Origin: Tubiluchus corallicola
Lineage: Eukaryota; Animalia; Priapulida
DNA: 64,000 bases
NCBI GenBank assembly: GCA_030141605.1
Contig: JAQGDQ010000757.1
Span: forward strand, 37,364 to 101,363
Direction: 5' to 3'
Within the stretch, counting starts at the first letter, position 1. Each line of letters begins with the position of its first letter. Below, one piece after another: positions 1-64,000 of this stretch. The notes beneath the pieces were generated by a model that saw nothing but the letters and a program-made list of their open reading frames with translations, made no database searches and was not told the DNA's origin. The translations under genes and the position numbers were made by a program.

Positions 1-517
1 TCATTTACATAGAGACACTGATCAAGTTGAGTTCCTGACAATATACATTGATATAAAATGAACACGCTTCACTGCATTTGGTTTTAATTAGCTCAACAAT
101 TTTAAGCATGTGTATTGCATACTCTTGAAATAAAAAGATAATTTTGAGTTTTGCATGAACAGTTGTTATATAACTTTTATTTAACAAACTCAGCCGAGAC
201 ATTTATTAACGGTATAAGTTATGGATTTTGATATTGATATTTCACGGAAGGTTTGATTGCACATTATTAGAGTAAATATTTTTTAATTGAGGTGTACTGA
301 AATTATTTTAAACCAGGTAGGGCCTACTTGCTTTTATATTTATTAATTGTATCTTTCAGTTTACTGCATTGAGCAATATGCTTCATAAAGAATCGAGCCT
401 GTTATTATTTATTTTTGGATTATAAAACTAACGTCTTAACGATTTAGCTATTAAGTTTATCAAAACTTGCTTGCCTTTCTAAACTAGTTCTAACTCTTGG
501 AAGGTATTTTCTTACAG

Positions 518-714
518 ACGCTTCAATATACCTTTGAGAGATTTCGGACCCAGTTGGAGAGATGGCATGGCATTTTGTGCCTTGGTGCATCGCATTAGGC
601 CAGATCTAATTGACATGCACAAATCCAGGAGCCAATCAGCTAAGGAAAATCTTGAGCGGGCATTTAGGAAAGCAGAACGAGATTTGGGCATACCTCGTCT
701 ACTAGATCCCGAAG
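518..714 (+). CDS. SYNE1: Exon: calponin homology domain 2
   Basis: ttacag acceptor; RFNIPLRDFGPSWRDGMAF...LLDPE; GC donor (gaag|gcaaac). Confidence 0.9.
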
Positions 715-979
715 GCAAACATTTGTTATGCTAAGTGCTAAAGCTTTCTGTTTTGATAAACCTTTCTCTGTTCACTTGAGCTTAGTGAACCCTATTCCAT
801 TAAACATAAGCTTACCCGTTTCTTGGAGGGCCAAATGACATGAATGTGATGAACAGTAGATTAATAGTACAACGAATGGCACATTCAATGGGTTTTAAAA
901 CCCTAATGAATCAAGGAAATACGTTAAGAATTATATTGGTGTGTCGAATTGTGCTTAATTTAACCAATGGTTTTTGCAG

Positions 980-1092
980 ATGTGGATGTGTCAAAACCTG
1001 ATGAGAAGTCCATCATGACGTATGTGGCAACATTTCTGAAGCATTATCCCGAAGCCGGAGGTTCAAAAACTACAGCAACTCCTATACCAAAA
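980..1092 (+). CDS. SYNE1: Exon: end of CH2
   Basis: ttgcag acceptor; (D)VDVSKPDEKSIMTYVATFLKHYP; donor aaa|gtatta. Confidence 0.88.
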
Positions 1093-1419
1093 GTATTATT
1101 TTGTCTATATTTCAAAATTATATATCCCGGAATAATTTTTAGTTAATAAGTGTTTTAATTGCTACTAACATTCTGTAGAGTACTGCAAAAATTGTCTCTT
1201 AATTTTATTTTTTTGGTGTTTCAGAGTTGTTGTTAAGAATGTATGTTTTTGATAGCTATTTGGACATGCCCAAAGTTCACCTTTTTAGAAGTTATTATTA
1301 TTATTTGCTAGGTTTTTGTGAGAGATTTTTACTACTAATATACTAATAATTAGACTACTCTTTTTTAATACATTAATGCATAATACATGGTAAAAATGTG
1401 GAAATTTAATTTTGCATAG

Positions 1420-1566
1420 ATGGCGATTGCTATTGAAGAGGTGAAGTTAAAATCTCGACTGGAGAAGAGGGAGCAGGAGAACTTCAGCAAATGGCTGGAT
1501 GAAAGTTTAAGCTGGCTTTTGAGTTTGCAGGATGTACCTGTTGCTGATATGAATGTAGAATATAAT
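1420..1566 (+). CDS. SYNE1: Exon: start of spectrin-repeat rod
   Basis: catag|ATG ... aat|gtaagt; phase 0-0. Confidence 0.82.
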
Positions 1567-1656
1567 GTAAGTTTTATACTTCGTAAGTCAATCAAATTAT
1601 TGATAAATAAAAATGTATTTCCTAGGTCATTTATTACTTTTTCTAATTCTGTGGTG

Positions 1657-1659
<3 letters not shown>

Positions 1660-1702
<43 letters not shown>

Positions 1703-1862
1703 GCAACAATAACATTAATAATAATAAAAATAACATCAATAATAACAGCAACAACAATAGCAACAACAACAGCAACAACAACAACATTAACAACAACAGC
1801 AGTAGCAGCTACAACAACAACAACAGTAATAATTGATGATGACGATGACGATGATGATGAGG
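1660..1862. repeat. Compound (AAT)n/(AAC)n/(GAT)n microsatellite
   Basis: Directly visible, intronic. Confidence 0.95.
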
Positions 1863-2471
1863 ATTTCTGTCTTTATAAATTTCTTAATATAGTACATTTT
1901 CTCCACTTTTTGAAACTGTGATTTATGTGACATTTGAAATATATTTTAACTGCTGAAAATGTAATATACTCAAAGTTCTTAGGAAAGCTTTACATAGTTT
2001 TGAATAAACTTTTAGGAGATTTTTTTGTGTGGACAGAACAATATTTTCAGAGTAGTTAAATTATTGTTTCAGGACACACAGTCATATTGTTTTTTGTCAT
2101 TTTCTTGTACATAACAATTTTGTTTAAATGTAGCACTTTAGTTTTTTAGCTTAAATCAGACCAAAGACACTCACAGCACTACAGTTTTTTCTTGTTTTTT
2201 ATAAACAAACAGATGAATTTCATTTTTACTATAGTTTCCAAGTTTTTGTAGGGCTAAATATAAATGCATTGTTAGATACCAGCCTGTCTGTATCATGCAA
2301 CATTTGTTGTTTCTAACGGAAATTTCGGTTTTTACTTTTTTCATAAATTGCTGCAGGTTATTGTATGGCTGAAATATTGACAATGTTTTGTTATACACAT
2401 TCACATAGCTACTACAACTTTTGCAAGATGCAAGTTATGCATGACTTTGTTTTTTTTTGTTCTTGCTTTAG

Positions 2472-2783
2472 AATTACATCACATTTGCCAGGCAAATCGA
2501 AGAAAAATCCCAACTGTATGAAAAAATTCGATTTCGCTACGAGTCGGACTTGAACTTGACATTGTCGGATGAGCGATGGATGATGCTTGAGTCCAAATGG
2601 ATGCAAGTTTCTAATGCTGCAAAGCGCTGGCGGTTTCGATTGGACAGTACACTTCCTGGCACTCTGGGTCACATTGGGGTGTGGGTTAATCAAGCTGAGG
2701 ATATTTTAGCCATGCCTGTACACACTGGAGATACAAGTGAAAACACATATCATGCCATAGCTGCAAAAATTGAGGACCACAAA
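2472..2783 (+). CDS. SYNE1: Exon: spectrin repeat with nesprin signature
   Basis: WRFRLDSTLPGTLGHIGVWVNQAE; tttag / gtaagt. Confidence 0.9.
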
Positions 2784-2854
2784 GTAAGTTTCATCTTTTT
2801 ATACCTAAATCTAGTTAACTAATAATGAAGACGATGGAGGATACATTGTCATTC

Positions 2855-3003
2855 CCTCCCTCTTTCTCTTCTTTGTCTCTCTCTCTTTCCATCTCTCTCT
2901 TTTTCTCACTGCCTTGTTCTCTCTTTCTTTAACAACAAAAATAAATATTAATATTAATAATAATCTTTCTTTCTCTCTCTTCCGTTCTCTCTCTTTCTCT
3001 CTT

Positions 3004-3086
<83 letters not shown>
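2855..3086. repeat. (CT)n microsatellite
   Basis: Directly visible. Confidence 0.95.
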
Positions 3087-3087
<1 letters not shown>

Positions 3088-3294
3088 ACTTTGTCTTCTT
3101 CTTTTCCTGCTGCTGCTCTGACAAGATGTCACTGCTTGGCATAATAATACTGTAATAATAATTTAATGCTTTTTGTTCTGGTTACAATAGACATTTCGTT
3201 AATTGTGGGCTGTGTTATTGATGAAATGAGAACACTGTGATGAGAGAAAAAGCAGATCTGTTTCTCTCTTATTTTCTCATAAAAACATTTTTAG

Positions 3295-3576
3295 GAATTT
3301 TTCAAAGACTATGGCAGCGTAGTGCACCACTTCAGGAAATACAAGGTGACCGGCATGGCCGACGGACGCAGAATTAAACCCGAACATCTAAAGGACATTG
3401 ATCAGAGGTTGACCCAGATTGCTATTAAGCAACACCAGCGTTGGATGCGATTGTATTATGAACAGGATCGAAATTTGCTACTGTCATTCATTGATGGTGT
3501 GGAAAAGGAAGTTGCATCATGGGATATGCCAGAGATGGATCCAGCTAACCTGCAACTGCTGGTTTCACGAGTCAAT
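3295..3576 (+). CDS. SYNE1: Exon: spectrin repeat
   Basis: EFFKDYGSVVHHF...LVSRVN; ttag / gtaagt. Confidence 0.87.
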
Positions 3577-4149
3577 GTAAGTGAATGTCTAAACAAAACT
3601 CATGCAGGTCATAGATTCTGATTATTTGAAGCTCATGTATGATAGTTTCTTCTTTGCTATGCAATAACACCTTTTCGTAGTTTTTATCTATTTCTACAAA
3701 ATCTTTGCATTTGTTGTTCTTGTTTTTATTGTCAGCAGCTAATTGTACTGATAACATTGACATATTCTTTTATTTGTAAGCATAGCTTTGCTATTTTTAC
3801 ATGTTATAGATGCACCAAACTTGATCAAACAGTGAATGAAAGGTTTTATCTGAAAATTTTAAATTTTTCTTTTTTTAATTTCTTATTCATAAATTTTTAC
3901 AAAAAACAAAAAACAAAAATGGTGGTTCTCGCATATTTGTGTTTTGGTGAGAAGTAATTTGTAAAATGATGAAGTACTAGCTAGCTGTTTTTAATTTTAA
4001 ATTCAGTGCAAATGATTTTGTTCTAAATTCCGATATTTCGTTGTTTTATAATATTGTTTTTAAAGTTTTAGATAATCAGTAAATCTTCATCATCTTAGGT
4101 GTTTCTGTTATGCAACATAGCATCATTCATAATTTGATGCTGTTCCCCA

Positions 4150-4390
4150 ATCTGCTGTCATGTGCCAAGTATTCACGTCATTTAAGTCAAGTGGAGTATT
4201 CAATAAGTCTTTCTTCAGAACATTTTAATATTTGATCAACTGTCCTTCTCTTGGTTTCTTCCCAGGTATTAGTGTTTAATGTAATACTGTAGTAAGTGGA
4301 TAATCTAATAACATGTCCAATCCATTTAAGCTGATGCTTCTGCATGACCTCACTCCATTCCTTCTTCTTTGTTAAATGATTTGACAAAAT
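4150..4390 (-). mobile_element. Degraded RTE-like LINE 3' remnant
   Basis: Minus-strand QLKWIGHVIRL resembles the RLRWxGHVxR motif of non-LTR ORF2 C-termini. Confidence 0.45.
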
Positions 4391-4474
4391 CAGTAAATGA
4401 TAACCAATGAATTATAATCAATAATAATTAAATATTTAAAGGTAGATTATTGGTCAATGGTATTTATTTTTTAG

Positions 4475-4568
4475 AATCTAGTTGAAGTGCAACAAGTGTA
4501 CAGTCAATTCGCTAAGCAGTTCAATGAACTTAGTCAAAAAGCGATCAGGTTCCGCCGAGAGAAACCAG
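4475..4568 (+). CDS. SYNE1: Exon: spectrin repeat (not in ORF track)
   Basis: NLVEVQQVYSQFAKQFNELSQKAIRFRREKP; phase 0-1 fits neighbours. Confidence 0.82.
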
Positions 4569-5189
4569 GTAAAAATAATATCTCTTTCTTATAAGTATAA
4601 CTTTGTACCATAATAAATAAAACAGTTGGCATCTTACATCATTCACTTATTTTCATTCGAATGCTTCTTTTGTGAAGAAACATAAAAAATTCCTTTTAGG
4701 TTTATTGAAAATAAAAACCTCTTTTGTTACACAGACAGTTCTGTGAACAACTGTACTATGTTTTCACATGTAAAAACATAGTACAATTACAACAGCATTG
4801 TTAACAATGAGAAATTTAGGTTGTGTGAGGGTAGTGTAAGACCAAGTAGTCATTTACATATTTGCCTTACATACTAAAATGTATCATTAGTTGTTGTAAG
4901 CCTGTAGAAGTACAGCTATTATGCCACTATTACTATTACATTAACACACACAACAATACAATGATTACTAATATAGAGATAACGGTTATTAAAACTGAAT
5001 TAGTTAAGAATTTGATAATAGCAACTTACAAAGCAAAACTAGAGAGGATTATAATGGGAGTATTTATGAAGTATGGAAATGCAAGCTAATTCATGTGAAT
5101 AACAATTTTTCCTTTATATTTATATATCACTTTTTTAATTCTTTGTTTAATTTCAAAGCAAGTTTGAAGTATGTTTTATCATGTTTTAG

Positions 5190-5395
5190 ACCAAACTGAA
5201 ATTGATGATGTAACTAAAGGATTAAGGGATCTAGAAGAGAAGTGGAACGAAATATCGGGCAGAACAAAATCTTTCCAAACAACTCTAGAAACTGCCCTTG
5301 CTGACTGGACAAAGTTCCAGATGCAAAGAGATGCACTCAGTGCTTGGCTGGATGCTGCAGAGGCAGTGACCACTAAGTCCGCTGCAGAACAACTG
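5190..5395 (+). CDS. SYNE1: Exon: spectrin repeat
   Basis: LEEKWNEIS...LSAWLDAAE; phase 1-0. Confidence 0.87.
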
Positions 5396-6011
5396 GTATG
5401 CATTGTAACATTGTCACAGTGAACAACTATTTTTTTACAGTACAATGAGTAAATCATCCTGTTTTCTGGAATTACCTAAGAAGTCCATTTCAGCTAGTGT
5501 TGGAAAAAATGGGAAAACTGTTTCCTTTTGCTAAGAAACAACGGTTTAATTATTACTTTAAAATTTGAAATGAATGTATATTAAATATTTGGTTATTGTG
5601 TAAAAGGAAAATGTTAATATTTAAAGTTGTTTTTAGATTGAGTGAAATGCTAGGTTGCGTTGAAGCAGAACTGAAAATGTTCAGTCTGTACTACTGTTTG
5701 TTTAAAAACCAGTACTTGCTGACTAACGTTGCCGGTTGCTGTTTAGCTCAGGCGAGATAGAGACTGTTAGTCAAACTATTGTTTAACCCTCAGATATGCT
5801 GGAGCAAGGCAAACTGCCACAGTTATGATTGTGACATACATTAATCTGTTGCCGATAAAGGGTTGAACAGCTTGCCTAGCTTATTTTTCAAAAGAATTTC
5901 TTTTGGTTTAGCATCCTTTTTTCTACTTGATCTTTTATAAATAACAAAGTCCAAATTGTCTGAATAATCTGCTAATTATAACGGCACTTTATGGAATTTT
6001 CCTTTCTATAG

Positions 6012-6173
6012 GCATTTTTCGGAGATGTAGCAAAGTGGATAAAACATCACCTGGTATTCAACGACACCGGTGTTTTGTTGTTGTCTACATGCAATACACA
6101 AACAGCAGTTGAAATCAGACAGTCTATACACGAACTAAACGAAAGATGGAAACATATCTATGAAGTTGCCCAG
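6012..6173 (+). CDS. SYNE1: Exon: spectrin repeat (not in ORF track)
   Basis: AFFGDVAKWIKHHLVFNDTGVLLLSTC...LNERWKHIYEVAQ; tatag / gtaatt. Confidence 0.87.
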
Positions 6174-6302
6174 GTAATTACCGGTTTTACCAGTGGAACC
6201 GCCTTGTTTTTATTGATAAACTAATGTTTGTTGTTAATTTGCTGTAAATTACAGTGGAAGAACTATTAATGTCTAAAGTTGTATTTATAACTGGTGTGAA
6301 TT

Positions 6303-6521
6303 TATTACTACTGCTATTGTTACTGCTGCCGCCGCCGCCGCTGCTGCTACTACTACTGCTACTGCTACTGCTACCACTACCACTACCGCTATCATGACCA
6401 CTATCACTATCACTTCCACTATCACTCCCACTACCACTACTACTACCACTACTCTTACCACTGCAACCATCTCTGTCACTGCCATTATCATGATCACTCC
6501 CACTACCATCACCACCACCAT
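6303..6521. repeat. Degenerate trinucleotide (ACT/ACC/GCT/ATC) low-complexity tract
   Basis: Directly visible. Confidence 0.9.
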
Positions 6522-6574
6522 TATAGATAGATAAATCGTGATTTTAAAAGTCACAAGCAAACATTTTTCCGTAG

Positions 6575-6730
6575 GTTTATATGGTGCCTGGTGAAACAAA
6601 GACAGGTATTCAGACGTTCCATACAAATGCTGCCAGTCTTTCAAAATGGCTTGAAAATAGCATGATGATGGCTACGAGCACAGTAAATGCTAGTCACAGT
6701 GACGTCACGCAGAGAATTAAAGAGTTACAG
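6575..6730 (+). CDS. SYNE1: Exon: spectrin repeat
   Basis: gtag / gtgagt; LSKWLENS. Confidence 0.85.
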
Positions 6731-7249
6731 GTGAGTTTTTTGTTAATTATTGAATTATTAATTATTCACAACTGAACCGAAGAACGTTGTCTTGTTTTCA
6801 TGTGATATCCTAAGTTTATGCATTGCTGGAACAGTGCCTTGTTTCCATGTGATGTCCCTAGTTTTTGCTTTACTGCATTAATTAGAAAAAATTGTGTAAC
6901 ATTTGCAGTGTAGTTTACAAGCCTCTTAAAAATATAGAAATTAATTAATTAATTAATTAATTATTCTGATCAGCTGTTCCTACTTGGGATTTGTGTTAAA
7001 TGCGATTTCTGGTCACTGGCTTCTTAATAATGAACAAATTTGTCACATGTGTCTTGAACATGAGTTTTGTACGTTTAAGGATAGCAGTTCATTGTAACGA
7101 TATACTATTGCTACAATACTTTCTGTTATTCATTTTAGCATGTTCATAGTTAAATAGTTGTTTAAAATAAGGCAGTTCTCCTCCAGTAGCACCTATTTTC
7201 ACGCAGGAACAACAACATTTTAGAGATTTAATTTGCTTGCTTTTTGCAG

Positions 7250-7393
7250 AGTTTACTTCAGCACTTGGATGAAAAAGAAGAAGAGTTCTTATCCTTGTCT
7301 AAGATGGCGCAAGAGCTGGTTAAGGAATCTTCACCAACAGATGTCACTACTATGCTTTCAATGCTTAAAGATTTAAAAGACAAGATTTTGAAA
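7250..7393 (+). CDS. SYNE1: Exon: spectrin repeat
   Basis: ttgcag / gtacaa; SLLQHLDEKEEEF. Confidence 0.8.
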
Positions 7394-7829
7394 GTACAAC
7401 ATTTCTTTGAGAAATTTGATAATACTCTTGAAATCTGGCTGCCTGTTGCTTAAACTTTAATGTTGTGATATTTTAATATTAGTAGCTTCGCTTTTTCGAA
7501 TCCACAAATGAGCACAAATACTTAAACTAGCAGTCTTTTAACTAAACAGCTTGCAAGGGATTTTGTATTTTTTAGTCTTTTTATTGTGGGTTTTTTATTA
7601 ATTGTTTCTTATTCTTGTCATTGAAAAAATAGCCCTGCTTAAACCTGTTTTTTGTTTTTATTTTTTTCTTTGATCTGAACTGTTTTTAGAACTTTATACA
7701 TTATATAAATTATTTATTACTCTTATAGCACAGCTATATATGTTCATATACTTTTTAAACATAAATCACATTGGTCAGTGTACAGACTAACTACTACACT
7801 AAGTTAATAATTTACTAAATTACTAAATT

Positions 7830-7990
7830 CCTTAACTTGCCTTCTCCCATCCTCAGTCCTGAGGTTCGCGGACAACGGATACATGCAGCAGTACTCTCCA
7901 TTGACTTTTTACTCCCTCTATACCCGTACATTCCCCTAACGTACTCCCCATCCAATCCTTGATATCATCCGTCCATCATCTTTTTGAACA
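7830..7990 (-). mobile_element. RTE-like LINE 3' remnant
   Basis: Minus strand encodes WTDDIKDWMG, a typical RTE ORF terminus. Confidence 0.55.
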
Positions 7991-8325
7991 TTTCCCATTA
8001 AATGTACTTTAATTCTAGGATGTGGCTGCAGATGTTCATGGGGCTGAAGTTATTAATTACTAATTACTAATTAACTACTAAGTTAATCTGTGCTCTGATA
8101 GAGCTGATAAACCTCTTGTGGCTTATAGAATAAATTTCTATTACAGAATAAAATCTGAAATGTCACGCAAGTTTCTCTGTCATATAATGATTAGCATAGC
8201 TGTACAGACAGTAGATGATCTGGGTTCAAGTCTTATTGGAGCAAAAATTGTTAGACTTTCTATTTTAGTATTACTTTCGTGTGGGTTTATTGGGTTAGTT
8301 TTTATTGCACATGGTGCTTTTTCAG

Positions 8326-8508
8326 GTGAGAAGAGGAATAATCGATGCTCACCAAATCTTCCGCGGGGAGCTGTTGCCACGTCTACAAGCTCTTGAAGCT
8401 GGGCTGCACAAAGTGTCAGAGTGGCTAAATGAACAAGCTTCAGCGTTGAAACCACGAATAACCATTGATGATTTAGATACCTTGAAACATAATTTGGAAA
8501 GGCACAAG
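8326..8508 (+). CDS. SYNE1: Exon: spectrin repeat
   Basis: ttcag / gtatta; VSEWLNEQ...LERHK. Confidence 0.85.
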
Positions 8509-8951
8509 GTATTATTTCTGTTATTTTCTATCAGGTTTTAAAGCAAGTTGTCTTTAGGTAAACAGATTTTGTTTTGGGTTGATGCCATATAAACTGCATA
8601 GAAGACAACAAATGCATCTTTCTTTTTAAAACTAACTAACTCTGCAGCAGATATGTATTTCTGACTGATATGTGATTTTGTGCTGCTGGTATGAGAGATC
8701 AGTCCTGATCTGCTATGTGAGAGTTGTTAGCTGAAATTGCATGGCATGTGACCTGATACCGCAAGATTCTTGGTTCAAATCCTTGGTGATTTACAATTTT
8801 CAGCGCTTTTCTCATGCAATTATTTAACTGTTATGCTAATTGCTGATTATATGTAAATTGTTAATTTTATTAATTCTAGCTTATCACAATTCAATATCTA
8901 AAAAGTTTGTAAAATTAATCAAGAGTTTGTTCACAATGAGCATTTTTGCAG

Positions 8952-9095
8952 GCGTGCTTTGCCAAAGCGATCGCAGTTCGATCAAACATGGAGGCAAATA
9001 GTCGTCTGCTTCACAGCATTGTAAAGTCCGGTGCAAGATTATTAAAAACTGAGAAACTTCAAACTGATTGGGTAGCACTTGGTACACAGTTTGTG
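8952..9095 (+). CDS. SYNE1: Exon: spectrin repeat
   Basis: ttgcag / gtaagt; LQTDWVAL. Confidence 0.85.
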
Positions 9096-9157
9096 GTAAG
9101 TGCTGATGTTAATATTAATTATTTTATTAATATTAACAGACGTTTCACTCCACATAG

Positions 9158-9249
9158 AACATTCTCAATGTAAATGGCAAGTTAGTATCTTAAAAATAAA
9201 CGTGCACTGCTGTAATAGGTTACTACTTGTCATTTACATTGAGAATGTT
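9158..9249. repeat. 25-bp inverted repeat (hairpin or mini-MITE)
   Basis: aacattctcaatgtaaatggcaagt ... acttgtcatttacattgagaatgtt (24/25), flanked by TAG on both sides. Confidence 0.85.
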
Positions 9250-10013
9250 TAGGATGCTTTATGCAAATAAAGCAACTTTCTTTGCTACCATGCCACGTGT
9301 TATTAGTGACTTATTAATTAACGTTTTTCATGTTGGATATTATTTAATAATTAGTTAATATATTATTGTTACTATTCATTATAAATTAGGGTTATTTTTA
9401 GTGTTAACGATAGTAGTAATTAGATCAGGCAAAAATAAGAGGACACAAAAATTTCAATTTTTGGTAGCCAAATTCCAAAACTGAGGCTTTTTGAGCACTC
9501 ACATTTGAATGTTGACTTTTTCTTAAATTAACCAATTAAAAATGAACAGTTATAGTGATCTCATATCTGTAGCTATGCATTTTGATCTGTAAATAGTGAG
9601 CTTTACAAAAACGATCATAGTTGTTTGTTAATCTTTTATAATAATAGCAATTGTGTGAAACACTTTTGAGATTTTTAGCTACCCAATGACAGGCCAACTA
9701 GGTCAACAGATTTTTTACCATAAGTTTATAATAAAATAAATTGAGATAAGGATTTTAAGTTGTAAAGGCTTATATTATAGTGAGGGTTTAGTATGACTTT
9801 AAGTAAGTTATGGAAGATCTGGTTCATGGTTTGAAATTGCAAATTCTAAAATTGCATGTTAGATCTTTTGAGACACTGCAAACATATTTTGTCTTTCATG
9901 CTACTATATACACTGTTATTTATTTTTGATATTGTTGTTAATAGTTCTTTTAATAACAATGATATATACGCAGACTTTTTAATTTTTGGGTAAATTTTTG
10001 TAATAAATTCTAG

Positions 10014-10181
10014 AGTTACCAACAAGAAGCAAGCGCTTGGGAAGCCAAGGTGGAAAAGGCAATTACCTCAATCAGCAAATATAAACGTCACGATGCTGAG
10101 CTACAAAGGTGGCTGCAAGATGCAAGAGCTGTTATTGAAGAAAAGACTAGTGACATGGAGACACGAATTTCTGAACATAAG
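10014..10181 (+). CDS. SYNE1: Exon: spectrin repeat
   Basis: tctag / gttaaa; LQRWLQDA...ISEHK. Confidence 0.82.
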
Positions 10182-10725
10182 GTTAAAGGAATATCAAATG
10201 TTTATTTGTTGGATAATTTTATAAAATTCTGTTTGGTTGATATTCTTTCATCAGTCATTAATAACTATTAGGGTGGGTGCACAATTACATCCCTTAAAGT
10301 GTGTACACACCTTCTAAAATGATTTGAGAAGTAGATGTTTTTGACACAAAAATTTCAAATGCAGGACCCTGCATAAGAGAAACTTATTTGTTGAAAAATC
10401 CTGCTAAATGTTTGGATAATAGTCTTCTCATAACTGTAATGATAATAGCTGCGCATGCATATACATATGTTTGGTACTGCCAGAAACTATATTATTTTTT
10501 GTTAAATAAAAAGGTTCTTCTTTCATCTTTCTAGCATTGGAATATAAAATGTATTTTATCAGATAGACAAACCAGGTATGTATGGATTTGAGTAACGTGC
10601 TCGTGTGCTTCAATAACGTATGATAAATTGTGCTGGCCGAATTGTCTATACTAAATAGCCATTCTGTTGATTCTTGCATAAAATTTGCTGTACAGTTAAG
10701 ATCATGTTACTTCCTACATTTGCAG

Positions 10726-10863
10726 GCATTCTTTAGTAATGTGGACCATCGATTGCTACAACGATATCTGTGGTCCGTTGAGGAGATGCATCAGCTGTGT
10801 GAAGATAAGGAAGATGCATCAAGAATACTTGACAAATGTGAAAAACTGCAAACTGCATGGAAG
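10726..10863 (+). CDS. SYNE1: Exon: spectrin repeat
   Basis: ttgcag / gtatat; AFFSNVDH...LQTAWK. Confidence 0.85.
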
Positions 10864-11456
10864 GTATATAATTATTCTTTTTACTACAATTATACAGTTT
10901 GTTATATTTTGAAAGGTAGCAAAATTATTTTGATTGCTTTTAATAGAATAATTGTTTTCATTTTTTGTGTGTTAGCATTAGAATCAGATACCCTGGATTA
11001 AAACACTCACTATTTAGTTTGGTCAAGCAATACCACAGAAAAGTGTTATTTCAGAATAGATTTTTGGAAGTATTTTATAAAGAGGTCTGACATACCTTCT
11101 TTAGTTATTTGCTTGTCTGAAAAAAGCTGTAGCTCAACTTATATAGCAGCCAGGAAACTGAAATTTTTGATGCTTTATCAGGTTACTTTTGTTATACTAT
11201 AACTAATCTTATGATGCAAAGATGGCTAAAAATTGGTTGTGGTGAAAATTTTAGCAAAAAAAAATGGGAGGATGAGCCAGTCCTGAAACTGGAGTAAGAA
11301 AGTAACCTAGTGCTTTGCATTACAGACTGGTTGTGCAAGCTTAATTCCTGAGTAACAATAAATTTGAAATGACTTACTTGAAAAAATTTGAATTTATAGC
11401 ATTTTAAAGAATCTTTATCAATTTTATAATTGTTATTACTTTTAATGTCTTTTCAG

Positions 11457-11618
11457 GAAATATTACACTTTGTACCCATTCGACTAATGAACCTAGAATA
11501 TGAGCGGTCAGAGGCTTACTTTATCGTGCTGTATAAAGAAGGTCTAAATGAAATAAACGAAGAAGAGGCCACACTGCAAGCATCATCAATTACAGCAGAT
11601 TTACTGAAACGCCACATT
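11457..11618 (+). CDS. SYNE1: Exon: spectrin repeat
   Basis: tttcag / gtgagt. Confidence 0.83.
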
Positions 11619-11769
11619 GTGAGTAAATATTTCACCATTTATTTGAAAAATAAATTGCTTATACGTTTGAGTCCCAGTAGAAGTGGAAAAGTTTTCCAGT
11701 TTTTGTAATTTAGCATTGCTTTTGTGTAGTTACGTGATTCATTTTATATTGTTTTGACACTGTGTGAAC

Positions 11770-11955
11770 TACGATTCCCCTTAGATAGACCTCTAGTGGC
11801 TTATTGTCTAAATTTCTGAATTTAAGAAGTTAGTGTATCTCTGTGTGGTTTGTTGGTTAGCAAAGTTGCTGGGAAGGCAGAAGGTCTTGGGTTGGGTTCA
11901 AATCCCAGTGGAGATACAACTTTTTTTCAGATTTTCTAATTTAGTATTGCTTTCA
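11770..11955 (+). mobile_element. tRNA-derived (SINE-like) dispersed repeat; relatives at about 8740-8810, 38390-38560 and 41715-41790 (minus)
   Basis: A-box-like tggttagc and B-box ggttcaaatccc; the upstream cctctagtggc segment is shared with the 38.4-kb copy. Confidence 0.5.
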
Positions 11956-12078
11956 TGCTTTTATATGACTGATGATATGCTCCTATTACTTTTATGATTT
12001 TGTGATTATCCAGTTATGATTTTGATTGTTTCCCTAACTGCATGTGTTGAAAGTTGAAGTAATTTTGTTTTTTCACAG

Positions 12079-12174
12079 CAATTCTTCCAAACAAGTAACT
12101 ACATTCTTGACTGTGATAAGCTGTTGAATGAGATGAAGACTCGAGCGCAAAAGCTAACCACGTATTCTGCTCAG
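12079..12174 (+). CDS. SYNE1: Exon: spectrin repeat (not in ORF track)
   Basis: QFFQTSNYILDCDKLLNEMK; cacag / gtattg. Confidence 0.8.
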
Positions 12175-12679
12175 GTATTGAGCTTTGCAAGGTTCTGTTA
12201 AATGTGTGTTTAAAACGATTTTAATTATTGTGAATAATTTATATATTGTTTTAATATTGTGAATAACAATGCTTAAAATCAAACTAAACCCTTACCATAA
12301 TACAAGCTTTTATAACACAAAATATTATGTTTGTTAGAAATACAATATTTATTTTACTATGAACTCACTATAAAATTTGTTTTCTTTGATTTTTGTCCTT
12401 CTGTTATTTAATTTTGAAAATTTGAATTAAGGCCATTTTTATGTTAAAAAACCTCATCGTCTTTTGGGGTTGTGTAGGCCTTTAATGACGTCCTGCAATT
12501 CTGCTATTATGAAACAATAATACTAGCTTCATTAACTTGCTTTTCCATATATGTAAAATTATTATAAAATGAAATGATTTTTTTCAACCATTTTGTATTG
12601 TTAAAGTATTTTGGTTTTACATTGCAAATTAGCATTGCTTAATGACATTGCATGAATATAATTTCTTTAACTACTTTAG

Positions 12680-12828
12680 GGGGAAGAAATACCTAAACCC
12701 GCTGCATCTGTCCAGAAGCAGTTTAAGGAGAATGAGAAAACATGGTACCAACTGCGTAACAGAATCGAACATTTGTACCATCAGTTGCAACAGGAGGATC
12801 TTGACCCTTGGCAAAATTATGATAATGT
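12680..12828 (+). CDS. SYNE1: Exon: spectrin repeat (ORF track shows wrong frame)
   Basis: FKENEKTWYQLRNRIEHLYHQLQQEDLDPWQNYD; phase 0-2. Confidence 0.82.
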
Positions 12829-13626
12829 GTAAGTAAAAACTGTTATTAAGGAAAATAAGTACAAATCAGTACAAATTTTTGTTTTTCTGACTATATTTAT
12901 TTATCTGGAGTTTTTGGCAGTCTATCAAATCATTAGTAATTAAATCACCACTGTATAAACTAATGAGTTTTCACTATATTTGTACAGTTTTTATCACTGC
13001 TGTCAATAGATGTTATTGGCTATAGTAACAACTTTTCAACTTTAGCCACTGGTTCGATACACTCTGTGCTGCTACTTAGTCTTCGCAACTCTCAGAGTTC
13101 ATGAATTTCCTTTGTATGACTAATATCTTTAACTGCATATTTTTAATTTACTATTTTTTATGTGTGAGAATGTGAAATGCAGCAAAATAAATAAATAAAT
13201 AAACAAATGAATAAAAATTCTGGGGAGGTTATATTACATTTTTTATCTACAGCTTCATGTAATTGCCACTGCCATTGCCAGTCATAAAGGTGTACTTTTT
13301 TTTACCACCTAGACAGCCTAATTTTAATAACCTTAATTAATTTTAATGATGTTATAGGAGTCAAATAAATACAAAAAATTCTAACATGAACAGGAGAGAT
13401 TTGAGTTAAGCCCGTTGGAGCTTCATTTTCAATTCTGATAATAAAGAACCCTCCCACGTTTATAAAAAAGAAAACTTCATGTAACTATATTCATCCATTA
13501 CTGCATGTAACAGACAACCATTCAATGGCTGCTAGTGTTTGTTTTTCCAAAAAATAAGCATTAAGCATTAATGCTGATATTAAAAATATGTTTGCTGACA
13601 TATATGTTTGCTAACTACAATTACAG

Positions 13627-13735
13627 GTTTTCATCATTACAATCATGGATGAATGTGATGCATACATCATTGGGTCAAATTAAACAACAAACATTAATGA
13701 CATGTGAGAATCGACTGCTTTTTACCCAGTTTATG
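13627..13735 (+). CDS. SYNE1: Exon: spectrin repeat
   Basis: ttacag / gtaaat; phase 2-0; LQSWMN. Confidence 0.82.
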
Positions 13736-13942
13736 GTAAATGACAAATTTTTATTTTTTTCATTTGTTCACTGTGATTACAGTACCCAAATTGGCTTTAT
13801 TGTTAAAACAGCATAATTTTTTAAAATAGCTTAATGCCAAAAAGTACTAACATTAAGTGTTCTCAACTTGTTTTAGTAATAATAGTCATTATTTTAATGA
13901 AGTTTTAAAGACAACAAACAGCACAAGCTGTAGTTGGTTTTA

Positions 13943-14053
13943 CATAACATAACAAGTTAACATAACATAACATAACATAACATAACATAACATAACATAA
14001 CATAACATAACATAACATAACATAACATAACATAACATAACATAACATAACAA
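13943..14053. repeat. (AACAT)n pentanucleotide microsatellite
   Basis: Directly visible. Confidence 0.95.
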
Positions 14054-14362
14054 GTTAAATTTACTTACGGAAAGCCAGTAGTATCTTTTTTCATTTTTCA
14101 AATAATTCATTGTTAAACACACATCCTGTCAAATGTAAACTGTTTGAACTGTTTCTGCGGTTCTAGAAGTACCTTCATCTGAATATGTATCAGCATTATT
14201 TCAGGCTAATCCTCTTACTTACTGGATTTACAGATGCAGTTAACTGTTATGAACAGATAATTCCAATCTTGTGACTTGATCTGTCAGTTTGTTCATAAAC
14301 AGTACAGCAAATAAGTACAGGTTACAAAAATACGTCTTTTTCACCTTTTTCTTTTTATGCAG

Positions 14363-14522
14363 GCTGCATGTGAGGATGCAATCCAACAAGAAGGGAAGAT
14401 TTTGTGGCTGCAAGAGGAGTTTGAGAGACTTAAACTAAATTCACCTCCCAAATATGTGATGGACAAGGAAGCAAAACTGCAGATGTTGGTTGACCATTAT
14501 CAGAATCTACGGCCCAAAATTG
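14363..14522 (+). CDS. SYNE1: Exon: spectrin repeat
   Basis: atgcag / gtatgc; phase 0-1. Confidence 0.83.
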
Positions 14523-15278
14523 GTATGCTTTTTATGTTACTTAAATTTTCACATAATAAAATATAAGAAAATTGTTTAATTTTAAATTTAGTAGATAGTC
14601 AGACTGATTGTCTGATAAAGGTGGGTGGAGACAAATAAACAAACAGACACATAAGTAGTTATGCAAATAGGAGTGTTTTCACTATAAGAAATAATTGAAA
14701 AAAGCGAAAGAATTTTATGTACACTTGATTACTAACTTGATTTTAGCACACAAATAACATAAGTTACAATGTTGTCTTTTGTCATAATACCATTAGCATC
14801 TTTGATTTCAACACATAAAAATAATAACAAGAGTGCAAATAAGGATGGTTGCTAGGTGACAAGGGTGGTTGCTAAGTGACCTGTTGGTTTTTCACCTTTC
14901 AGTTTATTGCACCTTGTGTGTCTGTAAATTTCTATACATGATACGAAAAAGCCAAATAAATGCTACGTTCTAAAAAATTCTAGCGTATAAACATTTGGCA
15001 ACTAAAAAATAGCAGTTAGCATAAAGAACAAAAGTAGTATTTGCACATATTAACTTATTGTTGTCGGAAACCATTGAAATATGGTTGGTATTTAGGTCAA
15101 ATACTCCCTTTTTCTTTCTTTTTTCCACTGGTAGATGCCTATCTGGTGGATTTGAAATATGGTGGGGCATTTGCTGATAAGATTTTGTTATTTTTATTTA
15201 TTTTTGTACAGTTACCTTGGCTCATAAAGTTTTCTAAAGTGTAATATGCTGTACTGTTACATGGTATTTTAATTTCAG

Positions 15279-15439
15279 AAATGACCACAGGCCAGTTAGA
15301 CATAATAACTTCTTGTTATGCTTACCTGCAAGACACTGAGTCAGTTCGGTGCTGGTTAAAACAGGCTAAGGCTGCTATCATAGCAGAGCCAAGAGTGGCA
15401 AGCAAAGACAATGTACGGCACATGCTCTCTGATCATCAA
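15279..15439 (+). CDS. SYNE1: Exon: spectrin repeat
   Basis: tttcag / gtatgt; phase 1-0; VRCWLKQAK. Confidence 0.83.
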
Positions 15440-15509
15440 GTATGTGTTTGTGCACTTTTATTGTGTTTGCATGGAAGATGTTGTTAATCGTCAACTTTTT
15501 GCAATTCCT

Positions 15510-16120
15510 TAGAACAAATCAGTATGATTTTTCATTTCCTACTCCATTTTGAAGTAAGCTAAAAGGTGAACATGTTAAGACCTGTGATAATGTCAGTGCG
15601 TTTATTATAATTGAATAATAGGCTAAAATCTTATTTAACTGCAAGCGCGTCCAATTTTTGATGCCATCACAACTGAACATAATTTTGAACGGCACAAATA
15701 TTCCATGTGTGTGTTGCATGTGTTTACAAAAGCGAAAATTGAAGTATGGTACTACTGTACAACATTCCATGTAATATACAAAAATTCAGCAAATTTTAAG
15801 TTCAAAATTCAAATTTCAAGTTTACTGCTATCCAATGTGTACACTGCGTTGCAACTGAACAACTCTGTACTGTGAGTACAGCACACATTTTTTGCGCAAT
15901 GCTGTGAGATGCAGGCGTTAGTGCCCATCTGACTAGAGAATGGGGCAATGCATGTAACAGTAAAGAAATTGCCTCGTGAACATGAATTTTCAATTCTGCA
16001 GTAATAATTCTTTTACGTAAGTCATTCTTGGAAAAAATAGTATGTTCCCTCTTAGTATTTTGTAGGGTAGATTCTACTGAGCTATAGTTTAAGATTAGGT
16101 CGTGATAAAGCACTTTCTTC
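15510..16120 (+). mobile_element. Degraded copy of the TTAA-flanked MITE family at 45377
   Basis: Shares the gtactactgtacaacatt and gggtagatt..tgagc.atagtttaagatt.ggtc blocks with 45377-45764. Confidence 0.55.
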
Positions 16121-16539
16121 AGTGGTATTTTTCCAGTATAGCATATGAAGAAAATATGTGAAAGCCAAAAAATCCCTATCTTTTTTATCCTTAAGTGTTT
16201 CATGAATGATCTACATTAAGTTGTAAATTATAGATTTTTAGATATTAAAATGTGGTTAGCCAGAATTAATAAACTTAGCCTAAATGATCTAGCAAGATTC
16301 TAAGATTGAATCCTGTTTGACTCATAATTGTTGATTGCATATAAAAAGTTAGGTTTATTAATTAAATTATCACAGTTCGTTATCTGAAAATATATCATTG
16401 AGTAAGGCCAGCTAATTTGATTACATTGATAAGTTATAAATTGTCAAAGGATCTTAAATGCAGAATAATGTGTTACTTTGCAAAAATACGATACTTTCAA
16501 ATTAACAGGTGAATACTATCATTTATTTTTTCTTTGCAG

Positions 16540-16716
16540 TATATTTTACAAGAATTGGAAGAAAAAAGCGGCGAAATTTCGGATCAAATTCAAAAAGGCC
16601 ACCTTTTGCAAGGAACGCGATTTGCTCCAGTTTTTGTAGGTGAAATTGTAGAAATTTTGGGCAAGACCAGTGAAGATATACAGGTTCCTGCAGAGAAATC
16701 AATGTCAGTATTAAAG
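16540..16716 (+). CDS. SYNE1: Exon: spectrin repeat
   Basis: ttgcag / gtaata. Confidence 0.82.
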
Positions 16717-17290
16717 GTAATAGCCTAAAATAATCTAGCTAATTTTAAGTTACCAATGCTGTTTTTTACAGCAAAAATTTTACAGTTAATGTCCTGTTTT
16801 TTAATTGCTACTTGCTTGTTTTTTTTGGTAATTGCCTGTGTTAATTCGACATGTTAAGGATTCAATAATGTTGTTCAGTAGCACAATGTTTTAGTTAAGC
16901 TTTGCTCTAGAGCAAAAATATCTTTATAATCGAGTTCTATAATCCTTTAGTAGTTATGGTTTAATGCGATTGAGTTTTCTGAGTAATTGTTTGTATTGAT
17001 CTGCCTAATATTTTATTATGGAATTGATAATATTGTTAAATGGCACCACTTTTAATTTAGAGTAACTAGAACACGAGAAACTTTAATTTGAAAGAGCAAA
17101 TTTTCTTAAATGGTGACTATCTATAGAATCATTCTCTCAGTGTTTTTTGGATTTTTTTCCACAATTTTGTTAATGAAATGTGAAAAATATTTACCTACTA
17201 CTAGTTTTTAAGACATAGTATTGCAACAATCCCTCCAGAGAGGGAAATGCTTTACAAAACTTAGTCTTTTTAATCATTGTATCTCTACAG

Positions 17291-17431
17291 AACATTATTG
17301 CAATGAGGGATCAGCAAGAATCATACACAGATCAGGTCGTACAAGAAATACGGTTTGCTGAAGCAGAACTGCAAAAGCCTTACATTTACAGTGATAGTAA
17401 CAAGGCATACTGTGGGCTTGAGCATGCTCAG
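17291..17431 (+). CDS. SYNE1: Exon: spectrin repeat (ORF track shows wrong frame)
   Basis: NIIAMRDQQESYTDQVVQEIRFAEAELQKP; ctacag / gttagt. Confidence 0.8.
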
Positions 17432-17456
17432 GTTAGTCAATAAGTTAGGTGTATGC

Positions 17457-17465
17457 ATGTGTGTG

Positions 17466-17497
<32 letters not shown>

Positions 17498-17531
17498 GGT
17501 GTGTGTGTGTGTGTGTGTGCGTGCATGTGTG
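17457..17531. repeat. (GT)n/(GCGT)n microsatellite
   Basis: Directly visible. Confidence 0.95.
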
Positions 17532-18079
17532 TCTTCTAATTAATGCACTTGTATTGTTTGCTGTTATTATTCCTTGTAATGAATGTATGCTATTGACTTG
17601 TCATCATTTTGCACTTTCTAAAAAATAATCATCTGTTCTGTTTTCGTATTGTAGGTTTTAAATTTTTAATTGGCTGAGGCTGGCTGCTAAAGAGCTGAAA
17701 CATCCCAAATAAATTGCATTATTATGTTCATTATATCGATGGTGTTTTTGTTTCTAATTAGACCTCATTTCTAATAAGTGATTGAACCATGTAAAAAGAT
17801 GTCTCCGTCTGGTCTAATTATGTAGATATGCTTATTAAAATGTTAGCTGTTTATATTTCTAAGGCGTTTTGGACTATAGCTCCAAATGCAAAGAAAAGAA
17901 CGTTGATTTAGTGTTCGTTGTCCACATGTAGTAGATGATTTGTTACATTCTGTTCATGTTTTTCTAAGTTTACTTATCTGTCCATCTAGTTAAAGTTATG
18001 CTTGCTACAAACTATGGGCCGATCATGGTTATTCAGACTCCTGTGTCAGAACTTTGACAAAGGTATTAATATCTTGCAG

Positions 18080-18235
18080 ATGTGTCAAGAAAAATTGAAC
18101 AACATTGTCAGAGACTTGGATTTGCTACATTCAGTCACATCATCTTTATGCGAATTCTGCACCCCGGAATACGCTGCTCATGTGTTGAGTGGCATTCAAG
18201 AATTGGAAGCCAAATATGCGACTGTATCTACTCAG
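18080..18235 (+). CDS. SYNE1: Exon: spectrin repeat
   Basis: ttgcag (an alternative in-frame acceptor at 18049 is possible) / gtctat. Confidence 0.72.
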
Positions 18236-18807
18236 GTCTATCCTAATTTGTGTTGTCCTCAAAATGATAATTGATTAAATTTTTCACACAAATATTAATT
18301 TATTATAATATTTAGCTATTCTGTATCTTTGTTGAAGTTACCAATTAAGCAATTATGTTATATTAATAAGTTGAGAGTAGCATCAAAGAAATTGTTTGTA
18401 GAGTGAATAAGATGAGAAGCATCCAAGTAATTTGTTACTGATCTTGTAATTAAGAATTAAATTTGCATCATTAAAAGCACACAAGTATTATTAACGTCCA
18501 AGGTTTCAGCAAATTTCTTTGCCATGATCAATGCCACTTTAAACAGTATGAAAAGTATTTAGAAACAAAAGGTATTGGTTTCTATATACAAAGGTTTGTA
18601 TATACATGAACTATAGAAACTGCGCCTACATAAAAAATGCTAAATTTAAGTTAGTACTTGATGGTAACAGAAAACTTGATCCTAACAATTTGGCTGCATT
18701 GCACGCTTTCACCTCAAGAAAAAGTTTCATTGTGCTACAGTTAATAAAGTCATTATTATAAGTAAGTTTACTTATAAATGACAAATTCCTTCTTTTTGTA
18801 TTTTTAG

Positions 18808-18969
18808 CTCTCATCTAAAGTGAGTCAGTTAAAAACATTATGCAGTCTGTGGCAAAAGTATGAGCAAGATACAACACAAGTATTGCAGTCCACAGCCCAG
18901 TTCAAGGTAAAATTGGCAGAAATTCAGGAATCAGTATTTTCCACACAACAGAGGATTGAGATGGTTGAG
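18808..18969 (+). CDS. SYNE1: Exon: spectrin repeat
   Basis: ttttag / gtgcgt; LWQKYEQD. Confidence 0.82.
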
Positions 18970-19068
18970 GTGCGTATGATACAAATTGTTTGTTTAACAT
19001 ATATTTATTTTAATTTCTGTTAGATTTGTTATTACAATTTTTTGTATATTAAATATCTTCATGATAAT

Positions 19069-19432
19069 AAGCCTTTCCGTAGTTTCGCTATGCGTACGCG
19101 CAGTTGCTGTCAGTCAAAGATTAAGTGAACGCAGCGCGTCTTAACTACATCTGTCACGTGATCTTATGCACGTAACTACTTGTAGGTGAAACGGGTTAAA
19201 CTAACATGTTATTCTTATCTGAATACAGTTCGCAAAATAGCAGAAGCAATCCAGTAAAAATGAAATAGATGAACTAAAAATTAACGCCAAAAACTGTTAC
19301 TGTTATAACAACATGACTTTGTCAAGCGTAAACAAATGCAAAGCATTGTTTGGTTCAGATAATGTTGTTAGGTTCACGTAACCGTTGACGTTTTCATGAT
19401 CTTCATCAATTGCTGGAATTGTGAAAAGGCTT
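19069..19432 (+). mobile_element. Non-autonomous DNA transposon (MITE), copy 1
   Basis: Termini aagcctttcc...gtgaaaaggctt; aligns along its length with 40937-41347. Confidence 0.75.
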
Positions 19433-19469
19433 AAGGAAATGTCATGACTGTATGAATTGTTTAAAATAG

Positions 19470-19611
19470 ATGTTGAAGTCGGAACTTGAACTGATGAAGC
19501 ATCTGGTTTTGGAACTTGAAGATCAAGTTTTGCCAGAGATGACTGCCATGAATGACCAGCTAACATCTACTCTGAAGCTTGAGGTGCAAGCCCTACTTGA
19601 GGAACTGAACG
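19470..19611 (+). CDS. SYNE1: Exon: helical segment (not in ORF track)
   Basis: MLKSELELMKHLVLELEDQV...LLEELN; phase 0-1 matches next exon. Confidence 0.78.
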
Positions 19612-20555
19612 GTAGATTGCACTGTTTTGTAACTTGAAATTTGTAACTTGAAAACAAATGCTGGCTGAGTACCAATATGATAGGTTACTTTGGTAGGTTG
19701 CTTGTGCACAGAAACTAACGAGGTTTAGCCTTCTATAGGAAATGTGTTAAAGCAGTTGAATGATTACACGCCAAAGCCAAAGATGTAAGCTGTAATTCAG
19801 CAATCCAGTGCTGAAATTTGAAGTGTAAATCTGTGTTGTACAATTAAATGGTGCTGGAGACATTTAAGTGAATGTAAAAGTTAGGATGAAGTTGATCTGT
19901 AGGTAATAGTAAGTAAGCAATTTATTGTCATTATGTTATAATATACTGAAATTTGTGTGGTTTTATGCACTACAACAAAAGAAAATTAACACAAACCAAT
20001 TCATTTAGTTGCTGAGTAAGCACTAATAAGCTGCATACATTGATATAGAAAATATTGTAAATTTGCTGAAATTTACTTTTGATACTGCAAACTGCAACAG
20101 TATAGGTGGAATTTAAAGTCGTTTTGGTTTTAAGTGAACGATATGAACAGTTGATTACTGGATTACACTTACATTTGCATTTAACTTCATCGTTCAAGCT
20201 TGAACATAGTTACGAACATGCATTACATATAAAACACGTGAGAGGTTTGAGGAAAAACACTGGCAGAGCAACTAGGATCTTTTAAAATTACAGAAAAATG
20301 CTTGACTACAAGATCCATAGTTTTTTTGTAGAGTTAATGAAAAATTAGTGTTATTGCTATAAAACAAGTTTAATTTTTATCTAACATTCTTAAAATGTTT
20401 TACCTTATTTTTATTTTATTGTATTTTTCATTGATACAAGCAAAACTAGAAAGCAGATTAAAATATGACTTAAGATATATTATTATATAATGTATATATA
20501 ATAAATATGTATATAAAAGTCTTATATAAATACCTTGCATTTATTCATTTTTTAG

Positions 20556-21514
20556 ATGTTTCTGATACTGTTAGTGTGGAAGATGAAGCTCTGAGAGTAG
20601 AAATGGCCGGAGAATATCTGCAAGATGCTATGTTGCCTTTCGAAACTTTCCAAGATGCCCAAACTGTAGTTAAGGACGAACAGCCAGAAAGGGGAGTTGA
20701 AGCAAACGTAGAAAAAGAAACTATTTTCAAAGGAGTTGACCAGGACATTCCAAATGATTTTAACTGGACAGTTGATTTTGATGAAATGAGTGGTAAAATT
20801 ATAGAGCATGATCAAAGCCAAGAGAAAATTATTACAAAGAAAAAGGTTGATGTAGATCATGAACCCATTATACTTTCTGAAGCTGACGAAGTGCCAAATG
20901 AAACTGTGATTAGCCAAGAACTCATTGTTCCTTTTCAAGTAGAAACAGGCGGCATTGGTGATAAAGATGATAAAGAACAAGAGGTAAATGGCTTTGTTAA
21001 AGTTCCTGATCTTCTTGGAAGCACTGAAGCCATTTTGGAAGCTGTATCACCTGATGATGAGACAGCACCCACTTTCTTTAATGTGGAAGATGAGTTTCCT
21101 CTACTTGCCAGTATAGATTCAGAAGATGAAAATAAACTACTAGTTGATGTGTTAAAGCAAGACTTAGATCACATTGCAGAAAGACCTGATGAACTTGTCC
21201 CATGTGTGGCAACTGTTGAAGATGAAATTTACAGAAATGATGCGGACGATACATCTGTTAAACGTACAAGTGGCAGAGAAATGCCAGAAGCAGATCGGAT
21301 ATTTGAACCAATGCTTCCAGCAGATGAAGAAGTTGGAAGCGTTTCGGAAGAGTCAGATCAGGAGAGCAGAGAACTAGGAGAAACTGCTGCCATATATGAA
21401 GAACATCTAGTGCGGTTATTCAGCAATCTGGATGGTGCCGAGCTGGTCGTCAATTCAGATCTTCCGGAGTGCAAACATTTAGAAGACATTGATGAACTTT
21501 TGCAGAATCATAAA
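20556..21514 (+). CDS. SYNE1: Large exon: acidic disordered insert plus start of a spectrin repeat
   Basis: 959-nt open frame; tttag / gtaagg; phase 1-0; ends LEDIDELLQNHK. Confidence 0.87.
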
Positions 21515-22271
21515 GTAAGGAGCTAAGATTTTGTTACACAGAGCAGTAGCTAGTGATAAAAAACTTGAATAACACCATGGCCTAATCGTAGATGTTGAAG
21601 TTTTACTTTCTGGATATATTTTTGTCAGTAGAGGTAGCACCGTTGGTTGTATTGTGTTATATTAATAGGGTAAGGCTTTATTTAGGCTTTGCGTGTCATA
21701 ATTATCCAACTATAGCCTTCAAACAGTAAAACTAGCTGACATAATTTTAAGGTTCTTATGTGTCATACTAGGCTTTCAATTAACAAGAGTTCTTTGTAAT
21801 GAGTAATTGAACCCCTAGACTAGTCTACCAGCATTGGTAGATCATTTAACAGAATCATGTAAGCATCTTTTAGTCTTTGTATCCGTTTCACTTGTAATGT
21901 CACAAATATGCATGTTTTGTTATACTGAAATGGTTAAAAATTTAATTGTGGGAAAAGTTCTCAAAGTAAAGTACGGTTTGTAACACGACTTTTCAGTTCA
22001 ATGCTGCTCTATGGATTTTTCAAGGTAAACATTAAATTAGAATATGCTGTCAGAGAGGTAGTTTTCTCTTAAGTCGATCCTGATAAATTTTATTCTCACT
22101 TCTGCCAACATGTATAAGTAGTTGCCATTTTTATAAGCCCTAGGAACTAATCTTGTTCCAATTAACTCAAAAAAGAGGCCCAGTGTCATTTGACTTATTT
22201 GATGTGCGAAAAAGAATAATGTTTGATTAAGCTTGTAATAGGCTGTGACTAAGGATAAACTCTGTTAACAG

Positions 22272-22420
22272 GAATTCATGTTAGAGCTGGCTCCTCATGA
22301 AATAATGCTGCAGGAAATTCTGTCGCAGGCAGAACAGTTTCCATCAATATCTGTAAATGTGCATTCATTAAGAGGTAGATGGGACAACTTGCAAACAGCT
22401 GCTGAAAAGCGAACAGAGAG
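22272..22420 (+). CDS. SYNE1: Exon: spectrin repeat
   Basis: LRGRWDNLQTAAEKR; phase 0-2. Confidence 0.85.
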
Positions 22421-22481
22421 GTACCTTGTTCTTTTACAGGCTTTACGACAGATAAGAGTGTCAGAAATTATGTCCTGTATA

Positions 22482-22775
22482 CAAGGCCGGATTATGACCT
22501 TTTGCAGCCCCTAGGCTAATTAAATTATAAGCCCCCTCTAACAGAGCCACTCTTTAGCTCGTCTGTCTTGTCTCAAATATTTTTTACTATTTTTTACTAA
22601 AACACGTTTTAGTAAACTTATTGCAAATTCAGCTTCCTTTTTTAAACTTGAAATTTTGCTTGAAGTTAAATGAAGTATTCAGCAATACAAAATATTAAAA
22701 TATTAAATTCATTAAAAAAAATGTTTGAAAGCTTGAGTGGCCCTAGGCTGCAGCCTATAAGGTAGTCGGGTCCTG
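22482..22775. mobile_element. hAT-like MITE
   Basis: Termini caaggccgga...gtcgggtcctg; 8-bp flanks cctgtata / actgtatg (6/8 TSD). Confidence 0.6.
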
Positions 22776-23199
22776 ACTGTATGCCAATTTACATAATTTA
22801 TGTTACATAGTTAAAGCTGATTATCATCATAATGGAATTTAATGAAAATCTTTAAATTTAACAAAATGTAAATGTGCTGTAATTCGTTGTTGTTTGGCTT
22901 TTTAAGCAGTTTTACAGGGACTGTGTACAAAGAATAGTAATAGCCAGTTAGGTTACGAATTTCCGTGCTGTAGTGTTTGCGAATATGACAAATAGTTTCG
23001 TTGTCTTTTATATTTAATTTGGTACACTGCAAGCTGGAATCTGGTAACCAGTGACAGGGCCTACTCAAAGCAGAGGGTTATGGTAAGACCGGAATCTTGC
23101 TCATTACAAGGCTATCTCTCTGAGATTAGACACTCAGTCATTAGAAGTGTCTCTGCCACATTCAAATGTGAATACATCTTCCCTCAGTGAGACAAGCAG

Positions 23200-23363
23200 A
23201 CAGAATCACCATGGTGAAATAAAACCACCCAGAAGGAGTATTGAACTCAGCAATCACTCATCCATTACTGATTGTCTTAGTGACATTCCTGAATTTCATC
23301 ACCAAATCCATGTCATAACTACTTGCCTGTTTACCTTCGCTTTACTAAAGAACTCACCTTTTT
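23200..23363 (+). repeat. Dispersed repeat, second copy at about 25440-25596
   Basis: Shared cacccaga..gagtattgaactca.caat.actc..tccatt.act and atgtc.t.ac.acttgc blocks. Confidence 0.65.
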
Positions 23364-23365
23364 AG

Positions 23366-23519
23366 GATTGAGAATTTGCTGACAGACTGGAACAATTACA
23401 GTACGGAAGCAGAGAAAGTGCGTCCATATTTAGATGCTACTTTACAAAGATTAGATTCAGCAGTCAAACTGACGACATCAGACATCACGGAATTAGAAAA
23501 AGTGCAGCAGTTTTACCAG
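23366..23519 (+). CDS. SYNE1: Exon: spectrin repeat (not in ORF track)
   Basis: IENLLTDWNNYSTEAEKVRPYLD; phase 2-0. Confidence 0.83.
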
Positions 23520-23842
23520 GTATGATAATTGCCTTTATGGAGTGAGGTTACGTCAGTCATTGATCTTTAATTTCAATCTGGTAATAATTTATTAATGTTT
23601 TAATGTTAGTTAGTTAGCTTTAATGTTTTCATTGCAGTACTAAGACTGTATGACGTTACATGATAATATAATAATCATAATAAAACAAACATTAACATTT
23701 GTTGAGTTCTTTAATAAACAAATTGGTATTTGTTGAGCATGATCTAAAATTTAAGTCACATTTTATCAATATAATAATGACAAAAACACAATATTTAAAC
23801 TATTATTACAAGAAAACCAGTTGTTGTAATAACAATGACAAA

Positions 23843-24612
23843 TATCATCATATCATATCATATCATATCATATCCATTCGGTTCCATGTCAGGCATCTCT
23901 GCTTGTTGACCGATCATAGTCTACACTTTAAAATCTATTTAGTGAAATAGTTTTAGTGCTGTATTGGTGGTGCAGCTATGTGTCATTCAGTTCAAGTAGT
24001 TATAGCGTTTGCATAAAGATCCACGACCAAATATTGTTCCAAAGATTCACGACCCTCAAGCTTGTGTCATGTGGTAGTGCCACTGTACCTTTTCTTTAAC
24101 TTATGTGGTTGGCTCCTAGTTCTTGTTTGATAAATTCTTCGCGGGATCTCAGCATGTATACTATACATTCCACGTGTAAACTGTATATTTCTATCGTATG
24201 ACCTTGGACCGTCTGTACCCCATACTAAACAACTCCAAAGCCTGTAGATGCTCCTTCTAAGGCAATTTTTTATCTCTGGGACTATCCTGGTTGCTCTATG
24301 AAGAACTCCCTCAATCAAATTCTGCCAGGTCTTTTACAAACCTGGGCAATGGGCATCCATGCTGTTTTGTCATAGTCGAGGTGTGGCCTAACTAACACTG
24401 CAAATAAAAGTTTAATGTCATTCCATCAAAGAATTCGTATGATCTTCTGATAATCCAAGTATCTTATTAGCCTGACTCACTTGAATTTTGGAAAACTTCA
24501 AGGCATAATCCATGCACAATCTAATTCGTATGATCTCTGATAATCCAAGTATCTTATTAGCCTGACTCACTTGAATTTTGGAAAACTTCAAGGCATAATC
24601 CATGCACAATCT
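23843..24612 (-). mobile_element. CR1/L2-type LINE 3' fragment (dead) with (GATAT)n tail and internal 90/91-bp tandem duplication
   Basis: Minus-strand ANKILGL, VRPHL, IEGVLHRATRIVPEIKN and RTRSQPHKLKK motifs with frameshifts. Confidence 0.85.
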
Positions 24613-24884
24613 GCAATATGAACCATTTATAACTTGAAGAGCTTTGCTGCCAGTAAGTGAAAAATAGTTTTTCTTCTAATAAAAATTTAAACATTTTCTG
24701 TGATTTCCCATTGTTGATAAAATGTCAGATTTACATTTGTACAGTTATACTCAAGAATTGTACTCTTTGTTTAACAAACTAATTAAATTTGACTTTTTTA
24801 GTGTTTTTACAGGAAGGATATTCGGTAGTGAGGACACCGAACATAAAAAAATTAACGTCTGACTAATTTTCATTACTTTCACAG

Positions 24885-25187
24885 GCTATCAGCAGTGAAT
24901 TTTCTCAAATGCTGCCAACTATAACTTCACTTCAGGAGATTTTCGACAGAATGTCATCTTATCTTGATGCAACAAGTACTATAAACATGACAAATGTTTC
25001 GCTTGTGGAAAAATTTGATGAATTGAAGCTGAAACTTGAACGCGGTGTTAGTTATATCAGTGCCCACGTGTCATTGTTTGAGAAACTGCAAGAGTTGAAC
25101 AACTGGATGACGACGGTGCAAGAAAAGCTCACTCTGACCGGTACTCTGACGGAAACAGATGCTGATTCATTGTTGAATAATATTAAG
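24885..25187 (+). CDS. SYNE1: Exon: spectrin repeat
   Basis: cacag / gtaatt; LNNWMTTVQEKL. Confidence 0.85.
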
Positions 25188-26553
25188 GTAATTTGCTAAG
25201 TAAAAAATAAAGAAATAGGTCAAAAAAATTTCCAATTACATATTATGTAGTAATGTAGTATTTATATGGGTGTTTAGTAACTTTGTACAAGTCCAAATGC
25301 ATGTGGCAAGCTGGGAACTTAAGGTTATTAAGTCTATCCCTTTAAGGTGAGGCATATAATTAGAATTAGCATAATTGTTTTAGCCATATTCAGGAGTAAA
25401 TGCATTTTCCATCTACGAGGTAAAACAGCCAAAATCAGCATAGCAAATTTAATCACCCAGAGTGAGTATTGAACTCAACAATTACTCTTCCATTCACTAA
25501 TTGGCCTTGGCATCATTCTTAACGTTCGTCTCCAAGTCTATGTCGTGACCACTTGCTGTACTGTCACCTCGAAATTAAACTGGAATTAACTTTTTGCTAC
25601 TTGTACAGTAAATAACCTTTATTTTTTTCTTTATATTTTTTCTTGTTTAGATTGAAATTGATGCTGTAAGCCCCAAAGAAATTTTGTTCTTGAAGCAATA
25701 TGCACACAATCCTACTATTTAACTGAATATCTTGTCTTATCTCAAAGTGAAATTTCCAATGTGTTGATATTACTTTGGTTGGCTATACATGAAGATTTTG
25801 TATGGTTTGGTTGTATTTCTAATCTTTTCAGCTCTTTAAGAAGGAAATTTAAGGTAACATTTTCCATAAATCATTGGCAGACCTACCATTGTCAAATTAA
25901 GTTTGAGGTTACAACTGATTTGATCCTCTTTCACGATTTATAAAAAAATACTAAGTTTACATTCATTGGACATGCATTTGTAGCATAACAAAAATGGTGG
26001 CAGAATACATATGTTGGGGTTTAGTTAGTTGGGAGTAAGTAATTGTAAAAAAACATGCTTGAAACTAAAACAGTAACCTTTATGCTATAAAGATTTCCAA
26101 AAATTTCGTAAAGAATATCAGCTAAGGCTTTTTAAAATCATGTTATCCTGAGGTTTGACTCTCAACTGGCATGTTCTCTGAGGGTTGACAAAGCAGTGGA
26201 TGACATCACGGCCTGCCAAAGATAATGTTAGCATCATCAGATTTTAGATTTAAGAGTCTCATTGAGGGTGACACTAACAAAGGACAAAAACCCAATGACA
26301 ATACCTAAGATCTGCAAAAACACGTCATTTGGCAGGCACGCACAGGTGTAGAGATACAACATGTCCAAAATCCGACAAAATGATCACATGGCTTTGGCTT
26401 TTTGTAACTTATAACTTTGGCCTTTACATAAAACCAGTGATTCAGCCAATCTCAGGTAAGCTTCTTGTTTCAACATGGGGTCCACAATATTAGGTTGGCT
26501 AGTATATTCTCATCTATTCACTTCAATAACTTCAATATTTTCCTCATCCACAG

Positions 26554-26759
26554 GAGATGAAGTTGGATGTTGAACTAAAAGCACACGTGGTGGAGAGAGC
26601 CATGGAAGCTGTGTATCAGTTATCAGCAGCTGCAGAAACAATACATATATCCGGTGCAAATGAAGCCATGAGATGTATGCAGGAACAGGTGCAAGTGCTA
26701 AATGAGAGTTACATTGAGGCTGCAGCTTTGTTAGCTACTAGAGAACAGGTGGTAGAAAG
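26554..26759 (+). CDS. SYNE1: Exon: spectrin repeat
   Basis: cacag / gtaagt; phase 0-2. Confidence 0.85.
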
Positions 26760-27530
26760 GTAAGTCTAGTTACTTTGTTTTTTATAAATTAAGCACAGGT
26801 TTTATTGCTGTTTACGTATTTAACATATTACTTTATTGAAGGGCAAATATATTACTATATTTACTGCTACAGGAAACAGTTATTGCAAGTATCATTGTTA
26901 CCAAAATCAAAACATTTTCTGTGGATTTCAATGCGTTAATTCTATTTCTCTTTGCTTGCAAAATGGTGTGCTAATAATTCGTCTCTTAATGTCTGAGTAA
27001 GATATCAAGTATTAAAATTCGCTGGCTAGCATTTAGGCATTTGAAATAAACCATCACAAGATATGTCATAATGAAGTGAGAATAAATGGCATAGGAGAAA
27101 CACTTTTTTGCTTTTGATTTCTTATAAACTTTTGATTGAATAAATCAATTAATAAAGATATAGACTCAGGAGAAATGTCGGAACAGAGTTTGGATTCGTG
27201 CCAAGATCAAATTCCGACTCTGTCCAAACTTTCAGTTTTTTTTTCAGATGGGTTTAACTCGTGTAGATTTAAACTTGTATAAGTTACAGCAAGTCTAGAT
27301 TGAATTATTTGTTTGTCTTCAGAAACTCAGTAAGCTATTTCAATCAGGCAGTTTTCGTTAATGTTTAGTTAGTGTCATATAAGGTTTCTGGACCGCAATT
27401 AGTTTTGAGGAAGTTAATTTATTGCTATAAAATAAGGCATAGGCAATTAAACAGATGTTTTAGCTATTCAGAATAGATGCTCCTGTACATCGTAAGAGAT
27501 TACTGCTTTAAAAATTATTTTCTGTATTAG

Positions 27531-27673
27531 ATTTGTAGATGTTTGCAAAGAAAAAAGAGAACTACAAGAAAAACTGAAACTAAAGTCTGAATTATTAGAC
27601 ATGCGGGAACCACCACAGATACAACCCGCTGAACATTCCGAAGTTATCTTACAGGAAATAACTACAATTAAGG
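27531..27673 (+). CDS. SYNE1: Exon: spectrin repeat (not in ORF track)
   Basis: FVDVCKEKRELQEKLKLKSELL; phase 2-1. Confidence 0.78.
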
Positions 27674-28227
27674 GTAACTAACATTAATTATGTTTTTTTT
27701 GGGGCCCAAACCCTCAGTCCTGTCACATGTTGTCGTCATTGTCATTATCGTTGTTGTTGTCATTGTCGTCATCATTGTTGTTGTGGACACACTCAGCAAT
27801 TGCTGTACATGCTGTCCATCTTGTTAAATGCTATCCATACAAGCTCTCTGTAATAGATTCTAGTTTGGCAAATAGTTCTGGCAACTCCTCAGCTTTACTC
27901 AGTGTACAGTGTGTTTTCCAAGCAACATTTTTATTACATATTTTTATTTCTTTAGACATATGCAAATCAGTGTATCCAATATTTACAGTGTGACTCAAAG
28001 CATATTTACTACAGTAACAACTAATCTTTGCTAAAAATCTTTGCTGAATACTTTAGTATGCATGTAGTCAGAAGTAACTCTAATTGATTTTTGTATTATA
28101 ATAGAACTGTTTTGTCTGCTATATTACTTTGAAAGATGTAGCAGGTTTTGTCATGTAATTTTATAACATCCTTACCAACCAATTATGTCAGTGCATAATT
28201 TTGCCACTTTACTATTTTTTTATGCAG

Positions 28228-28375
28228 ATAAGTTATTTAATTTGGAGAAGCTAGAGGTTGACATAAAAACTCAGATGGTTGAAGAGGCAAAGATGAAAGT
28301 TCTTTCACCAGCAGCAGTCCATGAACAACAACAGCTCACTGTGGTTGTAGAAGAAAAACTTGAAACAGAAGTTAG
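28228..28375 (+). CDS. SYNE1: Exon: helical segment
   Basis: atgcag / gtgaga; phase 1-2. Confidence 0.8.
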
Positions 28376-29140
28376 GTGAGAATGCCATACAATCCACATT
28401 GCACCATGATGATTACAATTACTGAAACTTTCTCCTTTGAGTTTTTAATAGCTAGAAGAACATTTAAATTGTTGGCATGTGTAAATGTGAAAATGTACCA
28501 TTTTAAAGACACTGTCTCATTTTAACTTGAATTCCACTTGTACAACCCTTAGAGGAATAGGATATTTATGATGCAAAATATTTCCAGTCGTAATAACAGT
28601 GTTATTAATAATTGACATATGTTTGCACATGAGCTGTACTGGCTTACTAAAGGAAAAAACCACCTACATAGTTTTTTGTACGAAGAAATTTGTCGGACTT
28701 TGTATTACGTTGTAACTAAATAATGTAAATGTTCTTGGAATTATAACTAACAAAATAATTTATGAATTGCACTGTTATCACATGTAATATGTGCAAATAA
28801 GATTGTGTATATGAAATCTACATGGTCTGATAAAACACTGTAGCATACGTTTAGTTGAATTAAAATAAAATCTAAGGAAATAATTAACCAAAATTCTGTA
28901 AATTAAGTTAAATATTTTAATTCAAAAGGAATAGCTCAGTGGTAGTGGTATCTGTGCTGACCAAATATACTTAATTAGTAATTAATTACTTTTCGGTAAG
29001 AACAGCATTTATATACTTTTTTAATCTTAATAGATATCACCTGGTTTACCAGGATTTGATCCTTGCGTCAGATTTGCTGAAACGTCTAAAGAGCATTTAT
29101 TTGTGTTTAAACATTTTCTCAAATCTCATGTCGTTTCTAG

Positions 29141-29327
29141 ACCTGACGAAGAAGTTGCAACATTGAAACAAGAATCTTTCGATGAAGCTGTTGCAATCAG
29201 CCAGAAGTGTGAAGAGTTGTACAACGATTTGTTGCCATGGCTACAACAACAGAAGTTGAAGATACTTTCTTCCATTCCATCAGAAGCATCATTGCAGCAT
29301 CATAAGCATTGTCTTCAGATTAACCAG
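29141..29327 (+). CDS. SYNE1: Exon: spectrin repeat
   Basis: tctag / gttgta; phase 2-0; LLPWLQQQ. Confidence 0.82.
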
Positions 29328-29443
29328 GTTGTACACTTGATGAGCACGATCTAAAAATTAAACAATTTTGTAATGTCATGAAATTTTAGCTATAGTTTAT
29401 CTCCATTTTATTAATTCGAACACATTGTTCTCCTTACAAAATT

Positions 29444-29749
29444 TTAATAAAGCCTTGAAAAAACAAACATACATTCATGCACAGTTGGCACAAATGCTTA
29501 TCGGTAACTGGTAAATTTCTGAAGTCTAGAAATTGTTTTCTTCGTCATCTCTTCAGTAAAAACTGCAGAAAAGCATTGCATAACAAAAATCAATGTGTCT
29601 TGATGTTTTTAATGAATTTTGCACTGTTTACTGAAGAGACCAGATAAAAACTGCATTTAGATTTTTGTAAATATACTGTTACATAATTGTAACAATTATG
29701 TGCCAATTACTCTGTGTAAGAAGATGTTTATTTTTCAAAGTTTTATTAA
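29444..29749. mobile_element. Foldback/palindromic MITE-like element
   Basis: Nested inverted matches ttgaaaaaacaaacat/atgtttatttttcaa, ttggcac/gtgccaa and tctcttcagtaaa/tttactgaagaga; TTAA at both ends. Confidence 0.7.
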
Positions 29750-31126
29750 CTGTTGTGAATAAGTTTTTCATTTGTTAAGTTCAACCTATGGCCACTATAC
29801 CCTATTCTGGTGTGCATAGTGTATTGCTTGACAACTATTGCGTTATGGGACACTCTGCATCACTCTGACTGAATCACATCAAATATGAAGTGCAGCTTCA
29901 TAAATAAGGTTTATGAGACGAAATACAGTTTTACTTTCTGATTGGTTAATGATTTCTAGAGTGTAACAGATATTTGAGATGCCTGCAGTATTATTCGCAA
30001 AGCATTTGAAATAATTTTCATCGTTTTATCATAAAAATTAAAGCTGCAGTGTATCCAGGGAACAAGTTTTAAAGGTAGCAGAATGCCAGCTATTTGGCAG
30101 CATCAAAGTTGATATGACGATATGAATTTTTCGTTATTTGAGTCCATGTAGAAATATAAAATCTGCCACAGAACAAATTAACAAAGGACCAATGCTTTCA
30201 TACATCCAATAGGAAAGGCAGCCAAGTTTACTTGTATTATGAGCTAAAATTAATTTTGCGTTCTAAGCACATGAAATACGTCAACATTATTCAATTTCTG
30301 GTCATTATATTTACATTACTGATTTCAACATTTGTTAATCAGATAGTGAACGCAATTGACATAAATTACCAAATTAGCCCTTCCACTACGGAAAGCGCCT
30401 CACTGCAAACCTACGTTTTTAGTGCAAGGGACAGAAGGCAGTGGACTGCTGCCCGAGCTTAACACTAGCGCAATTACCCGGGTCTGTTTATTTTGCTGCT
30501 ACGGTCATGCAAAAACATTGTAGAAAAGTTTACCAGGAAGTGGGATTTGGGTTGCTTTGCTAATCAGTCAATCAGCATCTGAAGCCATGTGTATTCAACA
30601 CAGTACTGTACTGTATTGTATGTTCTCATGCAAAATCACTTGTTGATGGTTATTTGCATTGAAACGTATGTTTAGTTGCTTGTTCTGCATTTCTTATAAA
30701 ATGATTGCAAGCCATATTATGGATTAGTAATAATAACTTTTGTGAAAATTGGTTCGTAATTATAAGTACGTGCTTATTTGTGTGAGTGGTGTGCACATGT
30801 GTGCATGTGTGAGTGCATGAATGTGTGCCTGTGTACAAATGAAAGAAACATTCAATATTAGTGTTTAATAACTAATGAATATTTGTTTCTTAACAAGATT
30901 TTGTTTTAGTAACACACCACAAGAAGTTATTGTGAAATGTGCAAAAGCCATTTCAGTCCAGTTAAAGAGCAACTGCTTCGTGAGAAGACTAAGTAGTAGT
31001 GCTTTTTTATTGACTTAATATCTTTTACTAAAATAAATGTGTAAGCAGGTATAATTATAGAAGTTTATTTTTTAAGCAATGTATCAGGATTAAAGTAAAT
31101 ATCATTTGTTTGATTTATTTTTTAAG

Positions 31127-31447
31127 GCTATACGGACTGAACTTGTAGCAAAAGAGGAGTGTTTCAATAATTTTAAAGCTACATGTGATCAACTAAAACA
31201 GTGCATGGCTGAAAATTATCCCCAAGTAGATGAAATTGTTTCCGCGGTCCAGTCCACGTGGATCGATGTTGAGACGATTAATAGGATGATCGTAGATGTA
31301 GCGTTCATCGTGGTCGAGAGCTGGATGCAGTTCTCCCAAACTTACAAAAGTTTGATTGCCAATCTTGAGTCTGTTGAGGCTGAGTTTGCTGTAGAACAGC
31401 CTCTGGACCATCCCTCAAGCATTTCTGCTGTGCAGAATATATTACAG
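31127..31447 (+). CDS. SYNE1: Exon: spectrin repeat
   Basis: ttaag / gtaagt; VQSTWIDV...ESWMQF. Confidence 0.85.
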
Positions 31448-32012
31448 GTAAGTTAACGTATTTGTCTTTTGTGTATTATATAGATCTATAGATTCTAGGG
31501 TAATAATATAACTTTCATAGTTTCATGCTAAGTAATGACTTTTTTTAACAGTTGACATGGCAGAATATTATGCTTTATAATTATTACAAGGCATAACAGT
31601 TTTTTTAGGAATGCACTCGATCTAAAGAAATTCCTTTCTGGATTTCACATGTAGTTTTTTTTAGCCTCACAGGTAACTGGAATGGCCGGCTTAACGTTTA
31701 TCTTAGGATATTCCAGAGAACTAGACCTAAACTCGTAATGCTCCCATTGTCGCTGTTTTAAACCTCACTGCTATCCGCATAGTTGCTTGAACAGTATTAC
31801 AAAGAAGCCAGAAACGAATATTACATATAGCTATAGTATTAAAGTATAACTAGTTCTAAGACTTGAACTACATATCTATGTAGCTACTGCTTTTATATAT
31901 TTTGGATTCTTGTCATTACAAAAAGTGCCTTATGAAATTTGCCATTTGCTGTACACAGAGATAAATAAAATAGAAGTGCATAAAAAGAATGTTGGTTATG
32001 TGATAGTTATTT

Positions 32013-32238
32013 TACAAGTGAACTGCATTTCTCATATACAAATATAAGCAAACTTGAAACTTATTTGCATACATAGAACTTGAAGCTGATATACTAACAC
32101 AAGTGAACTTGAAACTCATGTACATATACAAGTGAATTTCAATGCTCATATACAAATACAAGCGAACTTCAAACTGATATACAAATACAAGTGAATGCCA
32201 AGTACTCGTATACAAGTTACCAAAGTGCCAAGAACTCA
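32013..32238. repeat. Degenerate minisatellite of about 29 bp (tacaagtgaacttgaaactcatatacaaa-like)
   Basis: About 7 diverged tandem copies just upstream of an exon acceptor. Confidence 0.75.
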
Positions 32239-32266
32239 TTTTAAAAATGGATAATTTTTCTTACAG

Positions 32267-32477
32267 AATATTGATATCAAGCTTCAGTCCTTACTGCCTG
32301 AGATTAATCTAACAAAAAATGCTGGCAATAAAGTACTTGAATATGTAAAGACAATGCCAAATGCGGACATGTCTATAGCCGATGAGGTATGCCAGAGTAT
32401 TAAGCATGAACATGAGTCTGCCAACCAGCGCTGGAGTGATGCTTATGACATGCTAAAAGTCAAGTCCGATGAATTAA
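32267..32477 (+). CDS. SYNE1: Exon: spectrin repeat (not in ORF track)
   Basis: NIDIKLQSLLPEINLTKNAG...ANQRWSDAY; phase 0-1. Confidence 0.83.
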
Positions 32478-33631
32478 GTAAGAGAAGTTCCGTTTTATTT
32501 TTCATTGGGCTGTCTCTGTGATACTGTGTCAGCTTACAAACTGCTACATATGCATTTTCTATGGGACGTCAAGCAGCACATTTATAAATTCTATTAGCTA
32601 TTGGGCACATCTTTGTCCGTACAACATTGCTTAACACATCAGTTATCTGTTGCCCTTGCATTACCGTCCCTCTTTTCCTTCCCTTTTTCTTATCCAACCC
32701 GTTTGGTTTTTGTTTTTTTATAAGGTGGTCTTGCTGACAGTATTGCCATGCCAAGGTCTCCTCAATCTAATTTGTTATTAAGTATTATTAGTTACTTTGC
32801 CATATGTGTGCTTTTTTCACATAGACTCGATGATTGTAATAAAATAAAATAAAATAAAATGAAACTTGAAACTTGAAAAAACTTGGAGCTAGTATGGGTT
32901 TGCCGCAGCACATATGTATCTGCAAATGCGGTAAGTCATTGATAAGCAAACAGCAGGAGGGGTACAGTTTTCTGTGATCATTAAATGCATATTACTTCAA
33001 CTAACTCTTCTGAAGGCATACAGACATTTGTGGAATTTACCAACTGACTCCATCTTGTTAAGGCCTCAACTAATTTCTGGCAACCTGTACGAAATGGAGA
33101 ATTTTTCTCACAAATAATGTACCAAGCTACACAGTGAAGTAATAGGATTAGGAACACCAAGTTAGTGGAACTCGGCCTAACCTTAGGATCACAAAGGTTT
33201 ATTAGTGATGTTCTTACTGTCATTGAATCCCACCATTAATATTGTAAGCATTCACTATTAGTGATGCTGCACTTACACATTAGTGGAGTGATATCTGCAT
33301 CCGCTGTATCACTGTCATTGATGCAAATTGATCTTGCATTTTTATTTGAAATCTTTTGTCAGCAGATATTTATATTTTTTTAGATCATATATTCGTATGT
33401 ATGTGTGTAATCAATCAGGTAGTTAATAGATTAGGTGAAAAAACTTGAGAATTTCAAAATTTACTAGGATATTCATAATTTGTAAACAGTAAATTATTTT
33501 ATAATTTGTTATTATATTTTGTAATTTGGTTACAATATGATTTATGATTAATAAACACTTTTGAGATTCTGGTTTAATAAATTTTATTTTGTATTTATAG
33601 TTTAAAAATGCTGATTTCTTTTTTCTCACAG

Positions 33632-33774
33632 ATAAAGCTGCAGAATTGTGGCAAAAAATTACGGATCTTCAAAATGCCATCTTTTCCTCACTCAACGAAA
33701 GCATCGAGAAAATGACTAATTGCTTAGATCACTTCGATCCGTTTGCATCTGAACGCGTCCTCAAAGCTTTTGAT
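33632..33774 (+). CDS. SYNE1: Exon: spectrin repeat (not in ORF track)
   Basis: KAAELWQKITDLQNAI; phase 1-0. Confidence 0.82.
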
Positions 33775-34211
33775 GTACGTGTATTTTAAGACATTTTACA
33801 TTAAATTTAATGTTATTCATTTTTTATTGTTAAAGTAATTGTATAAATTTATATGCTAAAATGAACATAAAGAGTACTGTTTTTATTGAAGATGTTTTAT
33901 ACAGTAATAACATTCTTCATAAGTGTGTGAAGTACATTAAAATATTCAAAAAATTATTAAATTATGTCTGTAAATTGAACAGATGTGTTGCTTTACCAGT
34001 GCATTATTAAGGAGAACAATTTGGCAGAACCAAGAGTATCTTGTTATATGCTTACTGATTTTGCTGATCGATACCTTTCGATTGATAATAGTTGAAAACT
34101 ACAGGGCTTCATTGAGGTTAATTTCTAGTGCTAATGAAAGTAGTTAATTAGTTCACAGAAGTCTAGAAAGCTCAGTAAAGCTACTATATTACTAAATATT
34201 CGATTTTTTAG

Positions 34212-34385
34212 AGCGACAAGTCTTTCGTCGAAGAACAGAAAGGGGAGCTGATAAGTAGTTGTGAGGCATTGAAGGCATTTAACAGTGATCAACACATTCC
34301 AGAACTGACGAACATTCAACATGACGCAGAAGAAAAGTGTGAGGAACTTGAAAAACTTGCATCCGAAGTGGAGCATCAGCTTCTG
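34212..34385 (+). CDS. SYNE1: Exon: spectrin repeat (not in ORF track)
   Basis: SDKSFVEEQKGELISSCEAL...EVEHQLL; ttag / gtaaca. Confidence 0.8.
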
Positions 34386-35116
34386 GTAACAACTGATGTT
34401 GGGTTTATGTTTTCCATACAAGAACCAGTTTGAACTAATAACTGACTTGAATTGAGAAAAAGGGAGCAAACAAACTGTTCATTCTTATGCACTTTGCACA
34501 CAGCAAGTCAGCACTCAACTGCGGGGCTTATTCAATGAGATTTTGTGGCTTGACTGGATGCTAACTCATTAACAGTGATATCCAGCTAAAATGAGCCACT
34601 GAACCAGCACATGGTCTTAGCTATGTTCAGATGTGTATGTGTCCCTTACGAGTTAAACAGCCATAATCAGCTTTACAAGTGTAACCATCCAGAGTTAGAA
34701 TCGAAGCAGCTCACTTCACTGTCCAGCCTTGGCAAAATGTGCACCATTCATCCACCACAGTGACATCGAGATCGCCAAAGCATGTGCCTCGCTTTGTGCT
34801 TAATAGCATTGAGCCATTTTGCGTTTGAGTCACAAAAAAGTTAAAAGTGCACATGATTTTCTGCAATTGTGTGTGGTTTTTTTTATACATTTTTTTACGT
34901 GATACCTAGGTGAAGAGACTATGGTCAGTCCAAGATTATAAAGAGGGTGAATTCCTAGTTGGGACAACCTTAAGCATTATTAGTTTTTGTTTTAATTTAG
35001 TTTGATGAATGTAAGGATCTGCGAACATGTGTGGCACGGTCAAAATGTTACACATACTTAGTAGTTTTCATTAAAATAGGAATCATTTGGAGACATTTTT
35101 TAAATGTTTTTTGCAG

Positions 35117-35257
35117 ATGTATTCGCCTAGTTTACGCGCCTTGCAAGTGCACATTGATGTACAAAATTCATGGCTTACGGATTTAGAGAGAAGCATGCCA
35201 CCTGCTGTAACGCTTGGCTCTCCACGAGAACTTGTTGAGAAGATTTTGACCTGCAGG
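35117..35257 (+). CDS. SYNE1: Exon: spectrin repeat (not in ORF track)
   Basis: MYSPSLRALQVHIDVQNSWLTDLE; ttgcag / gtacat. Confidence 0.78.
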
Positions 35258-35383
35258 GTACATTAATGTTTTTTCTGTTTTGAAGATCTTGAAACATAAT
35301 TAAATTTTTCGACATTGTATTACACAATGTGTATTATGTGTATTACGTGTATTATGTGTATTACACAATGTGTAATATGTGTA

Positions 35384-36077
35384 TTACACATATTCAAACT
35401 TTTGACCACTAAATTTAACCGAATCCCTTTTCTGCACGACAGTCTTACTGCGTTGTTGCCAACGTTGCGGATTAACAGCTTTGTAATCAGTACGTTTACG
35501 TGCAGTAGATTTAGCATACTGTATTTTATGAACCGGTTTAGCATCACTAGCACTGGCTACCATTGCTTTACTCTGTAGTTCTGTCGCTTCCAAAGTGCGG
35601 CCAAATTTGTGCAAATCAGCTAAAGTCATATTAGGTTCTGTTAGACCCTTCTGTCTGACTTTCGGCAACTGACTTTTTTGAATTATCTGTGATTTAATTT
35701 CTCTATCAGTGTCATTAAAGTTACAATTCTTTGCAAGTAATTTTAGTCTCGCGTGAAATTTATCTAGTGACTCATTTGCTGCTTGGACCTTTTGACGAAA
35801 TACAAACACTTCATACTCCACATTACGCTGTGGTGCATAGTACTCTGTTAGCAGACGTGAAGTGTCAGCAAAACTCGTATCCTCAACTATCCCCAGTGAC
35901 TCACTTAGTTCGAAAACCTCCTTCCCTGCGTAGTGGAGAAGCATAGCCTTTTTCCTGACATCATTTTCAATGCCTTTCGCTAAGACGAAATTATTAACTG
36001 CGAAGCCACCTGTCCCATCGTGCTGCTGCAGAATCGTGAGGTTCTTGCATAGATGGCGGTAGATTCTCGTGATCCAT
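35384..36077 (-). pseudogene. Gypsy gag pseudogene (frameshift near 36000, truncated before zinc knuckle and pol)
   Basis: The ATG after the PBS gives MDHENLPPS...ARWDRWLR, then shifts frame into NNFVLAKGI. Confidence 0.75.
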
Positions 36078-36292
36078 ACTAGTTTACCTCGTCGCCACAA
36101 AATGACGAGTTCTAGGGTATAATTAAGATAACGAGTAGATTGCTTTAACTTAATAGAAAAATACAACTTTATTCAAGTTTTGCCAACGGACAAGGTCAAC
36201 TGAAACTCTGACAAAAAAGCACGCAATGCCCGAAATACGAAACGAAACACAACAACTCTCAGTAGGTAGTTATGGCAAATTATATTATTACA
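35384..36292 (-). mobile_element. Truncated Ty3/Gypsy (Mag-like) LTR retrotransposon: 5' LTR, PBS and partial gag
   Basis: PBS TGGCGACGAG at 36097-36088; putative LTR of about 190 bp (TGT...TCA) with AATAAA; gag motifs KKAMLLHYAG, YYAPQRNVEYEVFVFRQ and LAKNCNF. Confidence 0.85.
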
Positions 36293-38141
36293 CATATCAG
36301 AAGTCTGTTATGATTTACTTTAATTAATTTTGTGAACGTAGACACCTTGAATCAATCGTTTTCTCATTTACGTTACAGTGCTGCATGGCGTGTTTTTATA
36401 CACTTGGACACATTTAGGCATTAAAGGCAGGGAGATATTTGTGGCAAGACTGGAGCCTAGCTCATTATCGAGGATATCTCTCATTATCAAGGAGAGGTGC
36501 CACAGCCGCATTAGTATATATATATATATATATATATATCCCTTTATGTGGCAAACAGCCCAGATTTGTGAATGATACCGCCCAGAATGAGCATCAAACT
36601 CCGGCAGCCACTTGCCATTCCCACAGGAAGTGCTGCTATCACTCAGCCGTAAAGTCTCCTACATCTATTTTAATAAGTTTACTATTTTATTTTCATTTCA
36701 TTGCATTCTAATTATTTATTGGAAATTGAAGAATTTTGACAATTACAGCCATCGATATCTTGAGTTTTGTAACTATTTTGGGTGGAACTTTTTTAGGTTG
36801 TTTCTTTATTGCCCAAGTAACCAACATTTGATTAAACTTAATGAATGATAAAATGCATTATTTTTAAATATAAATGTCAGTTTGAGTACTACAAAATTTG
36901 AAATTTTTCCACCCTTTTCAAAGTTTTGCATTCAAATGAGCTGTAAGCTCAAATTAATACTTTGCATATAAAATTACTTCATTCCTGTGTTATGTGAGCA
37001 ACTAATCTCACACCTTGTGTTTAAAATTAAACGTACTTTCAATTTTAGAATTCCCAACCTTGCGTTCATAATGTCCTGTACGTTCAATCTTATATTTTAC
37101 ATTTAAAACCAGATGAATTTTTAATCTTATACTTTCAAAATATGTAGAACATTCATTTTATGCTTTGTGTGTGCCTGATAAGTTGCACTTTTGCTTATTC
37201 TCAAATAAGATTCAAATTTAAAAAAAATAATTTTTATAAATGCACTTATAAAGTCTATTCCCCTACTTACTTTTGTCTTTGAAGATCATTATGGTACTAT
37301 ATGCGTAATTACCAGTATACATCATATGTATATACATCATATATAGATATATAGATGTATATATACATCTTATAAGTATATAAAATATGTAGTTATTACT
37401 GCTTGTTGCTGTGCTGACAGATTATCAGATAATTCAAATTCATATCTATCTAAATTTATTCACTATTCATGGCTCACTCAATTATGTTTTCCCTTCTCAA
37501 CTTTCAAAGTTTTATTGCTCTTGTTGCTATTGCTATTAATACACCCTCCTCAATTACAGGTGAGTGTGTAAGTGACCAAATGATCGTACATGCTCCTCAC
37601 ACTATTTAAAAATTGTTTTATTTCAAATTTCATTAATGTGTCTGATATGTATTTCTGATGTGTGAGATCACATTGGAAAGAGTTAAGTAGTCAAGAAGTG
37701 GAAAAAACAAGTAGCAAATTGAAATGATACTTGACGTGTTGTGTTACTAATTAACTGGATATGCTATGGCATAACTGGCATAACTATGCACCTGTATACT
37801 CTGGAAGCAAAGATACTCTGGGCCCTTGTTGTGATAACAACTGTCAAGAGGGACCAAATTAATGCATCATTACATTTACTAGTCACTTGTCAGCATTAAA
37901 TCATGGAGAAAAAGCAAACTGTGACAGTTTTACATAAATGATTTTAAAAATTGTAGTAGTCCATCTGTATGCCCAAAAATGTTACCTTTGAATGCTAGGG
38001 CACACTGGATTATTTTCAAGAGGTGTCCCAAAAGTGTAGTTACTCTGCTGTTGTTAACATCTTTCTACTAGCTTGGGCAGTGTCTGTTTTATCATTGGAG
38101 AATCAAATAACTGTATTTGCTTTAATTTTGCAAACTTTCAG

Positions 38142-38306
38142 GAAATATCTGTAGAATTAGACTCTCGATGTGATGTGTTTGATCAGTTTGCAAAGACAGC
38201 TGAAGACCTTCCTAGTGAGTTCCCAGAAACTGATGTTAACCATTTCATTCAGGACATAACTGCCTTGAAAGAACTTTATGATTCAATTTGCATTAATATA
38301 AGTCAG
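38142..38306 (+). CDS. SYNE1: Exon: spectrin repeat
   Basis: tttcag / gtaggt. Confidence 0.83.
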
Positions 38307-38854
38307 GTAGGTTCACAACTGCGAGTATTGTTACTTTAAATAATTTTTAATTATTTATTAGCTAATTAGATTTTGATACAGGTTGACTGTGATTCCTCGA
38401 TGGTTCGCCCTCTAGTGGCGATTTGAAAATTAGGAATACCTCTAGTTTGAAAATTTGGAGTACCTCTGTGTTTAATGGTTAGCCTAGCTGCACAGAAAAC
38501 AGAAGGTCTTTGGTTTGAGTGAACATTTAAATTTTGCACTGCTTTGTGTATTTATTCGATTACCTTAGTAATTAACTTTTGTAATTAACTTTCTTATGGG
38601 TAAATTTGTTTGTGTTGTTCTGGTTAGCATAGCTTTTTGCTTTGCGTTTAAATGTGCACTCTGTTGTAAACATTTTTCAATGACTTTTAGGAGCTCTTAC
38701 CAACTTCATGTACTAGCAAACTAGAAAGCCTGAAAAGTTTGTTACTTTGTTGGGATGAAATGAATGCTAATAGTTATTTACTAATTCTGCGTAGATAAGG
38801 GTTTTTTGTTAAAATAATGGATTACTTGGTAAAAAATGTCTATATTTTCTTCAG

Positions 38855-39010
38855 TTGTCGGAGCAGTTGACGGAGGCACTGAAACAGCGACACTCTGATG
38901 CCATGGCTGCGGTGCAGTCGTGGTTAGATGCACACAGCGATAACTTTGCTTGGTGTTCCGAATCATCTTCTAATAAACAAGATGTGTCAGCAAAACTTGC
39001 TGCTATTTTA
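38855..39010 (+). CDS. SYNE1: Exon: spectrin repeat
   Basis: ttcag / gtaagt; VQSWLDAH. Confidence 0.85.
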
Positions 39011-39805
39011 GTAAGTGCAATACACTACATTTACGTAATATTCGTCTATTTAGTTCTGCTAACTGTGACAAATTACTGTGTTAAGTACCACATACTATTT
39101 ATAGTTAAATTGCAGTTAGGATTTTACGTATTCACTTTTTATGCTTTGCACTGGAAAAAGCAGTTTCTGATATATAAGAAATTGAGAAGTATTAACGTTC
39201 AGGTATTATAGTTACTAGAAAGGCTGTGCGAGCTTCATTTGCTTTTACTTTTGCATCACTATTTGCTACGTTCACATATACTTCTTTCTCTCTTCCTCTG
39301 TCGCTTCCCCTTTCTGTCTATCACTCTTTTTCTCTCACCTCTCTACATCTCTCTTTTTTTCATTCTAATCATTTAGCCATTCCCTATGAAATTTAGCATT
39401 AAAAGCAATGCATCTAATAATTAGAATGCACTGCTTTTGTCATTGTTGGCCTCATGCAGCTTGAAGAATTGAAACAATGCCTAGATATGAAAAAATCCAT
39501 CATATTTAAGACAAAAATAATTTTTTTGAAAAACGAGTGCTGTCACCCTTCAGGCCATGACAGATAACTGATATGTAGGTAAACCCAGAGTCCAGAGGTC
39601 TAACAATTTCAAACAGGTGTTGTTTCGTTTGCTGTATTATACCAAGAAGCTGTATGAGAAACCACAGTCTTTAGTGTTTTTTTAATACCAAAAAGATAAT
39701 TGTCTTTTGTGGAAGAATGGCCGTCAGATACTTACAATAATTGCTAGTTATTTGTGCAGCCTTAAGTGGTAGTTACTGACACTAATCTAACTCCATTCAT
39801 TACAG

Positions 39806-40132
39806 GAATTGAGTAAAATGCTTCCAGATGGTAAGAGGAAAGTTACCGATTTAGCTCATTCTGTTGATGCACTTTCTTTCGTTTGTGATGAGGAGCAGTC
39901 AACAGCTCTTCTTGATGAGCGAGACAACCTCCGCGAATCCGTGGACACATTTTGCACCGAAGTTCAGATGCTTTCTGTTGAGCTTGGGTTATCTCTTAAT
40001 GCCGTGAATAAATTTGATGAGCAATGCGAAAAGTTACAGGAATGGCTTAACAATGCAGAGAAGAAGCTCTCTACAGCTTCCGCCCTACAGGCTGACTTAG
40101 AAACTAAGCAAGAGCAATTGGATTATTTTCAA
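39806..40132 (+). CDS. SYNE1: Exon: spectrin repeat
   Basis: LQEWLNNAEKKL...LQADLETKQEQL; tacag / gtaata. Confidence 0.88.
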
Positions 40133-40936
40133 GTAATATTATTCTAAGTACTTTGTTAACTAATTACAAAAAATATCAAATCATAGACTTTTAGATGTGG
40201 AACAGTAATAAGCCATAATGAAATGTCTAAATATAATTAGCATGTAAAAATCTGTTATTGAGATAAGGCCAGTTAATTTGATTACATTGAAACACATTAA
40301 TTCACCTGATATGTTACCTTTCTTTACTTTGCATTGATGGAGGATAATTTTTATAAAGGCATTTTATTTTGAATAGCTTTTCTTTTGTTTATGCTACAAA
40401 GGAAGACTTATAAGGTGAGCAGCAAGCACTCTTAGGTTTAAGTTGTCATTTCCAACAGTATACGTATTATTTATTATAAACGATGTTTGCGACTTTATAA
40501 TTACGAAAAACAAATTTACCCACAGAAATGGATATTTTGGTTATTGAACAAGATTGCTGCTGATAAATTTTGTTGTCATGACTGTCTGGGTAACTAGAAA
40601 TCTGAAAAAATCTATGTTTTGAGTGCCTCTTTCCAAACGTTCTAAATGCTACACTTATTGGACGGAATATCATTATGCACAGCAGTGATAGCATTAAAAC
40701 ATCATCTAAATTATTAACATCATTACACTTGTAAAATGATTTTGATTGCCAGAAGATCATTTAACAAATCTGCTTCTCTGTGTAAATTAGAAAAACGAGT
40801 GTTCAATAATATTCCACTGATTCTCATTTAACGTATTTTTGATATACTTATTTCTTTAGCATTAACAGCACCAGAGTGCTAAAATTTCATGAAATCAGTT
40901 CAGAAAGTGGTTATCCTTTAATTTCTTTAATTTAAT

Positions 40937-41347
40937 AAGCCTTCTCGTAGTTTTGCTGTATGCACGTGCAGTTGCTTTTGGTCAAAGGATAAGTGAACGC
41001 AGCATGTCTTAACTGCTACTGTTGTGTGACCTTACCCATGCAACTACAAGTAGCTGAAATGGGTGAAAAACGTGATTATTTTTGTAATTATGCTACACGT
41101 GTATAGTTTAAACTAACAAGTTATTCTCATCCAAAACCAGATAGTAAAATAGCAGCAGCAATCCATGTAAAATGAAATAACTGAAGCAAAAAATTAAGCC
41201 AAGAAGTGTTACTATTACAATAGTGTGGCCACAAGGCATTGTCAAGTGTAAACAAATGCGTTGTTTGGTTCCGACAACATCGTTAGGTTCACCTAACATT
41301 TGACCTTTTCACAATCATCCCCAATCCCTGTAACTGTGAAAAAGCTT
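40937..41347 (+). mobile_element. Non-autonomous DNA transposon (MITE), copy 2
   Basis: at|aagccttc...gaaaaagctt|at; homologous to 19069-19432. Confidence 0.75.
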
Positions 41348-41394
41348 ATTGCTGTACATTTTTCAGATTAAGGTTAATCTGCTGATTCTTGCAG

Positions 41395-41547
41395 AGTTTT
41401 AATAGCGAAGTCGCAATTCGAGAACGAGTCCTCGAGGAACTTTTCTTCGATGGTGAGGCTCTTGATGCTCAGTTACCAGAACATTGTGCAGGCACGATAG
41501 TTGACCAGCTTTCGACTAGATATCAGTTTGTGTATTCAACTGTACAG
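41395..41547 (+). CDS. SYNE1: Exon: spectrin repeat
   Basis: ttgcag / gtttgt; QLSTRYQ. Confidence 0.85.
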
Positions 41548-41950
41548 GTTTGTAAAACCAGTGTAATTCATTCAGATGGTAAACTTATAAAGGTTGGATA
41601 GTTTTAATCATTATAATCGCTTTATTCATTAATGTCAGGCATTATTATTAATGATGCTACAAACCTACAATTAATGAAACCTGGATACCAAACTTGAAAG
41701 ACAGAAAATGTGAAAAGCCTGGATTTGAACCAAGGAGCTTCTGTTAACAAGGCAGATATTCTACCTTAGACCACTAAGTCACCACACTCCTCAGTCTGAC
41801 TTTTAGGATGCGTTTAAATGAAAGCATGTAGTTAAGAAAGAAACTGAAAAAATTGTGTGTTGGTAAACATTCTGAATAAATGAACAACAAAAAAGTAATT
41901 TAGTGCTTCACATTCCAGACAATTTAAAATAATATTATTGCTTTCTACAG

Positions 41951-42100
41951 GCGAATGTTAAAGACTGCACTGCAAATGTTGACGAACACAATGAGTACTT
42001 AGAAGTTTATAAATCACTGGAACTGTGGCTCAATACTGCTGAGGCTACCCTTGCTGCAAGGGATGGAATGTCACCAGAAGAGGAGGAAAGACGTGTACAG
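41951..42100 (+). CDS. SYNE1: Exon: spectrin repeat (ORF track shows wrong frame)
   Basis: VDEHNEYLEVYKSLELWLNTAE; ctacag / gtcagc. Confidence 0.85.
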
Positions 42101-42768
42101 GTCAGCAAAAATATCCACTACAGTATCCCATTTAATTAGTGTACAAATATTTATCTCACCATCATACACATATTTTGCTGCACAGGAATCTACACAGTTC
42201 TCACAAGAATTCTGTACAATTTGTCACAATAAAACCGAATTTAGCATTCTTTGAAAGGCTACTTTTTGTCAGGTAAGGTCGGCTTGTAAGCTTGGCGGGG
42301 CTTCTGTACCTAAGAAGAGTTTGCTGTATTAACAGACACCCCGTTCCTGTAACGAATATGTTCTTTTTTTAGTATTCTTGAATTTGTGACAAGCTTGCAC
42401 AATATTATTTCATCAACATAGTAGTCTCTGAAGTGAAACAGAGGGGTTTGTTGCTTTTGTTATTGTAGGGGTTACTTGTGATATGTGTGAATAATTTCCA
42501 GCTTATTTTAAATTGATTTTTAGAGGGTGGTCATGGTTTTTTAGACGCTTTACCTAACTGGACCATTTCGAAAGTTTTGGTGTGGAACCCTTTACCTACA
42601 TTACATCAATTTAGCAATTGCTTAAAGGACTGTCCCAGATAGTTGTTTTTCATGGCTTTACTAGCTAGAGCTTTGTTATACCATCTCAGTTTTTGTGAGC
42701 TTCAGTTAATATTGTTGTCAAGTTTTTCATAATTTTTGTATTGGTATTTGTATTACTACATTTTGTAG

Positions 42769-43035
42769 GAGTTGTCAGTGAGCATGGACACGGGTCTTGC
42801 TGCTTATAATGCAGCAGTTTCCCTCGGTGAGAAGCTCTATTCTAACACTAATCCTTCGGGATGTGAAGTCATCAGCCAACAGCTTGGTTCTTTTCACGCA
42901 CGCTGGGAGGCTTTGCAATTAAAGTTTGATGAAGCTGGACTGGCTTTCGAGGCATTGCTGGTGCCAGCTGCTAAACCACAGATGCAAGTGGCACTAGATG
43001 CATCTCCTAAAGTAGAACAACTTCAGTCAGAAGAG
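42769..43035 (+). CDS. SYNE1: Exon: spectrin repeat
   Basis: GEKLYSNTNPSGCEVISQQL...RWEAL, a nesprin/Msp300-like motif. Confidence 0.87.
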
Positions 43036-43660
43036 GTAACAAGTCTTTTAAACTATCTTGTGACTTCTTGTTGTTATTGCAATTTATTACGAAAGTGGTA
43101 TTCTATGACTTTGCTCACTGTCTGCTAAAAATAGAACTTTTTACCCCACTAGTTGTAGATAATAAAATTTTATTGCACATACACCTTCAATTATTAAAAG
43201 TAAACGAAGCTGCTAAAATGTATACTTTAGACTTTGTTTAAGTTAATTTCTGTAGTGTTAGCCCTTAAGTTTTAAAATTTGTCGAAACTGCTTCACGTGT
43301 CGTTGTCAATTTTTTCTCTTTTGCTGGGCTTCACATGCAGCTTTTTTAATTTAAGGAGCTGAGCACGTAAAATTTTATTTTGTTGTTGGATGCCCAATCA
43401 AATTTTAGGTATTTGGTGCATTTATTCCACAAGAGTGTGAATTCAAATCCAGTAGCATGATTATAATATAGTCATGCAAATTTATGTTTTTCTTCCAGGA
43501 CTCTACTATCTATTAATACTTACCTGGAATCCAAAGACATCAGCTGATTGACTGACTGCTGGACTTTGTTGATCTTTTTTTTGCATTGCGTAACATTTAT
43601 GTTGTGTTGTTGTGTTTGCTTGCTGTGATTGTTGTCAGTTTTCTGTTGTGCTTTTTACAG

Positions 43661-43777
43661 GCAATGAGCATTAGTCAGGACATTTGTGAACTTGCATCTA
43701 TGGTAGAACAAAGCATGATGAAATTTAGTGAGAAATTTGCTCTGTCCAAAGTCATAGAAGCTGAACAAGAACATCAG
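43661..43777 (+). CDS. SYNE1: Exon: spectrin repeat
   Basis: ttacag / gtaaaa. Confidence 0.78.
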
Positions 43778-44217
43778 GTAAAATAAACGCTTGTGTAGGT
43801 TAAAAATCAACGAAAGTTATTGATTGAAAAATTAATAACTGGCTTCAAATAAGTTTAAATTTGGCTAAAAAAATGAATAATTCCTAAATCAATCTGTTGG
43901 AATATGTCCTTATTAGTGAAATGAAATAAAATTGCATAAGTGATTGTCATTCCCATTATAATTTAATTTATGTAATATTTTACATTTATGTAAAACTCCG
44001 TAAACTTACCAATCTATCATTTTGTGTATAAGCTTCAAAAAGTCTAGCAAGGACTTATCGTTTCATTGTTTTGAACTATTATTGCAATGACTTACAGCTG
44101 TCCTATTAGTGTGGTTTTTCTTATTGTTCAGGTTCTGCTGACTGCATTTTCACGTTGTTTTCTACATATTATTCCTTAGTGCTTGAAAAAGACTCTTGCT
44201 TCACATGGTTGTTACAG

Positions 44218-44346
44218 GTTCTGTGCAAAGATGTTTCTGTTTTACGTGAAAAGTTTGTCGAAATTGAACTTCAAGTCATTCAGCAGTTGTCTGATGAGCT
44301 TGACGTTAAAAATAAAGTTTCATCTCTAGACATGCAAATCTCACAA
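44218..44346 (+). CDS. SYNE1: Exon: spectrin repeat
   Basis: ttacag / gtacgt. Confidence 0.78.
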
Positions 44347-45142
44347 GTACGTTATTTGTGACACAAAAGTTAATTGTAGAATTAGAAAAAATGTCAGTTA
44401 TTATTAGCTTTGTGCTAAATCGTATCAAATATTTTTAGTAAACACATTTTTATCATTCGTAGACCTGGTCTCTGGACGTTAATCAACTCTTGAAAAGTTT
44501 ATAGCAAACTATATAGAATAGAGCTCAGTTAATTTTTTAAATTTTACTTACAGTTTTTTTTGTCTTTTTGCTGTCTTCACTGTTTACTTATTCATCTGTT
44601 CTAGACTTTTAATTAGTCAGTAGTGGCTAGTTGCTTTAGTTAGTACTGTAGAATTTTGCAAACAGTTACTTTGCAAAAAACTAAATGTTTTGTGTTGAAT
44701 GTTCTACTAAAACTTTTTAATTATAGTCAGTATTCGTGAATTGCTGTAATTTTTATAACTTTGAATGTGTGTAAATTAACTTTATGTTGTGTGTTAATTT
44801 TATATTTTATGTTTTGCTGCTAGGTTGGATGAATAAATCAAACAAAATTACAAAATTATCCAAATTATAGGTTTCAACATAAAATAATTTTCAATTTTTT
44901 GTTCAATTAGGCAAATGCTTTTGCTAGAATGAAGCTCGTGTGTTGTACATTATCTTTAATTTTTTTATTACAATTATAATTTTTTAAGAAATTAGTTTTG
45001 AGTTTTTTGCTGTGTTGTCATTTACAGAGTTTTTTTGCTCATATCTACTGTATCCGTTTCTAGATATTAAAGAACTGTTTTAATTGTATTACCTTGTTGA
45101 GGTGTCATCTAAAGACAGACATTAAAAAAATGAATTGCATAG

Positions 45143-45322
45143 GTGGAAAATGTAGCTGACATTAAAAGAAAGCACTTGAGTGAAGCTAAAGAAGTGTGGA
45201 ATCTGTACGAGGAATTTTGCTCTTCCACCAGTGAATGGAGGAAAAACTTGGAAAATGTTATTTTCACGGATGTGTCAGTCGATGATTCTAAGCACCTTGA
45301 ACTACAGCTAAAGCAACATGAG
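45143..45322 (+). CDS. SYNE1: Exon: spectrin repeat
   Basis: catag / gttgtt; EVWNLYEEF...SEWRKNL. Confidence 0.82.
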
Positions 45323-45376
45323 GTTGTTTATAATTTATAATTCTCATCAAAGATGTTTGTCTCCGAACATTCTTAA

Positions 45377-45764
45377 AGGAAAACAGGATAATTTTTCATT
45401 TTTAATATCCTACCCCATCGTGAAGTATGGTAAAATAATGCCCAAGCCATTTCTCATAATTAAACAATAGCTTAGAAATTGAATTGACCTACTAATGATG
45501 ACATCACAACCGAAGACAATTTTTAACAGCACAAACATTTCATGAGTGTTTGTGAAAACGAAAATTGAACTATAGTACTACTGTACAACATTCAGTGTGA
45601 TATATAAAAACTTGGCAAATTTTAAGTAAAATTAAAAGCAAAATTACCATTCTGTGATAATAATTCGTTCAGATAACTCAGTCTTGAAAATATAGTGTTT
45701 CCTTTCAATATTTTATTGGGTAGATTGTTTTGAGCCATAGTTTAAGATTGGGTCCGGTTTTCTT
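45377..45764. mobile_element. TTAA-flanked MITE (Kolobok-like termini)
   Basis: ttaa|aggaaaacagga ... tccggttttctt|ttaa (10/12 TIR match). Confidence 0.65.
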
Positions 45765-46273
45765 TTAAATTTCATAGTCGTATGACTGGGTTTAAGGTCG
45801 AGTAGCCTCATGTGTTTTTGACCACCTGGGTTCCATACTCTCTTTGGTTTCATTTGCTGATTTGGGTTGTTTACCTCGTAGAGGGGGATATATGCTCAGC
45901 CGAATTGGCTAAGACAGCTCTGCCGGATCATCTTAGAAGGTTATCGTTGTTATCGACCTAGGCTCCGGTCATGCCACAAACATTACTTTGAGTAGGCCTT
46001 GCTATTCAATGCTGCTCCTAGTGCTCAGCATGTAAAATGAAAAGTGCTGAAATATATAAAAATTTCTGTTGTGTCAAACACTTGTTCAGTTTTTTTCAAT
46101 TAATATACACCAGCATTGTTATTTTTATTATATTAAGTTTACTAATAGACTGCAGTTCTATAGTATTGAATGTGTAATCCGTGGTATAGGATTTATAAGA
46201 TAATGAGTACAAGCTTTCTAAGCACCAGAGTTTCAATTAGTAATAAAAATAATTAGTAAGGTTTTTTTGTTAG

Positions 46274-46414
46274 GTTATTCTCTTCGAATCTGTACAACTT
46301 TTGCAAAAGTTGGAGCACCTAAACAACACTGTAGACCAGCTTACGATTTTTCCTGATATTAATGTTGTTGGGGAAAAGGTGAGGCTATCCGAAATGAACA
46401 AAGAAATAACTGAG
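46274..46414 (+). CDS. SYNE1: Exon: spectrin repeat (not in ORF track)
   Basis: VILFESVQLLQKLEHL...EMNKEITE; ttag / gtaatt. Confidence 0.78.
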
Positions 46415-47186
46415 GTAATTTTAAATACAACTTGTTAATAAAATCCGGCATTTTTTTGTTTTTGTTTAATACTGAAATTATTGTGACATGACATACATGA
46501 CATTTCGTCCTATACGCAAGACCTTCACAAGCAGTCATGCATTTTCTTTTTCAAATCTCTTTATTTTAAAACCAGTTCAATTATTGCTGATCAGTCACTC
46601 CGAAGACAGATTTGTCTGTTTTAAACCTTTTAACGTGTCAGTGTTTTGTCAAGTGATTTTACATAAAAAAAGTTAGTTCTGCATTTTTAACTAAGAAATA
46701 TTTTAAAGTATTGTAAATGTTACTCTTACTCTTATTACAGGGATGTCATTGTATGTTACTTAAAAATACTTTGTTTTGATTTCATTTATAATCCAAATTT
46801 TATTGCAACTTTAGAGACTTTTGGCCGTGTAAACTATGTTAAATAAAAAATAAATTTATTCATTTCAGGAAGGTCATAAACCTACAGATGAGAAAGTCTC
46901 ACATATAAGATGAAACGTTCTGTGTATCATATGCACTGTAATTTTAAATACCTCTTCTTTTTTGTTATTGCTATGTCAAAAAATGACATGCAGTAAACTG
47001 ATTTCACAGCTTTGTAGCCATGCATAATATTTGATATTTAATTACTAATGTTCCCTCTGTGGCTTAAAAGAAGATACAAAATGTTGCATATCACTTTTTG
47101 TGTTGTACCTAAAGTGTATCCTATTAAAAATGGCCCAAAATAAGTGAAAACTAAATTTAGTATTCCGAGCATATTTTTCATTTCAG

Positions 47187-48860
47187 CTTAAAACATCATT
47201 GGAACAAAGAAATGCAACATTGAAAGAAAAGTTGGTAGCAATGCAGGAGTCCTTTGATTCTTTTGCTGCTGACCTTGATGCAAAGAATGTCACAAAACTT
47301 CATCTGTTCTTGGAACCACTAGTGGACAATGTGACCGATGAAACAATTCCAGCTTTAGTTGAAGACGTGGTGGAAGGAATTTTAGATTCACCAGAAGAAC
47401 AAGCTGCGTTTAAGTCTTCTGAACCAGCATCTCCTGACGAAATAGGATACTACAGCATGGAAACTTCCTTGCAAGAGCCATCTCATATAATTGCACTTGA
47501 CGACACACAAATCAGTGGTGTGACATTTGATGAGCTCTCTGATGCCGTTTTAGGCACAGTGATTGGCCAAGAAAGCTTGGCATCGTCAGGAGTTAGTTTT
47601 CTTCCGTCACGGTCAACTCTTGATTCTGTAACTGTTATTGGCACCAGTATGGAGGACTCTTTTCTAGGAGTTGAGATGCTGGAGGAGTTTCTGGAGACAG
47701 ATGACAACCGTGCTTTGTCTGTCGTGCAAGAAAATGTTGAGGAAGATGTAGGCACACAGGAGAAAGCAGTCGATGCTTCTTTGCACGAAGGTGATCAACA
47801 ATTGAATCTTGTGCATTTAGAAAAACTAGAAAAGAAAGACGCTGATGCCTTAGAACAAACATCTTTTGCTTCAGAGGATGGTGAGGCCTTGGAAATCAGC
47901 TTGGAACTATCACAGTCTTCAATGGATCATGCAACTATGAATGACACGAGCATTGAGGACTCAATTACTGACATAGAGGTGTTAGAAGACATTCCAGAAA
48001 CAGTATGTGATGGCTTCATCAGGCTTGCTGAAGGTGAATTAACCACGGAAGTTAAAGCAACTAGTTTTTTTGAAAACGATGTTAAAAGCACATCTGATAA
48101 TAAAGTGCAAGATGAATTTGCCATAAAAGAAAGCATTAGTAGTATTAGTAATATCGAAGATCTAAGTCTGTCGATGGTTGCGTTGCCTGAAGCTGAATAT
48201 GGAGAACAGTTTGAGAGAATTGATCCTAACATTATAATGTGGACTGAAGAATCAGTTAAACAACAAGATTTCAACAGAGGTGATGAAGTTTTCAAACAAG
48301 CAAAAGAACTGGATTCTGGTGAAGTATGCTTAGATGAAATGCCTGGAGATAAAGAATTTCAAGAAATCATTGGTGATGGGGAAAGATCCCATGAGCAGTT
48401 TAGGCTCGCTGCTAAAGATGACACTTTTAAAGGTTTTGTAATAATTGAAGGTGAAAAACCTGATATGGATGATTCCTTGGCATTATCATCACCTGATTCT
48501 AATATTGCATCTGAAATGACCAGTTCATTTGTGATCATTGATGATATTGACAGACATAGCACAGCTATTGCTGATATTGATGTTGAAGAAAAGTCAGATA
48601 GCTGGCCTCTAGCTCAGCTACTTGATAGAAATCTTGCTATTTCAGCCGAGAGCAAGCATACACCGTCTTCATTTTTAGTGGAAAGTGATGATGTGCCCAA
48701 GCAGTCTGCTCTTCCTGTAGATGGAATGAGAGAGAAAGGTGTTGCAGACCAGTACTGGGACAGTAGTGAGCCTAAAGTACCTTCCAGAGAGAATCAACAT
48801 GAAGTATATGTGCTTCATGAAGGAAAGGATGTTCTACCAGAACAACGTGCAGATGAAAAG
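47187..48860 (+). CDS. SYNE1: Large acidic disordered exon (558 codons, phase 0-0)
   Basis: tttcag acceptor, aag|gttggt donor, uninterrupted E/D/S-rich frame. Confidence 0.87.
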
Positions 48861-49047
48861 GTTGGTATTCTGAACATTAGTTTATAATTCATTTGTGCCT
48901 GTATTACGTGTTGTGGTAAAAATATTATTCTTATGTTTGTTTTTTGAACTTTTATAACATTAATTTTGTTCATGTGTTCAAAGCACGATATTTGCTGAGC
49001 TGTTGTTATTGCTGTTATGCATGCTGTTTGTTGATTTGTGTTCTTAG

Positions 49048-50346
49048 ATAACCGATGTTGTTTCTGGAGATGTTGAAACAATGCAGCCTACTTCTTCGCT
49101 GCTATTGAGTAATGCGTCAAATGGGGCACTTGGCAGGATGGAAGAACAAAACAAAAAGCACATTGAGGAGGCATTTGCAATAGAAGTTTTGGATGACTCT
49201 TCCGAGGATGTTGTCTGTAAGAATGATCTACCTTTCAAAGACGATGAAATCAGTTATCAAAACATAAGTGACTACTTTGATGATTTTATCATAATTGATA
49301 ACCATGAACCCATTGTAGTTTGCAAGCAGAAAACTGAACGTGATATTGGAGAATTTATAATGTCACCATCAGCTAAAATGAATGAATCCCATAATGAACT
49401 AGCAGAAATTGTTGTAAGTAAAATAACAGAGACAAATGAGGTCGAAACAGATAATTTAGAGCAAGTTTCAGAATTGTGTAGTCCGAATTGGGAGATTGAA
49501 GGTTCATCTGAATTTAAAATCAAAGATTCTCAAGGTGTAAAATCTCAAGAAATTGAAATCATTAAAATAGAGCATGATGTAAAAGTAAAGGAAGAGGAAA
49601 TTTTAACAACTATTGAACAAATTGAAACTATGCTGGATGGGGAAAACAGAGATACTAGTGAAAGAGTATATATATCTAGTAATGTTGCAAAAGGAGAAGA
49701 AACTGCTACAGAATTGATAGAAAACACAATGAAAAGAACAGAATCACTATCTGAAGTTACTACCACTGAAGTAATAGAAGATCAAGTCGCCATATTAATA
49801 AAAGAAATAAGCACAGACGTTTTGGTGAACGAGGCAGGAAGAATCGTAAAAGATACCAAAAAAGAGATAGATGTGAATGGCAGCACCGCTAGTGTAAAAA
49901 TCAATTTGGATGACCAAAAAGTACAACCAGTTTTTGTAGGCACTGTTGACGTCAGTGAAACAGAGACTGATGGAGAGAACCAACCAACCACCACTAAATT
50001 TATGGAAGACAGTCAACGAGTTGATGATGCAGATATTCCACGGGAAGAAGATGTAGTCACAGTCGCTGTTATTGTTAAAGCAAATGATCTTGATCAATCA
50101 ATACTTGAAAGTGAAAGTGTACCAGCTGTAAAATCGATGCGTGCAGTTATTGATGGTGATATCAAACAAGGTGATGTGGACAGGAAAGCTGATCGTGCTT
50201 TAAGCAAAATCTTAACAGAGCCAGTTGTTACCCAAAAGGAAGTAGCAGAAACTGATGGTAACCTTGAGATAGAAATCTCTGATAGCATGGATTTGATTGC
50301 TACCCCATTAGCCAGTATAGAAGCTACCATTACCAAGAAACCCCAG
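49048..50346 (+). CDS. SYNE1: Large acidic disordered exon (433 codons, phase 0-0)
   Basis: cttag acceptor, cag|gtaatt donor. Confidence 0.87.
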
Positions 50347-50954
50347 GTAATTAGTCCCAGTTTTTTTCCTAATCTGTTTTTTTTCAAAGAGTTGGTGTGT
50401 AAATTTAAACAGTTGTAGGATTTGTCAAACTGTTTATTCAATGATTGTCATTGATTAATTTCTTCTATAGTTGCAGTGCTAAGATTTTAATTTCAAGGTG
50501 TTTAATTTTTTCTGGCATGTTTTACGTCTTTATCCTAAATTTCATCAGAATATTGATTTTAGAAAAAATGCTTTCTTCATTGTTTAGTTGTTTTTTTTCA
50601 TTAGTTTAGTTAATTAAGTTATTTTACATAATTTGTTTTCTACATTGTATTTGCAAATTGTAACCTGAGAAGGTCCAGTGATGTCATTTTATTCATTGTT
50701 GCACTAGAGCAAAAACAGTTTAAGTATTACTATTTGCCTATAATTTATAATTTAAGGCACTATTAAAACTAGAGTGCCAAAACATAGCCAAAATTCTTTT
50801 TCAAAAACAGCCAAAATTATTTGGAGAAAAAGTGGGCAGTTGTTTCAAATTTAAAGTCCCAAAACTTATTGGGTAACTGAAGGCACTTCATGAACTGTAT
50901 ATTTAAAAATATTTCAAAGTATTATTTATTGTTTTGTTGTATACTGTATTTCAG

Positions 50955-53900
50955 ATTCTTGAAGAAGGAAATACTATTCAAGATGTTGAACAAGGTAAAT
51001 CCTTCGATGGTTTATTAAACGTAGCAGAAAACTCGGTTAGAACAAAAAAGAAAAGAAAGAAAAAACACACAAGGGGAAAGCAGAAAAGTACAATGGGTAC
51101 TGTTAAAGAAGTAAAAGATATTTTTATGGATATTCCCATTGAGTCTGAATTTCAAGATTTGGTTCAGTTTGAAGTTTGTCAGTGTCCCAAAAGAAAAAGG
51201 ACAAAATCAGGGAAAGCAAAGGTTTTATGCCAGAGTAAGAATGACATCAGGGAAGCTGGAGCAAAAACATTGCCCAAAGTAGCAGACGATACAAGCTGTA
51301 ATGCTTCAGATACTGAAAACAGAACTGGAGGATTGATATTAACACAGGTTTCAGTTCTGCAAACTGTGACACACGATGTTTGCCCTGAACTAGTTCTGCC
51401 TTTTGATAACATCATTAGCAAGCAGGAGGTGTCTAAGAAGAAAATGAAAAGAAGGAAACGAAAACGGAAGAAAAAGAAAACGTTTGATAAATTATTACTT
51501 GAGCATGTATTAAAACACCCTCAAGATATGATGCCTCGTCAAAAACATCATCACAAAATGCTACATGGGAAAATTGATTGCTTAGATGGTACTTTCATTA
51601 GCTTAGAGTCACCAACAGCAATTAACAAAAGTGATTACAGTTTCATTGCATGTAAACACTTAAACACAAACCTAATTGCAGAAAAGGTTAATGAGTTCGA
51701 AAAACTGCTAGTCAGGGTAGGTGTTACTCATGAAAGAGAGGATGATTTAAAAATATCAAGCATTGATGATAGTATTACAAACAGTGCACCTTCTTTTTCT
51801 GCAGAAATACAACCCGAAAATTTGGACCAACGGACTACTTTTGATGCTATTAACAAAGATGTTTCTTTCAAAGATGTGGATTTCAAGGAACGTGAGTTTT
51901 CTAAAAAGGCTTCTAATTCTGGAATACCGGAGCAGCTTTTTAATGATTCACCAAAATCACATGAGGAGGGAGCTGATACTGGTTGTGCTAACCTGCCATT
52001 TTCAGTGTTTGAAAAATCTCCTGATGAATTTGTGTTAGAGGAAGCAGTTGACATTGAGCTGCAATTTGAAATTGATGATGGACAAGAAAGAAACATCCAA
52101 CAATTTGACCCCTACAAACACAGCTTCTTGGCAGACCACGAGACAAGTCACACTGAATCTGTTTATGAAGAAAGCATTAGTATTGAAGCAGAAGTAGAAA
52201 TCACATTGCCCAAGGATGCCAGTGCTGGTGCTGAGGCTAGGATTGTAAATAAAGAAAGTAGTGAAAAAGACAAAGATATTCCCAGCCTAATCAGCATTGA
52301 GGAACCAGAAAAAATTATTAAAAAAGATGTTATGCACTTGCCTGAAGAAGCTGATTGTGAACTGCCTGGTCCAGAATATCCAGCAGGGCAGGTAATATTG
52401 CCTGACGACATTATGTTAATGCCTAAAGAACTTGATCATGAACTGGCTGCTGCCGAAGTTGCCGCAGAGGTAGAGCATATATCGTTATTTGAAAATGTTG
52501 CACAATTGTCGAAAGAAGTGGCACTTGAATTAGCTGCTGCAGAATTCAAGAGAGATATTGAGCAGGTGGCATTGTCCAATGATGTTACTGTAATGCCTCA
52601 TGAATTTGATCTGGAATTGACTGCTGCAGAACTTCCGACAGAAGCTGATCTGACAGTGTTGTATGAAGGTGATATGCTGATGTCTGAAGAACTTGATCTT
52701 GAAATGGCAGCACAGCAACCTACAACTGCTGCATTGATGGAAAGGTCTAAAGATGTAAAGCAAGTGTCTAAAGAAATCATACTTGAATTAGCTGCTGTCG
52801 AATTTCCAAAAGAGGCTGAACTGACATTATTATGTGAAGATGTTATGCTAATGCCTGAAGAAGTAGAACTCGAATTAACTGCTGCAGAATTTGAGACAAA
52901 TGTTGAGAAGAATTCTTTGTCCAAAGATATCACACTAATGCCTAAAGTATTTGATCTTGAATTGGCTGCTGCAGAACTTCCAGTAAAGGCTGAACTGATG
53001 TTATTGGCTGCAGATGTTTCACTAAGACCCAAAGAAGTTGAACTTGAATTCACTGCTGCAGAATATTCAACAGGGCAAAATTTATTGTCTGACATTGGTA
53101 TGCTAATGCCTAAAGAACTTGATCTTGAACTGGCTGCTGCAGAACGTCCAACAGAGGCAGAGCATGTTGCATTGTTCGAAAATGCTATGCAAATACCTAA
53201 GGAAGTGGAACTTGAATTAGCTGCTACAGAACTTGAGAATGCTGTTGATCAGGTTACATCACCTAGGCATGTTTCTCTCATGTCTAAAGAATTTGATCTT
53301 GAATTGGTGGCTGCAGAACTTCCGACAGATGTGCAATTGCCAGTATTGTCTGAAGACATGCTAATGCCTGCAGAACTTAATCTAGATTTGGCTGTTGCAG
53401 AACAACCAACAGAGGGAGACCATGTTGTGTTGTTTGAAAATGAAACTCTAATGCCTAAAGAAGTGGAACTTGAATTAGCTGCTACAGAACTTGAGAATGC
53501 TGTTGATCAGGTTACATCACCTAGGCATGTTTCTCTCATGTCTAAAGAATTTGATCTTGAATTGGCTACTGCAGAACTTCCGACAGATGCTGAACTGACA
53601 GTATTGTCTGAAGATGGGGTAATGTATGCAGAACTTGATCTTGAGTTGGCTGCTGGAGAACGTCCAACAGAGACAGAGCATGTTGCATTATTCGAAAATG
53701 CTATGCAAATACCTAAGGAAGTGGAACTTGAATTAGCTGCTACAGAACTTGAGAATGCTGTTGATCAGGTTACATCACCTAGGCATGTTTCTCTCATGTC
53801 TAAAGAATTTGATCTTGAATTGGCTGCTGCAGAACTTCCGACAGATGTGGAATTGCCAGTATTGTCTGAAGACATGCTAATCCCTGCAGAACTTAATCTA

Positions 53901-56900
53901 GAGTTGATTGTTACAGAACAACCAACAGAGGGAGACCATGTTGTGTTGTTTGAAAATGAAACTCTAATGCCTAAAGAAGTGGAACTTGAATTAGCTGCTA
54001 CAGAACTTGAGAATGCTGTTGATCAGGTTACATCACCCAAACATGTTACTCTTTCCTCTAAAGAATTTGATCTTGAATTGGCTGCTGCAGAACTTCNCGA
54101 CAGATGTGGAATTGCCAGTATTGTCTGAAGATGGGGTAATCCCTGCAGAACTTAATCTAGAGTTGATTGTTACAGAACCTCCAACAGAGGGAGACCATGT
54201 TGTGTTGTTTGAAAATGAAATTCTAATGCCTAAAGAAGTGGAACTTGAATTAGCTGCTACAGAACTTGAGAATGCAGTTGATCAGGTTACATCACCTAGA
54301 CACGTTACCTTTATGTCTAAAGAATTTGATCTTGAATTGGCTGCTGCAGAACTTCCGACAGATGTGGAATTGCCAGTATTGTCTGAAGACATGCTAATCC
54401 CTGCAGAACTTAATCTAGAGTTGATTGTTACAGAACCTCCAACAGAGGGAGACCATGTTGTGTTGTTTGAAAATGAAACTCTAATGCCTAAAGAAGTGGA
54501 ACTTGAATTAGCTGCTACAGAACTTGAGAATGCAGTTGATCAGGTTACATCACCTAGACACGTTACCTTTATGTCTAAAGAATTTGATCTTGAATTGGCT
54601 GCTGCAGAACTTCCGACAGATGTGGAAGTGCCAGTATTGTCTGAAGACATGCTAATGCCTGCAGAACTTAATCTAGATTTGGCTGTTGCAGAACAACCAA
54701 CAGAGGGAGACCATGTTGTGTTGTTTGAAAATGAAACTCTAATGCCTAAAGAAGTGGAACTTGAATTAGCTGCTACAGAACTTGAGACTGCTGTTGATCA
54801 GATTGCACCACCCAAACATGTTACTCTTTCCTCTAAAGAATTTGATCTTGAATTGGTGGCTGCAGAACTTCCGACAGATGTGCAATTGCCAGTATTGTCT
54901 GAAGACATGCTAATGCCTGCAGAACTTAATCTAGATTTGGCTGTTGCAGAACAACCAACAGAGGGAGACCATGTTGTGTTGTTTGAAAATGAAACTCTAA
55001 TGCCTAAAGAAGTGGAACTTGAATTAGCTGCTACAGAACTTGAGAATGCTGTTGATCAGGTTACATCACCTAGGCATGTTTCTCTCATGTCTAAAGAATT
55101 TGATCTTGAATTGGATACTGCAGAACTTCCGACAGACGCTGAACTGACAGTATTGTCTGAAGATGGGGTAATGTATGCAGAACTTAATCTTGAGTTGGCT
55201 GCTGCAGAACGTCCAACAGAGACAGAGCATGTTGCATTATTCGAAAATGCTATGCAAATACCTAAGGAAGTGGAGCTTGAATTAGCTGCTACAGAACTTG
55301 AGATTGCTGTTGATCAGATTGCATCATCCAAACATGTTACTCATATGTTTAAAGAATTTGACATTGAATTGGCTGCTGAAGAACTTCCGACAGATGTTGA
55401 ATTACCAGTATCATCTGAACATGTGATAATGCCTGCAGAACTTAATCTAGAGTTGGCTGTTGCAGAACATCCAACAGAAGCAGAACATCTTGCATTATTG
55501 GAACATGTAAAGCTAATGCCTAAAGAAGTAGAACTTGAATTAGCTGCTACAGAACCTGAGACTGCTGTTGATCAAGTTGCATCACCTAAACATGTCACTC
55601 TTATATCTAAAGAAATGGATCTTGAATTGGCTGCTGCAGAACTTCACACAGATTTTGAATTTCCAGTATTGTCTGAAGACATGCTAATGCCTGAACTTGA
55701 AATAATGTCTGCTGAGGCTGAACATGTGGTTCTGTCTGATGTTGAACTGCCTGAGCTGGTTAGTGCTGGCAAAGATATTGAACAAGTAACCAAAGAAGTT
55801 GTCGAAGAGCATGGTGACATTCCTGATTTGGTTACTTTGGACAAATCGGTTGCTGTTATTTTAGATGATGCTACCTTAATGCCCAAAGATGTTGAGCTTG
55901 AGATAACATTTGCTGAGACACAACAAGTTGTCCTGTCTGATGTTGAACTGCCTGAGCTGGTTATCGCTGGTGAGGATGTTGAACAAGTAACCAAAGAAGT
56001 TGTTGAAGAGCTTGATGATATTCCTGATTTGGTTACTGTGGACAAATTGGTTGCTGTTATTTTAGATGATGCTACCTTAATGCCCAAAGATGTTGAGCTT
56101 GAAATAATAGCTCGTGAACTGCAGCCTGAGGCAGAAGACATTGTCCTGTCTGATATTGAACTGCCTGAACTGGTTAGTGTTGGTGAGGATATTGAACAAG
56201 TAACCAAAGAATGTTGTCGAAGAGCTTGATGATATTCCTGATTTGGTTGCTGTAGACGAATCTGTTGATGTTATTTTAGATGATGCTACCTTAATGCCCA
56301 AAGATGTTGAGCTTGAAATAACATCTACTGAGGCAGAACAGGTTGTCCTTTCTGACGCTAAACAGCCTGAGTTGGTTAGTACTGGCGAAGATATTGAACA
56401 AGTAACCAAAGAAGTTGTCGAAGAGCGTGATGATATTCCTGATTTGGTTGCTGTAGACGAATCTGTTGATGTTATTTTAGATGATGCTACCTTAATGCCC
56501 AAAGATGTTGTGCTTGAAATAACGTCTGCTGAGGCAAAACAGGTTGTCCTGTTTGATGCTGAACTGCCTGAAGCTGGTTATCGCTGGTGGGGATATTGAG
56601 CAGGTAACCAAAGATGTTGTCGAAGAGCTTGATGATATTCCTGATTTGGTTGCTGTAGACGAATCAGTTGATGTTATTTTAGATGACGCTACCTTGATGC
56701 CCAAAGATGTAGAGCTTGAAATAACATTTGCTGAGGCAGAACAGGTTGTCCTGTCTGATGTTGAACTGCCTGAACTGGTTATCGCTGGTGAGGATATTGA
56801 ACAAGTAACCAAAGATGTTGTTGAAGAGCTTGATGATATTCCTGATTTGGTTGCTGTGGATGCATCAGTTGATGTTATTTTAGATTATGCTACCTTAATG

Positions 56901-59900
56901 CCCAAAGATGTACAGCTTGAAATAACATCAGCTGAGGTAGAACAGGTTGTCCTATCTGATGCTGAACTGCCTCAACTGGTTATTGCTGGTGAGGATATTG
57001 TACAAGTAACCAAAGATGTTGTCGAAGAGCTTGATGATATTCCTGATTTGGTTGCTGTAGACGAATCAGTTGATGTTATTTTGGATGACGCTGCCTTGAT
57101 GCTCAAAGATGTAGAGCTTGAAATAACAACTTGTGAACTGCCGGCTGAAGCAGAACAGGTTGTCCTTTCTGATGTTAAACAGCCTGAGTTGGTTAGTACT
57201 GGCGAAGATATTGAACAAGTAACCAAAGAAGTTGTTGAAGAGCGTGATAACATTCCTGATTTGGTTCCTGTGGGCGAATCACTTGATTTTATTTTAGATG
57301 ATGCTACCTTAATGCCCAAAGATGTACAGCTTGAAATAACATCTACTGAGGCAGAACAGGTTGTCCTGTCTGATGCTGAACTGCCTCAACTGGTTATTGC
57401 TGGTGAGGATATTGAACAAGTAACCAAAGATGTTGTCGAAGAGCTTGATGACATTCCTGATTTGGTTACCGTGGACGAATCACTTGATGTTATTTTAGAT
57501 GATGCTACCTTAATGCCTAAAGATGTACAGCTTGAAATAACATCTGCTGAGGTAGAACAGGTTGTCCTGTCTGATGCTGAACTGCCTCAACTGGTTATTG
57601 CTGGTGAGGATATTGAACAAGTAACCAAAGATGTTGTCGAAGAGCTTGATGATATTCCTGATTTGGTTGCTGTAGACGAATCAGTTGATGTTATTTTGGA
57701 TGACGCTGCCTTGATGTCCAAAGATGTTGAGCTTGAAATAACGTCTGCTGAGGTAGAACAGGTTGTCCTGTCTGATGTTGAACTGCCTCAAGTGGTTATT
57801 GCTGGTGAGGATATTGAACAAGTAACCAAAGAAGTTGTCGAAGAGCATGATGACATTCCTGATTTGGTTACTGTGGACGAATCAGTTGATGTTATTTTAG
57901 ATGATGCTACCTTAATGCCCAAAGATGTTGTGCTTGAAATAACGTCTGCTGAGGCAAAACAGGTTGTCCTGTTTGATGCTGAACTGCCTGAAGTGGTTAT
58001 CGCTGGTGGGGATATTGAGCAGGTAACCAAAGATGTTGTCGAAGAGCTTGATGATATTCCTGATTTGGTTGCTGTAGACGAATCAGTTGATGTTATTTTA
58101 GATGATGTTACCTTGATGCCCAAAGATGTAGAGCTTGAAATAACAGCTCGTGAACTGCCGGCTGAAGCAGAACAGGTTGTCCTGTCTGATATTGAGCTGC
58201 CTGAACTGGTTATTGCTGATGAGGATATTGAACAAGTAACCAAAGAAGTTGTCGAAGAGCATGATGACATTCCTGATTTGGTTACTGTGGACAAATCGGT
58301 TGCTGTTATTTTAGATGATGCTACCTTGATGCCCAAAGATGTAGAGCTTGAAATAACAGCTCGTGAACTGCCGGCTGAAGCAGAACAGGTTGTCCTGTCT
58401 GATATTGAGCTGCCTGAACTGGTTATCGCTGGTGAGGATATTGAACAAGTAACCAGAGAACTTGTCAAAGAGCATGATGACATTCCTGATTTGGTTACCG
58501 TGGACAAATCGGTTGCTGTTATTTTAGATGATGCTACCTTAATGCCCAAAGATGTTGAGCTTGAAATAACATCTGCTGAGGCAGAACATGTTGTTCTTTC
58601 TGATGCTAAACAGCCTGAGTTGGTTAGTACTGGTGAAGATATTGAACAAGTAACCAAAGAAGTTGTCGAAGAGCATGATAACATTGCTGATTTGGTTCCT
58701 GTGGGCGAATCACTTGATTTTATTTTAGATGATGCTACCTTAATGCCCAAAGATGTACAGCTTGAAATAACATCTACTGAGGCAGAACAGGCTGTCCTGT
58801 CTGATGATGAACTGCCTCAACTGATTATTGCTGGTAAGGATATTGAACAAGTAACCAAAGATGTTGTCGAAGAGCTTGATGACATTCCTGATTTGGTTGC
58901 TGTAGACGAATCAGTTGATGTTATTTTGGATGACACTGCCTTGATGCCCAAAGATGTAGAGCTTGAAATAACAGCTCGTGAACTGCCGGCTGAAGCAGAA
59001 CATGTTGTTCTGTCTGATGTTGAACTGTTTGAACTGGTTAGTGCTGGTCAGGATATTGAACAAGTAACCAAGGAAGTTGTCAAAGAGAATGATGACATTC
59101 CTGATTTGGTTACTGTGGACGAATCAGTTGATGTTATTTTAGATGATGCTACCTTAATGCCCAAAGATGTTGTGCTTGAAATAACGTCTGCTGAGGCAAA
59201 ACAGGTTGTCCTGTTTGATGCTGAACTGCCTGAAGTGGTTATCGCTGGTGGGGATATTGAACAGGTAACCAAAGATGTTGTCAAAGAGCTTGATGATATT
59301 CCTGATTTGGTTGCTGTAGACGAATCAGTTGATGTTATTTTGGATGACGTTACCTTGATGCCCAAAGATGTAGAGCTTGAAATAACAGCTCGTGAACTGC
59401 CGGCTGAAGCAGAACAGGTTATCCTGTCTGATATTGAGCTGCCTGAACTGGTTATCGCTAATGAGGATATTGAACAAGTAACCAAAGAAGTTGTCGAAGA
59501 GCATGATGACATTCCTGATTTGGTTACTGTGGACAAATCGGTTGCTGTTATTTTAGATGATGCTACCTTGATGCCCAAAGATGTGGAGCTTGAAATAACA
59601 GCTCGTGAACTGCCGGCTGAAACAGAACAGGTTGTCCTGTCTGATATTGAGCTGCCTGAACTGGTTATCGCTGGTGAGGATCTTGAACAAGTAACCAGAG
59701 AACTTGTCAAAGAGCATGATGACATTCCTGATTTGGTTACCGTGGACAAATCGGTTGCTGTTATTTTAGATGATGCTACCTTAATGCCCAAAGATGTTGA
59801 GCTTGAAATAACATCTGCTGAGGCAGAACAGGTTGTCCTTTCTGATGCTAAACAGCCTGAGTTGGTTAGTACTGGCGAAGATATTGAACAAGTAACCAAA

Positions 59901-62900
59901 GAAGTTGTGGAAGAGCGTGATGACATTCCTGATTTGGTTCCTGTGGCCGAATCACTTGATGTTATTTTAGATGATGCTACCTTAATGCCCAAAGATGTAC
60001 AGCTTGAACTAACATCTACTGAGGCAGAACAGGCTGTCCTGTCTGATGCTGAACTGCTTCAACTGGTTATTGTTGGTGAGGATATTGAACAAGTAACCAA
60101 AGATGTTGTCAAAGAGCGTGATGACATTCCTGATTTGGTTCCTGTGGACGAATCAGTTGATGTTATTTTAGATGATGCTACCATGATGCCCAAAGATGTT
60201 GAGCTTGAAATAATAGCTCGTGAACTGCAGCCTGAGGCTGAACATGTGGTTCTGTCTGATGTTGAACTGCCTGAACTGGTTAGTGCTGCTGAGGATATTG
60301 AACAAGTGACCAAAGATGTTGCTGAAGACCTTGATGATATTCCTGATTTGGTTGCTGTGGATGCATCAGTTGATGTTATTTTAGATGATGCTACCTTAAT
60401 GCCCAAAGATGTTGAGCTTGAAATAACATCTGCTGAGGCAGAAGTTGTCCTTTCTGATGCTGAACTGCCTCAACTGGTTATTGCTGGTGAGGATATTGAA
60501 CAGGTATCCAAAGATGTTGTCGAAGAGCTTGATGGTATTCCAGATTTGGTTGCTGTAGACGAATCTGTTGATGTTATTTTGGATGATGCTACCTTGATGC
60601 CCAAAGATGTTGAGCTTGAAATAATAGCTCGTGAACTGCAGCCTGAGGCTGAACATGTGGTCCTGTCTGATGCTGAACTGCCTGAACTGGTTAGTGCTGC
60701 TGAGGATATTGAACAAGTAACCAAAGTTGTTGCTGAAGAGCTTGATAATATTCCTGATTTGGTTGCTGTGGATGCATCAGTTGATGTTATTTTAGATGAT
60801 GCTACCTTAATGCCCAAAGATGTTGAGCTTGAAATAACATCTGTTGAGGCAGAACAGGTTGTCCTGTCTGATGTTGAACTACCTGAACTGGTTATCGCTG
60901 GTGAGGATATTGAACAGATAACCAAAGATGTTGTCGAAGAGCTTGATGATATTCCTGATTTGGTTGCTGTAGACGAATCAGTTGATGTTATTTTGGATGA
61001 TGCTAATATGATGCCCAAAGATGTACAGCTGGAAAAAACAGCTCATGAACTGCAGGCTGAGGCTGAACATGTTGTTCTGTCTGATGTTGAACTGCCTGAA
61101 CTGGTTAGTGCTGGTGAGGATATTGAACAAGTAACCAAGGAAGTTGTCAAAGAGGATGATGACATTCCTGATTTGGTTACTGTGGACGAATCAGTTGATG
61201 TTATTTTAGATGCTGCTACCTCGATGCCCAAGCATGTAGAGCTTGAAATAATAGCTCGTGAACTGCAGCCTGAGGCTGAACATGTGGTTCTGTCTGATGT
61301 TGAACTGCCTGAACTGGTTAGTGCTGCTGAACATATTGAACAAGTGAGCAAAGATGTTGCTGAAGAGCTTGATGATATTCCTGATTTGGTTGCTGTGGAT
61401 GCATCAGTTGATGTTATTTTAGATGATGCTACCTTAATGCCCAAAGATGTTGAGCTTGAAATAATAGCTCGTGAACTGCAGCCTGAGGCTGAACATGTTG
61501 TTCTGTCTGATGTTGAACTGCCTGAACTGGTTAGTGCTGGTGAGGATATTGAACAAGTAATCAAGGAAGTTGTCAAAGAGGATGATGACATTCCTGATTT
61601 GGTTACTGTGGACGAATCAGTTGATGTTATTTTAGATGATGCTACCTTAATGCCCAAAGATGTTGTGCTTGAAATAACAGCTCGTGAACTGCCTGCTGAA
61701 GCAGAACAGGTTGTCCTGTCTGATATTGAGCTGCCTGAACTGGTTATCGCTGATGAGGATATTGAACAAGTAACCAAAGAAGTTGTCGAAGAGCATGATG
61801 ACATTCCTGATTTGGTTACTGTGGACAAATCGGTTGCTGTTATTTTAGATGATGCTACCTTGATGCCCAAAGATGTGGAGCTTGAAATAACAGCTCGTGA
61901 ACTGCCGGCTGAAGCAGAACAGGTTGTCCTGTCTGATATTGAGCTGCCTGAACTGGTTATCGCTGGTGAGGATATTGAACAAGTAACCAGAGAACTTGTC
62001 AAAGAGCATGATGACATTCCTGATTTGGTTACCGTGGACAAATCGGTTGCTGTTATTTTAGATGATGCTACCTTAATGCCCAAAGATATTGAGCTTGAAA
62101 TAACATCTGCTGAGGCTGAACATGTTGTTCTCTTTGATGTTGAACTGCCTGAACTGGTTAGTGCTGGTGAGGATATTGAACTAGTAACCAAGGAAGTTGT
62201 CAAAGAGGATGATGACATTCCTGATTTGGTTGCTGTGGATGCATCAGTTGATGTTATTTTAGATGATGCTACCTTTATGCCCAAAGATGTACAGCTTGAA
62301 ATAACATCTGCTGAGGCAGAACAGGTTGTCCTGTCTGATATTGAGCTGCCTGAACTGGTTATCGCTGGTGAGGATATTGAACAAGTAACCAGAGAACTTG
62401 TCAAAGAGCATGATGACATTCCTGATTTGGTTACCGTGGACAAATCACTTGATGTTATTTTAGATGATGCTACCTTAATGCCCAAAGCTGTACAGCTTGA
62501 ACTAACATCTACTGAGGCAGAACAGGCTGTCCTGTCTGATGCTGAACTGCCTCAACTGGTTATTGCTGGTGAGGATATTGAACAAGTAACCAAAGATGTT
62601 GTCGAAGAGCGTGATGACATTCCTGATTTGGTTCCTGTGGGCGAATCAGTTGAAGTTATTTTAGATGCTGCTACCTCGATGCCCAAAGATGTAGAGCTTG
62701 AAATAATAGCTCGTGCACTGCAGCCTGAGGCTGAACATGTGGTTCTGTCTGATGTTGAACTGCCTGAACTGGTTAGTGCTGCTGAGGATATTGAACAAGT
62801 TACCAAAGATGTTGCTGAAGACCTTGATGATATTCCTGATTTGGTTGCTGTGGATGCATCAGTTGATGTTATTTTAGATGATGCTACCTTAATGCCCAAA

Positions 62901-64000
62901 GATGTTGAGCTTGAAATAACATCTGCTGAGGCAGAAGTTGTCCTTTCTGATGCTGAACTGCCTCAACTGGTTATTGCTGGTGAGGATATTGAACAGGTAT
63001 CCAAAGATGTTGTCGAAGAGCTTGATGATATTCCTGATTTGGTTGCTGTAGACGAATCTGTTGATGTTATTTTGGATGATGCTACCTTAATGCCCAAAGA
63101 TGTTCAGCTTGAAATAACATCTGCTGAGGCAGAACAGGTTGTCCTGTCTGATGTTGAACTACCTGAACTGGTTATCGCTGGTGAGGATATTGAACAAGTA
63201 ACCAGAGAACTTGTCAAAGAGCATGATGACATTCCTGATTTGGTTACCGTGGACAAATCGGTTGCTGTTATTTTAGATGATGCTACCTTAATGCCCAAAG
63301 ATGTTGAGCTTGAAATAACATCTGCTGAGGCAGAACAGGTTGTCCTTTCTGATGCTAAACAGCCTGAGTTGGTTAGTACTGGCGAAGATATTGAACAAGT
63401 AACCAAAGAAGTTGTCGAAGAGCGTGATGACATTCCTGATTTGGTTCTTGCGGCCGAATCACTTGATGTTATTTCAGATGATGCTACCTTAATGCCCAAA
63501 GATGTACAGCTTGAACTAACATCTACTGAGGCAGAACAGGCTGTCCTGTCTGATGCTGAACTGCCTCAACTGGTTATTGCTGGTGAGGATATTGAACAAG
63601 TAACCAAAGATGTTGTCGAAGAGCTTGATGACATTCCTGATTTGGTTACCGTGGACGAATCACTTGATGTTATTTTGGATGATGCTACCTTGATGCCCAA
63701 AGATGTTGAGCTTGAAATAATAGCTCGTGAACTGCAGCCTGAGGCTGAACATGTGGTTCTGTCTGATGTTGAACTGCCTGAACTGGTTAGTGCTGCTGAG
63801 GATATTGAACAAGTAACCAAAGATGTTGCTGAAGAGCTTGATGACATTCCTGATTTGGTTACTGTGGACGAATCAGTTGATGTTATTTTAGATGATGCTA
63901 CCTTAATGCCCAAAGATGTTGAGCTTGAAATAACATCTGCTGAGGCAGAACAGGTTGTCCTGTCTGATGCTGAACTGCCTCAACTGGTTATCGCTGGTGA
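50955..64000 (+). CDS. SYNE1: Giant exon (at least 13 kb, about 4,350 codons) with coding tandem arrays; three apparent +1 assembly errors
   Basis: tttcag acceptor in phase 0. The frame is open except for +1 breaks at 54097, about 56211 and about 56573, and runs off the window end. Confidence 0.8.
52332..55686 (+). repeat. Coding array A: 28-29 aa monomers forming an 86-aa (258-bp) higher-order repeat
   Basis: MPKEVELELAATELENAVDQVTSPRHVSL / MSKEFDLELAAAELPTDVELPVLSEDML / MPAELNLDLAVAEQPTEGDHVVLFENETL; spacing 53237 to 53495 = 258 bp. Confidence 0.95.
55687..64000 (+). repeat. Coding array B: about 40 units of 198/201/213 bp (66/67/71 aa)
   Basis: MPKDVELEITSAEAEQVVLSDVELPELVIAGEDIEQVTKDVVEELDDIPDLVAVDESVDVILDDATL; ATG spacing 56294 to 56495 = 201 bp. 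Confidence 0.95.

What the first reader, a model, noticed from the sequence alone, without database searches (positions are those of the whole stretch)
50955..64000. Giant (at least 13 kb) single exon inserting a novel repeat polypeptide of over 4,300 aa into a nesprin
Seen: one acceptor, then continuous coding sequence to the window end. Unit-length variants are multiples of 3 and I saw no stops despite many substitutions, which argues for selection on translation rather than satellite DNA. The ORF track omits 56.6-64 kb, consistent with no stop being reached. Established: insect Msp300 and giant ankyrins have giant repetitive exons. Inference: the repeats match no family I recognise and are not classical PEVK, so this may be an independently evolved giant elastic or scaffold module of the LINC complex. 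This is the best candidate for a new system in the window.
Basis: partly seen in the sequence, partly recalled or inferred. Interest (0 to 1): 0.85.

Follow-up and report, generated by a model that had tools for sequence, protein, structure and literature searches.

The report
Giant acidic repeat exon in nesprin
An invertebrate's nuclear-anchor gene (nesprin) carries at least 13 kb of reading-frame-preserving DNA made of about 80 acidic protein repeats with no detected relatives, which is likely spliced in as one giant exon and would add a micrometre-scale charged spacer, a new version of a design already known from the fruit-fly gene.

Summary
Partly confirmed. The host gene is a nesprin-1/Msp300 orthologue. 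A phase-0 acceptor at 50955 matches the phase-0 donor at 50346. A 457-codon head follows, then two related acidic arrays: A (about 39 units of 28-29 aa) and B (about 40 units of 66-71 aa, running off the window). As assembled it is not one frame: three single extra bases (54097, about 56212, about 56573) split it into four ORFs. They look like assembly slips: one is an N, two are hybrids of sister-unit alleles, and contigs of two other runs lack the one base tested. The frame is under selection: 0 of 136 B variants create a stop (3.7 expected), while the five other frames gain stops as expected. No homologue was found and AlphaFold2 gave no confident fold. No RNA junction was seen, and a strong in-frame donor at 52391, at the start of the arrays, suggests they are optional. 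The design is known: fly Msp300-PE/PG carry two lineage-specific acidic repeat types and worm ANC-1 has six macro-repeats. This scan noted repeat-filled giant nesprin exons in two other genomes. New variant of a known kind.

The parts
518..1092 (+). Second calponin-homology (actin-binding) domain of the nesprin, two predicted exons (518-714, 980-1092) joined by a GC-AG intron
   Evidence: Pfam CH E 5e-15; best database hits are nesprin-1/Msp300 at 55-68% identity; collinear tblastn; model
1420..46414 (+). Spectrin-repeat rod, 44 predicted exons, about 2,500 helical residues (roughly 24 or more repeats; some exons probably missed)
   Evidence: Pfam Spectrin_SYNE1 E 1e-11 and 5e-11 on consecutive exons 5190-5395 and 6012-6173; first 900 model residues align collinearly with mollusc, tick, fish and bird nesprins, E 1e-95 to 1e-125; ab initio model
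20556..21514 (+). 959-nt acidic non-spectrin exon inside the rod (predicted)
   Evidence: net charge -0.19 per residue; no Pfam hit
47187..48860 (+). 1,674-nt acidic, non-repetitive exon (predicted), phase 0-0
   Evidence: a 15-nt in-frame insertion in run X1
49048..50346 (+). 1,299-nt acidic, non-repetitive exon (predicted), phase 0-0; its donor is the partner proposed for the giant exon
   Evidence: donor score 7.3
50347..50954 (+). 608-nt AT-rich GT-AG intron (predicted)
   Evidence: acceptor score 5.0, weaker than 38 of the 48 model acceptors
50955..52326 (+). Unique 457-codon head of the giant exon with three Lys/Arg-rich clusters (about 51045-51070, 51190-51225, 51435-51480); near-neutral overall
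   Evidence: a 6-nt in-frame insertion at 51422 in run X1
52389..52397 (+). Candidate internal phase-0 donor after 52391 that would end the exon at the start of the arrays
   Evidence: score 6.8, matched by 8 of 47 model donors; no internal site this strong in 11,419 nt of upstream model exons (the model selects for strong donors, so that control is biased)
52327..55690 (+). Array A: about 39 monomers of 28-29 aa, degenerate at the 5' end, then organised as an 86-aa trimer (258 nt); net charge -0.19 per residue
55692..64000 (+). Array B: about 40 units of 67, 71 or 66 aa (201, 213, 198 nt), 85% alike, open at the window end; net charge -0.25 per residue; 828-nt block duplicated at 97% identity 3,507 nt apart
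54097..54097 (+). Extra base 1: the window's only N, absent from 8 sister units; likely assembly slip
56210..56212 (+). Extra base 2: both alleles that sister units carry at one position stand side by side; likely assembly slip
   Evidence: absent from all contigs crossing the place in X1 (3) and X2 (3)
56571..56574 (+). Extra base 3: same hybrid pattern; likely assembly slip, not tested against other runs

Best explanation
The 13 kb hold a frame-preserving block of two related acidic repeat arrays directly behind a nesprin's spectrin rod, likely spliced in as one optional giant exon whose product is predicted to be a long, mostly unfolded, negatively charged spacer that would hold the nucleus or other membranes apart from the cytoskeleton and would offer many binding sites for basic partners, as proposed for fly Msp300-PE/PG. 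Shown: nesprin identity; compatible splice phases; two arrays; selection against stops; descent of A and B from one 29-aa unit; block duplication. Inferred: the three extra bases are assembly errors; the block is one exon joined to 50346; the donor at 52391 lets transcripts leave before the arrays; growth was by unequal crossing-over; selection keeps frame, length and charge more than sequence. Predicted and untested: disorder, elasticity (contour about 1.6 micrometres for 4,347 residues at 0.36-0.38 nm, a recalled value), partners, and a downstream transmembrane or KASH end.
For: Nesprin. Phase-0 donor and acceptor, frame opening 48 nt before the acceptor, in a gene where 39 of 48 model exons end in phase 0. 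It follows two other large acidic exons. Selection: 0 of 136 B variants make a stop, 3.7 expected, P 0.007; other five frames as expected; the antisense frame that is open in the consensus has 15 stops; synonymous 43 vs 33 expected, P 0.01; pairwise dN/dS 0.46 (B) and 0.60 (A); A 0 of 94, 2.6 expected. 37 of 39 B units are multiples of 3. In run X1 (DNA of another haplotype) 2 of 2 listed exonic indels keep frame against 2 of 8 intronic (few events). Extra bases: N, and two hybrids each matched by 4.2% of all possible insertions; 6 of 6 contigs crossing 56210-56213 lack the base. Run X2 (guessed RNA, same species label, other study) holds 10 contigs of B-type units, one with a 42-nt in-frame shorter unit. 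A and B related: HHalign 95%, E 3e-8. No fold: pLDDT 30 (B) and 57 (A), pTM 0.18-0.19. Precedent: PMC11230431, PMC8616381, PMC8139857, PMC4442817.
Against: No read or contig joins 50346 to 50955, and none ties the arrays to rod exons. The acceptor is weak (38 of 48 model acceptors score higher). The X2 contigs are 33-108 nt, its RNA label is a guess, and they could come from sister units elsewhere in the genome (no genome held). Selection is weak: variant-level dN/dS about 0.67, and amino-acid changes are no more conservative than random (BLOSUM -0.18 vs -0.18). A and B fall just on the folded side of the charge-hydropathy boundary (0.499 vs 0.482; 0.510 vs 0.502) and the alignments given to AlphaFold2 were shallow, so disorder is not established. 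Only one of three extra bases was tested, and probably against sister units. Function rests on analogy.
Confidence: 0.6

Rival explanations
1. The arrays are coding but are made mainly from an internal promoter, or as a terminal exon, giving a CH-less and/or KASH-less nesprin isoform like Msp300-PE rather than an insertion into the full CH-rod-KASH protein.
For: Fly isoforms E, G and M start at an internal exon and alone carry exon 28; PE lacks CH and KASH (PMC8616381, PMC11230431). The acceptor is weak and no downstream donor is in the window.
Against: Phase match with the upstream exon chain, which runs without a stop from the CH domain to 50346 in the model. No promoter or terminal feature was looked for or can be seen.
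Confidence: 0.17
2. The repeats fold into a chain of small, cation-stabilised domains (a stiff scaffold), as AlphaFold 3 suggested for the fly repeats, rather than an unfolded spacer.
For: 43% aliphatic residues in B, both arrays just on the folded side of the charge-hydropathy line; strand-type periodicity in A and helix-type in B above shuffles (copies not independent); beta-sandwich predictions for Msp300-PE repeats (PMC11230431).
Against: pLDDT 30 and 57; non-conservative substitutions tolerated; the model's secondary structure disagrees with the periodicity test (helix in A, strands in B).
Confidence: 0.1
3. The extra bases are real: this allele truncates the protein 1,057 residues into the exon and most of the array is a decaying coding relic.
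For: Three frame breaks within 2.5 kb in the assembled sequence; weak purifying selection.
Against: One break is an N, two are allele hybrids (4.2% each by chance); the 7.4 kb behind the breaks have no stop although 3.7 are expected; six contigs lack the tested base.
Confidence: 0.05
4. The exon ends at the donor after 52391 and the arrays are an intronic satellite, or belong to a separate repeat-protein gene, that happens to stay in frame.
For: The 52391 donor is strong and in phase; homogenised arrays inherit an open frame from their founder unit (one antisense frame is also open in the consensus).
Against: That antisense frame has gained 15 stops from 5 variants while the sense frame has none; length variants are 3n; the arrays grade out of the unique head in the same frame.
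Confidence: 0.08

Closest known systems
Drosophila Msp300-PE/PG (exon 28) repeat region; PMC11230431 (passages, section 5 and Discussion read), PMC8616381 (passages read)
   Same: Nesprin-1 orthologue; two kinds of tandem repeat in one very large coding block; overall negative charge; lineage-restricted sequence; only some isoforms carry it, and E, G and M share exon 28 only in part.
   Different: Units are 108 aa x 20 and 101 aa x 19 with no similarity to each other; here 28-29 aa x about 39 and 66-71 aa x at least 40, related to each other. No sequence link was detected (indirect test only). The fly isoforms lack CH domains and are shown to organise a perinuclear MTOC; nothing of that is shown here.
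C. elegans ANC-1 repeats; PMC8139857 (passages read)
   Same: Nesprin orthologue lengthened by homogenised coding tandem repeats; copy number matters for nuclear anchorage.
   Different: Six 903-aa units, almost identical in DNA, predicted spectrin-like helical bundles that replace the rod; here short 78-85% alike acidic units added behind an intact rod.
Giant-exon ankyrins (AnkG 7.8-kb exon; PMC12798937, search listing and start of abstract only)
   Same: One very large exon turns a cytoskeletal adaptor into a giant isoform.
   Different: Other gene family; the exon here is at least 13 kb and is mostly tandem repeat.
Titin PEVK segment (recalled, not fetched)
   Same: Long, charged, low-complexity repeat region proposed to act as an entropic spring.
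   Different: P+E+V+K only 37-40% and Pro 5-6% here, against about 70% recalled for PEVK; strongly acidic, aliphatic-rich, no Ig or Fn3 domains.

Membership tests
Giant nesprin (nesprin-1/Msp300/ANC-1), host gene | N-terminal calponin-homology pair | tested here: met
   CH2 found at 518-1092; CH1 lies upstream of the window and was not seen
Giant nesprin (nesprin-1/Msp300/ANC-1), host gene | Nesprin-type spectrin-repeat rod collinear with orthologues | tested here: met
   PF25034 on consecutive exons; 900-1,100 residues collinear, E to 1e-125
Giant nesprin (nesprin-1/Msp300/ANC-1), host gene | C-terminal transmembrane helix and KASH peptide | not testable with these tools
   Beyond the window; no genome held. 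No transmembrane-like stretch in the exon so far (highest 19-residue hydropathy 1.34)
Msp300-PE/PG-type repeat module | Two types of negatively charged tandem repeat in a giant coding block of a nesprin locus | tested here: met
Msp300-PE/PG-type repeat module | Sequence homology to Type 1 (108 aa) or Type 2 (101 aa) repeats | tested here: inconclusive
   B profile against 1.84 billion representatives found only a bacterial protein at E 3e-5; head plus A found nothing among 7,976 candidates of 1,834-5,000 aa. Unit lengths differ. Whether the fly protein is in the searched sets is unknown, and its repeat sequences stand in a figure that is not held
Msp300-PE/PG-type repeat module | Internal promoter, few spectrin repeats, perinuclear MTOC function | not testable with these tools
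   needs transcripts and cell biology
ANC-1-type repeats | Near-identical 900-aa helical-bundle units | tested here: not met
   units 28-71 aa, 78-85% identical, no spectrin hit
Titin PEVK | Dominance of Pro, Glu, Val, Lys (about 70%, recalled) | tested here: not met
   36.8% (A) and 39.6% (B)
Giant single exon | One acceptor and one donor with spliced reads at both ends | tested here: inconclusive
   acceptor plausible; no junction read; 3' end outside the window; internal in-frame donors present

The most novel reading that the evidence does not exclude
Animal nesprins have an old mid-rod slot for a giant optional exon that each lineage refills with its own unrelated polyanionic repeats, so that length and charge, not sequence, carry the function; here a 29-residue unit was amplified twice, in nested periods, into a micrometre-scale tether whose inclusion is switched by a donor at the edge of the array, and which organises microtubules or spaces organelles as fly Msp300-PE does.
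Probability: 0.3. Interest if true: 0.68.

Novelty: new variant of a known kind. Interest (0 to 1): 0.42.

Why it matters
The function of the fly Msp300-PE repeats is unknown and they have no homologues outside Drosophila. A second, unrelated pair of acidic arrays in a nesprin of another phylum makes a direct test possible: if these units can replace the fly repeats, the module works by charge and length. The locus also preserves the steps by which a giant exon grows (monomer, trimer, longer unit, block duplication), and shows how such exons are broken by assembly slips and lost from annotation.

Tried and rejected
No genome is held for this window, so the 3' end, KASH exon and other copies of the units could not be sought. 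Run search on 47100-52400: no RNA holder listed. Run X2 left 33000-52400 without cover except one 44-nt repeat match; this blank is used neither for nor against expression or an internal promoter. X1 proved to be DNA (contigs run through introns and past the 50346 donor), so it gives no junctions. Homologue searches with a rod exon (0 of 74 candidates) and with the head plus array A (0 of 7,976 candidates) were blank; both are weak evidence. The one hit of the B profile, P0103, is a bacterial repeat surface protein (E 3e-5, best single stretch 10 bits): rejected as compositional. Pfam hits on the arrays (DUF1492, CoV_NSP15_N, PTHB1_GAE, DUF4298) have 0 stretches passing alone and come from summing repeats: rejected. 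ESM Atlas gave only unnamed hits under 0.9 with low recognition. Fold searches were not run because both models are of low confidence. A tree of 16 N-terminal fragments left the window on a long unresolved branch outside vertebrates and flatworms, so the priapulid origin suggested by earlier notes is neither confirmed nor refuted; Pecten and Ixodes rows were dropped as too short. The upstream acidic exons carry no convincing A or B units. A cluster look-up of 8 unnamed proteins returned no names. A strong phase-1 donor at 50994 (40-nt exon) was considered and left open; it does not fit the mostly phase-0 neighbours. Literature searches for a description of this exon or of priapulid nesprin found none.
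Full report
Observation. I read 49.5-64 kb and listed stop-to-stop frames with the standard code. The donor after 50346 and the acceptor before 50955 are both phase 0, and the frame opens only 48 nt before the acceptor. Behind it lie a 457-codon unique head with three Lys/Arg clusters, array A (52327-55690, about 39 monomers of 28-29 aa, later as an 86-aa trimer) and array B (55692 to the end, about 40 units of 67, 71 or 66 aa). As assembled, translation stops at 54128.

The three breaks. The first is the window's only N, at 54097, absent from 8 sister units. At the second and third, two alleles that different sister units carry at one position stand side by side, so that removing either gives a common unit. 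Of all 30,444 possible single insertions into the 37 in-frame B units, 1,292 (4.2%) have this property; it is what a consensus of mixed reads would produce (inference). I laid two public runs on the unit with the second break: the 3 contigs of X1 and the 3 of X2 that cross 56210-56213 all lack the base (depth with the gap equals total depth at 56213). They are probably sister units, and contigs drop rare variants, so this is support, not proof; the third break was not tested. Without the three bases the exon holds 4,347 codons to the window end.

Selection. Leaving out the two shifted units, the 37 B units show 136 distinct substitutions; none makes an in-frame stop, against 3.7 expected from the same spectrum (P = 0.0066, 20,000 draws). 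The other five frames gain 7, 9, 5, 10 and 5 new stops against 7.5, 6.8, 3.9, 11.4 and 6.2 expected, and an antisense frame that is open in the consensus has 15 stops in the array. Synonymous changes are 43 against 33.3 (P = 0.010). For 9 A trimers (the N-bearing one and the degenerate 5' units left out) 0 of 94 make a stop, 2.6 expected. Against a strong reading: dN/dS is 0.46 and 0.60 pairwise but about 0.67 per variant, and replacements are no more conservative than random. Selection keeps the frame and composition more than the sequence. Run X1, DNA of another haplotype, shows 10 listed indels in 33-52.4 kb: 2 of 2 in predicted exons keep frame (15 and 6 nt), 2 of 8 in introns do; too few to weigh much.

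Host gene. Pfam finds a CH domain at the window start and Spectrin_SYNE1 on consecutive exons (49 frames scanned). The CH2 exon's named hits are mostly nesprin-1 and Msp300 (102 of 157 candidates passed). An ab initio chain of 48 exons runs without a stop from 518 to 50346 (3,950 aa), and its first 900 residues align collinearly with mollusc, tick, fish and bird nesprins (E to 1e-125). About 2,500 helical residues precede three large acidic exons (47187-48860, 49048-50346, 50955 on); a fourth sits at 20556-21514. The tree does not place the animal beyond 'not vertebrate, not flatworm'; earlier notes on this genome say priapulid, which I could not test.

Is it one exon of the nesprin? Not shown. 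The acceptor is plausible but weak (38 of 48 model acceptors score higher). A donor after 52391 is in phase 0, is matched by only 8 of 47 model donors, and lies in the first degenerate unit; no internal site of that strength occurs in 11,419 nt of upstream model exons, though the model favours strong donors as ends. It would give a 479-codon exon without the arrays. In the fly, isoforms E, G and M share exon 28 only in part (PMC8616381, passages), which is a similar arrangement in outline. Run X2, guessed to be RNA, of the same species label and another study, holds 10 contigs of B-type units, 33-108 nt where shown, one of which jumps 42 nt to the next unit start, a 14-codon shorter unit not present in the window. 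This hints at transcription of B units but cannot tie them to this locus.

What the repeats are. No credible relative: the B profile met one bacterial protein at E 3e-5 among 1.84 billion, head plus A met none, the Atlas gave only weak unnamed hits. A and B are related (HHalign 95%, E 3e-8 over 75 columns): the first part of a B unit is an A monomer. An 828-nt block recurs at 97% identity 3,507 nt on. The history is therefore monomer, trimer, longer unit, block duplication, most likely by unequal crossing-over (inference). Net charge is -0.19 (A) and -0.25 (B) per residue, P+E+V+K 37-40%. AlphaFold2 gives pLDDT 30 and 57 from shallow alignments; both arrays sit just on the folded side of the charge-hydropathy line, so disorder is the likelier but not the settled reading.

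Mechanism. I commit to an optional giant exon that adds a long polyanionic spacer and multivalent scaffold behind the rod (0.6). Shown: gene, phases, arrays, selection, ancestry of units. Inferred: assembly slips, splicing, optional use. By analogy only: elasticity (MSP300 filaments stretch 1.2-fold in muscle, PMC4442817, passages) and binding of basic microtubule regulators (proposed for Patronin, PMC11230431, Discussion). Rivals: internal-promoter or terminal isoform (0.17), folded domain chain (0.10), intronic satellite or separate gene (0.08), real truncation (0.05).

Comparison and novelty. Fly Msp300-PE has about 20 copies of a 108-aa and 19 of a 101-aa repeat, negatively charged and found only in Drosophila, and is needed for the perinuclear MTOC (PMC11230431; passages, section 5 and Discussion read). 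ANC-1 has six 903-aa repeats whose number matters (PMC8139857, passages). The window's block works like the former in design, but sequence membership could not be tested directly: the fly units stand in a figure that is not held, and supplements of that preprint were not seen. Eight searches found no description of this exon; PMC7055005 (one passage) added nothing. This scan has noted repeat-filled giant nesprin exons in two other genomes and a giant IQGAP exon in this one; these are unchecked notes. Verdict: a real, selected, new repeat family in a known kind of module; interest 0.42.

Noticed in passing
window 714-980: The intron inside the CH2 domain has a GC donor (GC-AG); homologue alignments are contiguous across it.
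   Followed up: partly
window 20556-21514: A 959-nt acidic, non-spectrin exon (phase 1-0) interrupts the rod about 1,260 residues after CH2; no family hit.
   Followed up: partly
window 35384-36172, minus strand: 261-aa retrotransposon gag-like frame (Pfam Retrotrans_gag E 0.008, below cut-off) in the longest intron of the model (2,884 nt).
   Followed up: no
window 45725-45768: Short high-copy intronic repeat: 49 contigs of run X1 pile up here.
   Followed up: no
window 51045-51480: Three Lys/Arg-rich clusters in the exon's head, resembling nuclear-localisation or microtubule/membrane-binding patches (resemblance recalled), directly before a 3,900-residue polyanion; an intramolecular charge pairing is possible.
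   Followed up: no
window 50994: Strong phase-1 donor 40 nt after the acceptor (score 6.4); could make a micro-exon if a phase-1 acceptor exists downstream.
   Followed up: partly
window 56254-56295: Run X2 holds a B unit that lacks these 42 nt (14 codons); the junction is not in the window and is not GT-AG.
   Followed up: partly
window 24432-24612: Two 90-nt tandem copies at 98% identity in an intron.
   Followed up: no
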